In this document: positions 1-64,000 of the stretch, piece after piece
Position numbering within the stretch: position 1 is the stretch's first letter
How the letters are laid out: every line of letters starts with the position of its first letter
NCBI GenBank assembly: GCA_963711565.1
Contig: CAVQEQ010000004.1
Span: forward strand, 32,001 to 96,000
Direction: 5' to 3'
From: an uncultured delta proteobacterium
GTDB taxonomy: Bacteria > Desulfobacterota > Binatia > Binatales > Binataceae
DNA length: 64,000 bases
Program-made: the position numbers and the translations under genes
The notes under the pieces: generated by a model
Seen by the model: the letters and a program-made list of their open reading frames with translations, nothing else
Databases searched by the model: none
What the model was told of the DNA's origin: nothing

Positions 1-2877
1 CGGCGAAGCTTTTCGAGTGCCTCGAAATCGCTGGCCGCAAGCGCCAAGTCACCGTCATAGTCAATACCGGAGAATGCCTTTGACGGTGGCAGCACTTCGA
101 GTACCGCCTCCAGCGCCGCGAAAAAGGCGGCCTCGGTATCGACGCCGGCGCGATGAAGCAATTCTCTCGCGGATTCAAGGGACCGCGTGCGCGCGAAGTA
201 TGCCGCATGATGAATCGCGTCGATCATTCCACGCGATCCGTCGGCCGGACCCAGCGCACCTTTGACGGCGCGGCGCTCGCTATCCCAAATGATGATATCG
301 CCACCTTTCTTTTCGGCGAGGCGCCCGATGATTTGAGCCTCAAGTTCAACGCCCACCGCGCGAGCAAGCACCAACGCTTCATCGTAGGCCACTTTGGGTG
401 CGCGGAACGCGTCCCACGCAAGAACGAACCACGATGTTGCGGGGTCTAGTTCCTCGCGAATCTTGGAATGCGTCAGTTGTTCCAGGCGCCAACGTTTCAC
501 TTCTCGCCGCGCAGCATCCAGCGCGTCTTCGGGAGTGACGGCGTAAGGGTCCCACTCCTCGCGGAACAGTTCTGCCTGCTTAACTCGCCGCCGGCTCTCG
601 GGTTTCGTCCGTGGTGTGCCGCGTTTGAGCGGCCAATGGCGCGAGAATTCCTCAAGCGCCGGACCGAAGGAGGCTAGATACAGATCGACGCCGCCAATTC
701 CCGCCTCCTGGAATTCCGTGACGCGGGTGCGGACCGCCTGCGCAACGAGCGGTTCCACATCTTCCCAGTAGATCGTCGATGCGTCGCGCGCCGTTTCCTC
801 GCGCGGGCGGCAGACCAGGAAGATCGTACTGTTGGCAGCGGCCTTGTCCTTGATGTGCAGGCTGCCTTCGGCCTCGGTGTTGATTGGCCAGGAGGCTGAA
901 ATCGCAAAGCCCGCGTGCATTAGGCCCTTGGTCAGGGCATCCCACGCCCCCGTCGCTTTGTGGGTGAACATCAAGGTCATTACCCCGTCCGGTTTCAGTA
1001 CTCGGCGGCATTCGGTGAAGATTGCCGCCATCCGCTCTTGGTAGTCGCGGCCCGCGAGAGCCTTGGCGCCCGGCTCACCCTTGAACTTGGCTGGATTGGC
1101 GACCGCTTCGTGCTCCTTGTCGGTGAGCGCGCGGGTGAAAAGTTCGGGAAAGAGGCGGCCGGCGGTGCGTTTCAGCCAGACATAGAAGAAGTCTGACAAC
1201 TCCGCGTACATTACATTGTCGTAGTATGGCGGATCTATCACGATCACGTTGACGCTCGAATCTCCGAGATGGTCGAGGTTATCGGCGGACTTGCATGTGA
1301 CAGTGATTGGCGGTGGCTTCGCCGAAGAGGAGGCGCTGAACAATTGTCCGTTGCGATAGGCCGGTTCAGACCCAGTCATCTCCACGAGTTCGGTAATACA
1401 TTGAAATGTCTTGTCGAATGCCCATTCATAACCCAAACCTACAATTAGAGGGGCCATCTCAGCGTAGGACCAACAGAAGGCAAAGTCGTGCCGATCGAAG
1501 ATTGATCGCACCCTTTGAGTTACGATGTCCCAGCGGCATGAACGAGTTCCGTAATTCAGAATCGTGTCCAGTGCGAGCGCTAGATACAGATATGCCGCTC
1601 GCGAGACCTCTTTCATTGGTCCTCGGGCCTGTTCGGTCTCTAGTAGTTCACGGAACACTTCGACACTGATGGCGTGGCATAGGAGTTGGCGCGGAGAGAA
1701 CATATCGCGCCAATGAGTGGCACCATAAAGTCTATGTCCACGGTCGTAGTTTGAAAGTTGATCGATCGGTTCGTTCGGAATCGTGTCGAGAGCTTCCCAC
1801 TCGGCAAGTCTCTCACCGAGGCGGTTCTGGATTGCTTCACTGTTGTCGTCTTCGGGACATGGTGCGCGGTACGCGCGCTCCAACTTCCGACGGATCTTTC
1901 CAGATTTGGTCTTTGTTTCAACGCTCCTCTTAAAAACAACCGCGTAAAGCTGCTCGCCCATTTGGCCGGCCTGCGCTTGACGCTTTACTTCGTCGCCGTC
2001 GATTACGCGGCCGCAGTCCGAGAAAGGGCAGGTTGCGTCGCCGTCAGCGACGGTGCCAGCGGATTGTTCTCTAACTGAAGACACGATCTCAAAACAACAT
2101 CGACGTCCCTTCGACCCGGGACCTCCGCTCAAAGCCGGCCGGAGGAGCACGCCAGTACCATCTGATGCAAGCCGCCAATTCGGTGAAAGTGGGACCAATC
2201 CGTCGCAGTAGGAACAAGTAATTGTGCGTGCCCACAGGTAACCGAGTACCTGGGCTCCCAGCAGTTCCGGAGGAAAGATGCCTGCGTACTTGGGCTCGGC
2301 AGTCTTAATGAATTCCCGAGCAATTCGCTCGAACTCGGTGGCCACTTCTCCGCCGATTCGTATAGGTACTTCGATGGTAGCTCGCAGCAGTAGCGCCGAA
2401 ACAGGGTTGAGTTCGTTCGCTTGCACAGCAACACCAATTCTCTCAGCTTCGAGCGGTATGCTACCTCCGCCCGCAGTAGGGTCTAGCAGCACAATGCTTT
2501 CGAGCGGCTTCGCCGTCTGATCCTTCAGCCACTTGCGATCTTCAGCGTCTGGTAAATATTTGAATGCTCTGTCGTAACCATATGGATTCGCTGCCAACCT
2601 CTCTCCGTTCCTATTCGCGAGGTCTAGACGGCGCTTGACCGCCACGGGATCGCCATGGATGCCAAGGAGGTGCTTGAACTTTTCGTGGTCCGCATCGGCC
2701 AGGCAAGATCGATGCGAGAATCGCTGCGCGCGACGCGATCAATGGCCGCCGCGCCCACCAGACATGCAATCGATTGGGCGCCGGAAAGGGAGTCATCGGC
2801 GTGCGCTCCCGTACAGATTCGATTCCCAGCTCCGCAATCGGCAGCCAGCGTTCAATGAGGCGAGTGTCTTTGGGCAT
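1..2877 (-). pseudogene. DUF1156-family amino (adenine) DNA methyltransferase; one frameshift near 2700; 3' end runs off the window
   Basis: N-terminus RLHVWWARRPL is typical of DUF1156. After an extra G near 2700 (CCT G GCC GAT) a second frame continues with motif I DPTAGGGSIP (~2455-2485), a CxxC, and DPPYY (~1221-1235). The frameshift could be a sequencing error. Confidence 0.85.
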
Positions 2878-2890
2878 TGCGCGCGGGCGG

Positions 2891-3391
2891 TTATAGGTTG
2901 CGCTTAGGATCAGTCAGCAGAATCCGCAGCGCGCTCATCACCCGTCGCGGATACTTGCGATGCATCGCCATCCCGAGCCAGTACGCCGCCTCCTCACGCT
3001 GCATCGTCTCGATCCCCTCGACGACTTCGCGCATCCGGTTGCGGCTTCGCATCGGCGCGAGCGTGCGGAACACTAGTCCGAGCGTCATAGCCAATTCTTC
3101 GCTCACCGGACGGGCCGAGCCGCGTCGGGCCGCAGCCGGATCGCGCGTCGAATCAAAACGGATGCCTTCCTGCGTCAGACGGCGGAGCACACGATGCTCA
3201 ATAAGTTCAAGGTTGCGGCCGCGCAGTCCCGCAATGCGAAGCGGCGAGCGAATATAAGGAGTAGCGGGCGCGGGCATCTGGAAAATTTCGATCTCGGTAT
3301 CTCCCGGCCGGTACGTGCGCGAGCGAATCTCGAAGCGCGGCTGCGAGGAGCGCGGCAAGATTTCGTCAATCCGATGGACCTGTGCCTTCAT
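2891..3391 (-). CDS. Small accessory protein of DUF499/DUF1156 systems
   Basis: 166 aa; 4-nt overlap with the DUF499 gene. C-terminal EEAAYWLGMAMHRKYPRRVMSALRILL resembles the small protein usually found between DUF499 and DUF1156. Confidence 0.7.
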   Translation of the reverse strand: MKAQVHRIDEILPRSSQPRFEIRSRTYRPGDTEIEIFQMPAPATPYIRSPLRIAGLRGRNLELIEHRVLRRLTQEGIRFDSTRDPAAARRGSARPVSEELAMTLGLVFRTLAPMRSRNRMREVVEGIETMQREEAAYWLGMAMHRKYPRRVMSALRILLTDPKRNL

Positions 3392-6300
3392 GGTTTTGCC
3401 TCCGCCGACGCCGATACGTATGCCGATCCGGTTGCAAAGCGCGTCAGACGCTCGGTCAGCTTTTCGGCCGCATCACCGCCCATCACCAGACCATCGTTAA
3501 AACGAATCTCGAAGGTCGTGTCGAGCTTCTTGTCGGCTGCTGCGCGCATCTGTGAGTCGAGAAAATCCTTGACCGGAAGAGCGTCCGCGACCGGACCAGT
3601 GAACTCGAACGTCATCGTCGCGCCCTCCTTGGTATCGTAGCCGCCTTCCATTCTAGCTGTTTTCGCGGCGCTGGGTATTGAACTGACGGCACCGAGAAGC
3701 CGAAATGCATCCGCGGCATCGAAGACTTTGATCTTCAGCACGCCTATCTTGTCCACCTTGGCTTTTCGCGCTTGCTCCCAAAGCTGAATTAGCGCCTCGC
3801 GCAGGACAGCCTCCGCAGTGAAGGTTTGCGAGGCCTCGCCGTCGCTGATGAAGCCGCCGCGATCTGGGCCACCGCCTCCGCCCGTGCGGCCACCCCCACC
3901 GGTTCCGCCGCCGTCATCCGTCTTGCCTCCCTTATCCCGGCCACCTGTATCTCCTCCGGTATCGACCTTGGGCCGCGGCCAGATCTCATGCTGCCGCGCA
4001 TAGTCCATCGTGAAGACTAGGGAATTCTCGTCGATTCGAATGTCGGCGTTGGGATCGCCAGGACCGTAGAGCAGCGTACCGCTTCTATAGACGTAAACGC
4101 TGTCCTCGACGCCCTTGCGGATCGCGCGAACGAAAACCTCGTCGCCGAGCATGATCGGCAGCGCGGGATCCTTGCGGAACTCGTCTCGCAACGCCAGCGT
4201 CGTCATCTGGCCTTTGCGGAGCGGAGTCCGGTCGCGGATGTAGGCAGGAGCGTCGGGCTCGTCATCGCGCGTGCGGAGTTTTTTCTGCTCGCGAAGGGTG
4301 CGAAGAATTTGGACTTGCCCCGCGCCGGGCGAGTCTGAAGTGTTGTGCAGAGCAAGCGCGGTATGGGCGAGGTCAACGTCTGCGCGGGGCAGACGATTTC
4401 GGGACGGATAGAAAACGTGCTGGTAACACTGCTGGATCGCGACAGCCACCTGCGATTCGGACCGCTCCTCGAGTTCAAGAATCTTGGCTTTCTGATGCTC
4501 GGCGAGGTCACCCAGCCGTTCGGGTTTACGCAGCTCAGCCAGCGCGAGACGGCGAACCATTGCGCGGCGCATCTCAGCGACTTTGTCGTCATCGGCAACG
4601 GCGAACAGCAGATTGTTGCGTAGCTCGCGGAAGGCGCTGCCCTCAGCATTTTTGCGCGTGAAAATCTGCGCGACCAAATCAGGAACGCTCTCTACAGCGG
4701 TACCAGCCGTCACTCCGTCGTACGACATAACGACGAGCCGTGGACGGCCGTCGCCAGTGTCGTCGGGAACTTCCCACGGTCCGCCGGCAAACGGAATCAT
4801 CTCAAAGTAGTTACCGCCGAAAATACGTTTGATGCGGTCGTTCAGTTCCGCGCGGACTTGTCCGGCGTCAGCGTGCAGCTCCTGACGGCGGATGATCTGC
4901 GTCAGATTTGCTTCGACCAGGAAGCGAAGTGGCGCGGTCGGGCGATCGTCGAGATAGGATGAGTCTTCGGCGAACCGCTTGCGCGCGTCATCGATAAAGC
5001 TGATGTCCGTTTCGGGACCGAGAATGGAGTAGCGCAAATGCTCGGGAGTGACGCCCTTTAGCTGATCGTTGTAGGCAAGCGTGTGAATGAAAATGGTGCG
5101 CGCGACGTAGGTCGCATACGGCGCCAATCCGCGGTAGTGCGCATCGTCGATTTCCTGCGCAAGCGCCTTCTTGCCCGGTTCTGCGGCGACGATGTCATTG
5201 CGGATCGCCGGCACGTAGGCGCGCTGTCCAAGGCGCGTGGCAATTTCCTCGTAAATGGGCGCGAAGCCCGGATCGATATGATGAAGATGGATCGCCGTGG
5301 CATCCGCCGGCTTTCTACCCCAGAGATAAGCGACGGTTCCAGCTAGCAGGCGCAGCATCCCGCGGACCCGCTGAAAGGTGACGAGTGTCGCCGTCTTGCC
5401 GGTGAGTGTGGCAAGAACGTCTGGATGAAACGGGTAGCTCGCGCGAAATGCATCGATCGTTTCAGGGCGCGCGGCGTCGGCGACAAGAGCATCGCGGTTC
5501 GAGTTCCAGGATTCGCGATAGCTGTCGATGACTTCGGAAGCGGCGTGATCGTCGATTCGGTCGAACAAACGGCGCCGAAGCACCTGCACCGTCTCGTCGT
5601 CCTCGGTCGGGTTCAGCAGCGTGGCCTTGCGGGCTGAAACGCTTTCGATCTCAGTCATTCGATCGGCAATGAACTGGCTTTCCTCGCTGTAGGCGTCGGA
5701 AGAACGATCGTCTTTCCCAATAGACAGCGTGTAGACCACGGCCGCCTTCGGCGAGGATTCAACCGCCTTGAAAAGTGACGTCAGAAACGCGGCGAGTTGC
5801 TCGCGCGCCTGCGGCAGTTTCTGCACCTTGCGCAGGTAAACGGAAAGCTCGTCGAGCAGAATCAAGGTCGGCTCGCCACCGAACAGTTCCTGGATGGTCT
5901 CAGCGCCGGGAGCGATCGCCTGCTCGTCTCCACGGCGAACGCGCTCGTACCCAGCCTTACCAGCGAGCGCATACGCAATCTCGCCCCATGGGGTGAAGGC
6001 GAGAACATCCTCGCCCATCTTGCGGCCGTTGGCGGGGTCCGCATTCTCGCCGTCGAAGGCGGCGACGCGAACGCGGCTTTTCGGAACCAGGGCAGGATCG
6101 ATAAATTCGCCGGCGTTGGTCACGCCACGCATCCCGTTCGCGGCGTGAACGAGTGCAATTAGCGAGTGCGTCTTGCCACCTCCGAATGACGTTCCGAGGC
6201 GAAAGATCGCAGCGACCTCGCCCGTCTTGCCGCTCAATCGCGCGCACACGTTGGCGAGCAAACTCTTGAGCCCGCGCGTCGGATAGGTATTACGGAAGAA

Positions 6301-6468
6301 CGGTTCAGGAGTCCGATACTCGTCGGAAGCAGTGCCCTTGATTACCTGAGCGAGATCGGCCGCGAAATCCGACTTGGCGATGTCACCTTTGACGACATCA
6401 TTTCGCGGCTCGCACAAATCAAAGATTGTCTTCAAATGCGCTCCCCCAACTGTAGCGTTTAGTAGCAC
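3388..6468 (-). CDS. DUF499-family AAA+ ATPase
   Basis: 1026 aa; FAADL, FFRNTYPT, Walker A TSFGGGKTH, Walker B LILLDE, YPFHP, FQRVRGMLRL; Gly-rich linker before the C-terminal domain. Confidence 0.9.
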   Translation of the reverse strand: MLLNATVGGAHLKTIFDLCEPRNDVVKGDIAKSDFAADLAQVIKGTASDEYRTPEPFFRNTYPTRGLKSLLANVCARLSGKTGEVAAIFRLGTSFGGGKTHSLIALVHAANGMRGVTNAGEFIDPALVPKSRVRVAAFDGENADPANGRKMGEDVLAFTPWGEIAYALAGKAGYERVRRGDEQAIAPGAETIQELFGGEPTLILLDELSVYLRKVQKLPQAREQLAAFLTSLFKAVESSPKAAVVYTLSIGKDDRSSDAYSEESQFIADRMTEIESVSARKATLLNPTEDDETVQVLRRRLFDRIDDHAASEVIDSYRESWNSNRDALVADAARPETIDAFRASYPFHPDVLATLTGKTATLVTFQRVRGMLRLLAGTVAYLWGRKPADATAIHLHHIDPGFAPIYEEIATRLGQRAYVPAIRNDIVAAEPGKKALAQEIDDAHYRGLAPYATYVARTIFIHTLAYNDQLKGVTPEHLRYSILGPETDISFIDDARKRFAEDSSYLDDRPTAPLRFLVEANLTQIIRRQELHADAGQVRAELNDRIKRIFGGNYFEMIPFAGGPWEVPDDTGDGRPRLVVMSYDGVTAGTAVESVPDLVAQIFTRKNAEGSAFRELRNNLLFAVADDDKVAEMRRAMVRRLALAELRKPERLGDLAEHQKAKILELEERSESQVAVAIQQCYQHVFYPSRNRLPRADVDLAHTALALHNTSDSPGAGQVQILRTLREQKKLRTRDDEPDAPAYIRDRTPLRKGQMTTLALRDEFRKDPALPIMLGDEVFVRAIRKGVEDSVYVYRSGTLLYGPGDPNADIRIDENSLVFTMDYARQHEIWPRPKVDTGGDTGGRDKGGKTDDGGGTGGGGRTGGGGGPDRGGFISDGEASQTFTAEAVLREALIQLWEQARKAKVDKIGVLKIKVFDAADAFRLLGAVSSIPSAAKTARMEGGYDTKEGATMTFEFTGPVADALPVKDFLDSQMRAAADKKLDTTFEIRFNDGLVMGGDAAEKLTERLTRFATGSAYVSASAEAKP

Positions 6469-6713
6469 AACATGGCGTCAAACGCAGAAGCTTGGCGGCC
6501 CGCACTCAGGGAACCTCCATAAAAACGACGCGCATAGCGATGCCAACAAAATTTGCCGTCATCCAAGTAGTCAAATTACGATCGGGAGCACAATTTCCTC
6601 AAACAAACCGCGCGACGCTTTGACCTCCGTCATCCGCTCGTAAACGGGCTATCGACGATCCGTAATCTGTAACCGGCCGTAGACCGATGGTTGTCGTATA
6701 GAAGCACGCGGGG

Positions 6714-7586
6714 TCATCGGTGAAAGCGCGGCGTCCATTGCTCCTCCAGCTCCTCGTCATCTTCCTCCTCGTCTGCAAAGGTATTCGTGCTCAGGACCGT
6801 TAGTGTCCTGCCGTAGCTTCCGAGCCCCACGATTTCTTCAGTCGTCGCGATGTGCCGACTGCCGCCGAACCATTTCTGCAAATCTGTATCGACCTCTTGG
6901 CGCTTTGCCTCCGCCACGTTTCGCGGATTGCTGTTGAAGTGCGCCGTAGCAACCTCACCAGGCAGGAATTCGCGCTTACGAAGCCACGTTATTTCCGAGA
7001 AGTCCTCCATCGACTTCGACATGAAACAATAGTCGATCCGATTGCCGCTACTCATTACTACGGCAACGGGGACGTCAGTCTTTTGCGCGTAACGAATTGA
7101 CGTTGCGGTGAGCGAAGTGCGACACAAATCTGCAAGTTTCTGAATTGCGGCCAACCCGTCGCCCCCTCGACGCAGCGCTGTTGTGAACATTGGATCGGGC
7201 ATCAGAAGCCCCGTGGCGAAATAGTCCGCCTCTTGCTCAAAAGGATCCTTGGAAACAAAACCAGCTCGGGACGCATGGGTATCCCCGCCACCGCGAAAGA
7301 TGTGCTCTGGATGTCCTTCCAACAAGTAATGGCCGAGCTCGTGCGCTACGCTAAACCGCTGGAAACCCTCGCTGGCAATGTGCGTGGCGTACAGAATGCC
7401 GAAGTTGTTTCCATGCCGCACGAGCATACTCGATACACCCGACGCGCTGTTCCGCTTCGGCTCTACAACGATACCCAAACGCTCGGCAATCTCCTGGGGA
7501 TCGATCGGCAGAGACGATATCCCCTCGTCTTTGAGAAACTTCTCTGCTTTCTGAAGGGCCGAGCTGGCGTTGGGGCTGATCGTCAT
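6714..7586 (-). CDS. ImmA/IrrE-family zinc metallopeptidase (CapP-like)
   Basis: QRFSVAHELGH and EQEADYFATGLLMP motifs; 4-nt overlap with the upstream XRE gene. Confidence 0.9.
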   Translation of the reverse strand: MTISPNASSALQKAEKFLKDEGISSLPIDPQEIAERLGIVVEPKRNSASGVSSMLVRHGNNFGILYATHIASEGFQRFSVAHELGHYLLEGHPEHIFRGGGDTHASRAGFVSKDPFEQEADYFATGLLMPDPMFTTALRRGGDGLAAIQKLADLCRTSLTATSIRYAQKTDVPVAVVMSSGNRIDYCFMSKSMEDFSEITWLRKREFLPGEVATAHFNSNPRNVAEAKRQEVDTDLQKWFGGSRHIATTEEIVGLGSYGRTLTVLSTNTFADEEEDDEELEEQWTPRFHR

Positions 7587-7927
7587 TCGTCCTTTCGTCC
7601 CTTTTCACGGTCCGCCAACATTTTCATGAAACTGCGCGCGAGTTCGCGATCGTGCGCAGTAAGTTTCTGGCCGTCACGGAAGAGCGGATCGGCAGACTTG
7701 CTCATTTCCGGTTGATCGGCCAGCCCCAGCAGAAAGTCAGTGGTCACTTCGAGTGCCTGAGCGAGGCGTCGAAGATTGTCGAACGATGGCTTTCGTGATC
7801 CAGCCTCGAAGTGCGAGATCAACGTCGAAGGCAAACCTGCCTTCGTGGCCAAATCGCTTTGATTCATATTTCTAAGATCACGCGCCGCCTTGAGGCGCTG
7901 CGGGAAACTGTCAACCACGGGATCCAC
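7583..7927 (-). CDS. XRE-family HTH repressor (CapH-like)
   Basis: RLKAARDLRNMNQSDLA...ISHFEAGSRKPS HTH signature; divergent from the Ubl operon. Confidence 0.9.
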   Translation of the reverse strand: MDPVVDSFPQRLKAARDLRNMNQSDLATKAGLPSTLISHFEAGSRKPSFDNLRRLAQALEVTTDFLLGLADQPEMSKSADPLFRDGQKLTAHDRELARSFMKMLADREKGRKDE

Positions 7928-7930
7928 CCA

Positions 7931-7946
7931 TTGTCGATATCGACAA
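7931..7946. promoter_or_regulatory. Candidate operator palindrome
   Basis: Perfect 16-bp palindrome TTGTCGATATCGACAA directly upstream of the XRE start, in the divergent intergenic region. Confidence 0.55.
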
Positions 7947-8056
7947 GAACCACTTGCCGTATTCGCCAGACTGTGGCAGTATCATAGTCGCCATATCACG
8001 AATGGCGGATACGACAACATATCCCCCAAGCAGGGGGCGGCGTCAAGGAGGCCGAA

Positions 8057-8425
8057 ATGGAAAATTCAGACGAATCGTTGGTATCAAGACAGGTCGTTTG
8101 TGAAGAGACAATCGAAGACGGGATTATCGTCGAGGAGATTATCGAGCTCGAGGAATATGCCAAGGCGGATCGGCGTCCACCGCATGCTCGTGCCTATCTG
8201 ATTCGGGTCGATAAGCAGAAGATCACAGTGCATGTTCCAAAGATGACCGGACGCGAGATTCTCGAGAAAGCGGGCAAGATTCCTCCGAACAAGTACATTC
8301 TGCGCGAAGTGTTTAGGGGCGGCTCGTTGGAGAAGATAGAGCTAGACCAAATCGTTGATTTCCGCCGGCATGGAATCGAGAAATTCAAAACTATGCCGAA
8401 GACAGCGCAGGACGGCGGTCTGTGA
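8057..8425 (+). CDS. Multiubiquitin-family ubiquitin-like protein
   Basis: YLIRVDK...MTGREILEKAGK...VDFRRHGIEKFKT beta-grasp pattern; C-terminus AQDG-GL; RBS AGGAGG. Confidence 0.85.
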   Translation: MENSDESLVSRQVVCEETIEDGIIVEEIIELEEYAKADRRPPHARAYLIRVDKQKITVHVPKMTGREILEKAGKIPPNKYILREVFRGGSLEKIELDQIVDFRRHGIEKFKTMPKTAQDGGL

Positions 8426-8832
8426 CCGAGCCGCGCCGGCAGTTCCGACTATCTGAATCCGACGAGGCATTCCTCGACCATCTCGGGTTCTGGTGGGAGA
8501 CGCTCATAGACGCACAACTACGGTGGCTGGTCATCCGCGAGTTTCTTTTACCTGCTGGTTACAATCGAGGCACTGCAAGCGTCGCGATCATGATCGCGCC
8601 CGGCTACCCTCCGGGACCGCTCGACATGGCGTATTTTCATCCGTGGTTAAGTCGAGTCGATTCGCGTCCGATTCCGTGCGCAAACACCGCCCAAATGATT
8701 GACGGTTTGAGCTGGCAGCGTTGGTCCCGACACAGAACGGCAGAAAATCCGTGGATCGAAGGCGAGGACGACCTCGCGAGCCATTTCCATTACATGGAAT
8801 CGTGGCTCGCAAACGAGTTGCAAAGGACCTGA
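8422..8832 (+). CDS. Prokaryotic E2/UBC-fold protein (E2 family E-like)
   Basis: LPAGYN, IAPGYPPGPLDMAYFHP, WQRWSRH motifs; GTGA overlap with the Ubl gene. Confidence 0.85.
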   Translation: MTEPRRQFRLSESDEAFLDHLGFWWETLIDAQLRWLVIREFLLPAGYNRGTASVAIMIAPGYPPGPLDMAYFHPWLSRVDSRPIPCANTAQMIDGLSWQRWSRHRTAENPWIEGEDDLASHFHYMESWLANELQRT

Positions 8833-8834
8833 GA

Positions 8835-10238
8835 ATGAATGTGACGCTGAGTATGACGGGTGAGCAACACGCGCGATTGCAAGAACATCTGTTCCCGGCT
8901 GACGGAAAGGAAGCAGCAGCAATCATGTTGTGTGGCCGGCGCGCGGGTACGGACCGTCATCGTTTGCTCGTCAAGAACGTGCATTTGGTTCCTCACGAGT
9001 CCTGCACCGTGCGTTCGCCATTATCTATCGCGTGGCCGACCGATCTGATGGTGCCCTGGCTTGAACAAGCAAACCGTTCCGGACTCAGCGTGGTGAAGAT
9101 CCACAGTCACCCTGGCGACTACGCGCGCTTTTCGAACCAAGACGACCAGTCTGACGCTGATCTCTTCCCCTGCATCGACGGCTGGATCGAGTCCAGCGTC
9201 CCACACGCCAGCGTCATAATGCTGAGCGATGGCCGAATCTTCGGCCGGACGATCGATGCTGCTCAGAAGTTCACTCCGATCTCGACCGTCGCCGTGGTGG
9301 GTGACGACCTCCACCTGTGGCGCCCTGACGATTTTGCCGAAGGACGCGCAAAAGAGTCGCTCCCACTTTTCACCCAGCGACATGCACAGGCCTTTGGCGA
9401 AAGCACCACCAGAAGACTCCGCGGACTTTCAGCTGGGGTCGTTGGATGCTCAGGCACGGGCAGTATCGTGATTGAACAGCTGATGCGCCTGGGGATCGGC
9501 CGGTTGGTCCTAGTCGACGATGACGTGGTCAAGGACGTCAACCTAAATCGGATCTTAAATGCAACAGCGAACGATGCTGAGCATCGCCGCAAGAAAGTTA
9601 ACGTCAGCGCCGATGCGATCATACGCACGGGATTAGGTACGGTCGTCGAAAAGTATGCTACTAACCTTTACAATCCCGACACCGTGCGCGCGATTGCTGG
9701 ATGCGACGTCCTCTTCGGATGCGTGGATACCGCAGAAGGAAGGTTTCTTAGCAACCTCCTCGCCACGTTCTATCTCCTGCCGTATATCGACGTTGGCGTT
9801 GTCCTTGAGGCAGACGACCAAGGCGGCATCACTCAAGTATGTGGCTATGTACACTATCTGCAGCCCGGCCAGTCGAGCTTGCTGAGTCGCGAAGCTATAT
9901 CCATGGAGGACGTACGCGCTGAAGGGATTAAACGCCAGAATCCGAAGTATTACGAGGACCTGAAAAATGCAGGATACATTCGAAATGTGCAAGAGGAACG
10001 ACCGGCTGTCATTAGTGTCAACACAACGTTGGCCGGCATGGCGGTGAATGAATTACTGGCTCGACTACATGGATTCAGAGACGAACCTAATCGCAACTAT
10101 GCGACGATCGGCATCAGTATCAGCCAAGTCCTATTCTACTCAGAACCTGAATCAGGTCTGCCCTGCAAGGCAATGCATCCGCACGTGGGGCGCGGCGACG
10201 TCGTTCCACTGCTCCAGCAGGCCGAGTTGAGCGAATAG
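8835..10238 (+). CDS. JAB peptidase - ThiF/E1 adenylation fusion
   Basis: N-terminal E...HSHP-x6-S-x2-D JAB motif; C-terminal GCSGTGS, DDDVVKDVNLNRI, CVDT. Start moved to ATG 8835. Confidence 0.9.
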   Translation: MNVTLSMTGEQHARLQEHLFPADGKEAAAIMLCGRRAGTDRHRLLVKNVHLVPHESCTVRSPLSIAWPTDLMVPWLEQANRSGLSVVKIHSHPGDYARFSNQDDQSDADLFPCIDGWIESSVPHASVIMLSDGRIFGRTIDAAQKFTPISTVAVVGDDLHLWRPDDFAEGRAKESLPLFTQRHAQAFGESTTRRLRGLSAGVVGCSGTGSIVIEQLMRLGIGRLVLVDDDVVKDVNLNRILNATANDAEHRRKKVNVSADAIIRTGLGTVVEKYATNLYNPDTVRAIAGCDVLFGCVDTAEGRFLSNLLATFYLLPYIDVGVVLEADDQGGITQVCGYVHYLQPGQSSLLSREAISMEDVRAEGIKRQNPKYYEDLKNAGYIRNVQEERPAVISVNTTLAGMAVNELLARLHGFRDEPNRNYATIGISISQVLFYSEPESGLPCKAMHPHVGRGDVVPLLQQAELSE

Positions 10239-10240
10239 AC

Positions 10241-10594
10241 ATGGCTGCGAGGCTGTTTAGTCGAACCTTATCAGCGCTAGCCACACTATGGGCCTACCTT
10301 ACTCGTGGGGTCGCTGAAACCCGATTCAGATCGCTCTACGTCGAGGAGCTTCCAGAAAGCCTACAAGAACGAACGCTTTATATTGTATCGGAGAAAGGCA
10401 CGGACACTTACGCTGCGCTCGCCTGCCCAAAGGGCTGCGAAATCAACTTGAACATGAACCTCCTTCCCGACGACTGCCCGCGTTGGAGGCTCGACCATTA
10501 TGAGGATGGGGTTCCGTCGCTGCATCCCTCGGTGAGGCGGATCGAGTGTGGATGCCATTTCTGGCTGCGTCGCGGAAAACTGATCTGGTGTTGA
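10241..10594 (+). CDS. DUF6527-family Cys/His protein
   Basis: CPKGC...PSLHPSV...CGCHFWLRRGKLIWC; last gene of the Ubl operon. Confidence 0.8.
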   Translation: MAARLFSRTLSALATLWAYLTRGVAETRFRSLYVEELPESLQERTLYIVSEKGTDTYAALACPKGCEINLNMNLLPDDCPRWRLDHYEDGVPSLHPSVRRIECGCHFWLRRGKLIWC

Positions 10595-10642
10595 GGTTTT
10601 TATTACGAATCGACCAACTGTGGATACCTCGATAACTTGGAC

Positions 10643-10672
10643 TTGACTTCAAGTCAGATATCCGGCCAGAAT
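10643..10672 (+). promoter_or_regulatory. Candidate sigma-70 promoter with operator over -35 (leaderless transcript)
   Basis: TTGACT (10643-48), 18-bp spacer, CAGAAT (10667-72), ATG at 10680 with no RBS. Inverted repeat TGACTT-C-AAGTCA at 10644-56. Confidence 0.55.
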
Positions 10673-10679
10673 AAGAATT

Positions 10680-11057
10680 ATGGACGGCAGACTCGGCAAG
10701 AAAATCCGGGAGTTGCGACTCAAGAAAGGGGCCACCCAAGAAGAGCTCGCAGCCGAGGTAGGTGTCGATGGCACCTACATCTCCAAAATAGAGAAAGACC
10801 GTTTGCCTTACTCGCCCTCAGCAGAAACCCTCAGGCTGATAGCCAAGGCTTTGGACTCTGATGCTCTAGACCTCTTCTCGCTCGCTCAACGAACACCGCC
10901 TGAGCTGCAGGGCTTTCTCACTACGCCCCACGCCACCGACCTTCTACGCCTCTTGGGCCGAAGTGACCTCAGCAAGAGAGACTGGAAGGCCGTCAAAGAA
11001 TTCGTGGAGGAGCGCGTAGCCGCCACTGAAGCAAAGGCGGTGAAGAACCGCAAATGA
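10680..11057 (+). CDS. XRE-family HTH regulator heading the Argonaute operon
   Basis: IRELRLKKGATQEELAAEVGVDGTYISKIEKD; ATGA overlap with the next gene. Confidence 0.9.
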   Translation: MDGRLGKKIRELRLKKGATQEELAAEVGVDGTYISKIEKDRLPYSPSAETLRLIAKALDSDALDLFSLAQRTPPELQGFLTTPHATDLLRLLGRSDLSKRDWKAVKEFVEERVAATEAKAVKNRK

Positions 11058-12016
11058 TAGTCTCGAGCTTCTCCTCGGACGCCATTCTCAGGATCTGCGA
11101 ACGCCGCTGGTTCCTTGGAAGCGTCGTCGCTCACCCGACTGCGAAGAAGGATCCACTCCGCCGTGAGGCTCATGTATTGCGGCAATTGATGCACCCTCAG
11201 GCATGGGCGGGCAGGACGGTCCATACGATTATTGAACAACTGGTTCTTCCGGCAGTTCAAAAAGGGAAATTGCCTGAAACCTGCGAATTGATTGCTTACT
11301 CTCAGGACTTGTTGAAACGGCAAGCCGAATTTTCGAGGCAACGACTATACCGCACGGTTTCCAAGAGCCGCGCGGGCGACCAATTCTGCGCCCTTTTTCA
11401 GGATGAATACGGTCAGGGTCTCAGCCCAGCCGAACTGCAGGAAGTCGAAGAGCGCGTCCGAGTTTCGCTGGCGAATGTCGCGAAACTTGGAAGTCTTTGG
11501 TCTGAAGTACGAACTTCGCAACGTGTTTTGCCGGAGAACTCATTCCGGATCATTTTGGAGGGTGCGACACTCGAAGCCAAACCTGATTTAGTCTTTCTCT
11601 CTCAAGGCGGCACGACGATCGTTGATTGGAAATGCTGGGCATCGCTTACGGCGGATCCCTCGGAACAATTGCGATTCTACGCCTATCTCCTCGCGCGATA
11701 CTGGAACACCCGTAACTTGAAAGCGAAGGATTTTCGTCTACTGGCGGTCAACTTGTTGGCCGGTTCAACCACTCGCGTCGAGTGCTCCGACGACGATCTG
11801 GATCTGTCGGATGATCGAGTAACAGAATTTCTCGAGCGGGCGCGGAATATTATCGACGGACGCTCCTGGTCACAGATCGATCTCCGCGCCCTATACGGAC
11901 CTCGCAATCCCGAGACTTGCGAAAGGTGTAAATTCCGCGGTGTATGCCGCGACGCTCTGCCTGCATCAGATGCCGTTTCGGCACCTAAGGAGGGAACCCT
12001 ATGGCTGTTCTCTTGA
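11054..12016 (+). CDS. Cas4/RecB-like PD-(D/E)xK nuclease with predicted 4Fe-4S cluster
   Basis: N-terminal Cys (ICERRWF), KPDLVF, IVDWK, EQLRFY, C-terminal CERCKFRGVC. Confidence 0.85.
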   Translation: MIVSSFSSDAILRICERRWFLGSVVAHPTAKKDPLRREAHVLRQLMHPQAWAGRTVHTIIEQLVLPAVQKGKLPETCELIAYSQDLLKRQAEFSRQRLYRTVSKSRAGDQFCALFQDEYGQGLSPAELQEVEERVRVSLANVAKLGSLWSEVRTSQRVLPENSFRIILEGATLEAKPDLVFLSQGGTTIVDWKCWASLTADPSEQLRFYAYLLARYWNTRNLKAKDFRLLAVNLLAGSTTRVECSDDDLDLSDDRVTEFLERARNIIDGRSWSQIDLRALYGPRNPETCERCKFRGVCRDALPASDAVSAPKEGTLWLFS

Positions 12017-14304
12017 CTAACACTTTTCGCATCCCCTTGCTCGATACGCTGACGGTTCCGTATAGCTGGGTCCGCTTCGACGGCTTACAAGTGACTGACG
12101 TGGAGTATGACGAAAACGTATCGCTGCTCGCCACTATACTGGGCCGAAAACTCCAGGCGCCAGTCGCTCCTGTCTGGCGAGATGAACAACAGTTGCTGGC
12201 TGTCGCGAGCACCGGCGCTACTTTACCTGAGAAAGTCAACCTGCGCGGGGCAGTCACTAAGCTCTCTCCCGAGTCCGAGACTCGCACGCTTCGCCTTGCA
12301 GGCGGCACACTACTAGAGCAGCAAGTTGCAAAGAAATTTCTTAGATGGGAGCTTCGTAGCGCTTTCTACCACGACCGACGCTTTTGGGAACATTATGGTC
12401 GGCAGGCGGAGCGCGTCCCCATGGTCATCGATGGCTACAATGGCCCGGTCGGCCTGCACCGAACGCTCGCATACGGCTTCGTTCCAACTGATGACGGTCG
12501 CTTTGAGCTATCCGTAGAGGTCGGCCTTTGCTATTTGGCTCGACGTTCGCTTCATGAAACGAGTGATCTTCAGCGTTTGAATGAACTCAAGTTTGAACGA
12601 TGCCTCTACAAACTCGGCTTGGACTGGTACGTGGTCGATGTTTCTGGACCGACGCGGAGAATTGTTGAAATTGAATTCTTCGATGACGACGTTAACAAGG
12701 TTGTGGGGCTGAGATCATTCATTCAGCATCGTTGGAGCGGAAAGGGCATTCCGCAAGTGGATGCGCTATCAGATGGAGCGCCAGCTCTCTACTACAAGAA
12801 GCCACAAGGACAGAACCGTTGGGCTCCGGCTTCATTGCTCTATCCTGTGTATTCGACTGACAGTCCGGAGGGTGCCGAAGTGCACCGGCGTGCGATCTCA
12901 GCGCCGCATTTCAGACGCAAGAATATTGAACGCGCCGTTCAAACTGTTTTCGCTGGCAAAAAGATCTTTGGTCAGCCGATGCGCGTTGAGCCGATTATGC
13001 GACAGCTCCCCGAGATGACAGCTCCCCTGCCTCGACTAGCATTTGGAGGCGATACGGAGCTCACGCTCACTTACGACAACATTGCCGATGCCAGGTGGGA
13101 CGCACTCAGGGCTCCGGGCGTTGGACCGCATGTAAAGACTCCGTTTGACCCTCAGTACGCTGTAGTGCCATCTAGCATGCCTGCGCGCATGACGGCCGAC
13201 GCCCTCCTCAAGCTCGACTTCCAAGTCCAAAAGATCTATTCGACATCGTACAAACCTAAGATCCTACTCTACGACGATCGCTCGCCCAGGCTGTCAGATC
13301 AACTTCGCGAGATCACGAGCTGCTTAAAGGGTCTTTCCGGGTACGCACTCGTCGTGTTACCAAAAACCCCCAACCCCAAACTCTATACGCACTTGAAGCG
13401 TCGACTTACCGACCTGAACATCCAATCACAATTTGCCAAGGCTAGCGCAATCGGCAGTTTTTACCACTTTGACGGACGGGGAAGCTGGACAGTTCCCGAG
13501 GCCTTGCAAAGCCGATATGCATCCTACATGCGCCATCTCGCACTCGGCGTTCTCGCCGTGAACCGAAAATGGCTATGGCGCCTCGCGGACGGGACTCTCA
13601 GTCAGCAGGCCTACATCGGTATCAACGTCCTAAAAGGGACGGCCGTGTTCACATTCCTCTATGCGGACGGGAGCGATATATACTTTCAGATCGAGAAGTC
13701 CGGCCGACAAGAGAGGCTATCCAGAGATCTGGTCCGTAACCTTCTGTTGGATCGTGTTCCTAAAGATATTGAGCGCCTTGGACTCACTGAGCTCTCTTGC
13801 ATTGTAATTTATCGAGACGGGAAGCTTTGCACTTCCGAGCGCCTCGCGCTGAAGGACGTCGCGCAACAGCTAATCGCGAAACGGGCAGTGCACGAAGATT
13901 TTGCCTTTAAGGTGATCGAGGTTCACAAGAGCAGTGCGTATCATCCTCGCCTCTTCGCAGAGCAAAACGGGCGCACCTACAACCCCCGAATGGGTACCTA
14001 TCGAATAATCCGCGATGCGGAAGCAATCCTCTGCACAACGGGAGAGCCGCTTCTTAGGCAGGGAACTGCTGACCCCGTACATCTTGTGTCGGTGCTGGGC
14101 CAGCTAAACACCTTCGATGTCGTCGACTTTAATGCTCTCAGCCATCTGGGATTCACCTCGCCGGCCGCCTGCCATCGGCTTGCGTTTCCGCTTGCGCTTG
14201 CCGACCACATACTTCGCGAACGGCAGCCTGAGCGCGCCGAGGAGCAGCCCTGGGACGATGAGCTCGATACGGCTGCTGAACTGCACGGCGCGCAGAGCCG
14301 TTAG
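12001..14304 (+). CDS. Long prokaryotic Argonaute
   Basis: 767 aa. MID Y-K-Q-K (LYTHLK, QSQ, NRK). PIWI motifs YIGINV, IYRDGK, VIEVHKS, NPRMGTY, QGTADPV, FPLALADH. RBS AAGGAGG. Confidence 0.9.
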   Translation: MAVLLTNTFRIPLLDTLTVPYSWVRFDGLQVTDVEYDENVSLLATILGRKLQAPVAPVWRDEQQLLAVASTGATLPEKVNLRGAVTKLSPESETRTLRLAGGTLLEQQVAKKFLRWELRSAFYHDRRFWEHYGRQAERVPMVIDGYNGPVGLHRTLAYGFVPTDDGRFELSVEVGLCYLARRSLHETSDLQRLNELKFERCLYKLGLDWYVVDVSGPTRRIVEIEFFDDDVNKVVGLRSFIQHRWSGKGIPQVDALSDGAPALYYKKPQGQNRWAPASLLYPVYSTDSPEGAEVHRRAISAPHFRRKNIERAVQTVFAGKKIFGQPMRVEPIMRQLPEMTAPLPRLAFGGDTELTLTYDNIADARWDALRAPGVGPHVKTPFDPQYAVVPSSMPARMTADALLKLDFQVQKIYSTSYKPKILLYDDRSPRLSDQLREITSCLKGLSGYALVVLPKTPNPKLYTHLKRRLTDLNIQSQFAKASAIGSFYHFDGRGSWTVPEALQSRYASYMRHLALGVLAVNRKWLWRLADGTLSQQAYIGINVLKGTAVFTFLYADGSDIYFQIEKSGRQERLSRDLVRNLLLDRVPKDIERLGLTELSCIVIYRDGKLCTSERLALKDVAQQLIAKRAVHEDFAFKVIEVHKSSAYHPRLFAEQNGRTYNPRMGTYRIIRDAEAILCTTGEPLLRQGTADPVHLVSVLGQLNTFDVVDFNALSHLGFTSPAACHRLAFPLALADHILRERQPERAEEQPWDDELDTAAELHGAQSR

Positions 14305-14316
14305 GAGTATGCGAAT

Positions 14317-14718
14317 ATGAGTACTACAGCTCAAGTTTATTCGAACTTCAAGACCGTTACAGATCTGTTGACCAGATTGAACGGGGCGCTCATTACCGCC
14401 AAACGGGTGGTCCTGCGTTCCGCTCCCCCACCTGAGAAGGACGCGATCGCTGAAGCGACGAGTGTGCTGACTGAGTTTTTGTCTCAACAAAGTGCTGACG
14501 ACGCCAATCGCGGCATCAGCCAACGATCTCGCGTATTCTTCCAAGCGGGAAGCAGTCGGGGTTTTAGCCTGAACCTCGAGGAGTCCGCTGGATGCCTTGC
14601 ACGGCTGCAGAAGGGCTTAACCGCCCTGGAAGCGCGAGACTTGGAGTTTCTGGAAAGAGTTGCACGCCAACTTGATCAGTCGTCGGAAAATCTCTATCGA
14701 CAAATGGCCCGAGTGTGA
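14317..14718 (+). CDS. Small all-alpha hypothetical protein in the pAgo operon
   Basis: 133 aa, amphipathic helical pattern; AGGAG overlaps the pAgo stop; GTGA overlap with the next gene. Confidence 0.75.
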   Translation: MSTTAQVYSNFKTVTDLLTRLNGALITAKRVVLRSAPPPEKDAIAEATSVLTEFLSQQSADDANRGISQRSRVFFQAGSSRGFSLNLEESAGCLARLQKGLTALEARDLEFLERVARQLDQSSENLYRQMARV

Positions 14719-15797
14719 ACCGTCTCCTACGTGGCGCACTCGTCGCGTTGGTGCAGCGACTCTCTTGTATCGACGATCTGCTTCGCCCTGCGGAATCCAC
14801 CGCGCGCCTCAAGGACCGCTGCCAAGCGGTTCGTGTCATACTCGACAAGTATCGTCGCGACGTCGGACAGGCCTTGGCTTTGCTCGACAGTGCTCCGGCG
14901 CTGATCGACGACCTCACCCGTCAGTACAACGTCACTGCACGAAGTGTATATCTCGTTGAACAGTTCGTGGCGGGTCCGCTGTCGAGATTCTCTTCGCAAG
15001 ACGAAACAATTTCGAAGCTTTGCGAGCGTATCTGCCGCGAAATCAAAGTCACCGATATTCCGATTGTGCTTACCACAGGGAACCAGTATTTTGCCGCGCT
15101 CCCTGATCACGGTCTGATCTTTTCGCCTCCCACCGAATATCGGCTGCTCCTTAACCTACCGGACCTCTATCACGAGCTCGCTCATCACCTCGATGAGCGC
15201 GGTAGCCCTCTTGTAGGTTCTCGCTTTGAACAGGCAGTGGATACTTACGAACAGCAAATCGAAGATGAAATCCAGCGCCTTTCGCGGCCCATCAACGTTC
15301 AGGAATTTCGGGGATGGTTGTTGTGCTGGCGAAACTGGTCACACGAAGTGGCAGCTGACGCGTTCGCTACATTACTTGTAGGCCCCGCTTACGCCTGGGC
15401 GAACTTCCATCTTATGCTTCGAGTGCGGACGATCTTTGGTTACACCGAAACCCATCCGGCCGACGCAGCGCGAATGGAGTTCATACTGCGTATTCTGAAA
15501 TCAAATCCGCGGTTCTCAGGCGACTTTCAACTGATTCGGCAGAAATGGCAGGCTTACCTAGATCTACGCCACCCAGATCCACCACATTTATACAATTTGC
15601 TCCATCCGCCACAATTATTTACGGCCGTTTTAGACGATGTGCGCTCCGCACTGGAAGAACATCATTTCAAAGCAGACCCTCTCGCTTGCGGCACAATTAC
15701 ACACCTCTTGAACGAAGCTTGGCGAAGACTTTTGACGAATCCGCGTGATTACAATTCTTGGGAAATGGATACGGTTGCTTTGATTTCGAATTCATAG
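14715..15797 (+). CDS. Putative zincin/gluzincin metallopeptidase
   Basis: LYHELAHH, WSHEVAADAFATLLVGPAY (third-ligand E), THPADAAR; helical N-terminus; no transmembrane segment evident. Confidence 0.7.
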   Translation: MNRLLRGALVALVQRLSCIDDLLRPAESTARLKDRCQAVRVILDKYRRDVGQALALLDSAPALIDDLTRQYNVTARSVYLVEQFVAGPLSRFSSQDETISKLCERICREIKVTDIPIVLTTGNQYFAALPDHGLIFSPPTEYRLLLNLPDLYHELAHHLDERGSPLVGSRFEQAVDTYEQQIEDEIQRLSRPINVQEFRGWLLCWRNWSHEVAADAFATLLVGPAYAWANFHLMLRVRTIFGYTETHPADAARMEFILRILKSNPRFSGDFQLIRQKWQAYLDLRHPDPPHLYNLLHPPQLFTAVLDDVRSALEEHHFKADPLACGTITHLLNEAWRRLLTNPRDYNSWEMDTVALISNS

Positions 15798-15989
15798 ACT
15801 CAAGAAATCCCACTTACGCCGACGGGTGAAGAGGCGCGCCAACTACGATCTTTTCGCGGCTATCCCGAGCCTCACAATTTCTTTTGAGCCGACTGACTTG
15901 TACCTACCGCCTTGAGCTGCGGATCGACGCCGAGATTTGAAATCCCCCATCCTGTTTCTGCAATAGAACCATTCTGCCCTCGGCTTATG

Positions 15990-16300
15990 GGCACGCGGCA
16001 CTTCGCTGTGAGCCGCCCCGCGAGCGCTCCGTAAACTCCGCGTCGCGGCTCCACACCACATCCCAACCCCGCCTGCGATCTCCGCTTCGCCGCCGCTCTC
16101 ATTGGTGGCGTTCTCTGCGCTAGCACGCCGCGCCAGCCCTTCGGGCCGCTTTCGCTCTGACACGTCCTGCCGCCCGCTCCGCTCGCGCATCTGGAATCTG
16201 CGCTGGGACCTCCAGTTCGGGTTGAGAGGTCCCCGCGAAAAATGTTGCGCGGGAATGAAAACACGAAGCACGCCCTGCCGCAGGAGCGGAAGCGGGCGAA
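15990..16300 (+). promoter_or_regulatory. Structured non-coding region upstream of ssb/ardC (Frpo/ssi-like candidate)
   Basis: Hairpins GCCC-TTCG-GGC (~16136-46) and GGGACCTC...GAGGTCCC (16205-33), repeated CGCTnCG words; position ahead of leading-region genes. Confidence 0.45.
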
Positions 16301-16314
16301 AGGAGCAAACGACA

Positions 16315-16524
16315 ATGAGACGAAGGTTCAAATGCGATCCCAAGTGGATCACCGCCCGGTATCCGGCGAAATGCGCCGAGCCGAATTGCCAGACGGGAAT
16401 CAATTCCGGCGAGCGAGCGTTCTACTACCCCAGCGATAAGGCCCTTTACGGCACTCGTTGCGGTCACGGCGAAAAGGCCGAACGCGACTTTAACGCCCAC
16501 CGGATCGACGAAGACGGATTCTAA
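16315..16524 (+). CDS. Small Cys/His-rich hypothetical protein (69 aa)
   Basis: AAGGAG RBS then MRRRFKCDPKWITARYPAKCAEPNC...CGH; first gene of the ssb cassette. Confidence 0.65.
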   Translation: MRRRFKCDPKWITARYPAKCAEPNCQTGINSGERAFYYPSDKALYGTRCGHGEKAERDFNAHRIDEDGF

Positions 16525-16557
16525 ATCAAACAGCAAAAAGAATTGGAGGTAAGTGTC

Positions 16558-16941
16558 ATGTCTATCAACAAAGCAATCGTGGTCGGAAATCTGGGCCGTG
16601 ATCCCGAGGTTCGCGCACTGCCGTCAGGGCAGAACGTGGCGAATTTCTCGCTGGCGACGACCGAGCGTTTCACGGATCGGAGCGGTACCAAGCAGCAGCG
16701 TACCGAATGGCATCGCGTGGTCGCATTCGGACCGCTTGCGGATACGTGCCAACGGTTCTTGAGCAAAGGCCGTCAGGTTTATATCGAGGGTCGGCTCACT
16801 ACCCGCCAGTACGAAGCGAAGGACGGAAGCGGCACGCGCTATCGAACCGAAATCGTCGCCCTGCAAATGCGTTTGCTAGGGAATCGGAAGAACGGTAGCG
16901 CCGCGCCGAAAGCAGAGGCATCCGACGACATCCCGTTTTAG
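16558..16941 (+). CDS. ssb: Single-stranded DNA-binding protein
   Basis: INKAIVVGNLGRDPE, TEWHRVV, VYIEGRL, C-terminal DDIPF; RBS GGAGGT. Confidence 0.97.
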   Translation: MSINKAIVVGNLGRDPEVRALPSGQNVANFSLATTERFTDRSGTKQQRTEWHRVVAFGPLADTCQRFLSKGRQVYIEGRLTTRQYEAKDGSGTRYRTEIVALQMRLLGNRKNGSAAPKAEASDDIPF

Positions 16942-16956
16942 TTCCCACCACGCGAC

Positions 16957-16982
16957 GGGAGAGCCGCGAAAGCGGTTCTCCC
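16957..16982 (+). other. GC-rich hairpin with GAAA tetraloop between ssb and ardC
   Basis: GGGAGAGCCGC-GAAA-GCGGTTCTCCC. Confidence 0.6.
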
Positions 16983-17016
16983 TCAATTATTCAAATCACA
17001 ATCGGAGACTACGGAA

Positions 17017-17889
17017 ATGGACATCTACGCAATCGTGACCGACAAGATAATCAATCTACTTGAACAAGGCGTCGTGCCGTGGCGCAGGCCGTGGACCTCA
17101 GCCGGACTGCCGCGCAATCTTGTGAGCAAGAAGCCATATAGAGGAATCAATCATTTTCTACTTTCCGTATCGAAGTATGTTTCACCGTTTTGGCTGACAA
17201 TGCGCCAGGCTAACGAACTTGGCGGACACATCCGCAAAGGCGAGGAAAGCACGGTTGTCGTGTTCTGGAAGGTTGACGATACGAAACAAAGCACCAGAGA
17301 CCTCGACACCGAGGAGACCGACGGGAAGGCGCGACGACGGTTCTTGCTCAGATATTATCGCGTGTTCAACCTCGAACAATGCGAGCTTCCGCAAGCGGTA
17401 CTCGACAAGCTGCCGAAGATCGAGACGCACGAGCACGATCCGATCGAAGCGGCCGAACGGATCATCGCCGTAATGCCCAACCCGCCGGAGGTTCAGCACG
17501 CAGGATCAAAAGCGTTCTACAGCCCGATCACAGATCGAATCACTCTGCCGCCGCGCGAACTTTTCGCGAGCGCTGAAGAATATTACGCCACAGCGCTGCA
17601 CGAGACCGTCCACAGCACCGGCCATCAGAAGCGCCTTGCGCGAGAAGGGATTTGCGAAGTCGCTCCGTTCGGTTCCGCCGTCTACTCAAAAGAAGAATTG
17701 TGCGCGGAAATGGGAGCCGCCTATCTTTGCGCGGAAGTCGGCATTACAGCTGCAGTCATCGATAATCAGGCCGCGTACGTGGCCGGCTGGCTAAAGAAAC
17801 TCCGCGACGATCGCAAGCTCCTGATACACGCCGCCGCGCAAGCGCAGCACGCCGCGGATTATATCCTCCGGGCCCCGCATGCAGTCTGA
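17017..17889 (+). CDS. ardC: ArdC-family antirestriction protein
   Basis: VPWRRPW, YRGIN, VFNLEQ, ALHETVHSTGH, YSKEELCAE. Confidence 0.92.
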   Translation: MDIYAIVTDKIINLLEQGVVPWRRPWTSAGLPRNLVSKKPYRGINHFLLSVSKYVSPFWLTMRQANELGGHIRKGEESTVVVFWKVDDTKQSTRDLDTEETDGKARRRFLLRYYRVFNLEQCELPQAVLDKLPKIETHEHDPIEAAERIIAVMPNPPEVQHAGSKAFYSPITDRITLPPRELFASAEEYYATALHETVHSTGHQKRLAREGICEVAPFGSAVYSKEELCAEMGAAYLCAEVGITAAVIDNQAAYVAGWLKKLRDDRKLLIHAAAQAQHAADYILRAPHAV

Positions 17890-17893
17890 AAAT

Positions 17894-17926
17894 CGGCGGC
17901 GCCCGCGCGATGCGCGGGCGCCGCTG
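17894..17926 (+). terminator. Stem-loop after ardC
   Basis: CGGCGGCGCCCGCGC-GAT-GCGCGGGCGCCGCTG; weak U-tract. Confidence 0.55.
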
Positions 17927-18361
17927 TACTGTCAATCACTCTCCCAGTGCTGGCACCAGATTCTTGGATATTAGTCTCTCGATCTCCGTCTTCGGAATTC
18001 GAATCTAGCGGTGATCGCCCAGGCGAAGGACGCCTATCTGGCTCTTATCAATCATCTCGTACACTGCCGAATTGGAGACTGCGAGCATTGCCGGTTAATC
18101 TGCAACAAGCAACATGGGCGCACGCACGCAACGCACTCAGGCGCGTTCATAATTAACAGGCTCGCAGCGCCGGTCTCTCCAATCGACCAAAGATGATCGC
18201 TTACTCCGGCTTCCGGCGGCCAAACCAGTTTGCTGCAAAAATGACCGGGGATACGGCTGCCAGCGCTGACGACGCCGCTTACGGTGTCAGTGCAAGACCT
18301 GGCCGAGTTGCCCTACGGTCCCCGGTCACTTCGACGGTACCGGCGCTCGATCAGAACATCA

Positions 18362-19288
18362 CTAGTGGGAAGATGTCCGGCGCAACATGCGCCCACTATT
18401 GACAGGGGGTCCATCGTCCATTCTTGCCGGGCCCTTCGCGGTAATTTTTTGAAGTGTCTGGAGTTGTTGAGGCCACAGCAGTCCATGCAGCGACCAGGGT
18501 TTTCCAAGTGCCGCACGCTCTGTCTCGCCATCGACGAGCAGCTGGCCTCGCCGTACGTAGTCAAGGACTCGCTGGCGCCGCCATCCAAATATTGGAAAAT
18601 GTGAAGGCGGTTTCACATCACTGGTGAGTAGATAAACGTTCTTCTGCCATACGTCCCATGCAATCAGAGGAAACCGGAACATCAGCGGCTCAATCTTCGG
18701 AACTACCGAACCGGCTGGGGTAATCGCGTAACGCTGAAAAACTCCTTTGGCGTCGAAGAGGTTTCGTCGAGCGGTCGCGTAAGCCGGCAGGGATGCGCCG
18801 AGATCGCACAGGAACTCATGGCTCATCAGCAGATGAGGAGTCGCATCTATCCTTCCAATGCTTCGAATCCACTCGGCCGGACTGTCGGTCTGAGGACGAC
18901 GTACCAATCCCGGATCGTAGAGCCACGACTGCAGCCACGCGTCGAGAGCGTACCAAACGTCCAACGCTTCATCCGTAACTGCATGAATTCCGCGTGGCTT
19001 GCCTCTGCAGTAGTGTTCGCGAAGTATACGCCAATAGCTGAATGCTTTTTCACCGTACACATTCAAGGCGCAGAAGATTGTGAACTGCCGGCTTGATGGA
19101 AACTTGCCCGCAGGAAGGTAGCGCGTGAAATCGTTCAATGACCTCGCATACTCAAGCCGGCGTGAAGATTGTATATTGCCCCATTCCTGTTTTAATTCAG
19201 GTCTATCCTGCGGTTGGCCGTCCGACCGATCGAACTCAGCAAATGCGCGCTCAAGATCGTGAAGCAGCGCGAAAACTTGGGGTTTCAT
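18362..19288 (-). CDS. Hypothetical protein (308 aa)
   Basis: Long ORF in an otherwise unassigned interval; no motif recognised. Confidence 0.55.
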   Translation of the reverse strand: MKPQVFALLHDLERAFAEFDRSDGQPQDRPELKQEWGNIQSSRRLEYARSLNDFTRYLPAGKFPSSRQFTIFCALNVYGEKAFSYWRILREHYCRGKPRGIHAVTDEALDVWYALDAWLQSWLYDPGLVRRPQTDSPAEWIRSIGRIDATPHLLMSHEFLCDLGASLPAYATARRNLFDAKGVFQRYAITPAGSVVPKIEPLMFRFPLIAWDVWQKNVYLLTSDVKPPSHFPIFGWRRQRVLDYVRRGQLLVDGETERAALGKPWSLHGLLWPQQLQTLQKITAKGPARMDDGPPVNSGRMLRRTSSH

Positions 19289-19712
19289 TCCCTACTTCCC
19301 AGACCCAGGCGATGATAGCAGGAACCCCCGCGGACCGGTCATTCGAATCAACGAGCTTCCGTCGTGCCGGTGCTTCGTGCGTGGATTTCCTCGTCGGCCG
19401 CGCCATTACGCCGATCGTGCCCGCGTAAGTTTCGTTTATGAGTACAAAGGCGCAGCGTTCCAAGCTGGAAGAACTGGGCTACACCGACGATCAAATCGCC
19501 AAGCCCGCAGAAGCGCACGGCATCTTGAAGATCGGAACTAAGGCTTCAGCTTGAGCCCATTGCGCATGTGGATTTTTGTTCACAGACGGTTTAAGAATAT
19601 CGCCGATGGATTCCTCTACAACGAGGAGTGCATTCTGTACAGGATCGGCGCGCTTACCGCCTCTCCTTGCTCGGGTAGGTATACACTTTAATTGTGCACA
19701 GGGGAAAATGAA

Positions 19713-20720
19713 ATGCCACTAACTCCGATCTTTTATGTACCAATATTGAAAACCAAAGCGGGAGAGAAATGGGCTCTTTCTCATTTGGAATTCCCCGCCA
19801 AAGCGAGACTGCGACCTCTCATGGAACTCCACGGAAACAACGACAAATCGCTTACCGAACATCTCGACAGTTTGTGCGATGATCTAGCATCAGATTGGGG
19901 AACCGGGCGCTGGCTTTATTTGGACGGCATTTGGCTACATGGTGAGCACGGCTCTGCGGCTACTCTATCCGCGATCTTTGCAACTGCAGCGGAAAAAAGT
20001 CTAAAGGCGCTTCCGGTCGTGCGGACTACGTTCGGCGATCTCGCACTAGAAACTGTTCAAGACATTGTTACTGAAAATGACAACAATGGGTACCTGCTTC
20101 GCATAACGCCCGGCGATTTAGATCATACTGCGGCGATCAATGCGACGGTCGCGGCGATTGGCGTTCCACGAGATCGTATAGACCTATTGCTCGACTATCG
20201 CCATCATCCGATGAATCTAGTAACTGATGTCCCGAGAGTTCCCCATCTTAGCGATTGGCGCAGGTTTATAGCTGCTTCCGGCGTGTTTCCTAGGACCCAA
20301 ACCGGACTTCCGATCAATGTATGGACCCCTGTTCCTCGAATCGATTGGACATCCTGGCTATCACAGCGAAGTAGTCTCACGCGGAAGCCTATTTTCTCTG
20401 ATTATACGACGCGTTCGCCGGGAGCACCGGCGGAATTTGGAGTTCCTCGCGTCAACATCCGATACGCGACAAACGACACGTGGTCCTTCCACCAAGCGGG
20501 CAGATTTGCGGACGGCGCAGCACCGGAGATGCACGGCCTCTGCAATCAATTGGTGGTACGTCCGGAGTTTCGAGGAGCAACCTTCAGCGCAGGAGATGAA
20601 GCGTATGATCGGGTGCAAGACCCGACTGAAGGACCGGGCGGACCGACTCAGTGGGTTCAGTGGGCGGTGAGTCATCATATCGAATTTGCAGTTGAGCAGG
20701 CTGTTGCTGTCGGGCCTTAA
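19713..20720 (+). CDS. Beta-family protein (sce7725-like)
   Basis: YVPILKTKAGE start, FSDYT, NIRYAT, FSAGDE, C-terminal SHHIEF. Confidence 0.8.
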   Translation: MPLTPIFYVPILKTKAGEKWALSHLEFPAKARLRPLMELHGNNDKSLTEHLDSLCDDLASDWGTGRWLYLDGIWLHGEHGSAATLSAIFATAAEKSLKALPVVRTTFGDLALETVQDIVTENDNNGYLLRITPGDLDHTAAINATVAAIGVPRDRIDLLLDYRHHPMNLVTDVPRVPHLSDWRRFIAASGVFPRTQTGLPINVWTPVPRIDWTSWLSQRSSLTRKPIFSDYTTRSPGAPAEFGVPRVNIRYATNDTWSFHQAGRFADGAAPEMHGLCNQLVVRPEFRGATFSAGDEAYDRVQDPTEGPGGPTQWVQWAVSHHIEFAVEQAVAVGP

Positions 20721-21309
20721 GCGCGAGGCGCACCTCATTGCACAGCATCTTGAGAGGCAAGGTCTCGATTTGTTGCCATAGCTCGATCACGGGTGCTTGT
20801 TGAGGAACGTGAATGCCCGCCCGTGCCAGAACTCTACGGCATTCCTGCTTCCAAAGAACCCGAACAAGGACTTTAGGATCTGGCTGGCAATTTTTTCGCG
20901 GGGCTCGCTTCGAGGACAGCCGGACAGTCCCATTGTCGGCTCTTTCAGCAAGCATGATTCCCCAGCTTTTCGGAATTCGTTTCCTAGCTGGATTCAGATG
21001 CTTGCGAGTCACAACGAGCGTAATGAATTCAAAGAGGCTTTGATATTGATCAGTTTGCGTGCCAAGCCTGACTAGCGAATCATGCTCGCTCTTAATTTCG
21101 TATCCGCAGAGCTCGCCATTAATGTACGCAATATCGGCGCGCCCGCGCCCTCTTAATAGGGGCAACTCTTCCACGATAGCCGCCGTTGGGTCTTGCTCCT
21201 GCAAAAAGCGAATCAAGGCGGCGCGAATGTCTCCGTCGAACAATCCCACCGTGGAAGAATCTAGCCGCTGGCATGGTGCCGGTTCAAGCGATACAAAACA
21301 GGGTTTCAT
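20584..21309 (-). CDS. sce7726-family PD-(D/E)xK-like protein
   Basis: EEL...RADIA...GYEIKSEHDSLVRL..Q...Y...F, PKSWGI; convergent overlap with the beta gene. Confidence 0.8.
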   Translation of the reverse strand: MKPCFVSLEPAPCQRLDSSTVGLFDGDIRAALIRFLQEQDPTAAIVEELPLLRGRGRADIAYINGELCGYEIKSEHDSLVRLGTQTDQYQSLFEFITLVVTRKHLNPARKRIPKSWGIMLAERADNGTVRLSSKRAPRKNCQPDPKVLVRVLWKQECRRVLARAGIHVPQQAPVIELWQQIETLPLKMLCNEVRLALKARQQQPAQLQIRYDDSPPTEPTESVRPVLQSGLAPDHTLHLLR

Positions 21310-21360
21310 TCAAAAAACTACCACTACCCAATCACAAGACGACGGCAAGAGCGCCCGTGT

Positions 21361-21921
21361 TCAGTTCAATATTGTGAAAAAGCGTCGGCGATCATCAAGT
21401 GGTAACCAGAGGGCGGCGGTCAGATTCGCCGACAGACCTTTGGAGGCGCAAGTGCCCTCAAGCTCTGCCCTCAACTCTCGATTGTTTGCGACAAACCAGA
21501 AGATGAACGTCAGCAGAGGCATAGGCCAATCCCCCGTCAGCTCACAGTATTTCCGGCTTGCCTCCCATATGAGCGCCTCGGTCCAGCGAGGACTAAGTTC
21601 GCCGGTAGCTTCCGGATCCTTGTCTGCGTGCTTCAGAAAATTTTCCGGCGTGTTGATGTACTTCCTGAATTCGCGAGCGGAATCCGCGTTGAGAAAGCAA
21701 TGGAGGTCTTTGAGCATCGGCTAGCCACCACGGTGTTCATTGATGTCTCGTATGACCGAATACGCGGCTGCGGCCAACGTATGGATTGACACTTCGTCGC
21801 CGTGCTCAAAGTAGAGCTTAGTGGCCGTCTCAAGCTGGCGTCGGGCCGCATCCAGTTTGCTTAGACGCAGGGGCTGGTGGATCTCGTTCGAGCTGACGGA
21901 GGCTCGTCGCATTCTGTTCAT
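21361..21921 (-). pseudogene. Hypothetical protein interrupted by an in-frame TAG
   Basis: ORFs 21721-21921 and 21361-21717 share a frame and are separated by TAG at 21721-23. Confidence 0.6.
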
Positions 21922-22005
21922 GCGGTGATCGTAAGCGTCGGCGGCGTCGCGCTCAACGCGCCGACGCAGATACTCGCGCGAAGCGGGTATGACCGGACGG
22001 CCGGG

Positions 22006-22242
22006 TCAACAGCCCGTCTCTTTTCTAACTGACGAGCTGGAGAAGTCCCGCGTGTTTCGCGACCAAAGTTCGACGCCGGCGTTCGTCCTAACCCCGATGG
22101 CTCGATAGCCGTCGAGCTTGACCTCGTACTGCCAGGCCGGACCTTCCGGCAATTTCTCGACCGCGAGGCAAAGCATCGGCTCGATGAATCCGGCCTTCGT
22201 CGGGGCAGTCCTCTCGGGCCTCTTCTCCTTTTCGGTTGCCAC
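22006..22242 (-). pseudogene. N-terminal remnant of ATP-dependent DNA ligase (LigD ligase domain-like)
   Basis: FIEPML...WQYEVKLDGYR...LWSRN, then truncated. Confidence 0.8.
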
Positions 22243-22617
22243 TGGATTGGAAGCATATTACCTCAGATCTCGAACCCCACAGAGCAGGTGATAAGGCAAG
22301 GAAGCAGATGCTCGCCGTTTTCTCAGAAGCGACCGACGAGCCGTCGATCTTCGGCATTCAGGTTGGACGGATTTACTTCAGTGCGCGGTGTCTGTTCCGC
22401 GCCTGCCCAAATCTCGCAGCGACTTGCGTCCGGCCGATAGACCGCATCGGCAGGCCCGCTCATCGCGATCTCCTGGTTTGCGACGCACATTCCGAGCGGC
22501 TCATAGCACGGGCCAGGTCCAAACAGCTCGACGTTTCGATTCGGGACTAAAGACCACTTGCAATTTAGGGGCGTGCAAGCGCATCTCTATGCCGCCTCGA
22601 GAACACCGGTCTTGCTG

Positions 22618-22854
22618 CTAGGAATTCAACAGCCGCTCAAGTCGTTCTACGCGAACATGCGGTGGCAGCAGGATTCTATTCTCAAGCAGGCACCTTTCGG
22701 CATGGCCTCCGTACTCGATTCTGTAACGCCGCCATCCGCGGAGCTCGCTGGGGAGAGCATCGGGGTTCATGATGAGTTCTTCGGTCACGTCAACGTAAAG
22801 TCGGTTCTTAGGTTCTTTCCGCAGAGAGCTGGCTTTCCGCTTTGCCTTTTTCAT
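22618..22854 (-). CDS. Small hypothetical protein
   Basis: 78-aa ORF starting MKKAKRK; no motif. Confidence 0.4.
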   Translation of the reverse strand: MKKAKRKASSLRKEPKNRLYVDVTEELIMNPDALPSELRGWRRYRIEYGGHAERCLLENRILLPPHVRVERLERLLNS

Positions 22855-23015
22855 CTTGGGACCCCACTTCGCAACATCTCCGGAGAGTCGCCATTGTAGC
22901 ATCGCACTCCAGTCCTGTGGGCTACTCAGCGGCGCGAGGCTTTCAGCCGGCTCTGGATCAGGTTACTTTGGAATCGGCAAATGAGCGCGAACACAAATCA
23001 GAACGGAGATGAATC

Positions 23016-23387
23016 GTGAAGAGCGTGCGCAGGCCACGTGCAATCATCCTGGACACGACTGATAGAAACGGATGTTTCGATCCCGAGAAGGTAGCGGACC
23101 TGCTCGATTGGACCCCGGACGAAGTGCGCCGATATCTCGACCAACAGCCGTCAAGCATCCCGAAGAGTGTCACAGTCTCGGCGACCCACGTGAGGCTGCA
23201 TTCTCTCGCTACGCTCATTCAGGAGGTCTTCGAACTCATGCACGAGGATATCTACGAGATGCGCGCATGGTTCCAAGCTCCGATCAAAGCGCTGGACGGC
23301 GGGTCGCCTCGGGACATGATTCTCGCTGGCGAGTTAGAGCGAGTCTCCGCTTTGGTTGACGAGACTGCTAGCGGGTTCGCCTTCTAG
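23016..23387 (+). CDS. Xre/MbcA/ParS-type antitoxin domain protein (orphan)
   Basis: HTH-like N-terminus and C-terminal WFQAPIKALDGGSPRDMI. Confidence 0.7.
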   Translation: MKSVRRPRAIILDTTDRNGCFDPEKVADLLDWTPDEVRRYLDQQPSSIPKSVTVSATHVRLHSLATLIQEVFELMHEDIYEMRAWFQAPIKALDGGSPRDMILAGELERVSALVDETASGFAF

Positions 23388-23550
23388 CGGGCGAACCTTC
23401 CTCCGGCGCAGCAGCGCCCGGCTATTTCCATCGGGCGCGGTCGTGAGGACGCGGCCAGACGCCGCGCCTGTTCAATTCCTCAATTTCTAGATACTACCCG
23501 ACCTGCCACGCGCGGCGAACAGTCTTAAGTCTGTCCAGCCAGTGATGGGC

Positions 23551-23763
23551 TCAAGATTTCTGAAAGAAATCCGCGACCTGCACATCGAGAGCTCGGGCGA
23601 GTTTCACGATTGTGGTCAGCGAGGGGCTACGTTTACCGCGCAGAATCTGCGACAAGTGCCCCTTGGAGAAATCTGTTTCAAGATAGAAGCGGTCGAGCGA
23701 GCCGTACTTCTGGATGACGATCTCGCGCAGCCTTCGGCGGAATAGAGCCTCCTCGTTTGCCAC
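23551..23763 (-). CDS. XRE-family HTH protein
   Basis: SKGHLSQILRGKRSPSLTTIVKLARALDV. Confidence 0.8.
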   Translation of the reverse strand: MANEEALFRRRLREIVIQKYGSLDRFYLETDFSKGHLSQILRGKRSPSLTTIVKLARALDVQVADFFQKS

Positions 23764-23877
23764 ACCGCGCGTGTAGCAAAAGAGGACTGGCCCAGCGTTT
23801 GCAATTGCAAACGCTGGATACTGTCAGAGATGAGTGAAACGATCAATGGCCGCGCGACGCGAGGCGAAGTCGCTTCT

Positions 23878-24858
23878 TCACGAGCTACCGTTGCGGCCGT
23901 TACGATAAGGGTGTCCGTTGAGATGTCCATTCGTTTCGTGCACTTCGTAGCGTTGAAGCCGATTGTAGAGGTTCCGTCGGCTCATTCCGAGAAGACTGGA
24001 CGCGCGAGCCTTATTTCCTCCGGCGAAGGCCAAGGTCCGGAAAATCAACTCGCGTTCGACCTCGCACATAGCCGAGCCAACGCGGACCATGAAGTGCGCT
24101 TCTGCGCCGTGAGAAGGAACGGACTCCATCGGCAGATCTCCAGCCGAAAGCATTGGAGAGGGGCACCTTATCACCGCGCGTTGGACGACATTGCGCAACT
24201 CTCGAACGTTTCCCGGCCACACGTGAGCTCGGAGGGCATCCAGGCAGTCTTGGCTCATACCTTGAATTTTCTTGTTGTGTTCCCGGTTGAATTCCTGGAT
24301 GAAGTGCTCGACGAGCAAAGGCAAATCCTCAAGACGGTCTCGCAGCGGAGGCAGCTCGACGGTGTAAACGTTGAGACGGTAGTAGAGGTCCTCGCGCAAT
24401 CGCCCCTCGCGGATCGCTTGACGAAGCGAACGATTGGATGCGGCGAAGACGCGCACGTCGATCGGCAGCTCTTTGCTTGCGCCGAGGCGGAGAACTCTCT
24501 TCTCTTCGAGAACACGAAGCAGTTTGGCCTGCATCTCCGGCCGCATCTCGGTGATCTCGTCGAGCAGAAGGCTGCCGCCGTTCGCCCGCTCGAAGCATCC
24601 CTCGCGGCGGCGATCCGCTCCCGTAAAGGCCCCGCGTTCGTGGCCGAACAGTTCGCTTTCGATCAGGCTTTCAGGGATCGCCGCGCAATTGATTGCCACG
24701 TACGGTCGGTTTTGGCGCTGCGACTTGTCATGGATCGCTCGTGCGGCCCGCTCTTTTCCCGTACCGCTCTCGCCAGTAATGATCACCGGCGCGCTCGTAA
24801 GAGCGGCTTCTTCAATCAGGCGTATGGCCCGGCGTATCGCTAGCGACTGACCAACCAA
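23878..24858 (-). CDS. Sigma-54-dependent enhancer-binding protein lacking an N-terminal regulatory domain
   Basis: GESGTGKE, ESELFGHERGAFTGA, LLDEI, WPGNVREL, Fis-type HTH. The ORF begins at the AAA+ domain. Confidence 0.92.
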   Translation of the reverse strand: MVGQSLAIRRAIRLIEEAALTSAPVIITGESGTGKERAARAIHDKSQRQNRPYVAINCAAIPESLIESELFGHERGAFTGADRRREGCFERANGGSLLLDEITEMRPEMQAKLLRVLEEKRVLRLGASKELPIDVRVFAASNRSLRQAIREGRLREDLYYRLNVYTVELPPLRDRLEDLPLLVEHFIQEFNREHNKKIQGMSQDCLDALRAHVWPGNVRELRNVVQRAVIRCPSPMLSAGDLPMESVPSHGAEAHFMVRVGSAMCEVERELIFRTLAFAGGNKARASSLLGMSRRNLYNRLQRYEVHETNGHLNGHPYRNGRNGSS

Positions 24859-25143
24859 TTTTCGCTCGCGAGATCAAAATCACAACCCCACCCCCGCCGG
24901 CACGTTCGCAGAAAGTAATCAGGCTGTGGATAACTTGTCAACAGGTTAATTTTGGTTACATTCTGCTGTTAACAGAACGTTAATGGTAACCTTACCTACT
25001 CTTGGCGACGGCTTCCTTTCCCGCCCTAACTCGGACATCAGGGACCGATATCGTAAAAGCATTATGTTTCCTTTTGATCGCTCAACCTCTCGACCCCTGC
25101 CACTGGCGAGCAATCTAGACTAGCTCCGCAAACGATGGCTCTC

Positions 25144-25230
25144 TGTGCAAAGTTTGCACATTGAAGGGCGAGCAAGACGAATTCCGAAATCGCCACGGAC
25201 ACTTACGATTGTGTGTGCAAAGATTGCACA
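25144..25230. promoter_or_regulatory. Two palindromic candidate upstream activator sequences
   Basis: TGTGCAAAGTTTGCACA (25144-60) and TGTGCAAAGATTGCACA (25214-30), 70 bp apart. Confidence 0.65.
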
Positions 25231-25332
25231 TGCACACTTTCTCTTCCGCCGAATGATCGCCAAATCCCTCTGTGGTCGGCGTGTCCACAACCGGATCGCG
25301 CCTTGTCGGTCGGCGTTCACGTGAACAGAGGA

Positions 25333-25349
25333 ACGGCACCGCCGTTGCT
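25333..25349 (+). promoter_or_regulatory. Candidate sigma-54 (-24/-12) promoter
   Basis: ACGGCACCGCCGTTGCT = GG-N10-GC, about 100 bp downstream of the palindromes and upstream of the xis-like gene. Confidence 0.65.
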
Positions 25350-25407
25350 CAATGAGTCTTCGGATGAGTGTGGGGTTGCGGGGATCTTTCGCTGCCGGGG
25401 GTCTTCT

Positions 25408-25812
25408 ATGTCGTACCAACCGCCGCACCAAATCACTTCGCGGGCAACATTGTCGTCCGCGACTATCGAGGAACTCCTCACAGATCCATCGCGTACAAGA
25501 GGGTTGGTCCTCGAATCGGTGCCCGAACTTCTAACGCAAGTTGCGTCGCGTGTAGCGTCGCTGAAAACTCTCGAGGGCGCGCTGCTCGCCCTGATGCTAA
25601 GTCAGCGGGTCGCGAACGGCGGCGCCAGGAACGTCGGCAGTGCGCTTCTGGGTGCGGCGGAACTCGCGAAACTTCTGGGCGTTCCAGAATCGTGGGTCAG
25701 AGAACAGGCGCGCCTCGGCAACCTGCCGTCCTTCAAACTCGGGCACTACGTTCGCTTCAGAGTCGAAGAAGTCGAGCGCTTTCTCGCCCAACGCGCCAGC
25801 CAAGCCGCTTGA
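25408..25812 (+). CDS. Excisionase-like HTH protein
   Basis: LLGAAELAKLLGVPESWVREQARLGNLPSFKLGHYVRF; start uncertain. Confidence 0.8.
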   Translation: MSYQPPHQITSRATLSSATIEELLTDPSRTRGLVLESVPELLTQVASRVASLKTLEGALLALMLSQRVANGGARNVGSALLGAAELAKLLGVPESWVREQARLGNLPSFKLGHYVRFRVEEVERFLAQRASQAA

Positions 25813-25847
25813 CTTTCTAGATCATCGACTATACGATACGTATAGTC
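25809..25847 (+). promoter_or_regulatory. Sigma-70 promoter with operator over -10; leaderless XRE-int transcript
   Basis: TTGACT-17bp-TACGAT; perfect inverted repeat GACTATACG-ATA-CGTATAGTC (25827-47) ending at the ATG. Confidence 0.7.
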
Positions 25848-26039
25848 ATGACTGGGCGAGAACTCCATTCCATCAGACAGAAGTTGGCGCTTACGCAAGC
25901 TGCACTTGCGGAAGCAGTCGGTGTAACTTCGAATACCGTGGCGCGCTGGGAGCGCGGCGAGATGGCAATCTCCGAGCCGGCCGCTAGACTGTTGGAGAAG
26001 CTCGCCGAGGAACGTAAAATCGCTAGGCGAGGGAATTAA
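25848..26039 (+). CDS. Small XRE HTH protein
   Basis: LTQAALAEAVGVTSNTVARWERGE. Confidence 0.88.
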   Translation: MTGRELHSIRQKLALTQAALAEAVGVTSNTVARWERGEMAISEPAARLLEKLAEERKIARRGN

Positions 26040-26040
26040 G

Positions 26041-27282
26041 ATGGGCGGGAATATTCAAAAGACGGGTGGACGTTGGCGAATCGACTATCGTGACGGCCAG
26101 GGCAGACGGCATCGCGCGACCTTCGACACGAAGAAGGAAGCCGACACCGCGCTGACGGACATCAAATCGCGAATCGGGAAGGGCGAGTATGTGGCTTCGA
26201 AGCTTCTGCCACATTTTCGCGAACTCGGGGAAGACTGGTTCCGATCGAAGGGCGATCGTCGGCCAGGAACGGTCGGCAACTGGCGCGCTCAGATCGATCT
26301 GCACCTGAATCCCAAATTGGGAGATCTTCGCCTCGATCGGATCAACGTCGCGCTGATCGAAAAGCTGCGCGACGAGCTCCGCGCAAAATTGAGCGCCAAA
26401 AGCGTGAACGCCGTGTTGACCACGGCTGCGGCAATCTTCAAGCTGGCGGTTCGGCGTAAACTTGCAACTGGAAACCCCGCCGCGGACGCCGAGCGTGCCT
26501 TCATGGGCGCAACTGAACTCAAGGATGAGGCGACGAAGGAGCAGCGGGGAGACGGCGTTCAGCCGCTCAGACCAGAGGAAGTTTTGGATCCCAACGAGAT
26601 CCGCAAGGTGCTGGAAAAAGCTGAGCCCGGATATTACCGGACGCTTTTCCTGACCGCGTATTTGACGGGCATGAGAAGCGGCGAACTGTTTGCGCTGCGA
26701 TGGTCGGACATCGAGCTTAAAGGAATCGATGCGGAGACCGGCAAGGAATCCTCACGCGGACGAATTTTGGTTCGCCGCTCGCTCTCGTGGGCTCGCGTGA
26801 AGAAGGATGACGGTCCGGTCCGTCCTCGCTTTTTTCCGCCCAAAACGAAGGCGGGCGTTCGCACGTTGCCGATTCCGATGGAACTCGCAGGAGCGCTCCG
26901 GCGCTGGAAGCTCAAATGTCCGCAGAGCGCGCACGACATGGTCTTCCCGATGCCAGACGGACAGCCGATGCATCGCAGCACGGCGCTGCGTTACGGCTTG
27001 TGGCCGGCGCTCAGCCGCGCCGGATTGCGGAGGGTCAACATGCACTCGCTCCGCCACTCGTTTGCGTCGGCGCTGATCATGGCGGGAGCACCCGTGACCG
27101 AGGTTCAGAGCCTGCTTGGACACTCCAGTCCGGCAGTCACGCTGAAGGTCTATTCGCATTGGTTCAAGAACGTCGAGACCGATTCGGTGGACAGGCTGGC
27201 GAAGAGTCTGACGACAGGCTCCAAAAATCTTGGACACTTTTTGGACACTTTGGAGGTTGCCCCGAAGGCAGATAGCGCATAA
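26041..27282 (+). CDS. Tyrosine integrase
   Basis: Arm-binding N-terminus; catalytic R (GMRSGE), K (PKTK), HSLRH, LGH, Y (VYSH). Confidence 0.95.
   Translation: MGGNIQKTGGRWRIDYRDGQGRRHRATFDTKKEADTALTDIKSRIGKGEYVASKLLPHFRELGEDWFRSKGDRRPGTVGNWRAQIDLHLNPKLGDLRLDRINVALIEKLRDELRAKLSAKSVNAVLTTAAAIFKLAVRRKLATGNPAADAERAFMGATELKDEATKEQRGDGVQPLRPEEVLDPNEIRKVLEKAEPGYYRTLFLTAYLTGMRSGELFALRWSDIELKGIDAETGKESSRGRILVRRSLSWARVKKDDGPVRPRFFPPKTKAGVRTLPIPMELAGALRRWKLKCPQSAHDMVFPMPDGQPMHRSTALRYGLWPALSRAGLRRVNMHSLRHSFASALIMAGAPVTEVQSLLGHSSPAVTLKVYSHWFKNVETDSVDRLAKSLTTGSKNLGHFLDTLEVAPKADSA
27230..27251 (+). repeat. Tandem 11-bp repeat, candidate integrase arm-type sites
   Basis: TTGGACACTTT x2 in the 3' end of int, near the tRNA. 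Confidence 0.55.
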
Positions 27283-27301
27283 GTACTTGATTTCATTGAG
27301 C

Positions 27302-27393
<92 letters not shown>

Positions 27394-27428
27394 GTTTTAT
27401 TGGGTTTTTTCCGATCTGAATCATTGTT

Positions 27429-28226
27429 TTACGAGCCCGCTTGAGTGCCGTTTTCGGGTCGGGTGGGCATAGGGTGGGCATGATTTGAGGTCAACGGCGT
27501 CGCTGCGGTCTCCAGCGAAGACATTTCTTCTGCAGAAAGATCGTCCGTCGGTATCCAGCGCCAGTAATGTTTCGACAACATTTGCAGCGTGCGATGATCC
27601 ATCTGCCGCTGAATCCAGTTGAGCGGCTTGTGCTGCTTCAGCGCTAGGGCCGCGAAGCTATGAGGGCACTGCCCGATTGGTCTGTGCGGAACTTCAGCTC
27701 GGGTGGGGATCCGGCGCCACACCACGTCGGTCGCCCAACGCACATTGGGCGCAGCGCCGCTCTCATTGGGGAAGACGTACTTGCTGCGTAGCTGAACTCT
27801 TTCCCGTTGCTTTGACAGCTCAGCGCGAACCCTTGGACCGTACTGGATCATGCGCCGGCTGCTCTTCGTCTTCGGCGTCGTGATGCCATATCGGACGCTG
27901 AGGCTGCGGTTGATCAGTGCCCGGTCACGATCGAGGTAGACCCTGTCCCAGGTCAGAGCGAGCGCTTCGCCGCGTCGAATCCCGGTAAAGAAATAGAGAG
28001 TGACAAGAGCGCGTTCCCAGCCCTCGGCCGCCGCGATGATCGCTTCTATCTGATCCGCGTTATACGGCATCACTTCGGCATCTTCCGGCTCGTCCGAGGG
28101 TTCGGAATCGTCGTCGTTCGCCTGGCCGGAATCCTTGAATGGCTTCATCCCGAGCAGGAGGTCTTCGTTGAGAAGCTTCCGAACGCGAGCGAACTCCAGG
28201 ATTTGATTCAGGACATCCCATGCCAT
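27429..28226 (-). pseudogene. Degenerate tyrosine integrase
   Basis: GIRRGE and PKTK retained, but QCPHSF lacks the catalytic Arg and MDH replaces the usual xGH; N-terminal domains missing. Confidence 0.8.
27461..27481 (+). repeat. Tandem 10-bp repeat, candidate arm-type sites of the second integrase
   Basis: GGGTGGGCAT-A-GGGTGGGCAT. Confidence 0.5.
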
Positions 28227-28269
28227 TTTGCGATTCCTCCGCGTATTCCGGCAGCGTACCTCGAAGTTT

Positions 28270-28472
28270 CACGCGGGGGTTGAACTGCCTCGTTCGGAAC
28301 GTCGGCCAATAGATCAAGTACCGTCCTTGCACGACGAAAAGGCCGTCCACTTTCCCGACCCCACCAGACACAATCCAGCCATACACGGTCTTTCGGTTGC
28401 GTCGAAGAATTTTTCAGGGACAGTCAGATATTCGCTCTCTGGCAGTCCAACTTCTGCTGCTTGCCTGCTCAT
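28270..28472 (-). pseudogene. Frameshifted excisionase-like HTH remnant
   Basis: MSRQ...EYLTVPE in one frame, continuing as LRRNRKTVYGWIVSG...GRYLI in another; 3' boundary approximate. Confidence 0.6.
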
Positions 28473-28541
28473 GATCGCCTGCCTGGTTGTTCGGCGTTAT
28501 CTTTTACCGGCGAACAGTTCTCTCGTGGCGGAGAGCCTTAG

Positions 28542-28558
28542 CGCAAGCGGGATGCCAG
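28542..28558 (-). promoter_or_regulatory. Candidate sigma-54 promoter for the second xis/int module
   Basis: Minus strand CTGGCATCCCGCTTGCG = TGGCA, GG-N10-GC, TTGC; 70 bp upstream of the xis remnant. Confidence 0.65.
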
Positions 28559-28858
28559 ACTAAACACCTGCCGAACTGTAGCGTTTGCGGCATCTTGCGC
28601 CTCCGAAAAGTGTGCTATGTGCAGAATTGGCACGCACACTTTGTGAACGGAATGTTTCAACGAAATGCAACCTTCAATCGTCGCTGCGGTTGCGAGCGTC
28701 AAACTTAACTGCCCTCATCCGATTTCCTCATTCCGTTCAGATACGCCCTCGTCGCATCCGGTTCTTGACTCGGCGCGGTGCAATGAAGTGTGGCCTTGAC
28801 GTGTAATCTAATTCAATTTAGATTTAGAAATAGTCGGCCGGAGGATTGAACAGCAGAG

Positions 28859-30013
28859 ATGCGCCCAGAACGACAGCGTGCGCTGATCGAACGATACCTT
28901 GGCTTCAGGAATGGCGAATGGACCAACGTCGCCCCCGCCAGTATGCGCAACCCGGCGAGCGCCTATGTCGATCCTGAACGTTTTGAGCGCGAGATGAAGC
29001 TGCTCTTTCGCGAGCGGCCGGTTCCCGTCGGACTCAGTTGCGAGTGCAAGGAGCCGGGCTCGTATATGACCGCGCGGCTTGGCGGCGTTCCGATCGCGAT
29101 TGTCCGCCAGTCCGACGGCACTCTGCGCGGATTTTTCAACGCCTGCCGCCATCGTGGCGCGCCGGTTCTTTCCGGCGACGGCGCGGGACTGCGCGCGATG
29201 GTTTGTCCGTATCATGCGTGGAGCTACAGACTCGACGGAACTTTGCTGGGACGACCGCAGGACTGGGGCTTCGACGACGTTGCGCAGAGCGAATGCAACT
29301 TGCGGCCGATCGCGGTCGCCGAGCAGTACGGCCTCATCTACGCTCAGCCCAGTGAGAACGCATCCATCTCGATTGATAGCTTGCTCGAAGGCATGCAGAC
29401 GGAGATCGCCGAGTACGATCTCGCCGGCTACACCCACTTCGAGACGCGCACCCGGGAATGGAACTTCAACTGGAAGCTGGTGATCGACACCTTTACAGAG
29501 AATTACCACATCCCCGCGCTGCATCGCCGCTCGATCGCGCCCTACTACGACGATCGGCATTCCATCTGGGACACCTACGGGCTGCATCAGCGCACGGTCA
29601 ACTTCCGCAGGTCGATCGACAAAGAGCTGGCAGAGAAAGCGCCGCAGGATAGACGCCTGCTGCCGCACACCACCATTGAATACTTTCTCCTACCTAACGC
29701 GCTCCTGACCCATCAGCTCGATCACGTCGAACTGTGGCGAGTCACACCCATCACTGTTGATCGCTGCCTGGTGTCAACCAGTCTCTATGCCCCGGAACCG
29801 CCGCTAACGGACAACGTGAAGCGGCATTGGAAGAAGAACCTCGACATGCTGCTACAAGTCACCGAGACGGAAGACTTTCCGATGATGCTGAACATCCAAG
29901 CGGGGCTCGCTTCAGGCGCGGTGAAGGAAGTCATCTACGGCAAAATCGAGCCTGCGCTGTCCTTCTATCATAAGTCGCTTAATCAGCTGCTCGCGCAGTC
30001 CGGAGAAGCCTGA
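28859..30013 (+). CDS. Rieske aromatic ring-hydroxylating oxygenase alpha subunit family
   Basis: CRHRG...CPYHAW Rieske motif; ENYHIPALH mononuclear Fe site. Confidence 0.93.
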   Translation: MRPERQRALIERYLGFRNGEWTNVAPASMRNPASAYVDPERFEREMKLLFRERPVPVGLSCECKEPGSYMTARLGGVPIAIVRQSDGTLRGFFNACRHRGAPVLSGDGAGLRAMVCPYHAWSYRLDGTLLGRPQDWGFDDVAQSECNLRPIAVAEQYGLIYAQPSENASISIDSLLEGMQTEIAEYDLAGYTHFETRTREWNFNWKLVIDTFTENYHIPALHRRSIAPYYDDRHSIWDTYGLHQRTVNFRRSIDKELAEKAPQDRRLLPHTTIEYFLLPNALLTHQLDHVELWRVTPITVDRCLVSTSLYAPEPPLTDNVKRHWKKNLDMLLQVTETEDFPMMLNIQAGLASGAVKEVIYGKIEPALSFYHKSLNQLLAQSGEA

Positions 30014-30016
30014 ACG

Positions 30017-30808
30017 ATGGACCTCGGACTCAAGCACAAGTCGGTAATCGTCACGGGCGGCGCATCGCATATCGGGCAGGCAATCGTATTTGCGTTTGCC
30101 GGCGAAGGTGCGCGCCTCGCGATCATCGACAAGGATACTGCCCAGGCTGAGCGAACGGCCACCGAAGCGAAGCAGCGCGGAGCTCCTCATGTGACCGTCG
30201 TGAGTGCTGATCTCACGAGTCACAGCGCAGCCGACGAAGCTTGTCAGCATGCGATGCAGCAGCTCGGCGGAATCGATGTACTGGCGGCGAACGTCGGCGC
30301 CAACTGGCCCAAGTTCTTCCTCGAAACGCCGCCCGATAGCTGGGACCAATTACTGCATCTGAATCTCAGTGCGGCGATGTCCTGCGTGCGTGCGGTGCTG
30401 CCGCGGATGATCGAGCAGCGGCGCGGGTCGATCGTCGCGACCGCATCTACCGCCGCGTTTGGAGAGCCGCGGCAGAGCGTTTACGCCGCCGCCAAAGCGG
30501 GTGTCGTCGCTTTCATGAAGACCATTGCGCTGGAATACGGCCGCTACGGCGTCCGCGCGAACCTGGTGGCGCCGGGTCTCGTCCTTCCCGATGAAGAAGA
30601 AGAGCTGGGAACTGAATCGATCTGGCGCGATCGCAACTCGATCATGAATGATGCGCAGACTGAGTACGTCGTCAGAAACACGCCTCTGCGCCGCCTGTCG
30701 AGACCCCAGGACATTGCCAACTCGGTCCTGTTCCTTGCGTCGGACGAAACCGGACGCCAATTGACCGGACAGATGCTCACCGTTTCGGGCGGCTTCGCGA
30801 TGCGATGA
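30017..30808 (+). CDS. SDR oxidoreductase
   Basis: TGGASHIG, YAAAK. Confidence 0.92.
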   Translation: MDLGLKHKSVIVTGGASHIGQAIVFAFAGEGARLAIIDKDTAQAERTATEAKQRGAPHVTVVSADLTSHSAADEACQHAMQQLGGIDVLAANVGANWPKFFLETPPDSWDQLLHLNLSAAMSCVRAVLPRMIEQRRGSIVATASTAAFGEPRQSVYAAAKAGVVAFMKTIALEYGRYGVRANLVAPGLVLPDEEEELGTESIWRDRNSIMNDAQTEYVVRNTPLRRLSRPQDIANSVLFLASDETGRQLTGQMLTVSGGFAMR

Positions 30809-30842
30809 TTAGGGGCCGCGCGACCATCCAGGAGAATTTTCG

Positions 30843-31988
30843 ATGCACCTTGGACTGGGCTTAACTTTTCAGAACCTGATCAAGGGACAGACCGACGCCG
30901 AGGTCTATCGCAATGAGCTCGCGCTTGCGGCTCGCGCGGAAGACGACGGATTCGATTCGCTCTGGACGCCCGAGCATCATTTCACCGATTACATGCTCAC
31001 CCCGATCGTCTCTCAGTTCCTGTCATGGGTGGCAGGCCGTACGAAGCGCATCAAACTCGGCACGATGGTTACGGTGCTCCCCTGGTGGGAACCGATTCGA
31101 GTCGCGGAAAGCTTCACGCTCCTCGATCATCTGTCCGAGGGCCGGGCGATACTCGGCCTGGGCCGCGGTCTCGGACGCGTGGAGTTCGATGCTTTTCGTC
31201 TGAATATGAATGAATCACGGCGCCGCTTTACCGAGTACGCCGACGCAATACTCCAGGGTCTGGAAACGGGTTACATGGAGTACGACGGCGAGTTGTACAA
31301 GCAGCCGCGCGTTAAGATTCGACCGCAGCCATACGCCAGCTTCAAGAATCGTACCTTCGCCTCCGCCATTTCGCCCTACTCGATCGATCTCATGGCTCGC
31401 ATGGGTGTGGGCCTAATGGTCATTGCGCAGAAGCCGTGGGAGACAGTCAAGACAGAGCTCGACGGATACCGCAATCACTTTCGTGAGCTAAACGGCCTGG
31501 AGGCTCCGAAACCGGTCATGAACGTGTTTGTCGCGGTGCATGAAAATCCGGCCGAGGCGCAGCGGATGCGCGAAATCTATCTGCAACGTTATGCGCGCTC
31601 GACGGTCAACCATTACGAATTCGACAATGTCTCATTCGCCAAGATCGAGGGCTATGAATACTATGCCGGGATCGCGAAGAATATCGCCAAACACGGGCTC
31701 GACAAGTTCAACGGGTTTCTAGCCGATCTTCAGATCTGGGGTACTCCCGAACAGGTAGTCGAGAAGCTACGCAAGTATGTGAGCTATCTCGATGTCGGCG
31801 CGTTGCTGACGACTCTCTGCTACGGCGGAATGCCTCCGGAAGTCGCGCGAGCAAACTATGATCTGTTCGTGCGTAAGGTACTGCCTGAACTCAAGGCCGA
31901 CAACGTCGGCGGCGATATCGGAGTACGCTACTCATCGGCTCGAGATAGTACGTTGCTCACGACCGCGAGCACGCAGGGCACGGTGTGA
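30843..31988 (+). CDS. LLM-class flavin-dependent oxidoreductase
   Basis: GFDSLWTPEHHF, LDHLSEGRAILGLGRG. Confidence 0.92.
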   Translation: MHLGLGLTFQNLIKGQTDAEVYRNELALAARAEDDGFDSLWTPEHHFTDYMLTPIVSQFLSWVAGRTKRIKLGTMVTVLPWWEPIRVAESFTLLDHLSEGRAILGLGRGLGRVEFDAFRLNMNESRRRFTEYADAILQGLETGYMEYDGELYKQPRVKIRPQPYASFKNRTFASAISPYSIDLMARMGVGLMVIAQKPWETVKTELDGYRNHFRELNGLEAPKPVMNVFVAVHENPAEAQRMREIYLQRYARSTVNHYEFDNVSFAKIEGYEYYAGIAKNIAKHGLDKFNGFLADLQIWGTPEQVVEKLRKYVSYLDVGALLTTLCYGGMPPEVARANYDLFVRKVLPELKADNVGGDIGVRYSSARDSTLLTTASTQGTV

Positions 31989-32006
31989 GCCAGTTCTGGA
32001 GGGAAG

Positions 32007-32654
32007 ATGGCAGTAAAGTCATTGCATGCCGTTGCGCAATCGAAACGCCCGCAGATGAGCTCCAGGGGCGAGCTGAAGCGCAAGCAGATTCTCGACGCGG
32101 CCGCAAAGGTGCTGGCGCGTCGAGGCTATATAGGCACGCAATTATTCGAGATCGCCGAAGAGGCCGGCACGCAGTCGGGCAGCCTCTACTATCATTTCGA
32201 ATCTCGCGAGGAGTTGATCGAGGAAGTGCTGCAGGAGGGAGTGCGGTTGTCGTTCGCCCGCAGTCGCGCGGTGGTCGACGCGATGCCGCCGCGAAGCACG
32301 CCGCTCGAGCGGCTTTCGGCCGCGCTTCGGACCCATCTGAAGTTCCAGTTGGTGGAGAGCGACTACGCGCGGGCAGTGGCGCGATGCATCGGTCAATCTC
32401 CGCAAGACATGTGGAAAAGAGTCAACGAAAAATTTCGGATCTATGGCAGGTTCTTCGACGACCTGATCCGCGCCGCGATGAAATCCGGAGAACTCGACCC
32501 CAAGGTAGATCGCAGCGCACTTCGGATGCTGATAATCGGCGCCGCTAACTACACGCCTGAATGGTACCACCGCGAAGGATCGATGAATGCCGATCAGATC
32601 TCGAACCTGCTCGTGCGGCTTCTGGTGCAGGGAGTTGGGACCGGGAGTCGGTAA
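32007..32654 (+). CDS. TetR-family regulator
   Basis: ILDAAAKVL...GSLYYHFESREEL. Confidence 0.92.
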   Translation: MAVKSLHAVAQSKRPQMSSRGELKRKQILDAAAKVLARRGYIGTQLFEIAEEAGTQSGSLYYHFESREELIEEVLQEGVRLSFARSRAVVDAMPPRSTPLERLSAALRTHLKFQLVESDYARAVARCIGQSPQDMWKRVNEKFRIYGRFFDDLIRAAMKSGELDPKVDRSALRMLIIGAANYTPEWYHREGSMNADQISNLLVRLLVQGVGTGSR

Positions 32655-32817
32655 CGCCGCAGCGATGGACATCCTTAACGCTGAGACCGACCGCGGCGCG
32701 TACATGCCTCGCAATTCGGAGCGCTCGAGCACCTTGTCGGTGGAATCAAGCGATTGCCGATGAGATATCGAAATCCTGCCAGCCTAAGGTCAGCGCTATA
32801 AGAAAAGGGCCGAAAAG

Positions 32818-33609
32818 ATGATCTCGTTCGAGAGCAAGGTTGCAATCGTCACCGGCGCTGGGTCCGGCGTCGGCAGAGCAGCGGCGTTGCGTCTGGCCGT
32901 TCTCGGGGCTCAGGTCATCGCGCTAGGACGCATGCGGAGCAAGGTCGACGAAACCGCGGCACAAATAAGGGAAAATGGCGGCCAAGCCCTCGCCTTAGCG
33001 CTCGATGTCGCCGAGCAGGGAGCTGGCGCTCGCGCCGTCGAGGAGACGCTTGCTACCTATGGTCGGCTGGACGTCCTGGTGAACAACGCGGCGATCGGGC
33101 GCAGCTACGAAAACGTTGCGCCGGGCAGCATGAGTCCATTGACGGAAACGACCGAAGAACTCTGGCGCGAAGTGATCGAGGTCGATCTCAACGCCGCGGC
33201 CTTCATGACCCGCGCGGCCCTCCCAGCCCTGATTGCCTCCGGCACAGGTGCGATAGTCAATGTGTCGAGCGTGTTTGGAATTCGTGGCAGCGATAGAGAT
33301 CACGCTTACAGCGCCGCAAAGGCTGGGCTGACCAACCTTACACGATCCTTAGCGGTGACTTACGGCAAGCACAACGTTCGCGCGAACTGCGTCGCGCCGG
33401 GGCTCATCGACACGGAGATGGCCGCCGATATCGTGGGTACCGGGTTTCTGAAGGACCCCAAGCGCCGCTTCATGGCTTCGCCGCTTGGTCGCGCAGCCGA
33501 ACCCGACGAGATCGCCGCAGTCGTCGTGTTCCTCGCGTCAAATGATGCGTCGTTCGTGAACGGCGCTGTTGTCGTAGTAGATGGCGGCTTGTCGGCTCGC
33601 GGCTTCTAA
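32818..33609 (+). CDS. SDR oxidoreductase
   Basis: TGAGSGVG, NNAA, YSAAK. Confidence 0.93.
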   Translation: MISFESKVAIVTGAGSGVGRAAALRLAVLGAQVIALGRMRSKVDETAAQIRENGGQALALALDVAEQGAGARAVEETLATYGRLDVLVNNAAIGRSYENVAPGSMSPLTETTEELWREVIEVDLNAAAFMTRAALPALIASGTGAIVNVSSVFGIRGSDRDHAYSAAKAGLTNLTRSLAVTYGKHNVRANCVAPGLIDTEMAADIVGTGFLKDPKRRFMASPLGRAAEPDEIAAVVVFLASNDASFVNGAVVVVDGGLSARGF

Positions 33610-33678
33610 TCCGCGACCGATTCAGCCATCCACTGAACTCACAGGCCGTCCTTGAGGAACAATGCGCGCGGTTTAGGG

Positions 33679-35103
33679 TCAAGTTCCAAGGAGTCGATCG
33701 ACCAATGCCTTATACTCCGCAACTACAGGCGATTTGTAAAAACGGCTGCGAGTCAAGTACGGATCGCCGGCGTAGAACCACTCATACTGAAGCTGGCGGC
33801 TGCCGAATTGTTCCCCGATCATGTCCCATGCGAGCTTGAACAACTGCACGCGGCGTCGCGCATCGACTCCCTTGCCTTGAAAGTATTGCTCGATGAATCC
33901 GGCGATCTCCGAATTCGCGAAATCCTTCTCGGTCGGTGTCATGATTAACCCGCTGCCGGCAACCTGACGGATTACCTCGGCCGCGCGCATTTGCGATTGC
34001 GGGCAGAACACCCACAGGGCAGCAGCTAGCGTACGCACCGCGCGCCGCTCCCTGCGCGCGGCCGCAACTTCGCTCACTGCGGCCCGCACCAGTCCGGTGA
34101 GTATCTCGACATTGGCGACGAGTTCTCCGAGCTGCGCCTGGACGTGGACCGCCTCGGAACGGCCGACCGCCTCAGCGAGGTAGCATGCGAGTCCGGTCAG
34201 AAACTTGAGCTTCACCATCCCGCGGATGATGCACTGCAGGAGTGCATAGCCCGGCACCTTGGAAATGAAATCGTTCGACGCCCCTATGTCTCCGTCGATG
34301 AAAACCCGCTCCCACGGCACGCAAACATCGTCAAAGAGTGCGAGCGCGTCCTCTTCATCGAAGCGGCCTGACAGCGGCCGATCGAAGCGGCTGCGCCCCT
34401 TGTCGTAGGACTCCCGGCAGATGAACTTGAGACCGGGAGTATTCATCGGGATGGCGAAGCATAGCGCGTATGCTTCATCACCGACCCCGCGCGGATAGAA
34501 CGGGCCCACGAACAACTCGTTGGCGAACGGTGCCAGGGTCAACAACATGCGTGCCCCTCGCACGATCAACCCGCGATCGGTCTCGCGCACGCGATGCAGC
34601 GCCAGCGCCGGATCGATCTGCCCGGCAGGCCCTTTCGAGCGATCGATCTGTGGGTTGACGAGGGTGTGGGTGAGACACCAATCGTTCTCGCGGCAATCCA
34701 GATAATAACGCGCCAGGTTGTCGGTATAGCGGCGGCCGTGCCGACTGGGAGTTTCCATGAATGCTGCCGCGTCGGTGACCAACGCGTTCATGAAGTCCGG
34801 CATGCGACCCATTAGCCCAAAGGTCATCTCGCAACGGATTTCTTCAGCGTGTCAACGCCGCTCCACCTCCTCATCCGTCTCGCCCACTAGAAATGACATC
34901 GCGACTGGATCACCGGTTGTCGGGGAGCGGTAGGTGAGCTCGTTGGGCCGCTCTTTCTGTACGTCATAAAGCGATGCAAGGGTCTCAATTATCCCCTCGA
35001 AGGGGCGGTAACTGGTGACGTCATCCACCCGCTGTCCGTCAACGTAGATGGTTCGTCCATCGCGGATGCTTTCGCGAAATTCACTTCCCGACCGGATTCC
35101 CAT
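33679..35103 (-). pseudogene. 4-hydroxyphenylacetate 3-hydroxylase-family protein with in-frame TGA
   Basis: MGIRSGSEFRESIRDGR start; TGA at 34852-54, same frame continues GRMPDF, RFDEEDA, FGSRQLQYE. Confidence 0.85.
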
Positions 35104-35134
35104 TGGATTGTTCCTCTGTCCTGGCTCGCAATAA

Positions 35135-36277
35135 TCAGTGACCGGTTGCCTTTGTCGCCAATGCTGCTGGATTCTCCGGGGCACGATCCCCGCGCCACGC
35201 GATATGTAAATCGGGCCGCAGAAGCAGCACCGAACAGCCGTAAACCTGGCGAACCTCAGGCTCATCGAGGCGTAATAGTTTGAATGGCGCTCCGAGCGCG
35301 TGAAATGCCCGCTCCAGCCCATCCGTCTCGCAGTCTCCACGCAGGTCGAGCAGCGTATAGTCGTCGCCGAGCAAGTCCTGGATGGCGCGGCCATCCTTGA
35401 GCCACATATGCGGGATCCGCACGCCCGGGCGAGTGTGCGGCGTGTAAACGCAGGTATCCCATTGCTCGACGCCAGTGGACTCAGTGGCGATAAGCGGCGA
35501 CCCAGCATAGCTATAGCCGAACTCGACGCCACGCATGTCGTGCATGCGTCGGTGGTTGATGTTGGCAGAGGCAGCAATTTCCGCGCGTAACGCGGCGCCC
35601 GCGGGCGTATCGTCGCGAACATTCGGCGTGATCAGTCGGCGCCAGATGGGTACACCCGCAGCTGCCCATCCGGCCGCGTCGCGATTGCGAAGTCCGATAG
35701 GACGTCGCTCTTGTTCGTAGGCGTCAAGAAGCGCCGACCCGCCCCATCCTTGGATGACCCCGGTCAGCTTCCATGACAGATCGAAGGCGTCGCCGACGCC
35801 AGTATTCATTCCCAGGCCACCGGTTGGGATGACGAGATGGACCGCGTCACCGGCTATAAACACGCGACCGTCGCGATAGCGCTCGGCGACCAGCAGATGC
35901 TGACGCCATGGCACGACGATACGAATTTCAATTTCACAGGGAAACCCGATGAGATCACGAAGGACCGGCTCGAAATCGGTATCCGCGGGCAAACTGGTAT
36001 GAAAGGTGAACTCGGTGCGGCAGCCTTGTACCACGATCGTCGAGCCATTCGGATGCGCGAAGTTGTAGTGGCGTCCTTTTCCGATCGGAATCCGTTCGAA
36101 GAGGTCTTTTGATCCAAAAATGACTTGGCAGACATCCTGTATACCGCCGCGCCCTTCGAGTTGGATGCCGAGTTTCTTGCGGACTGTGCTTGAGCCTCCA
36201 TCGCATCCGACCAGATAGCCCGCGCGCAGCGTCTGCTCCGATCTGTCGAATACGCGCATAGCGAGCTGATGGGGCAT
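35135..36277 (-). pseudogene. FAD-dependent monooxygenase, N-terminally truncated
   Basis: YLVGCDGGSS, GDAVH, GGLGMNTG, LRPD present; N-terminal GxGxxG absent. Confidence 0.8.
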
Positions 36278-36282
36278 CTGGC

Positions 36283-36729
36283 ATGAGGCCGGCAGTACCT
36301 GTGGTATTCCAGACGATGGCGAAGGACCTGGTGGAGCGTGTCATTCCCGCGATAAGCCCGGCCTATCATCAGGGAACCATCGGCATGATCGCCAACATGC
36401 TTTCGATCACCGGCGAAGAATGGGACCGTGGTGCCAGCCGGCGGATCGAGGAGAACGGCCGTCTTCGCGAGATTTTCCGCGACGGCGCCAAGGTCTCGAA
36501 AAACGCGGCGCTGAACACACGTCTGATAAGACTGGCAGAGAGCACGGACAGCGACTTTCGAATCTCTGCGCTTGAGAGCGACAATTGCACGCTGCGCGCT
36601 ACACTGATCGAACTGCACGCACAGATCGAAAAGCAGTCCGGACCAGAGGCTCGCAGGCTCGAGGAGATCATATGGAGAGAACTGGCTCGCTCAACCGAAC
36701 GCCGGCGCCTTTCGACCGCGCCGTTCTAA
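36283..36729 (+). CDS. Hypothetical helical protein
   Basis: 148-aa ORF co-oriented with the next gene. Confidence 0.65.
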   Translation: MRPAVPVVFQTMAKDLVERVIPAISPAYHQGTIGMIANMLSITGEEWDRGASRRIEENGRLREIFRDGAKVSKNAALNTRLIRLAESTDSDFRISALESDNCTLRATLIELHAQIEKQSGPEARRLEEIIWRELARSTERRRLSTAPF

Positions 36730-36804
36730 CTCTTCCCAACGATCTAAGGCGTCGTGGGTGATTCAAACTTGCATAGGAAGAGCCCCGGCTCTTAAGGAAG
36801 TACC

Positions 36805-37932
36805 ATGCTGAACAAGCTCGACGATTTTCCGGTCCATCAGACACCGGAACCGCTGGCGCATCCTGCGACGAGCGACCGCAATGCCTACGATCGAACCTGG
36901 TTCAACGGATACGCGCAGGACGGTTCCTATTATTTCGGCATTGGAATGGCGGTCTATCCGCATCGCGGGGTGCTGGATTGCGCTTTCAGCGTGGTGAGAC
37001 CTAATGCGCGGCAACACTGTTTTTTCGCGTCGCGGCGGGCGCCGATCGAACGCACCGAGATGAAGGTCGGCCCCTTTCGCATGGAGGTGGTCGAGCCGAT
37101 GCGTCGGACCCGGGTTGTGCTGGACGACAATGCCAGCGGCCTGTCGTGCGACATTACATTTTCGGCTCGCACCGCGTCGATCAAGGAAGGACGCCAGGTA
37201 TTGTGGTCCGGCGCGCGGCGAATAATGGATGCGACGCGATTCGATCAATTCGGCCGCTGGAGCGGTCGCATTCGTCATCCCGACGGCGAGATCGTGGTGA
37301 GCGATCATATTTGCCGCGGCACCAAAGATCGATCCTGGGGCGTGCGCAACGTGGGCGAGCGCGAGATCGGCGGTGCTCCAACTCAACCGGCAGGCGCATT
37401 CTTTCTGTGGGCTCCGCTCTTCTGGGATGACCACATAACCCATGCGATCTTTTTCGACGGTCCACGTGGCGAGGCTTTAATTCGCGAAGGCATCGTGGCG
37501 CCTCTCTACGCCAGTGAAGCTGAAGTGCCCGGCGTCGAGGACGGACGAGACAATCGGATGGCGACCGCGCGACATCGCATAAAGTATGTGCCGGGCACGC
37601 GGCTGGCCAAGTCGGCCGAAATAGATCTCGTCGATCTCGACGGGCACAGCCGCACGATAGCCCTGGAGCCCATTCTCAAATTCCAGATGAAAGGGCTGGG
37701 CTATTCTCATCCGCAATGGGGACAAGGGGTATGGAAAGGCGAATTGGAGATTGGTAGCGAGTCCTTCGACCCGCGTGAACTCAATATGCTGGCGCCCGAA
37801 AACATACACGTGCAGCAGGTGGTTCGTGCCAGCGATGGCAAGAGAACCGGTATTGGGGTGCTGGAGCAGGCGAGTATCGGACCTTACGCGCCGGCGGGGT
37901 TTGCCGATTTCTTCGACGGCGCGAGAGCCTAA
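36805..37932 (+). CDS. Conserved hypothetical beta-rich protein (tocopherol cyclase/AttH-like fold possible)
   Basis: LDDFPVHQ, YDRTWFNG, KDRSWGVR; RBS AAGGA. Confidence 0.75.
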   Translation: MLNKLDDFPVHQTPEPLAHPATSDRNAYDRTWFNGYAQDGSYYFGIGMAVYPHRGVLDCAFSVVRPNARQHCFFASRRAPIERTEMKVGPFRMEVVEPMRRTRVVLDDNASGLSCDITFSARTASIKEGRQVLWSGARRIMDATRFDQFGRWSGRIRHPDGEIVVSDHICRGTKDRSWGVRNVGEREIGGAPTQPAGAFFLWAPLFWDDHITHAIFFDGPRGEALIREGIVAPLYASEAEVPGVEDGRDNRMATARHRIKYVPGTRLAKSAEIDLVDLDGHSRTIALEPILKFQMKGLGYSHPQWGQGVWKGELEIGSESFDPRELNMLAPENIHVQQVVRASDGKRTGIGVLEQASIGPYAPAGFADFFDGARA

Positions 37933-38076
37933 TCGGCATCGGCTTCGAAGCGGGCTTTAGTCTCTCTTCGCGACAACTATGACCCTGGTGTGCACGGCGG
38001 CGTGCGCCGACTGGAACGCCAGCGAGAGGCCCACGATCAATCCGGCTATGATCGCCATCCGCATATTTTTTCTCGA

Positions 38077-38490
38077 CTAGCTCTGAGGAACTGAAGGGTC
38101 AACTTGCAGTTCGTTGGTAACACTTCGTACGCCGCTGGCGTCCTTCGCGATCGCTACAGCACGCGATGCGACGTTCGAGTCGTGGACGCGGCCTTCCAGC
38201 GTCACGACACCGGCGGTCGTGGTGACGTGAATCTGGCCGGATCTCATGTCTGGGGCTACAGCCAGATTTGTTTTCACCGCCGCTGTGATAGTCGTGTCAT
38301 CCACCGCGGTAACCGCACCCTGATACGCATTCTGCGCCGCGCTTTCCGTGTTTTCGCCGGCCTGATGCGTCGAAGTGCTGGCGGGAACGCCGGAACCTGC
38401 GCTCGTCTCCTGTGCGACAGCTGGAATTGCCAGTCCAAATCCAAGAACCATCGCCGGTACTATAGCCAATATCTTGTTCTTCCTACTCAT
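38077..38490 (-). CDS. BON-domain periplasmic protein (OsmY-like)
   Basis: Signal peptide, then DDTTITAAVK...IHVTTTAGVVTLEG...GVRSVTNEL. Confidence 0.88.
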   Translation of the reverse strand: MSRKNKILAIVPAMVLGFGLAIPAVAQETSAGSGVPASTSTHQAGENTESAAQNAYQGAVTAVDDTTITAAVKTNLAVAPDMRSGQIHVTTTAGVVTLEGRVHDSNVASRAVAIAKDASGVRSVTNELQVDPSVPQS

Positions 38491-38557
38491 AGTCCTAATC
38501 TCCTCGTTAAGTGTCGGTGGGATCGAAATTCCAGACAATTGCTTGGCAGGGTCTTCG

Positions 38558-38629
38558 TCAAATCACGCCGAGCAGCATGAGCACGATAACGACTACAACA
38601 ATGCCGCCTAGTGAAATAGGTAGATACAT
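38558..38629 (-). CDS. 23-aa single-pass membrane microprotein
   Basis: AGGAG RBS 6 nt before ATG; MYLPISLGGIVVVVIVLMLLGVI*. Confidence 0.6.
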   Translation of the reverse strand: MYLPISLGGIVVVVIVLMLLGVI

Positions 38630-39981
38630 GTCCAACTCCTCAGGCCTTGCTTGCAGGAATTATGGATGGTCTAGCGGAAGGCGGTCAAAGGCGAGAGGAA
38701 GAACCGCCGTTTGGGCTGGATCACATCGGGCTCGATACTTATGTCGATCCCTACTTGCTAAGGCTTACATGGCCGACTATGCAAAAGCCATCCAAAGGCC
38801 GTAGTGTTCGTTCTATAGAGAACTCTCATCTGCGATTCCATTGCTAGTACTGATCCGTTCTTCGCTCTGTGGATAAGCGTTGACGCGAACGTTCTGAATC
38901 GTTCTTCTCGGAACGCAGGGTGGATAGCGACAATAGCGCGTGACGACTAGACCATGATCGTCGGCTCTCATCCCCCTGCGAGCCGAAGGCACGCTTGGTC
39001 CACATGCCTTCATGGTGAAGCCAACGCGTGCCTTTTGTTCGAGAGATTTGGTCGCCGAAGTCTGCGCTGCTCGAAAGAGTCACAATTTCGGATTCGAAGT
39101 CGTGTTTGGTTACCTGAATAACGAAGACAGGCGACTTGAACCTGTATGCGTGGCGACTAACTGATATTGTCGATGATCCAGGAGTCTGATGACGAACATT
39201 CGCACCGGCATGGAATAAGTGACTTCGGAAATCGCACAGCTCGATCTTGAAGAACCACGCAAAGGTCGCATGGTATCCAAGATCGTCGACCTCCTGTATT
39301 TCTACAAAATCGGAGTGGGCATGCCACGAGACATCGCCACCAAAATGCGCCTCGTGATCGAGGCCTGCTGCACCTTTACAGATTTCGGCTCCTCCGACTC
39401 GGATCACTCGTTATCGAGCGTCGTTGCGAATTTCTGCGATACTGGTGAGCAAGATCCTGCTTGCGCACTTCTCGATGAGCTCGACGAGATTCACGGTTAC
39501 TCGGCGGATCAATGCCGCGAAGACGATCCCGCCGGCGACGACGCCGACGCGCTCAATGTTGTCGAGCTGATCGGCTTTGTTCTGCGCACGTTGGTAATCG
39601 TCCATGCGATGCCGAACCTGCCGTGAGTCGAGTCGCAATCGACAAGTCGCAATTGTAACCAGGTTAGCGTTTATTCCGTTCTCTAGAGCACGTAAGTCTT
39701 GGACCTTACCTTGACCTCACCGACGGGTACGCTCAGACTTGAATAGTCAGGACCGACATATGAATCGGGTCCGACTTTGATCCGGTCTGACTGTGGGCCT
39801 TTCTCTCGCCTTCTACCACTCTCCGCCAGACCAACTTAAAGCGCAGAAAGGAAGGCCCGTAGGGGCTCGCATGAGTTCGCTTCATTTCCGTCGCAAGCGG
39901 AACTTGGTCGGCACTATCGCGAGAGCTGAAGGTCACGATCGAACAACTCCACGAAATGCCTGGTGCCACTCCAGTACCCAA

Positions 39982-41796
39982 GTGTCAGCGCCGGTGAGTC
40001 GGACTACCGCCAAAGTTTCCAGCCTTGTCGAACTCCTTCGTTGGCGCGCCTTCCAGCAGCCAGAGCAACGGATCTACAGTTATCTGACCGACGGCGAAAC
40101 CGAAGGACCGCATCTCACCTATGAGGCGTTGGACCTGCAGGCTCGCGCTATTGGTGCGCTGCTCCAGAGCTACCACGCAAGCGGGGAGCGGGCGCTGTTG
40201 CTTTATCCGGCCGGGCTCGAGTTCATCTCCGCTTTTTTCGGATGTCTATATGCCGGGGTTATTGCAGTCCCTCTACCACCCCCGAATATGGCCCAGCCGC
40301 AGCGAACTCTGCCGCGGTTTCGCAACATCGTAAACGATGCTCAGCCGACTCTCGTACTGACTACATCATCGATCCTGGCCAAGGTTGAGAGCCTGTTCAC
40401 GCAAGCGCCGGGACTGCGGAAGCTGCGGTGGCTGGCCACCGACAGGCCCATCGACGGCGCGGAAGAGGAATGGCGTGACCCGGCAGCAACCGTTAAAACG
40501 CTGGCTTTGCTCCAATACACATCGGGTTCGACCGCTAATCCCAAGGGCGTAGTGGTTACTCACGAGAACCTGCTCGAAAACTCCGCCCACATCAGCCGGG
40601 CATTCGAGATCGCATCGGACGCCGTCTCGGTCATGTGGTTGCCGGTCTTCCATGACATGGGACTCACCAATGGAATTATCCAACCTCTATATGGAGGGCG
40701 TCAGTGCGTTCTCATGCCCCCGCAATCTTTTCTTCAGCGGCCGGCGCGATGGCTCCAGGCCATCTCCAAGTACGAAGCCACTATTAGTGGCGGCCCCAAT
40801 TTCTCCTATGAAATGTGCTCTCGCAAGGTTACCCCGGAGCAGCGCGAAGGTCTTGACCTCAGCAGTTGGAAGTTGGCCTACAATGGCGCCGAGCCGGTCC
40901 GCGCGGACACCCTGAAGCGATTTGCTGAGACCTTTGCCTCCTGTGGTTTCCGCGCAAGCTCTTTCTATCCCTGCTATGGACTCGCCGAAGCCACTCTCCT
41001 TGTTTCAGGTGGACTCGTAAAAGATGAGCCCATCCTGCGCACGATGCAGGTGTCGGAGCTCGAACACAACCACAACGGCATCGCGGAGACCTCCGATCGG
41101 CGCGTGAACGTCCGCACTCTGGTGGGATGCGGTCATGCAGTGGCGGACACACGAGTCGTTATTGTTAATCCTGAGTCGTTGACAGCTTGTGCCCCCGATG
41201 AGGTTGGCGAAATCTGGGTGTCTGCTCCGAGCGTCGCCGACGGCTACTGGAATCGGCCTGAGGAAACCGGGCTCACCTTCCACGCCTACCTCGCAGATAC
41301 CAGGGAGGGACCGTTTCTCCGCACTGGAGATTTGGGATTCCTCGGAGATGGGGAGTTGTTTGTCACCGGACGCTTGAAGGATCTGATTATCATCGGCGGC
41401 CGAAACCTCTATCCGCAGGAAATCGAACTGACTGTCCAGCAGAGCCATCCTGCCGTGCGGCCGGCTTGTTGCGCCGCGTTCTCGGTCGAGGTCGCCGATG
41501 AAGAACGTCTGATCGTCGCAGCCGAAGTGGAACCTCGCTACGCATCGAAACGGCATTCGGCCAACGGTAACGGCAACGGCAACGGCAATTTGCATCCGCA
41601 TACCAACGGACATCTGCCGCTCGATGTCGATGCGATGGTGCGCGCAATTCGACGAGCGGTTGCCGAAGAGCATGACGTGAGAGTGCACGCCGTTCTGTTG
41701 CTGCGAGCGGGCACCCTCCCTATGACTTCGAGCGGCAAGCTTCAGCGCGGTGCATGTCAGGCCGGCTTTCTGGACGGGACGCTCGCCAGCCTATGA
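39982..41796 (+). CDS. Fatty acyl-AMP ligase (FAAL)
   Basis: LQYTSGSTANPKG, WLPVFHDMGL, CYGLAEATL, LRTGDLG, TSSGK; start uncertain (frame open from 39793). Confidence 0.92.
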   Translation: MSAPVSRTTAKVSSLVELLRWRAFQQPEQRIYSYLTDGETEGPHLTYEALDLQARAIGALLQSYHASGERALLLYPAGLEFISAFFGCLYAGVIAVPLPPPNMAQPQRTLPRFRNIVNDAQPTLVLTTSSILAKVESLFTQAPGLRKLRWLATDRPIDGAEEEWRDPAATVKTLALLQYTSGSTANPKGVVVTHENLLENSAHISRAFEIASDAVSVMWLPVFHDMGLTNGIIQPLYGGRQCVLMPPQSFLQRPARWLQAISKYEATISGGPNFSYEMCSRKVTPEQREGLDLSSWKLAYNGAEPVRADTLKRFAETFASCGFRASSFYPCYGLAEATLLVSGGLVKDEPILRTMQVSELEHNHNGIAETSDRRVNVRTLVGCGHAVADTRVVIVNPESLTACAPDEVGEIWVSAPSVADGYWNRPEETGLTFHAYLADTREGPFLRTGDLGFLGDGELFVTGRLKDLIIIGGRNLYPQEIELTVQQSHPAVRPACCAAFSVEVADEERLIVAAEVEPRYASKRHSANGNGNGNGNLHPHTNGHLPLDVDAMVRAIRRAVAEEHDVRVHAVLLLRAGTLPMTSSGKLQRGACQAGFLDGTLASL

Positions 41797-41806
41797 GGTA
41801 CCAGCG

Positions 41807-44800
41807 ATGGCGGGAAATCTCATCAGTGGCGATTTAGCAAAGCCGTCAGTGGCAGCTGGAAATTCTCAACTGGAAACTTACAGCGCAGAGGCCATCGAAA
41901 AATGGCTGGTCGAGAAGCTCTCGAACCTGCTCGGCGTCCCTCCGCGAGAGATAGATATCCGCGAACCATTCGCCAGCTATGGAATGGGTTCGACCGAGGC
42001 GGTCAGCCTTTCAGGAGAACTCGCAGACTGGCTTGGACGAAAAGTACCCGCCGACTTGGCCTACGAATTTCCAACTATCGAAACTCTCGCCCGTCATCTG
42101 AGCGGATCAACCGGCGAATCCTCCCTTGAATCCGACGCGCGAAGCGAGGTGGAATCCGAGCCGATCGCGATCATTGGCATCGGCTGTCGCTTTCCCGGCA
42201 GCAGCGGTCCCGACGAATTCTGGAATTCCATCCACGGCGGACGCGACGAAATCACCGAAGTCCCAGCCGACCGCTTCAAGCTCGACGAGGTTTACGATCC
42301 GGATCCAACCGTCCCCGGCAAGGTATGCACGCGATGGGGCGGCTTTGTCGATCAGGTCGATAAGTTCGATCCGCAGTTCTTCGGCATTTCGCCGCGCGAG
42401 GCGGCGCGGATGGATCCGCAGCAACGCCTCTTGCTCGAGGTGACCTGGGAAGCATTGGAAGATGCGGGACAAGCGCCCGAAAAACTTGCCGGCGGCAACA
42501 CCGGCGTCTTCGTCGGAATCTCGAACAACGATTACGGCCGGACCCAGTTCAGCGACTTCAGCCGCATCGACGCCTACGCAGGCACCGGCAACGCTCTCAG
42601 CATTGCCGCCAACCGTATATCATACCTGCTCGACTTTCGCGGACCCAGCATCGCGATCGACACCGCCTGTTCGTCGTCGCTGGTCGCGGTCCATCTCGCC
42701 TGCGCCAGTTTGCGCAGCGGCGAATCCAGCCTCGCGATAGCCGGCGGTGTCAATCTGATCCTCTCGCCCGCCATCACGATGAACTTCACCAAGGCCGGCG
42801 TAATGGCGCCTGACGGGCGCTGCAAGACCTTCGACGCCGGCGCCAACGGCTACGTCCGAAGCGAAGGCGCCGGAGTTGTCGTGCTGAAGCCTCTCAGCCG
42901 CGCACTCGCCGACGGCGATAGCATTTACGCCGTCATCCGCGGCAGCGCGGTGAATCAGGACGGCCGCAGCAACGGCCTGATGGCGCCGAATCCGCTCGCG
43001 CAGGAAGCCGTCCTGCGCGAAGCGTATCGCAGAGCGGGCGTCATCCCCGGCGACGTTCAATACGTCGAGGCGCATGGCACAGGCACTCTGCTGGGCGACC
43101 CGATCGAGGCGCGTGCGCTGGGCCGTGTGCTGGCCGACGGTCGCACTTCTGGCAATCTATGCGCGATCGGTTCGGTAAAAACGAATATCGGACATTGCGA
43201 AGCCGCGGCAGGTGTCGCGGGATTGATAAAAGTAGCGCTCGCGCTCAAGCACGCGGAGATCCCGGCGAACCTGCACTTCCAGGAGCCCAATCCTCATATA
43301 CCTTTCGACGAACTCCCGATTCGCGTGCAGACGAAGCCGGGTCCGTGGTCTGCCGAGGGCGGTCCAGCATTGGCTGGCGTCAGCTCGTTCGGTTTTGGCG
43401 GCACCAATGCTCACGTAGTTCTCCAGCAGGCGCCGGATTCGCACCTTGAGATTCGCGATACCGCCGGCCTTGAGTCGTGTTATCTTTTGCCTCTGTCAGC
43501 GCGCAGTCCTGATGCTCTCCAGGTCGTCGCGCGCACCTACCGGCAATTTCTGCCGGCGTCCAAAATCTCGCTGCACGACATTTGTTACAGCGCGAGCGTG
43601 CGTCGCGGTCATAACGACTATCGCTTGGCCGTGACCGGCAATTCATCGGATCAACTGATCGAAGGTCTGGCGGCTTTCCTGAAGGGAGAGACTCGTGCTG
43701 GTCTCTCATCGGGTCACAAAGCTCTCACCGGCGGCAGAAAGCTGGTTTTTGTTTTTTCCGGGCAAGGCTCCCAATGGTTCGGCATGGGAAGGACGCTTCT
43801 GCTCCACGAACCGGTCTTTCGCGAGGTCATCGAACGTTGCGCGCTGGCGCTTAGGCCGCACACCGACTGGTCGCTGATCGCTGAGCTCGCCGGTACCGAC
43901 GCGGACAAATCGCGGCTGAACGAAGTCGATGTAATCCAGCCCGCCCTGTTTGCGGTTCAGGTCGCGCTCGCGGCTCTCTGGCGTTCATGGGGTATCGAAC
44001 CCGATGCGGTCGTGGGCCACAGCATGGGCGAAGTCGCTGCCGCGTACGTGGCCGGCGCGCTCAGCCTCGAAGACGCGGCCCTCGTCATTTGCACTCGCAG
44101 CAAGTTGGTCAAACGCACCGTCGGACAAGGCGCGATGGCTTCCGTCGAGCTCTCAATCGAAGACGCCCGGCGCGCCATTGTCGGTTACGAAGATCGCGTT
44201 TCCATCGCGGTCAGCACCAGTCCCACATCGACAGTCCTGTCGGGCGATCCGAAGGCTCTCGCCGAAATACTCGAACAGCTAAAGGGCCGCGACGTCTTCT
44301 GCCGGATGGTGAAGGTGGACTTCGCCTCGCACAGTCCCCAGATGGATCCTCTGCGCGCCGAACTGTTGGATGCGCTTGAAGAGGTGCAGCCTCGCCTCGC
44401 AACCATCCCGATTTACTCGACGGTGCTGGACACCGTCGCCGACGGCTCCGAGTTCGACGCGCACTACTGGGCGCGCAATCTGAGAGATCCCGTGCTTTTT
44501 TCAGCGTCGATTCAGCGCCTGCTCGAAGACGGCTACGACACTTTCCTTGAGCTAAGCGCGCATCCGATCCTCCTCAGCGGAATCCAGCAAGGGATGCATC
44601 ACTCCGGGACGGAAGGCACAGTGCTCGCCTCCATACGGCGCGACGAAGACGAGCATACGGCAATGCTGCGGTCGCTCGGTCTCCTCTACAATTCCGGATA
44701 CGCGATCGACTGGAGCCGCATCTACCCCGAGCGCGGTGAAAGTGTCCGCCTGCCCGGTTACCCATGGCAGCGTCAACGCTGCTGGCTGGAGCCAGGCGCG

Positions 44801-47695
44801 GATCGCGGCCAGCCGATTCACTCGGCCACGAGAAACTCCCTGCTCGGCCAACATTTCAAATCAGCCGAGTCAGGCGGCGCCGAGTATTGGGAAATCCGCC
44901 TGGACAAGGAGTCGCTGCCCTTCCTCGACGACCACAAAATCGAAGGCGTCGCCGCCTTGCCCGCGTCGCTCTACGTCGAGATGGCATCCGCCGCCGCGCA
45001 GCAGGCGCTCGGTTCGCAATCGATCGCGCTGACAGATGTCGAATTTCACCGCGCGCTTTTTCTTCCCGATGGTGCCAGCACCACGATTCAAGTGATCGTT
45101 GCGACCGCCGCCGACGGATCAGCCTCGTTCCAAATCCATAGCTCTTCCGTGCAAGGCGGCCCGTGGACTTTGCACGCATCCGGCAAAGCCTCTTCTCAAC
45201 CTCTATCTTCTATCTTTGAAGAAGAGTCACCAGCCGAATTCCAGCTTCGAAGCTCTGAAAAAATCTCAGGCCTCGACTACTATCGCCAGCTAAGCGAAAA
45301 CGCGATCCAGTACGGCCCGTTTTTCCAAACCCTCACACAGTTATGGCTCGACGATAAGACCGTCCTCGGCGAACTGCGCATTCCCGACGGCGACTTCAAT
45401 GCCTACCAACTCCATCCCGCTATTCTCGACGGCTGCCTGCAAGTGTTGGGCGCGGCAGTAGCAACAGAAGCAAAGCGAATCGGCAAGCAAGGCATTTACA
45501 TACCAACCCGCATCGGTCGGCTCCGCGTCCTCAGCCGCCCCGGCGCACATCTATGGTGCCGCGCCCGCGTCCTCGGCGACGACGCCGGCAGTATCGTCGG
45601 AGAACTAAGACTCCTCGACGACGCCGGACAGCTGGTGATCGAGCTACTCGACGTACACTTCACCTCGCTCGGCGAAGGTCTCAAGGAAAACCTCGACGAC
45701 TGGCTCTACGAGCTCAAGTGGCAGCCCAAAGAACGCGTCTCTGAAAACCTGGCCGCATCGAGCCCGGGAACCTGGCTCATCTTTGCCGATAGCACTGGCG
45801 TCGGCGAGTCGTTGCGGCAAATCCTGCAAGCGCACGGAGAAGAGAGCGTCCTCGTCTCGCACGGCGATGCGTATGATCGCACCGACAGCACGCACGTTCG
45901 CATTCGTCCCGGCCAGCCCGAAGATATCCGCCGCCTGTTCGAGAGCGCGATGGATTCCGATCAACCCGCATGCCGTGGAATCGTCCATCTGTGGAGTCTC
46001 GATACCTCGTTTGCAAGTGATGCCACGATCGCCTCGATCGAAGCAGCCCAGACTCTCGGTTGCATCAACGCTTTGCAGGTTGTGCAGGAGATGGCGCGCA
46101 TCCAATGGCGTGAGCCGCCTCGCCTCTGGTTGGTCACTCGAGGAGCTCAAGACGCCGGCGATGATTCTATCCCGGTCGAAGTGGCTCAAGCGCCTATATG
46201 GGGATTGGGCCGAGTTATCGCTCAGGAGCATCCAGCATTTTGGGGAGGGTTGGTGGACCTGGACCCCAAGTCCTGTGCGGCCGATAGCGTAGCGCATCAG
46301 TTGTTCGACGAAATCTCTGCTCACGACGGTGAAAATCAGCTCGCATTCCGCAACGGGCAACGGCTCGTAGCGCGACTCGTTCGAAGGCGCGAATCCAGCG
46401 TTCGCGAAACTCCGATGCGATGGCGTACGGACGGCAGCTACCTGATCACCGGCGGTCTCGGAGACCTCGGCCTGAAGGTCGCGCGCTGGATGGTGTCGCA
46501 AGGTGCTCGCCGCCTGATCCTGCTGGGACGCACGCAGCTTCCGCCACGCTCGAGCTGGAGTTCGCTCGAGGCCGGCAGTCACCTGGCTCGACAAGTTGCC
46601 GCCATTCGGGAACTCGAAGAATCCGGCGCCAGTGTGCATCTGGTGTCCGCCAACGTCGCGGACGAAAAACAGATGAGCGCCTTCGTCGATCAGTTTCGCG
46701 CTGAAGGTTGGCCGCCGATTCGCGGAGTCGTGCATGCTGCCGGAGTGCTGCAGGACGGCCTGCTGCCACAACTCGACGCCGCCGCGATGAACAAAGTCCT
46801 GCGGCCGAAGATGGCCGGCGGATGGCTGCTTCATCGCCTGCTTGGCGAAGCTTCGTTGGATTTTTTCGTCGTCTTCTCTTCGGCCGGTTCGCTGATTGGC
46901 CAGCCCGGACAGGGCAACTACGCTGCCGCAAACAGTTTCCTCGACGCTCTCGCGCATCACCGAAAGGCCCAAGGCTTTCACGCCTTGAGCATCAATTGGG
47001 GCGCATGGGCCGAGTTGGGATTCGCGGAGACCGAAGGCGGCAAGAGCCTGACCCGGCACCTCGCACTGCTCGGAATCAGGAGCATGCCGCCGCCGCGCGC
47101 GCTCGAAGTGATGGAGCGGCTGTTCCGCGAAGATGCGACCCAGGTCGTCGCGATTCCGGTGGACTGGAGTAAGTATCACGAGTTCTATCCGTCCGGCACT
47201 GAGCCGGCACTGCTCTCTGATCTTGCCAATGAAGAGGCCGCGGGGCCATCGCAGGGGGCGGATTCGGGAGAAAAACGCAGCGCGATACTCGATGCGGCTC
47301 CTGCAGACCGTCCCCAACTATTGCAGTCCTATGTGACCGAGCAGGTAGCTCGTGTGCTCGGCCTTTCGCCGTCGCAACTGGACATACAGCAACCGCTGAC
47401 CAACTTGGGGCTGGATTCGCTGATGGCGGTCGAGCTGAAGAATCGCATCTCGGCGGATTTGGGTGTCAACGTGCCGATGGTGAAATTTCTCCAGGGCTTC
47501 AGCGTCGCGCAAGCGGCGACGCAGCTGCTCGAGCAACTGACGGCGGATGCCGACGGCTCAACAGAACCTCGTCCTATGGCCCGTGCGCGAGAAAACGAAA
47601 GCGACGAAGATTTGCTAGCCAACATCGACAAGCTTTCGGAAGAGCAAGTCAATTCGATGCTTGCCGAGATGCTGACCAAAGACGCGGTTACCTAG
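41807..47695 (+). CDS. Type I PKS: ACP-KS-AT-DH-KR-ACP
   Basis: GMGS ACP, DTACSSS/HGTGT/NIGH KS, GHSMG+FASH AT, HKIEGVAALP DH, TGGLGDLG/YAAAN KR, GLDSL ACP. Confidence 0.95.
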   Translation: MAGNLISGDLAKPSVAAGNSQLETYSAEAIEKWLVEKLSNLLGVPPREIDIREPFASYGMGSTEAVSLSGELADWLGRKVPADLAYEFPTIETLARHLSGSTGESSLESDARSEVESEPIAIIGIGCRFPGSSGPDEFWNSIHGGRDEITEVPADRFKLDEVYDPDPTVPGKVCTRWGGFVDQVDKFDPQFFGISPREAARMDPQQRLLLEVTWEALEDAGQAPEKLAGGNTGVFVGISNNDYGRTQFSDFSRIDAYAGTGNALSIAANRISYLLDFRGPSIAIDTACSSSLVAVHLACASLRSGESSLAIAGGVNLILSPAITMNFTKAGVMAPDGRCKTFDAGANGYVRSEGAGVVVLKPLSRALADGDSIYAVIRGSAVNQDGRSNGLMAPNPLAQEAVLREAYRRAGVIPGDVQYVEAHGTGTLLGDPIEARALGRVLADGRTSGNLCAIGSVKTNIGHCEAAAGVAGLIKVALALKHAEIPANLHFQEPNPHIPFDELPIRVQTKPGPWSAEGGPALAGVSSFGFGGTNAHVVLQQAPDSHLEIRDTAGLESCYLLPLSARSPDALQVVARTYRQFLPASKISLHDICYSASVRRGHNDYRLAVTGNSSDQLIEGLAAFLKGETRAGLSSGHKALTGGRKLVFVFSGQGSQWFGMGRTLLLHEPVFREVIERCALALRPHTDWSLIAELAGTDADKSRLNEVDVIQPALFAVQVALAALWRSWGIEPDAVVGHSMGEVAAAYVAGALSLEDAALVICTRSKLVKRTVGQGAMASVELSIEDARRAIVGYEDRVSIAVSTSPTSTVLSGDPKALAEILEQLKGRDVFCRMVKVDFASHSPQMDPLRAELLDALEEVQPRLATIPIYSTVLDTVADGSEFDAHYWARNLRDPVLFSASIQRLLEDGYDTFLELSAHPILLSGIQQGMHHSGTEGTVLASIRRDEDEHTAMLRSLGLLYNSGYAIDWSRIYPERGESVRLPGYPWQRQRCWLEPGADRGQPIHSATRNSLLGQHFKSAESGGAEYWEIRLDKESLPFLDDHKIEGVAALPASLYVEMASAAAQQALGSQSIALTDVEFHRALFLPDGASTTIQVIVATAADGSASFQIHSSSVQGGPWTLHASGKASSQPLSSIFEEESPAEFQLRSSEKISGLDYYRQLSENAIQYGPFFQTLTQLWLDDKTVLGELRIPDGDFNAYQLHPAILDGCLQVLGAAVATEAKRIGKQGIYIPTRIGRLRVLSRPGAHLWCRARVLGDDAGSIVGELRLLDDAGQLVIELLDVHFTSLGEGLKENLDDWLYELKWQPKERVSENLAASSPGTWLIFADSTGVGESLRQILQAHGEESVLVSHGDAYDRTDSTHVRIRPGQPEDIRRLFESAMDSDQPACRGIVHLWSLDTSFASDATIASIEAAQTLGCINALQVVQEMARIQWREPPRLWLVTRGAQDAGDDSIPVEVAQAPIWGLGRVIAQEHPAFWGGLVDLDPKSCAADSVAHQLFDEISAHDGENQLAFRNGQRLVARLVRRRESSVRETPMRWRTDGSYLITGGLGDLGLKVARWMVSQGARRLILLGRTQLPPRSSWSSLEAGSHLARQVAAIRELEESGASVHLVSANVADEKQMSAFVDQFRAEGWPPIRGVVHAAGVLQDGLLPQLDAAAMNKVLRPKMAGGWLLHRLLGEASLDFFVVFSSAGSLIGQPGQGNYAAANSFLDALAHHRKAQGFHALSINWGAWAELGFAETEGGKSLTRHLALLGIRSMPPPRALEVMERLFREDATQVVAIPVDWSKYHEFYPSGTEPALLSDLANEEAAGPSQGADSGEKRSAILDAAPADRPQLLQSYVTEQVARVLGLSPSQLDIQQPLTNLGLDSLMAVELKNRISADLGVNVPMVKFLQGFSVAQAATQLLEQLTADADGSTEPRPMARARENESDEDLLANIDKLSEEQVNSMLAEMLTKDAVT

Positions 47696-50600
47696 TGTCT
47701 GATGTATCCAATCGAATCGCCGACCTGTCGTCCGCGGAAAAACGTGCTCTGCTCGCCAAGCTCCTTAGGGAGAAAGCGCGCGCGGCCGAATCGTTCTATC
47801 CTCTGTCCTACAATCAGCAGGGGATCTGGTTTCTCTCTCAGCTCGCGCCTGAGAGCATGGTCTACAACGTCAGCTTCGCCGCGCGAATCGCCTCCGAGCT
47901 GGACGTCCCGGCCCTGCACCGATCGTTTCAGGCGCTCGTCGATCGCCATCCCTGTCTGAGAACCACCATTGATGTGCACTCCGGGAAGCCGGCGCAGCGG
48001 ATACATCACGATGCGAAGGTCCACTTCGAAGAAGTGGACGCGTCAGCCTGGTCGCGCGACGAAGTGGAATCCAGGCTCACCGACGAGGCACATCGTCCCT
48101 TCGATCTCGAGCAGGGTCCGCTGCTGCGTGTGAGTGTCTTCCAGCGCTCCGCGCAAGAGCATTACCTGTTACTGGTAGTGCATCACATCGTGATCGACTT
48201 CTGGTCGCTCGCGATACTTCTCAATGAGCTCGGCACATTGTACCCTGCCGAAGCAGCCAGGCGGGCAACGTTACCGCCGCTCAAGCTGCAATACAGCGAC
48301 TACGTCCGCTGGCAATCCGAAGTGCTGGCGGGCGCGGAAGGTGAGCGCCTGTGGGCCTACTGGCAGAAGCAGCTAGCCGGGCAGTTGCCGGTTTTGGCGC
48401 TGCCGACCGATCGTCCGCGACTGCCGATACAAACCCATCGCGGCGGATCGCATGATTTCGTCCTGAACGATGAATTGAGCGGACGGCTGAAACTGCTCGC
48501 CAGAGCTCAAGGTGCGACGCTCTATGTGGTCATGCTCGCGGCGTTCCAGGCGATGCTTCATTACCTGTCGGGTCAGGACGACCTCGTAGTCGGCTCGCCG
48601 GTAGTAGGCAGGAGTCGCGCCGAGTTTGAAGAGATCGTCGGGCTTTTCACCAATCCGGTTTTCTTGCGAGTGAATCTTGCCGGGAATCCGACTTTCCAGG
48701 AGTTCGTAAACCATGTGCGCGAGACCGTGCTGGCCGCGCTCGAGCATCAGGACTTTCCCACGTTGCTGTTGGTCGAACGACTGAAGCCTGCTCGCGACCT
48801 AAGCCGCCCGCCGATTTGCCAGACCATGTTTGTGCTGGACAAGCCGCATGGGCTGGCGGAGGACGGCGCGCCCACATTCGTCCACGGGGAAGCAGGTCCC
48901 ACCATGAACTCCGGCGGCCTGGTACTCGAGTCATTCCCGCTCGAACATCGGTCCGCATCGCTGGACCTGGTGTTGTTGGTAGTCGAATCGACGCAGTCGC
49001 TCTCGATTTCCGTAAGATACAACGCCGAACTGTTCGATCACTCTACCGTCATCCGGTTTGGAAAATACTTTGAAACTCTTCTCGAGCATGTCGTCATGCA
49101 ACCGGATGTGCGGCTAAGCGGCATCGCAGAGCTACTCGCCGCCACGGACCGGGAAGATCGGCGGCTGATGGACTTCAACCAGACCGCGTCTCCTTATCCT
49201 GATGACGTTTGTATCCACCGCCTGTTCGAAGATCAGGTGAACCGCAGGCCCGAGGGGATTGCGCTCACCTTCGAACATCAGCATCTGACCTACGCGCAGC
49301 TCAACGCTCGCGCAAATCAACTCGCACACTATCTGCGCGCGCGGGGAGTGAGACCGGAAGTACCGGTGGCGATTTGTATGGAGCGATGCTTCGAGATGGT
49401 CGTCGCGATCCTTGGCATTCTCAAAGCCGGCGGCGCTTACCTGCCGATAGATCCCGCCTACCCAAAGGAGCGGCTGGCGTTCGTCCTTGAAAATGCCCGA
49501 GCGCGAGTGCTGTTGACGATGGAACCGCTGCGCGAGCGCATGCCCGAGCAAGGAGTCCGTCTGATATGTCTCGACTCCGATTGGGAATCCATCGGAACCG
49601 AGAGTTGCGAAAATCCGCCGAGCTTCGCCACCGCCGGCAACCTGGCCAACGTCATTTACACCTCCGGCTCGACCGGGCGGCCTAAAGGTGTGATGGTCGA
49701 GCATCGCGGTCTTAGCAATACCATTCAGTGGCTGTCGCAAACGCTGGCAATCACCGCGGACGACAGCACTCTACTTAAGACGCCGATCACCTTCGACGCG
49801 GCGGGGCGCGAAATCTTTCCGACACTGTTGGCGGGCGCGCGCCTGATAATTGCGGAGCCAAATGCCCACCGTGATTGCCGCTACATCGCAGAAAAGATTC
49901 GCGACAACGGCGTCACTATTCTTCACTGCGTCCCATCGTTTCTGCGCCTTCTGGTTATAGAGCCTGCTTTCGCGGACGCCGTCGCATTGCGCGCGGTGAT
50001 GTGCGGCGGCGAAGCACTGACGCCCGATATAGTCGCGGAGTTCGGCCGGCACTCCGGGGCCAAGCTCTACAATGTCTACGGGCCAACAGAGACCATTATC
50101 GATTCAGCATATTGGCTATGCGACGGCAGCAATGGCGATTCGACAGTTCCGATAGGACGTCCCATACCTAACGCGAGCATCCATATTCTGGATGCTAATC
50201 TTCGTCCAGTGCCGACCGGAGTCGCCGGAGAGCTATACATAGGTGGAGTGAGTCTGGCGCGCGGCTATCTGAACCTTCCAGCTCTGACCGCCGAGAAGTT
50301 CATCCCAGATCCTTTCAGCAGTGAGGCCGGTAATCGGCTGTACAAGACCGGCGATCTCGCGCGCTATCAGCAGGATGGGAATATTCAATATCTCGGTCGC
50401 GCAGACTACCAGGTCAAGATCCGCGGTTTCAGGATTGAATTAGGAGAAGTCGAAACGGCCTTGGCCCTGCATCCGTCGGTAAGTCAGACAATTGTCATAG
50501 TGCATGAAGGTGCGCTGGGGGAAAGGCGATTGGTCGCGTACGTGGTCGCGCAGCCGCGATGCGCTCCCGCGGCTATCGAACTTCGCAATTTCCTCAAGGA

Positions 50601-53600
50601 CAAGCTGCCCGAGCACATGGTGCCCGCGGTTTTCGTAATGCTCGATAGCTTTCCGCTGACGTCCAACGGAAAGGTCGATCGGCGCGCGCTGCCATCGCCA
50701 AGCGACACACGGCCCGAATTGGGAAAAGCATTCGTGGAGTTCCGTACGCCCACTGAAGAATTGCTCGCGGAAATTTGGGCGCAAGTCCTCGGGGTCGAGC
50801 GAGTGGGTATCTACGATGATTTCTTCGACTTGGGGGGGCACTCGCTGCTAGCCACTCAGGTAGTGTCTAGAATCCGTGAAACCTTTCAGGTGGAGATGCC
50901 GTTGCGCCGCCTGTTCGAGACTCCTACGGTGGCCGGTCTCGCAGAAGGCATAGAGCTATCTCGCCGGAACAATCAGAACCTTCAACTATCACCTATTCAA
51001 CCTATCCCTCGAGATAGAGACCTGCCGCTGTCCTTTGCGCAGCAACGGCTGTGGTTCATCGATCAACTTGATCCGGGAAATTCGGTCTACAACTTTCCGG
51101 TAGCACTTCGCCTCAAGGGATCGCTCAACCTGGCGGCCCTCGAACAGAGTCTCAACGAAATCGTGAGGCGCCACGAAACTCTGCGAACGACATTTTCGAT
51201 GGTCGATGGACAACCAGCTCAAGTGATCGCCTCGAGCCTCACTATCACGTTGCCAATCGTAGATCTGACAGAGCTGCCCGAGGTCGAGCGCGAGACCGAA
51301 GTTCAAAGGCTGGTCGTTGAAGAGGCGCGACGCCCGTTCGATCTTGCGCGCGGTCCGCTCCTGCGAGCGAGCGTGCTTAAGCTCGCCGACGGCGAGCAGG
51401 TTGGCCTCCTCACGATGCATCATATCGTCTCCGACGGCTGGTCGGCTGGAATCCTGATTCGCGAGATGGCGGCTCTCTACCAGGCCTACTGCGCTGGGAG
51501 CCCGTCACCGCTGCCTGAGCTGCCGATCCAATACGCCGACTTTGCCCATTGGCAGCGAGAATGGTTGCAGGGCGCGGTGCTTCAAAGGCAGCTCGACTAT
51601 TGGAAGAAGCAGCTCGAAGGCAGCCCGCCGTTGCTGGAATTGCCCGAGGATCATCCGCGGCCGGCGGTGCAGACCTTTCGCGGCGGTCATCAATCATTGC
51701 TGTTGCCCAAATCCATCGGCAGCGAGTTGACCGCACTTAGCAGGCGGGAAGCGGCCACGCTCTTCATGACGCTGTTGGCAGCTTTCAAGGTTTTGTTGCA
51801 TTGCTACACCAGGCAGGACGATCTGGTAGTAGGCACCCCGGTTGCCAACCGCAACCGACTCGAGATCGAAGGACTAATCGGATTTTTCGTCAACTCGCTG
51901 GTATTGCGCACCAGCCTCTCCGGCAATCCTACCTTTCGAGAACTGGTGCGGCGTGTGCGAAAGGTTTGCGTGGACGCCTACGCCCATCAGGATCTGCCCT
52001 TCGAGAGGCTGGTCGAGGAATTACATATCGAGCGCGATCTCTCCCGCAATCCGCTGTTCCAGGTGATGTTCGTTCTTCAGAATGCGTCAATGCATGCGGT
52101 CGAACTGCCGGGCCTGACCTTGAATCCAGTGATTGCGGAAGGAGGAACCACTCACTTCGACTTAACGCTTCACATTGCCGATACCGAGCAAGGTCTGGTC
52201 GAGACCATCGCCTACAACACCGACCTGTTCGACGCCGACACAATAACTCGCATGTTAGCCCATTTTCAAACCCTACTTGAGGCGATAGTTAAAGACCCTG
52301 ACCGGCACCTTTCCGATTTATCTCTCTTAACCGATACCCAGCGTCAACAAGTGCTTTCGGGGTCTCACGACATTCATCGCAGCTATCGTCCGAATCTATG
52401 TATCCATCAGCTGTTTGAAGCCCAAGTTGAAAGAACCCCCGATGCAGTCGCACTGGTGTTTGAAGACGAGCACCTAACCTATCGCGAGCTGAACATCCGA
52501 TCCAATCGGCTTGCTCATAGCCTGCGGAAGTCAGGCGTGGGTCCCGAAGTTCCAGTCGGAGTGTGTCTTGAGCGCTCGTTGGAAGTGGTGATCAGTCTGC
52601 TGGCTATCCTTAAGGCGGGAGGTGTTTACCTGCCGTTGGATCTCGCGTATCCGAAACAGCGCATCAGCTTCATGCTGGAAGATTCCAGGGCTTCGGTGCT
52701 TTTGACTCAGAAGAGCTTGATCCAAGGGTTGCCGGAACACTGCGCGCGGGTAGTCTGCCTGGACTCGGACGGGGAAGCGATCGCCCAGGAGAGTTCGGAA
52801 AATCAGGCCAGCTCAAGCGAGTCCGAAAACCTCGCCTATATAATCTATACCTCGGGATCTACCGGTCAGCCGAAAGGAGTACTGGTTTCGCATGGCTCGA
52901 TCGCGGAACATTGCCGCGATGCTGAAAAGTATTACGAACTGAAACCAACCGATCGGGTACTGCAGTTCGCATCGATGAGCTTCGATCTGTCGTTGGAACA
53001 AATTCTGCCCACTCTCATCGCCGGGGCGCGCCTGGTCGTGGTGGGGAAAGAGGTATGGAGAGCGTCGGAATTTCATAGCAAAGCGGCCGAATTCGGATTG
53101 ACCGTAGTAGATCTTCCTACCGGGTACTGGCAGGAACTTGTTCATGAGTGGGCGATCTGCCCCGAGCCAGTTTTGAGTACGCAGTACCGGCTCTTCCTCG
53201 TCGGTGGAGACACCATGTTGCCGGAAGTTCTCAGTCTCTGGCAGCGAACGCTGCTGAGATCCGTTCGTCTGATCAATGCCTATGGACCTACTGAAGCGAC
53301 TATAACCGCAACTGCGTTCGAGGCTACATCAAACTTTGGCGAGACCGGGAAGTTTCATCGAGTCCCCATAGGTCGTCCTCTGGCTAATCGGGAAATTTAC
53401 ATTCTGGACAGGCATTGCAATCCTGTCCCAATCGGAGTTCCCGGCGAGCTTCATATCGGGGGCAGAAGCCTCGCACGAGGATATCTAAACCGGCCAGATC
53501 TGACCGCTGACAGGTTTATTCCGGATCCTTTCAGCACTGTCGCAGGCGCGCGATTGTATAAAACTGGTGACCTGGCGCGGCACTTACCCGACGGTAACAT

Positions 53601-55068
53601 CGAATATATCGGACGTACTGACCATCAGGTGAAGATCCGCGGGTTCAGAATCGAACTCGGAGAAATCGAAGCGGCCCTCGCGCAGCATCCTTCCGTGCGT
53701 CAAGCGATCGTGTCGGCTCAGCAGGACATCCACGGAGAGAAGCGTTTGGTGGCCTATGTGGTCCGTGATCGCGAGCACGAGCACGCGCCCACAACTAATG
53801 ACCTGCGCAGTTTTCTGAAGGACAAGGTGCCTGAGTACATGGTGCCATCGGTATTCATGCTGCTTGATTTCCTTCCTACTATGCCCAATGGAAAATTGGA
53901 CCGGGGCGCGCTGCCGAAGCCGGACCAAACGCGACCCGAAATGGGGAAAACATTTGTAGGCCCGCGCGATGCTCTGGAACTCCAACTGACCAGTCTCTGG
54001 GAAGAAGTTCTGAACATTCGACCGATCGGAGTGACCGACAATTTCTTTGAGCTCGGCGGGCACTCTCTGCTGGCGGTGCGTCTGTTTGCCTTGATCGACA
54101 AACGTCTGGGTAAAAGACTCCCGTTGGCGGCTCTTTTTCGAGGAGCAACCATCGAAGGTCTGGCTGACATCGTGCGCCAGAACTCATTGTCAGAGACGTC
54201 GTCATCGCTGGTACCTATCCAGCCTTACGGCAACAAACGGCCGCTCTTTCTCGTGCATCCGGCTGGAGGACACGTTTTTCCATTTATCGGCCTGGCCCAA
54301 TGTCTAGGTCCCGATCAGCCTTGTTACGGATTGCAAGCCCGTGGCGTGGAAGAAGGGCAAGACCCGCACACCCGGATCGAGGACATGGCCGCTTGCTACA
54401 TTGAAGCTATTCGGTCCGTGCAGCCGGAAGGCCCCTATCTTCTAGGCGGCTGGTCGATGGGTGGTGAGATAGCCTTCGAGATGGCTCAGCAGTTTCACGC
54501 GCAAGGACAGCGCGTGACGTTGCTGGCTCTACTCGACGCTCGCATTCCCTCTTCCGGTGAGAATGTCGCTGACGAAGATTTCGAAGCGATTTTGCTGGCC
54601 GATGTGGTTCGCTATTTCGGTCTCCCAAAGGATTTCAGCGAGTCGCTGGCGCTTATTCCCCAAAACGAACTCCTCGCACGAGTGCTGGAGCAAGGGAAGA
54701 GATCAGGCTTGATCCCCGCCGATATTGAAGCTTCTCAGGCGCATCGCCTGATCGAGCTCTGCAAATCAGATTTTCGAGCCAGTCGAAACTACGTGCTGCA
54801 TCGCTATCCCGGTCGAGTGACTCTGTTCAGGGCTAGGGAGGATCTCTCTGGAAATCGCCTCGATCCGACGCTGGGATGGAGTGATTGGGCTGACGGAGGA
54901 GTGGACGTTCAGATCGTTCCAGGCAATCACGCGACCATGGTTTACAAACCGAATGTGGAAACTCTCGCGGAGAAGCTTGCAGCGTGCATCGACCAAGTGC
55001 ATCTGGAACCGGAATGCCTGAGCAATAGGATCGAGCCATCGAACGAATTGCTGAAGGACTCTCAATGA
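47695..55068 (+). CDS. Bimodular NRPS: C-A-PCP-C-A-PCP-TE
   Basis: HHIVID and HHIVSDG C domains, two YTSGSTG/YKTGD A domains, two GGHSL PCPs, GWSMG TE. Confidence 0.96.
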   Translation: MSDVSNRIADLSSAEKRALLAKLLREKARAAESFYPLSYNQQGIWFLSQLAPESMVYNVSFAARIASELDVPALHRSFQALVDRHPCLRTTIDVHSGKPAQRIHHDAKVHFEEVDASAWSRDEVESRLTDEAHRPFDLEQGPLLRVSVFQRSAQEHYLLLVVHHIVIDFWSLAILLNELGTLYPAEAARRATLPPLKLQYSDYVRWQSEVLAGAEGERLWAYWQKQLAGQLPVLALPTDRPRLPIQTHRGGSHDFVLNDELSGRLKLLARAQGATLYVVMLAAFQAMLHYLSGQDDLVVGSPVVGRSRAEFEEIVGLFTNPVFLRVNLAGNPTFQEFVNHVRETVLAALEHQDFPTLLLVERLKPARDLSRPPICQTMFVLDKPHGLAEDGAPTFVHGEAGPTMNSGGLVLESFPLEHRSASLDLVLLVVESTQSLSISVRYNAELFDHSTVIRFGKYFETLLEHVVMQPDVRLSGIAELLAATDREDRRLMDFNQTASPYPDDVCIHRLFEDQVNRRPEGIALTFEHQHLTYAQLNARANQLAHYLRARGVRPEVPVAICMERCFEMVVAILGILKAGGAYLPIDPAYPKERLAFVLENARARVLLTMEPLRERMPEQGVRLICLDSDWESIGTESCENPPSFATAGNLANVIYTSGSTGRPKGVMVEHRGLSNTIQWLSQTLAITADDSTLLKTPITFDAAGREIFPTLLAGARLIIAEPNAHRDCRYIAEKIRDNGVTILHCVPSFLRLLVIEPAFADAVALRAVMCGGEALTPDIVAEFGRHSGAKLYNVYGPTETIIDSAYWLCDGSNGDSTVPIGRPIPNASIHILDANLRPVPTGVAGELYIGGVSLARGYLNLPALTAEKFIPDPFSSEAGNRLYKTGDLARYQQDGNIQYLGRADYQVKIRGFRIELGEVETALALHPSVSQTIVIVHEGALGERRLVAYVVAQPRCAPAAIELRNFLKDKLPEHMVPAVFVMLDSFPLTSNGKVDRRALPSPSDTRPELGKAFVEFRTPTEELLAEIWAQVLGVERVGIYDDFFDLGGHSLLATQVVSRIRETFQVEMPLRRLFETPTVAGLAEGIELSRRNNQNLQLSPIQPIPRDRDLPLSFAQQRLWFIDQLDPGNSVYNFPVALRLKGSLNLAALEQSLNEIVRRHETLRTTFSMVDGQPAQVIASSLTITLPIVDLTELPEVERETEVQRLVVEEARRPFDLARGPLLRASVLKLADGEQVGLLTMHHIVSDGWSAGILIREMAALYQAYCAGSPSPLPELPIQYADFAHWQREWLQGAVLQRQLDYWKKQLEGSPPLLELPEDHPRPAVQTFRGGHQSLLLPKSIGSELTALSRREAATLFMTLLAAFKVLLHCYTRQDDLVVGTPVANRNRLEIEGLIGFFVNSLVLRTSLSGNPTFRELVRRVRKVCVDAYAHQDLPFERLVEELHIERDLSRNPLFQVMFVLQNASMHAVELPGLTLNPVIAEGGTTHFDLTLHIADTEQGLVETIAYNTDLFDADTITRMLAHFQTLLEAIVKDPDRHLSDLSLLTDTQRQQVLSGSHDIHRSYRPNLCIHQLFEAQVERTPDAVALVFEDEHLTYRELNIRSNRLAHSLRKSGVGPEVPVGVCLERSLEVVISLLAILKAGGVYLPLDLAYPKQRISFMLEDSRASVLLTQKSLIQGLPEHCARVVCLDSDGEAIAQESSENQASSSESENLAYIIYTSGSTGQPKGVLVSHGSIAEHCRDAEKYYELKPTDRVLQFASMSFDLSLEQILPTLIAGARLVVVGKEVWRASEFHSKAAEFGLTVVDLPTGYWQELVHEWAICPEPVLSTQYRLFLVGGDTMLPEVLSLWQRTLLRSVRLINAYGPTEATITATAFEATSNFGETGKFHRVPIGRPLANREIYILDRHCNPVPIGVPGELHIGGRSLARGYLNRPDLTADRFIPDPFSTVAGARLYKTGDLARHLPDGNIEYIGRTDHQVKIRGFRIELGEIEAALAQHPSVRQAIVSAQQDIHGEKRLVAYVVRDREHEHAPTTNDLRSFLKDKVPEYMVPSVFMLLDFLPTMPNGKLDRGALPKPDQTRPEMGKTFVGPRDALELQLTSLWEEVLNIRPIGVTDNFFELGGHSLLAVRLFALIDKRLGKRLPLAALFRGATIEGLADIVRQNSLSETSSSLVPIQPYGNKRPLFLVHPAGGHVFPFIGLAQCLGPDQPCYGLQARGVEEGQDPHTRIEDMAACYIEAIRSVQPEGPYLLGGWSMGGEIAFEMAQQFHAQGQRVTLLALLDARIPSSGENVADEDFEAILLADVVRYFGLPKDFSESLALIPQNELLARVLEQGKRSGLIPADIEASQAHRLIELCKSDFRASRNYVLHRYPGRVTLFRAREDLSGNRLDPTLGWSDWADGGVDVQIVPGNHATMVYKPNVETLAEKLAACIDQVHLEPECLSNRIEPSNELLKDSQ

Positions 55069-55340
55069 ACGACGATACTGAAGATACAAAATATAAAGTC
55101 GTGGTGAATGACGAAGAGCAGTTCTCGATTTGGGCTGTCGATCGTCCGAACCCCAATGGCTGGCGCGATGCGCCTAAGAGTGGTTCTAAGTCTGAGTGCC
55201 TGGCTTACATCGAAGAAGTGTGGATCGATATGAGGCCGCTCAGTCTTAGGAATAAAATGAATAACTCCGTAGGTGTGCCTGAGCTTCCGGGTGTTCATTT
55301 GAACGGGAATCATCGAAAAGCGAGCGAGAGAAAATCTTGA
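55065..55340 (+). CDS. MbtH-like protein
   Basis: NDEEQFSIW...PNGW...WIDMRPLS. Confidence 0.95.
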   Translation: MNDDTEDTKYKVVVNDEEQFSIWAVDRPNPNGWRDAPKSGSKSECLAYIEEVWIDMRPLSLRNKMNNSVGVPELPGVHLNGNHRKASERKS

Positions 55341-56083
55341 CCGCCTCATCATCTGACTCGTGGATTGCGGGGCGCCAACCAAACTCGCAGGCACGCTTGC
55401 GCCTGTTCTGTTTTCCATACGCCGGTGGAGCCGCATCGGTGTTTCGCAACTGGTCAGAAGGATTGCCCGCCGATGTTGAGGTGTGTCCGATCCAATTCCC
55501 AGGGCGCGGGACTCGATTGATGGAGCCTCCGTTCAGAAAGCTTTCGCTTCTGGTCGAGGCGTTGGCCGAAGCGCTACGTCCGCTTCTCGACAAACCCTTC
55601 GCATTCTTCGGTCATAGCCTCGGATCTCTAGTGAGCTTTGAACTCGCCCGCCAGTTCCGGGTAAAGCATCAGGCAAGTCCGATCCGCTTGTTTGTATCGG
55701 CAGGGCCCGCGCCGCAGATTCCTCATCGAGGCCCGCCGATCAATAGTTTGCCGAAAGAAGAATTTGCGGCGGAGTTGCGGCGCTTGAACGGAACGCCGGC
55801 AGAGTTGCTGAATGACAAAGAACTGATGGATATCGTGCTTCCGTCACTGCGGGCGGACTTTGCCCTCTACGAAAGCTATCGATACTTGTCGGGGCTTCCG
55901 CTGAATTGCCCAATTTCCACTTTTGGCGGCTTGAACGACCAAAGAGTCAATCATGACGATCTCGAAGCATGGCGTGATCAGACCACAGCTTCCTTCTCTA
56001 TCCGGATGTTTCCCGGTGACCATTTCTTCTTGAAAACGACCCAGCCCTTGTTGCTTCGAGCTCTCTCGCAAGAGCTGCGATGA
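55337..56083 (+). CDS. Type II thioesterase
   Basis: FPYAGG, GHSLG, GDHFF. Confidence 0.95.
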   Translation: MTASSSDSWIAGRQPNSQARLRLFCFPYAGGAASVFRNWSEGLPADVEVCPIQFPGRGTRLMEPPFRKLSLLVEALAEALRPLLDKPFAFFGHSLGSLVSFELARQFRVKHQASPIRLFVSAGPAPQIPHRGPPINSLPKEEFAAELRRLNGTPAELLNDKELMDIVLPSLRADFALYESYRYLSGLPLNCPISTFGGLNDQRVNHDDLEAWRDQTTASFSIRMFPGDHFFLKTTQPLLLRALSQELR

Positions 56084-56859
56084 AGAGCGGACAGATAACA
56101 GCCGCCTGTTTTGATGTTCCTTGGCTCTCGCCGCCCGAGCGTCTGAGCTTAGCTGGCAACGCGGTGCATGTCTGGCGAGCCAGTTTGGATCAGCGCTCTT
56201 CGCAGGCAGATGGCTTTCTAAACACTCTGGACGACGACGAACGATCGAGGGCAGGCCGATTCTACTTCAGCCGCGACCGCGAGCGCTTTATCGTAGCTCG
56301 TGGAGTACTCAGGGCGATCCTCGGCAGCTACTTAAACAGAGCACCTGAAAGCCTCGCCTTCAGTTATAACACCCATGGAAAGCCTGCCTTGGACTCGGAG
56401 TCAGATGCGATCCGCTTCAACCTTTCCCACTCTCACGGGACGGCCCTATATGCAGTTACTCGTGGCCGCGAGATCGGCGTGGATCTCGAATTCATCCGCT
56501 GCGATTTGGAGGCGGAGCAAATCGCCGAACGATTTTTCTCGCACCGCGAGATCGCTACGCTCCGGGCGCTCCCGCTCAGCCTTCGGAAATACGCATTCTT
56601 TCTCTGTTGGACCCGCAAAGAAGCCTACATCAAGGCCAGAGGTGACGGACTTTCGATGCCTCTTGACCAGTTCGACGTATCGCTGATTCCCGGAGAACCT
56701 GCGGCGCTGTTGAGCACGCAACCAGATAGAGGCGAAGCCGTTCGCTGGTCTTTATGGAACCTGACCCCCGCCTCCGGCTACGCTGCCGCGCTTGCCGCCG
56801 AAGGACGCGACTGGACGCTGTCCTGTTGGCAATGGCCGCTATTCGGGATTGAGCGTTAA
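56080..56859 (+). CDS. Sfp-type 4'-phosphopantetheinyl transferase
   Basis: GKP, FNLSHS, IGVDLE, WTRKEAYIKA. Confidence 0.95.
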   Translation: MKSGQITAACFDVPWLSPPERLSLAGNAVHVWRASLDQRSSQADGFLNTLDDDERSRAGRFYFSRDRERFIVARGVLRAILGSYLNRAPESLAFSYNTHGKPALDSESDAIRFNLSHSHGTALYAVTRGREIGVDLEFIRCDLEAEQIAERFFSHREIATLRALPLSLRKYAFFLCWTRKEAYIKARGDGLSMPLDQFDVSLIPGEPAALLSTQPDRGEAVRWSLWNLTPASGYAAALAAEGRDWTLSCWQWPLFGIER

Positions 56860-57128
56860 TCGCGCTCCGACTCGTTAGCAATAAGCGGTTGCTTGGCCGC
56901 GTGGAAAGGGAATAGCCTGAGTTTGCCTCCCGAGAGCTTGCTTCCATCTACAATCTCTGCCCGAGGAAGTTTCCACGCGGTATGCGTGCTGAGTGTCTGC
57001 GCCTGAGCAGGGCCCGGTATGCTTGAACCAGTGCGCCGGCGCTTATCGTCGTCTTGGTTTAGGAGCCACAAATTTTTGGAACTATCATTTCGTCGATCCG
57101 ATTCCGGATCCTGATTGCTTCGCTGACG

Positions 57129-58028
57129 GTGTTCGCGGCGGGCTTAATCCAATGGCCTTCCGTGGGCCGAGCGGACGTACTTCTGGCGCCGAGCACGGAG
57201 TCGAGCGCAGGTGGCGAAATCGATGCCTGGCTCGTGACGCGCGGTCTGATCGGCAACGCGATGATCACTGCACAATCCGGCGCCGGCATAATGACCCCAC
57301 CGCCGGGCACCGAGGTAAACGAAACCCGGCAAACAGCGAACCTTACGGGCGAGGTCCTGAACGAAGTCAAATCGTGGAACGAGAGAAAGAACGACGACAC
57401 GATCCATATCGAGGTGACCACTCTTTCGACTACCCAGTTCGAAGTCGCTTTCTGGCTGTTTCCCAATCATCGGAAGGGCTGCACCATGTATAAGTGGACA
57501 CTCTACGATCATGGCCGCGCGCTGCAGAGCGCGTTCTGGCGCAACGATGCGGCGGTGCTGCGGCTGGCTGGCGCCGCGGATCTGCCCCATGACTTGTATC
57601 CGGATTCGGTTCCGTGGGTGGCGTTTCTACGCGTCCTCGATGCGCCGCGCGAAGGCGGCGAAGGTATGATTGATCAACAGATCACGCCTTACAGCTATGT
57701 TGGTCAGGAGGTTTGGGTGGCCGGCTCCGAACAGGTCACCGTCCCAGCCGGCACCTTCTCTGCGCTGAAGGTAACCGCGAAAGTCAACATCACGACGATA
57801 ATGCCGAACTGGCCCCGCTTCGTTCTGCAAGTCATCAAGCCCGTAATTCCAAAAAACACGCTCTACTTCGAGGCGGCGTCCCCCTATCGGCTGCTCAAGC
57901 AGGAAGGGACCACCTTTGTCGGGGGCCCCGAGGTCACGACGGAACTTATCCGTTTCTATACTGCCGAGGCGCCGCCCGTCACGCCGGTCGCTGCCGCGCC
58001 CGCAGGTCAGCTGATCGCCAAGCCTTAG
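57129..58028 (+). CDS. Putative exported beta-rich protein (DUF3108-like)
   Basis: VTVPAGTF motif; signal-peptide-like N-terminus; frame is open back to 57063, so the start is uncertain. Confidence 0.6.
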   Translation: MFAAGLIQWPSVGRADVLLAPSTESSAGGEIDAWLVTRGLIGNAMITAQSGAGIMTPPPGTEVNETRQTANLTGEVLNEVKSWNERKNDDTIHIEVTTLSTTQFEVAFWLFPNHRKGCTMYKWTLYDHGRALQSAFWRNDAAVLRLAGAADLPHDLYPDSVPWVAFLRVLDAPREGGEGMIDQQITPYSYVGQEVWVAGSEQVTVPAGTFSALKVTAKVNITTIMPNWPRFVLQVIKPVIPKNTLYFEAASPYRLLKQEGTTFVGGPEVTTELIRFYTAEAPPVTPVAAAPAGQLIAKP

Positions 58029-58400
58029 CGAGTTTCTTTGCCCGATTCGCTTGCCCGGATATCAGCCCTAAAAAATTACGTCGCGAATTTGAAAATCCCT
58101 TTGAAGCTGGCTTAACTCGCCGGATCGCTACGCTATTTCATTTTTCCCTGGACTCTGGGCACGATCGATCTCGCCGAACAAAACCTCGACCAGTTGCATC
58201 TGATAGCTAGGCCTGTCAATAAGGTAGAAAGTAATTAGCATCCATTAACTCGAAAAAAGACAAATAGTGTTCCCAGGGAGACGAAAATCAATCTCATGGA
58301 GAGGTGCGGTTGTCGCATTGGCTGCCAACCAGGCGACCTGCTCAGGCAGTGGCATTAGCGATGGATTCGCAACCTCCAATACAGAAATTCTGGAGATCTG

Positions 58401-59399
58401 ATGCCCGAAGAATTTGTTGTTCCTGAGGAGGAACGGGTTGCGAAAGCGGTCCACTCCGACGCCTACTTCGATCTGATTCGCAGGCTCAGCCATCAATCGG
58501 TGGTGAAACATTTCGATGCCTACGCGGATATTGACTGGGACAATCCTGAGTTCCGAATCGATCACGATGACTCGCGATGGGAACTCGAGCCGGACGACGT
58601 GCTTGGAGCGACCGCATGGTACCGCGCGCAGCCGGCAGGAATCCGGTCCCGGATCGGTCTTCGCATATTGGCCAACTTTATGAAGATCGGTGTGATCTTC
58701 GAATACGTGCTCAAGCGCGGCCTGCTGGATTTCGCGAGCCGGCTGCCAAGCGGATCGCCCGAATTCCGCTACTGCTACCACGAGACCATCGAAGAGGCGC
58801 AGCACTCGCTCATGTTCCAGGAATTCATCAACCGCACCGGCTTCAACCTTCCCGGACTAAGCGGGCTCGAATGCAGGTGTGCGGACTTCGTAGTGAAGTA
58901 CGCGCGCAAGTTCCCGGAACTGTTCTTCGTCTTCGTACTGGCAGGCGAAGATCCGATCGATTACGTGCAGCGCCAGAGTCTGCGCAAGAACCGCGAGGAC
59001 ATTCATCCGCTGCTTCGGCGAATCATGCAGATCCACGTTACAGAAGAGGCGCGCCACATGAGCTTCGCGCGTCACGCCTTGCGCATGCGCGTTCCGGCGC
59101 TGCGCGGCAGCCGCCGGTGGCGGTTGGGACTGTGCGTGCCTCTAATCCTCGGTGTCATGGGCAAGATGATGATGGAGGCGTCGCCGCAGATCGCGCGCGA
59201 ATATAAGATCCCGCGCGAAGTCGTGGACGCCGCCTATCGCAAGAATCCGATTCACGGTGCACGCATCCACGAAGCTTCAACCAAGCTGTTTGGCCTGTGC
59301 AAAGAGTTGGGTCTGGTGAACCGATGGTCGTTGCGTTTGTGGAAAGTAATGCGAATCCTGCCGGAAGCCGGAGCGTTGGTTCCCGCTGCTACGCGGTGA
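58401..59399 (+). CDS. AurF-family diiron oxygenase
   Basis: FE, HETIEEAQH, GED, IHVTEEARH ferritin-like ligands. Confidence 0.88.
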   Translation: MPEEFVVPEEERVAKAVHSDAYFDLIRRLSHQSVVKHFDAYADIDWDNPEFRIDHDDSRWELEPDDVLGATAWYRAQPAGIRSRIGLRILANFMKIGVIFEYVLKRGLLDFASRLPSGSPEFRYCYHETIEEAQHSLMFQEFINRTGFNLPGLSGLECRCADFVVKYARKFPELFFVFVLAGEDPIDYVQRQSLRKNREDIHPLLRRIMQIHVTEEARHMSFARHALRMRVPALRGSRRWRLGLCVPLILGVMGKMMMEASPQIAREYKIPREVVDAAYRKNPIHGARIHEASTKLFGLCKELGLVNRWSLRLWKVMRILPEAGALVPAATR

Positions 59400-59426
59400 G
59401 TGCGCGGCCGGAGAAATCAAATCGAA

Positions 59427-60140
59427 TCAAGCAACAGCAGCCACCTGGCCGCCACGCGTCTCGTCGCCCGTAATCTGGCCGTCGCGCAAACGGATTAAGC
59501 GATGAGCTCGCTCCATGACCTGCGGGTCATGGGTGGAGAAGAGAAAAGTCGTACCCGTGGTACGATTAAGCTGTTCCATCACATCGAGAAGAGCGATAGC
59601 CGAGGCGGAGTCCAGATTTGCGGTGGGCTCATCGGCCAGAATGAGCGCAGGCTCGGTAACCATCGCGCGAGCCACGGCAACGCGTTGTTGCTGACCGCCG
59701 GACAACTCGGCGGGGCGACGATCCTCAAGACCGGCGAGGCCGATTTCTGCAAATAGTTTTTCGACCTTTTCCCTACGTTGGCGCGCAGGCATCCCCTGTA
59801 GGAGCAGAGTAAATTCCGCGTTTTCCAAAGCAGTAAGGACAGGCAACAGGTTGTACGTCTGGAAGACAAAGCCGATGCGCAGCAAACGCAGATGTGCCAG
59901 CTCACCTGCGGACAAGAGCTGAAGGTTTTGCCCCGCCACCCAGATCTCGCCAGTGTCCGCGCGATCGAGCCCGCCGATAATGTTGAGCAGGGTGGTCTTG
60001 CTTGAACCAGATGGACCTGCGGTAGCTACGAATTCCCCGGCCGCGATACTCAGAGAGACGCCACGCAAAGCTGGGACCTCGATCGGTCCAGTGCGATAGG
60101 TCTTTCGCACGTCTTTCAATTTAACCGCCCATTCGTTCAT
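59427..60140 (-). CDS. ABC transporter ATPase (LolD/MacB-like)
   Basis: GPSGSSKTT (variant Walker A), LSGGQQQR, LADEPT. Confidence 0.93.
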   Translation of the reverse strand: MNEWAVKLKDVRKTYRTGPIEVPALRGVSLSIAAGEFVATAGPSGSSKTTLLNIIGGLDRADTGEIWVAGQNLQLLSAGELAHLRLLRIGFVFQTYNLLPVLTALENAEFTLLLQGMPARQRREKVEKLFAEIGLAGLEDRRPAELSGGQQQRVAVARAMVTEPALILADEPTANLDSASAIALLDVMEQLNRTTGTTFLFSTHDPQVMERAHRLIRLRDGQITGDETRGGQVAAVA

Positions 60141-60152
60141 ATCGCCTCTCTG

Positions 60153-61460
60153 CTAAAGCACCTTCAGAGCGTCGGGGAGGTCTGTGCGCGCCGCCTTAAA
60201 CGCTGGATAAAATGAAATGATTGTAGCCATCGCGAATACGATGCTGACGGACCAGACTATTCGATCCATGCTCAGCCGCGAGTATAGAATAGGGTCGAAG
60301 ACCAGAGCGGGTGGAAGACCGGCCTTGAATACCAAGCGCAGATCTAATCCTGCCGTCGCGAAATAATGCTGGACGCTCAAGCCCAGGACCAATCCCAGTG
60401 CCAGGCTAATAGCTGTCAGCGCCAACGACTCGCCGACTACCATTATTGCAAGCTGCCGAGGCTGCAGACCGAGAGCTTTGCTGACGCCAAATTCATACCG
60501 GCGTTCGAGCACTCGCATAAGAATCGTGTTGAGTATTCCCAACCCCACCATCGCCAGAATCACGCCGTTCATGATGTAGTTGAAGGCGTGGTCCAGCCCC
60601 AGAATTTGAGCAAGCATCGGTAGCGATTCCCGCCACGTCAGAACTTCGACAGGAGATCCTGCCAACTGCTTTCGCAGAGCTCTCGCTACCAGAGGCGAGT
60701 CACCCTCCTTTACCAACAGGAGTGCTGCCTGAGTTACCTGGTCGTCGGATACCCCGAGTAGAGCCTGAGCCGCGGACAACGGAACGAAGATCATATTGGC
60801 GTCTATTGCCTGGAGTCCTGTGCGAAAGATACCGCTCACCCTCAACAGAGTGCTTTGCATCTCGTCGCCAGTGTCAGAACCGATTTTGGCGCCTGGCGAT
60901 CGCAGCTCCTGAGTCATCAAAACTGCCTTGGAACCTATCTTCAGCTCGAGTTTGCGAGCTAACTCGTCGCCGATGACGACTCCGATCACGGCGCCAGTGA
61001 GCTTTTCATTGCTGGTGAGCCAGGTTCCTTCAATCATCCGCTGTGGGATGAGCGATACCGCCAAATCATCTTTCGGTATGACCCCCACTAGTCTGACGCC
61101 GGCAGAACTAGCGGATGAACTCATAAGGCCGGTGGCCAGGAGTCTGGGACTAACTCCGCGCACAACCTTTTTGATGTTCCCGGTTGCCAAAAATCCTTCG
61201 AGATTGGAGACGACTTGAGCCGGGAGCAGAAGTTCGTCGGAGCTGGAGTCTTGATAACCCTTCGCTTGCACGACCACATGCCCGGGTCCGAAGCGGACTC
61301 CATCGGCGATCGTTTGTTCGTGGCCACCGTCAAGCAGGCCCAGCGAGATCAGCAGCAGCGCCAACCCCAGACCGAGAGCCAGCGCGGTTAGCAGCGTACC
61401 TCGGGGATTGCGCCAAAGGTTGCGCCAACTGAGCTTCGCGAGGAGGTATAGGCTTGTCAC
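60153..61460 (-). CDS. FtsX/LolE-like ABC permease
   Basis: WRNLWRN, ILNTILMRVLERRYEFG; start moved to GTG 61460. Confidence 0.9.
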   Translation of the reverse strand: MTSLYLLAKLSWRNLWRNPRGTLLTALALGLGLALLLISLGLLDGGHEQTIADGVRFGPGHVVVQAKGYQDSSSDELLLPAQVVSNLEGFLATGNIKKVVRGVSPRLLATGLMSSSASSAGVRLVGVIPKDDLAVSLIPQRMIEGTWLTSNEKLTGAVIGVVIGDELARKLELKIGSKAVLMTQELRSPGAKIGSDTGDEMQSTLLRVSGIFRTGLQAIDANMIFVPLSAAQALLGVSDDQVTQAALLLVKEGDSPLVARALRKQLAGSPVEVLTWRESLPMLAQILGLDHAFNYIMNGVILAMVGLGILNTILMRVLERRYEFGVSKALGLQPRQLAIMVVGESLALTAISLALGLVLGLSVQHYFATAGLDLRLVFKAGLPPALVFDPILYSRLSMDRIVWSVSIVFAMATIISFYPAFKAARTDLPDALKVL

Positions 61461-61462
61461 GG

Positions 61463-62722
61463 TCAAACCTTGCGCATCGCTTCCGTCGGTCGGAGCCGAG
61501 CAGCTCGCCATGCGGGATAGAGTGCAGACACCAGCGCCGTTGCGGCGAGCCCGACGGCTGCCTGGCTGTACGCGGGAAAATCCTGCCGGCCGTACCATAG
61601 ATGGCCCACTACCACTCCAGCCACGGATACCACCTCGCCGGTAGCGCCACCCAAGTCCAGACCGTGTACCTGCAAATACCAGAGCAGTGGAACTCCAAGC
61701 GCTGCTCCCACGACCAGACTCGCGACGCCCAAGCCTGCAGCTTCCGTCAGGATCAGCCCAATCACCTGCGCCGGGCGCATACCTACGGCCATGAGCATGC
61801 CAAATTCGCGAGTGCGCTCGAATACCGCCATCAGCATCGTGTTCATGACACCGATAACCGCCACCAGGAAGAAAATAAAAAAGAGAACTACGGTGACGCC
61901 GTGATTGAACTGAACGTAGTTGGCCAATTCCGGCGCGAGCTCCGGCCATGCCATCACTCGCACGGGGAGAGTTTTGCTTAATCTGACCTGCAGTGAGGCA
62001 GCCACATCGTTAGCTGCGTCTATGTGATTCAGCTTGATCCCAACTTCGTGGATTCGTGCAGGCGCAAGATGCAGAAGGTCTTGAAGTGAAGACAGCGTCA
62101 TGAGAACCAGACCCCGGTCCACGGTATCAAGACCGGTGTGAAGAACTCCTATGACAGTGTAAACGTCGTTGCCCATCGAACCGTCGGCCGCCTGCGTCAG
62201 CAGAACGATTTCCGAGTTCAAGCCGATACCAATCGTGCTGGCGAGCTTGTCTCCTATCACCACCCCCTTTGGCAGTTGTGTCGTAAGGTAAGTACCTTTG
62301 GCTATCTGGGTGTTAAGAGTGGTGATCCTGGGTTCCTGAGCAGGGACGACTCCCATCAGCTCGACACCAGCCGAACGATGGGCCGCACTTAGCAAGGCAT
62401 ATCCGTACACCCTGGGAGCCACCGCAGTAACACGACGATCAGCGGAAATGGAAGCGAGTAGCGCGCTGACGTCCGTTCCTTTCCTCCCGCCCAGGGTCTT
62501 CTGAAGCGAGCGATTCGGGTAGTAACCGGGAGCATGTATCTGGATCTGGGACATGACAAGACAGGTCCCGTTCTGGATCATCTGCCATCGCAGGCCCGCC
62601 ATAAGGCAGGCGACGAACAGCAGCATCGCATAGCCGAAAGCGATCGCGGCCATCGTAATGAAAGTACGCCGGCGATTACGCCAGAGATTGCGCCATGCGA
62701 GCTGTAGCAGTCGTATGCTCAT
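61463..62722 (-). CDS. FtsX/LolE-like ABC permease
   Basis: WRNLWRNRRRT, NTMLMAVFERTREFG, YPAWRAA. Confidence 0.92.
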   Translation of the reverse strand: MSIRLLQLAWRNLWRNRRRTFITMAAIAFGYAMLLFVACLMAGLRWQMIQNGTCLVMSQIQIHAPGYYPNRSLQKTLGGRKGTDVSALLASISADRRVTAVAPRVYGYALLSAAHRSAGVELMGVVPAQEPRITTLNTQIAKGTYLTTQLPKGVVIGDKLASTIGIGLNSEIVLLTQAADGSMGNDVYTVIGVLHTGLDTVDRGLVLMTLSSLQDLLHLAPARIHEVGIKLNHIDAANDVAASLQVRLSKTLPVRVMAWPELAPELANYVQFNHGVTVVLFFIFFLVAVIGVMNTMLMAVFERTREFGMLMAVGMRPAQVIGLILTEAAGLGVASLVVGAALGVPLLWYLQVHGLDLGGATGEVVSVAGVVVGHLWYGRQDFPAYSQAAVGLAATALVSALYPAWRAARLRPTEAMRKV

Positions 62723-63489
62723 CGGCTGTCATTCGGCAGCGAGAATGTTCCTTTGCTTATCGGCACGTCGAACGCGATATCTTCGTAGTCAATCGACGTT
62801 TGCGCGCCTCCCTTATCTTCCGATTTCATTACCAGGTGCGTAGGAATGAGCCTGCCGCTTTCTTTCTTGTATTCAGAAAAGGTAAGCTCCCGAGCCAGCT
62901 TGCCGTCATCGCCGTAGTAGCCTTGCCATGTCGGAACCCCGTCGGCCTGGCGGAACTGCAGAACGATCTTCCCCCACACCACCGCTGCGTCCGACTTGGG
63001 TGTCAGCGTATATTCATACACTGCAACGCCACCGCGCTTACCTTCGTAAGAGGTGCCGATAGAGTAATCCCGGGTGAGGAAAGGCTCTTTCACCAGATCG
63101 TCGATGGTGAAGTCACTGCCCATCCACGAGGTCATCGCCATCGATGCGGGAATGTGGACCGTTCGATTCGATTTGGGCAGGTAGTACTTGATGTCGCTGC
63201 CTTGTTTCAGGATTGCGGTACCGGCTTCGTCTTGCGGCTGGGTGATGCGGACCAGAACCTTGTCTCCCAGCGACCAGATCTTCATTGACAGATCGCGCTG
63301 CCCATCTTCATTGGAGATCTGCATCTTCACGGTCGCGATGCTGGACGTGCTGCTGAAAAGGCTGGCTATTCGATCCACGGCTTGTTGCGACTTTTGATCT
63401 TGCGCGGCACCGGATTTCTGCGCGGCGCTCACTAACACCAGAGTCATAACTACGGCTATACTTACATTTCGGGCATACTTGCTCTTCAT
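62719..63489 (-). CDS. LolA-like outer-membrane lipoprotein-sorting protein
   Basis: Signal peptide; YLPK, WMGSDFTIDDL motif. Confidence 0.85.
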   Translation of the reverse strand: MKSKYARNVSIAVVMTLVLVSAAQKSGAAQDQKSQQAVDRIASLFSSTSSIATVKMQISNEDGQRDLSMKIWSLGDKVLVRITQPQDEAGTAILKQGSDIKYYLPKSNRTVHIPASMAMTSWMGSDFTIDDLVKEPFLTRDYSIGTSYEGKRGGVAVYEYTLTPKSDAAVVWGKIVLQFRQADGVPTWQGYYGDDGKLARELTFSEYKKESGRLIPTHLVMKSEDKGGAQTSIDYEDIAFDVPISKGTFSLPNDSR

Positions 63490-63494
63490 AGCTG

Positions 63495-64000
63495 CTATCC
63501 AACCCCGTACGCAGTTGCTAAATCGCTTTCGACCTTCGCCGCTTCATCCTCAAGCGGCGTTCTCATAGCCAGGCCCATAGGTACCCGAACCAGGAAATTA
63601 AACGCGGTTACGGCCAGCGATAGTGCGAACAGATCGTTTTTGGAGGCAAACCGGGCAAAGGCCAGAGTGAAGACCAACTGAGTAGTTCCGATTCCGCCCG
63701 GCGACAGCGCCGAATTTCCGACCGCCACAATGAACGGAGTCATAGCGAGTGTCTGAGCGAGCGATACGCCGATGTGAAAGCTGACGAACTGACCATAAAG
63801 TGCGACGCCCGATCCCAGGACTATTAGGAACCTGATGCCGAGAAGCTTGAAATATTGCGAAGGTTGAGCGGTCCGGAAACTCGCCATCGAGGGCCGGTCG
63901 TAGATCCATCGGAGCCAATTGCCTGTCGAGAGCCGCTTTCCCCATAAGAGAAAGAACGAGGCGATAAAACAGCCTGCGCTCACGACGCCTGCCGCGTAGT
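63495..64000 (-). CDS. Lysylphosphatidylglycerol synthase TM/flippase-like membrane protein (5' partial)
   Basis: Hydrophobic segments with SPGGIGTTQ motif. Confidence 0.6.
   Translation of the reverse strand, partial: YAAGVVSAGCFIASFFLLWGKRLSTGNWLRWIYDRPSMASFRTAQPSQYFKLLGIRFLIVLGSGVALYGQFVSFHIGVSLAQTLAMTPFIVAVGNSALSPGGIGTTQLVFTLAFARFASKNDLFALSLAVTAFNFLVRVPMGLAMRTPLEDEAAKVESDLATAYGVG

Follow-up and report, generated by a model that had tools for sequence, protein, structure and literature searches.

A sensor-less sigma-54 activator at the recombination end of a Trb-type ICE and its predicted role in switching excision and transfer genes

The recombination end of a tRNA-integrated ICE

Within the window, a stretch of 64,000 nucleotides of DNA from an uncultured soil bacterium, probably of the Binataceae, lies the right-hand end of an ICE of the Trb type, which spans at least 66 kb and is integrated at a tRNA-Ser gene. 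Judged from its genes and repeats, this end holds the element's control and recombination functions. Cargo with many defence and anti-defence genes fills positions 1-23387. It is followed by two minus-strand genes, a 70-aa Xre/Cro HTH gene (23551-23763; HTH_3) and, 5' of it, the gene for a 326-aa sensor-less sigma-54 enhancer-binding protein (bEBP) with a TTG start (23878-24858), hereafter the activator. The small HTH gene is accessory rather than core; it occurs in 9 of 50 loci of the activator clade, 44 of which have enough downstream DNA. The original prediction of a bEBP divergent from an excisionase-like (xis-like) gene was correct, as the activator points away from an HTH_17 gene on the plus strand (25408-25812), which encodes a 134-aa protein predicted to act as a recombination directionality factor (RDF).

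Two further plus-strand genes complete the recombination unit: a 63-aa Xre HTH protein (25848-26039), a predicted autorepressor of xre-int by its HTH match and operator, and a 413-aa tyrosine integrase recognized by domain match (26041-27282). A sigma70-like promoter, TTGACT-17-TACGAT, overlaps an operator palindrome, GACTATACG-ATA-CGTATAGTC (25809-25847, plus strand), and abuts the xre ATG, making the transcript near-leaderless. The CTATACG-N3-CGTATAG operator and a TTGAC/TTGAT hexamer precede xre in 19 loci. Because xre-int has this conserved promoter and operator of its own, sigma-54 control cannot simply be extended to the integrase, a refinement of the original notion that sigma-54 governs the whole excisionase/integrase module.

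The att end, on the plus strand, comprises two arm-type direct repeats, TTGGACACTTT (27230-27251), which also occur at the left end, an IHF-consensus site (27280-27292), and a 42-bp core (27300-27341) equal to the 5' half of the integration target, tRNA-Ser(GCT) (27302-27393, by tRNA call). An identical core copy at G000 C1:7203-7162 identifies the opposite end of the element, so that core and arm repeats flank it on contigs C4 and C1; relatives G022 and G042 have flanking repeats of 62 and 49 bp. No attP junction was present among the loose ends listed from 8 sequencing runs. To the left of the window lie trbB-L (G000 C4:1-6 kb), an assembly gap, and then trbF/G/I, traF, traD and a partial relaxase (C1), with VirB4/TrbE and other mating-pair genes present. 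The relaxase, RlxS-like by a partial, below-cut-off match to NF041267, runs off the contig end in the host assembly and traG falls in the gap; G022, a single-contig relative, has both the relaxase and the coupling protein.

Besides RDFs, the HTH_17 family includes regulators of transcription. The HTH_17 protein encoded here is a small winged-HTH protein that belongs to the excisionase family and whose gene neighbours an integrase gene (C-terminal PF12728, 40.7 bits; TIGR01764, 31.5 against a cut-off of 28.8), and it is predicted to stimulate excision. The TIGR01764 score exceeds its cut-off, the gene always adjoins an integrase and is swapped together with it across integrase types, and at the left end short periodic repeats occupy the DNA between core and arm sites. 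These features argue against a rather unlikely alternative in which the circuit is real and the gene is a second-tier regulator of the AlpA/RdfS/Cox kind, instead of or besides an RDF, with excision only indirectly under sigma-54 control. That alternative draws on the N-terminal 75 or so residues, which match no family, and on the descriptions in PMC5882170 of RdfS and Cox doubling as regulators.

A bEBP clade without a receiver domain

In the activator, PF00158 begins at residue 1, after which come the AAA lid and HTH_8 (PF02954). The Walker A, GAFTGA, Walker B, R-finger and sensor II motifs and the Fis-type HTH are intact, and a structure model places the C-terminal HTH helices at residues 264-310. 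An in-frame stop lies 5 codons upstream of the start, and a frameshifted upstream receiver domain was rejected since none of the three frames holds a receiver remnant. The original reading of a bEBP without a sensory domain is thus upheld, and by its domain content the activator is a bEBP without a regulatory domain, of PspF/HrpR-like architecture, as a conserved state.

PspF of E. coli and HrpR/HrpS of P. syringae are described as bEBPs without an N-terminal regulatory domain (PMC10084136). Like them, as far as that source describes them, the activator consists of AAA+ plus Fis-type HTH only, has predicted signal-independent activity and diverges from a sigma-54 promoter with upstream sites. 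Unlike them, it resides on mobile elements, its predicted targets are mobility genes, and no PspA- or HrpV-like partner was identified. Nor is it a PspF orthologue: it scores 265 bits against TIGR02974, below the cut-off of 443.55, sits in an ICE rather than a psp operon, and stems from an independent receiver loss in an NtrC-type gene of the Binataceae. We infer from the architecture that it would activate RpoN polymerase without a signal, although receiver deletion does not always yield an active protein (PMC10084136).

The sensor-less clade is monophyletic (support 100/99) and nested among receiver-bearing Binataceae bEBPs, a placement shared by a separate quick tree. Its sister clade, the host's receiver-bearing bEBPs, is 52-63% identical to it. 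Ratios of dN/dS were 0.12-0.22 in all 20 pairs compared, indicating purifying selection, and a GAFTGA-type motif is kept in 36 of 39 full-length members. Among the best 120 homologues, from a search confined to 179-571 aa, 72 are 320-340 aa long. About a dozen loci carry broken activators. The possibility that the bEBP is a truncated NtrC-type remnant, raised at the outset as a reason to doubt the circuit, does not stand against a short form that is a conserved, integrase-linked, monophyletic clade under purifying selection; phylogeny nonetheless indicates that this form did arise from a host NtrC-type regulator by loss of the receiver domain.

The clade appears confined to one family, apparently the Binataceae: bEBP matches at E<=1e-100 were found in none of 306 genomes of the same class but of other families (5 candidates scored per genome), and xis had weak matches in 3 of those 306. 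A prophage origin of the module was rejected, as neither the bEBP C-terminus nor xis had relatives in viral contigs and xis had none in phage records.

The activator has a predicted sigma70-type promoter, TTGACA-18-TACTTT (24912-24941, minus strand), whose TTGAC is present in 43 of 50 clade loci. Its spacer holds TTATCCACA (24925-24933), a perfect DnaA-type box; the box recurs in 26 of the 50. Perfect boxes number 17 genome-wide, with two at the dnaA 5' end and two at the promoters of two ICE activators.

Palindromes and a -24/-12 motif before xis

The intergenic region contains two palindromes that are predicted upstream activator sites (UAS), TGTGCAAAGTTTGCACA (25144-25160) and TGTGCAAAGATTGCACA (25214-25230), 190 and 120 bp before the -24 element of a predicted sigma-54 promoter, ACGGCACCGCCGTTGCT (25333-25349, plus strand; GG 25335-36, GC 25347-48). 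The two near-identical TGTGCA-N5-TGCACA palindromes reported from first inspection are indeed there, and the exact pattern occurs nowhere else in the 4.84-Mb genome. With up to one mismatch allowed, the window holds no further match; shuffled sequences average 0.10 matches, and none of 100 had as many as two. The accompanying promoter call was sound as to position, the GG-N10-GC motif lying 104 bp past the proximal palindrome, and as to conservation; the motif alone is at chance level in the window (3 matches, 4.1 expected). Among 23 aligned homologous intergenic regions with diverging flanks, all retain GGCA and 22 retain TTGC, and UAS spacing is fixed in this locus type at about 120-124 and 190-196 bp. 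With one rpoN copy in the host genome, the promoter before xis has the sequence features predicted for sigma-54 dependence: conserved GG-N10-GC, UAS and a host rpoN. No exact IHF consensus match lies between UAS and promoter.

RNA contigs of a relative, from 4 soil metatranscriptomes, cover xis, terminating 15-53 nt within the predicted start; being contigs, they cannot map start sites and give a weak hint at most of the xis promoter.

Of 50 clade loci, 47 have a tyrosine integrase no more than 9 kb away, compared to 0 of 69 control bEBP loci (generic bEBP matches from a profile scan of genome contigs, 12 of 81 having been dropped as under 9 kb). The 50 exclude L133 and L152, because they lie at contig ends, as well as L146 and L148, because they fall outside the clade; among loci found from the bEBP side the count is 41 of 44. 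The bEBP-xis-int synteny suggested as a check is therefore widespread. A -24/-12 motif precedes the xis-like/integrase unit in 43 of the 47 linked loci, with a UAS in 42 of these 43, and four of the 47 lack a xis promoter by the pattern used. The arrangement recurs with five or more divergent integrase types, whose identity is mostly 21-32%, and in elements inserted at tRNA-Arg, Leu, Ser, Glu, Gly and Thr, a variety of sites that points to past mobility; the relatives compared are not independent of one another. The same motif pair precedes non-orthologous xis genes, and xre is missing from several element types that retain the UAS. The idea that the short bEBP is in decay and simply carried along, with motifs that arose by chance or are sites for another protein, Xre (which has its own operator) or Xis, is thus very improbable, even though a lone GG-N10-GC is common and several activator copies are broken; integrase linkage, fixed spacing and dN/dS <=0.22 all speak against it.

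The host genome has 201 sigma-54-like motifs, and strong UAS occur only at two ICE xis promoters (29.6 and 22.1 bits, the next 14.7, with PWMs trained on 23 loci of this type). Palindromes serving a host regulon were rejected by these genome-wide palindrome and UAS scans. Across the tRNA lies a second, broken element (27429-28634, minus strand) with the same control parts, a UAS (28618-28634) and a -24/-12 motif (28542-28557), a broken xis-like gene and a broken integrase of a different type. Like this remnant, some other elements keep UAS and promoter with the activator broken or missing. Together with the descent of the clade from receiver-bearing host bEBPs, this might suggest that the promoters are real and fired by a host NtrC-type two-component regulator of the sister clade, the short bEBP being a modulator or competitor. 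We regard this as improbable: strong UAS are found at no other host sigma-54-like motif, the activator keeps GAFTGA and ATPase motifs under purifying selection, and its recognition helix, MSRRNLY, is unlike the VSAKTLY/ISLKTLY of the host paralogues. Inner UAS letters also differ with helix type, though linkage confounds this, and since the two signals are not separated no co-evolution of HTH and UAS is claimed.

A predicted switch for excision and transfer

With its own activator and matching sigma-54 promoter sequences before excision and transfer genes, the ICE likely carries a sigma-54 switch for both. In the favored reading, which we hold with good though incomplete confidence, the sensor-less activator binds the palindromes and fires the -24/-12 promoter of the predicted excisionase and probably that of the transfer operon. 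It would be active without a signal, in the manner of PspF and of NtrC1-type proteins with the NTD deleted. Control would then lie in its own expression from the sigma70 promoter, which DnaA may damp, or in an inhibitor. Host RpoN polymerase would transcribe xis. The integrase would be supplied at low level from its Xre-autorepressed promoter, making integration activator-independent and excision activator-dependent.

The circuit probably reaches the conjugation operon too. Of 74 loci examined, 44 have a further -24/-12 motif ahead of trbF (39 of them at -79 to -84; 9 of 937 background windows), by a pattern composed after 4 cases had been seen; the xis-promoter PWM missed this motif and a looser pattern recovered it. 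In 73 of the 74 loci the best UAS score near trbF, in up to 700 bp of fetched upstream DNA, is at most 6.4 bits. Only L221 departs from this; in that rearranged element, trbF has the xis UAS and promoter beside it. G046 has a motif-bearing trbF, and no sensor-less bEBP was found in this 86% complete genome. With no enhancer beside it, the trbF promoter would be fired by the same activator. The only UAS pair, that of xis at the other end of the element, lies 69-79 kb from trbF when integrated and would lie 2.4-4.2 kb away once circularised, a distance covered by the reported reach of NtrC enhancers. It is tentatively suggested that the trbF promoter is enhancer-less in the integrated state and that circularisation brings the UAS pair close, in which case one constitutive activator could order excision before mating by DNA geometry alone. 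If so, this would be a new way of ordering steps in a mobile-element cycle, the DnaA box would couple the cascade to the replication state of the host, and an element could set off other islands in the same cell through the UAS core that they share.

Several characterised ICEs offer parallels. ICEMlSym R7A and ICEMcSym1271 are likewise described as tRNA-integrated, with a trb operon (P-type Trb genes) and an Rlx relaxase, and as switching on rdfS through an element-encoded TraR > FseA cascade (PMC5812530, PMC5882170); in place of FseA and quorum sensing, an AAA+ bEBP on a -24/-12 promoter is predicted here to switch on the RDF. SetCD of SXT/R391 is similarly one element-encoded activator for xis and transfer genes, as predicted here, but it is FlhCD-like, SetR/SOS-controlled and also activates int, which here has its own Xre-operator promoter (PMC5812530). 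As in Tn916, circularisation sets the transfer operon downstream of xis-int; the Tn916 tra genes are described as promoterless and transcribed by excision-dependent read-through (PMC5812530, citing Celli and Trieu-Cuot 1998), whereas trbF has its own -24/-12 motif and circularisation would deliver an enhancer. The ICE master switches characterised in PMC5812530 comprise repressor cleavage, FlhCD-like, LuxR/FseA and RpoS-linked cascades. In line with the original view that a self-encoded sigma-54 activator is uncommon among integrative elements, the literature search found no ICE or similar element described with a sigma-54 control design.

Elements that carry a host two-component activator minus its sensor and place excision and conjugation behind sigma-54 would represent a new ICE switch design. 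Because a sigma-54 promoter stays off until its activator is present, it is well fitted to a decision that is costly and all-or-none. The relevance of the design is underlined by the many defence genes on the element and by trbF homologues in 84 of 165 genomes of the soil family, presumably the Binataceae.

Parts and ancestry of the activator

All parts of the predicted circuit are present: an enhancer-binding protein of sigma-54 (bEBP) without a sensory domain (the activator, 23878-24858, minus strand), a divergent excisionase-like HTH_17 gene (xis, 25408-25812, plus strand), two palindromes that form the predicted upstream activator site (UAS, 25144-25160 and 25214-25230) and a GG-N10-GC motif of the -24/-12 type (25333-25349, plus strand). 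The activator ORF encodes 326 aa, with the sigma-54 interaction domain right at its start and a Fis-type HTH at its end; an in-frame stop lies 5 codons 5' of the start, and the AlphaFold model (pLDDT 78.8) has no N-terminal domain. The palindromes, 70 bp apart, are the sole exact TGTGCA-N5-TGCACA matches in the 4.84-Mb host genome, which carries one copy of rpoN. Judging by how its near homologues are named, the host probably belongs to Candidatus Binataceae. The GG-N10-GC motif, 104 bp 3' of the second palindrome, is not significant when taken alone.

A truncated remnant of an NtrC-type protein would also lack a sensory domain, a reading that fails against the family record. Among the best 120 homologues from a search covering 179-571 aa, 105 are at most 340 aa long (72 of them 320-340 aa), and the short ones share the activator's start column in the alignment. 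Twenty element-borne short bEBPs form one clade (support 100/99) nested among receiver-bearing Binataceae bEBPs in a midpoint-rooted 40-row tree from which long-branch host rows and near-duplicates were excluded, and a 90-row quick tree agrees on this sensor-less clade. Ratios of dN/dS are low (0.12-0.22 across 20 pairs of members) and the catalytic motifs are retained in 33-38 of 39 full-length members. A bEBP search of 306 genomes from other families of the class, with 5 candidates scored in each, gave no match at E<=1e-100. Two further host bEBPs (C4:628385-627351 and C4:676465-677490 on host contig C4), each with about 50 codons ahead of the AAA+ domain, fall outside the clade; some 450 bp ahead of the former is a perfect DnaA-type box.

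Linkage to integrases and the predicted excisionase promoter

Sensor-less bEBPs were followed at 50 loci, comprising the short-frame matches among 150 listed of 224 (165 family genomes) plus 7 from other routes; the loci counted are kin. The anticipated bEBP-xis-int synteny is borne out: a tyrosine integrase lies within 9 kb upstream at 47 of these 50 loci (41/44 via the bEBP side), as against none of 69 other bEBP loci that served as a control. A -24/-12 motif lies ahead of the xis/int unit in 43 of these 47 loci and a UAS in 42; the weight matrices were trained on 23 loci of this element's type. Five or more integrase types are represented, most of them sharing 21-32% identity, and several tRNAs serve as sites; int occurs in either orientation, and kilobases of cargo sometimes split the activator from the UAS. 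A search in the other direction, starting from xis, gave the promoter with one or more UAS-like sites at all 19 fetched loci of at least 61% identity, and neither feature at weak HTH-only matches. An alignment of 23 intergenic regions shows conspicuous conservation only at the palindromes and the -24/-12 letters, and of the host's 201 sigma-54-like motifs only the two xis promoters of integrative and conjugative elements (ICEs) have a strong UAS. The control module on integrative elements is real, conserved and family-wide; its function is predicted from sequence. Its parts are known; we could not find the arrangement in print. Titles and abstract openings of published work on ICEs, genomic islands or conjugation with sigma-54/RpoN and a bEBP or excision, including few subscription papers, yielded no such control, and a search for literature on integrative and conjugative elements in Binatota found none. 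One review mentions RpoN only in a reference on NifA (PMC5812530).

The original prediction placed excisionase and integrase together under sigma-54. This remains likely for xis, whose motif and UAS are conserved; it does not hold for int (26041-27282, plus strand) as a gene solely controlled by sigma-54, as a sigma70-like promoter, TTGACT-17-TACGAT, precedes xre-int (xre, 25848-26039, plus strand). A palindrome, CTATACG-N3-CGTATAG, overlaps this promoter and is kept in 19 loci, and we infer that basal integrase supply is autorepressed by Xre. No terminator-like site was found between xis and xre, so that a sigma-54 transcript may add to integrase supply. Contigs of a relative, 7-9% different, cover xis in four soil metatranscriptome assemblies from 2018, which may stem from a single campaign. 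Their left ends fall at 25375-25413, 15-53 nt inside the predicted xis transcript start at about 25360, and cover over 24984-25271 is almost nil, a stretch that two DNA runs cover. As contigs cannot show starts, they hint only weakly at the predicted one.

The element and its predicted trbF promoter

The window corresponds to C4:32001-96000. The end of int lies 20 bp ahead of tRNA-Ser(GCT), whose first 42 bp recur with the same arm repeats at C1:7203-7162 on a second host contig. The ICE duplicates the 5' half of tRNA-Ser as its att core (27300-27341) and is inserted on the upstream side of the intact gene; at tRNA-Leu/Arg, related integrases have the 3' part duplicated instead. At the left end (C1:7020-7165), TCAGATCA/TCAGCTCA repeats lie between the att core and the arm sites; they are candidate Xis sites, and the relatives G022 and G042 have similar ones. 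Inward from att, C1 carries short cargo, trbF, trbG, trbI, a small gene, traF, traD and a partial relaxase; past the assembly gap, C4 carries trbB, C, D and E, a trbJ-like gene, a trbK-sized gene, trbL and about 50 kb of cargo. The element is a Trb-type ICE, 66 kb or longer. A single contig of G022 carries the whole module, on an element of 81 kb bounded by 62-bp repeats, whose RlxS-like relaxase and TraG-like coupling protein are both under NCBIfam cut-offs, the latter with a strong Pfam coupling-protein match. The host genome has a sister ICE at tRNA-Thr (C3:1568650 to end and C2:1-45178; loci L161-L163 and L001), which shares the control parts and carries a HORMA/SMODS (CBASS-like) cluster; its sensor-less bEBP is 57% identical, and its integrase and xis-like gene are both different. 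The tra region common to both ICEs accounts for the four contig breaks in the assembly. A third, broken module lies across tRNA-Ser within the window, and this single tRNA is flanked by elements on both sides. Fetched tRNA-Ser 3'-side elements carry back-to-back UAS pairs every ~10 kb among small cargo genes (L173:8699, L173:18680, L174:14364; L156:12714), beside which no -24/-12 motif was found.

Both host ICEs, as well as G022 and G042, have a further -24/-12 motif about 82 bp ahead of trbF. Of 74 trbF loci, taken from the 150 listed among 177 matches, 44 have it (39 at -79 to -84), against a background of 9/937 windows; it occurs throughout this ICE's trbF clade (20/20) and in lineages sharing 47-57% identity, and two trbF lineages are without it. 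In a rearranged element (L143:12781-13043, the same site as L221), which has lost xis and int, the trbF promoter directly adjoins the UAS and the xis promoter. A UAS is absent ahead of trbF in 73 of the 74 loci, within the DNA fetched (up to 700 bp), and the sequence upstream of the motif is unconserved. Among 10 genomes checked, mostly of motif-less trbF lineages, 8 showed only long-frame bEBPs and G022 and G138 have a short one; in G046 trbF bears the motif and a short bEBP was not found. The motif correlates with the short bEBP suggestively, not cleanly. Summed across att, the UAS would lie 2.4 kb (G042), 2.5 kb (G022), 2.8 kb (sister ICE) or 4.2 kb (this ICE) from the trbF promoter on the circle, and lies 69-79 kb away in the integrated state. 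An enhancer delivered by the circle might fire trbF; alternatively, the activator may act from solution, or a host bEBP may be responsible. NtrC enhancers can act over distances of 1 kb and beyond, with lower efficiency at 6 kb (PMC7408454). Transcription of trbF by read-through, by analogy with Tn916 (PMC5812530), would be a further alternative.

Possible control of the activator, and neighbouring cargo

Enhancer-binding proteins without an N-terminal domain, such as PspF, are described as constitutive and restrained by an inhibitor, and loss of the domain can also inactivate a bEBP (PMC10084136). At 43 of the 50 loci, TTGAC is present in the activator promoter. Divergent from the activator in 22 of them is an ABATE/CGNR zinc-finger gene or its remnant, absent here. 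A perfect TTATCCACA, which we take from its consensus to be a DnaA-type box, lies at the activator promoter in 26 of the 50 loci: within the promoter spacer in this ICE's type, overlapping the -10 in that of tRNA-Thr. The genome holds 17 perfect boxes, 2 at the dnaA 5' end and 2 at ICE activators. Our guess would be that DnaA represses this promoter; the site may instead be a half-operator of another protein.

The cargo is rich in defence genes. A PD-(D/E)XK nuclease (320 aa) with a 767-aa PIWI-domain protein after it (11054-14304), preceded by an Xre HTH, is probably a long prokaryotic Argonaute system. A Multi-ubiquitin, Prok-E2_E, JAB-ThiF(E1) and DUF6527 operon (8057-10594), with an Xre/IrrE-like peptidase pair upstream, is a candidate ubiquitin-like conjugation defence. 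Dense defence cargo at 2891-6468 and C4:11-33 kb includes a DUF499 ATPase, DUF7680, SNF2/PLD helicases, AIPR, an EH_Signature/OmpA cluster and AbiEi/AbiEii. At 16543-17889 and 19692-21309 are an SSB and ArdC anti-restriction pair, also on the sister ICE, and a Beta-protein gene with a convergent 241-aa partner. At 22006-23387 are a fragment of an ATP-dependent ligase and an antitoxin gene of the Xre/MbcA kind, beside which no intact toxin ORF was noticed. Outside the ICE, at 39793-47695, ORF reading places a 1981-aa ORF resembling a type I polyketide synthase after one resembling an acyl-AMP ligase.
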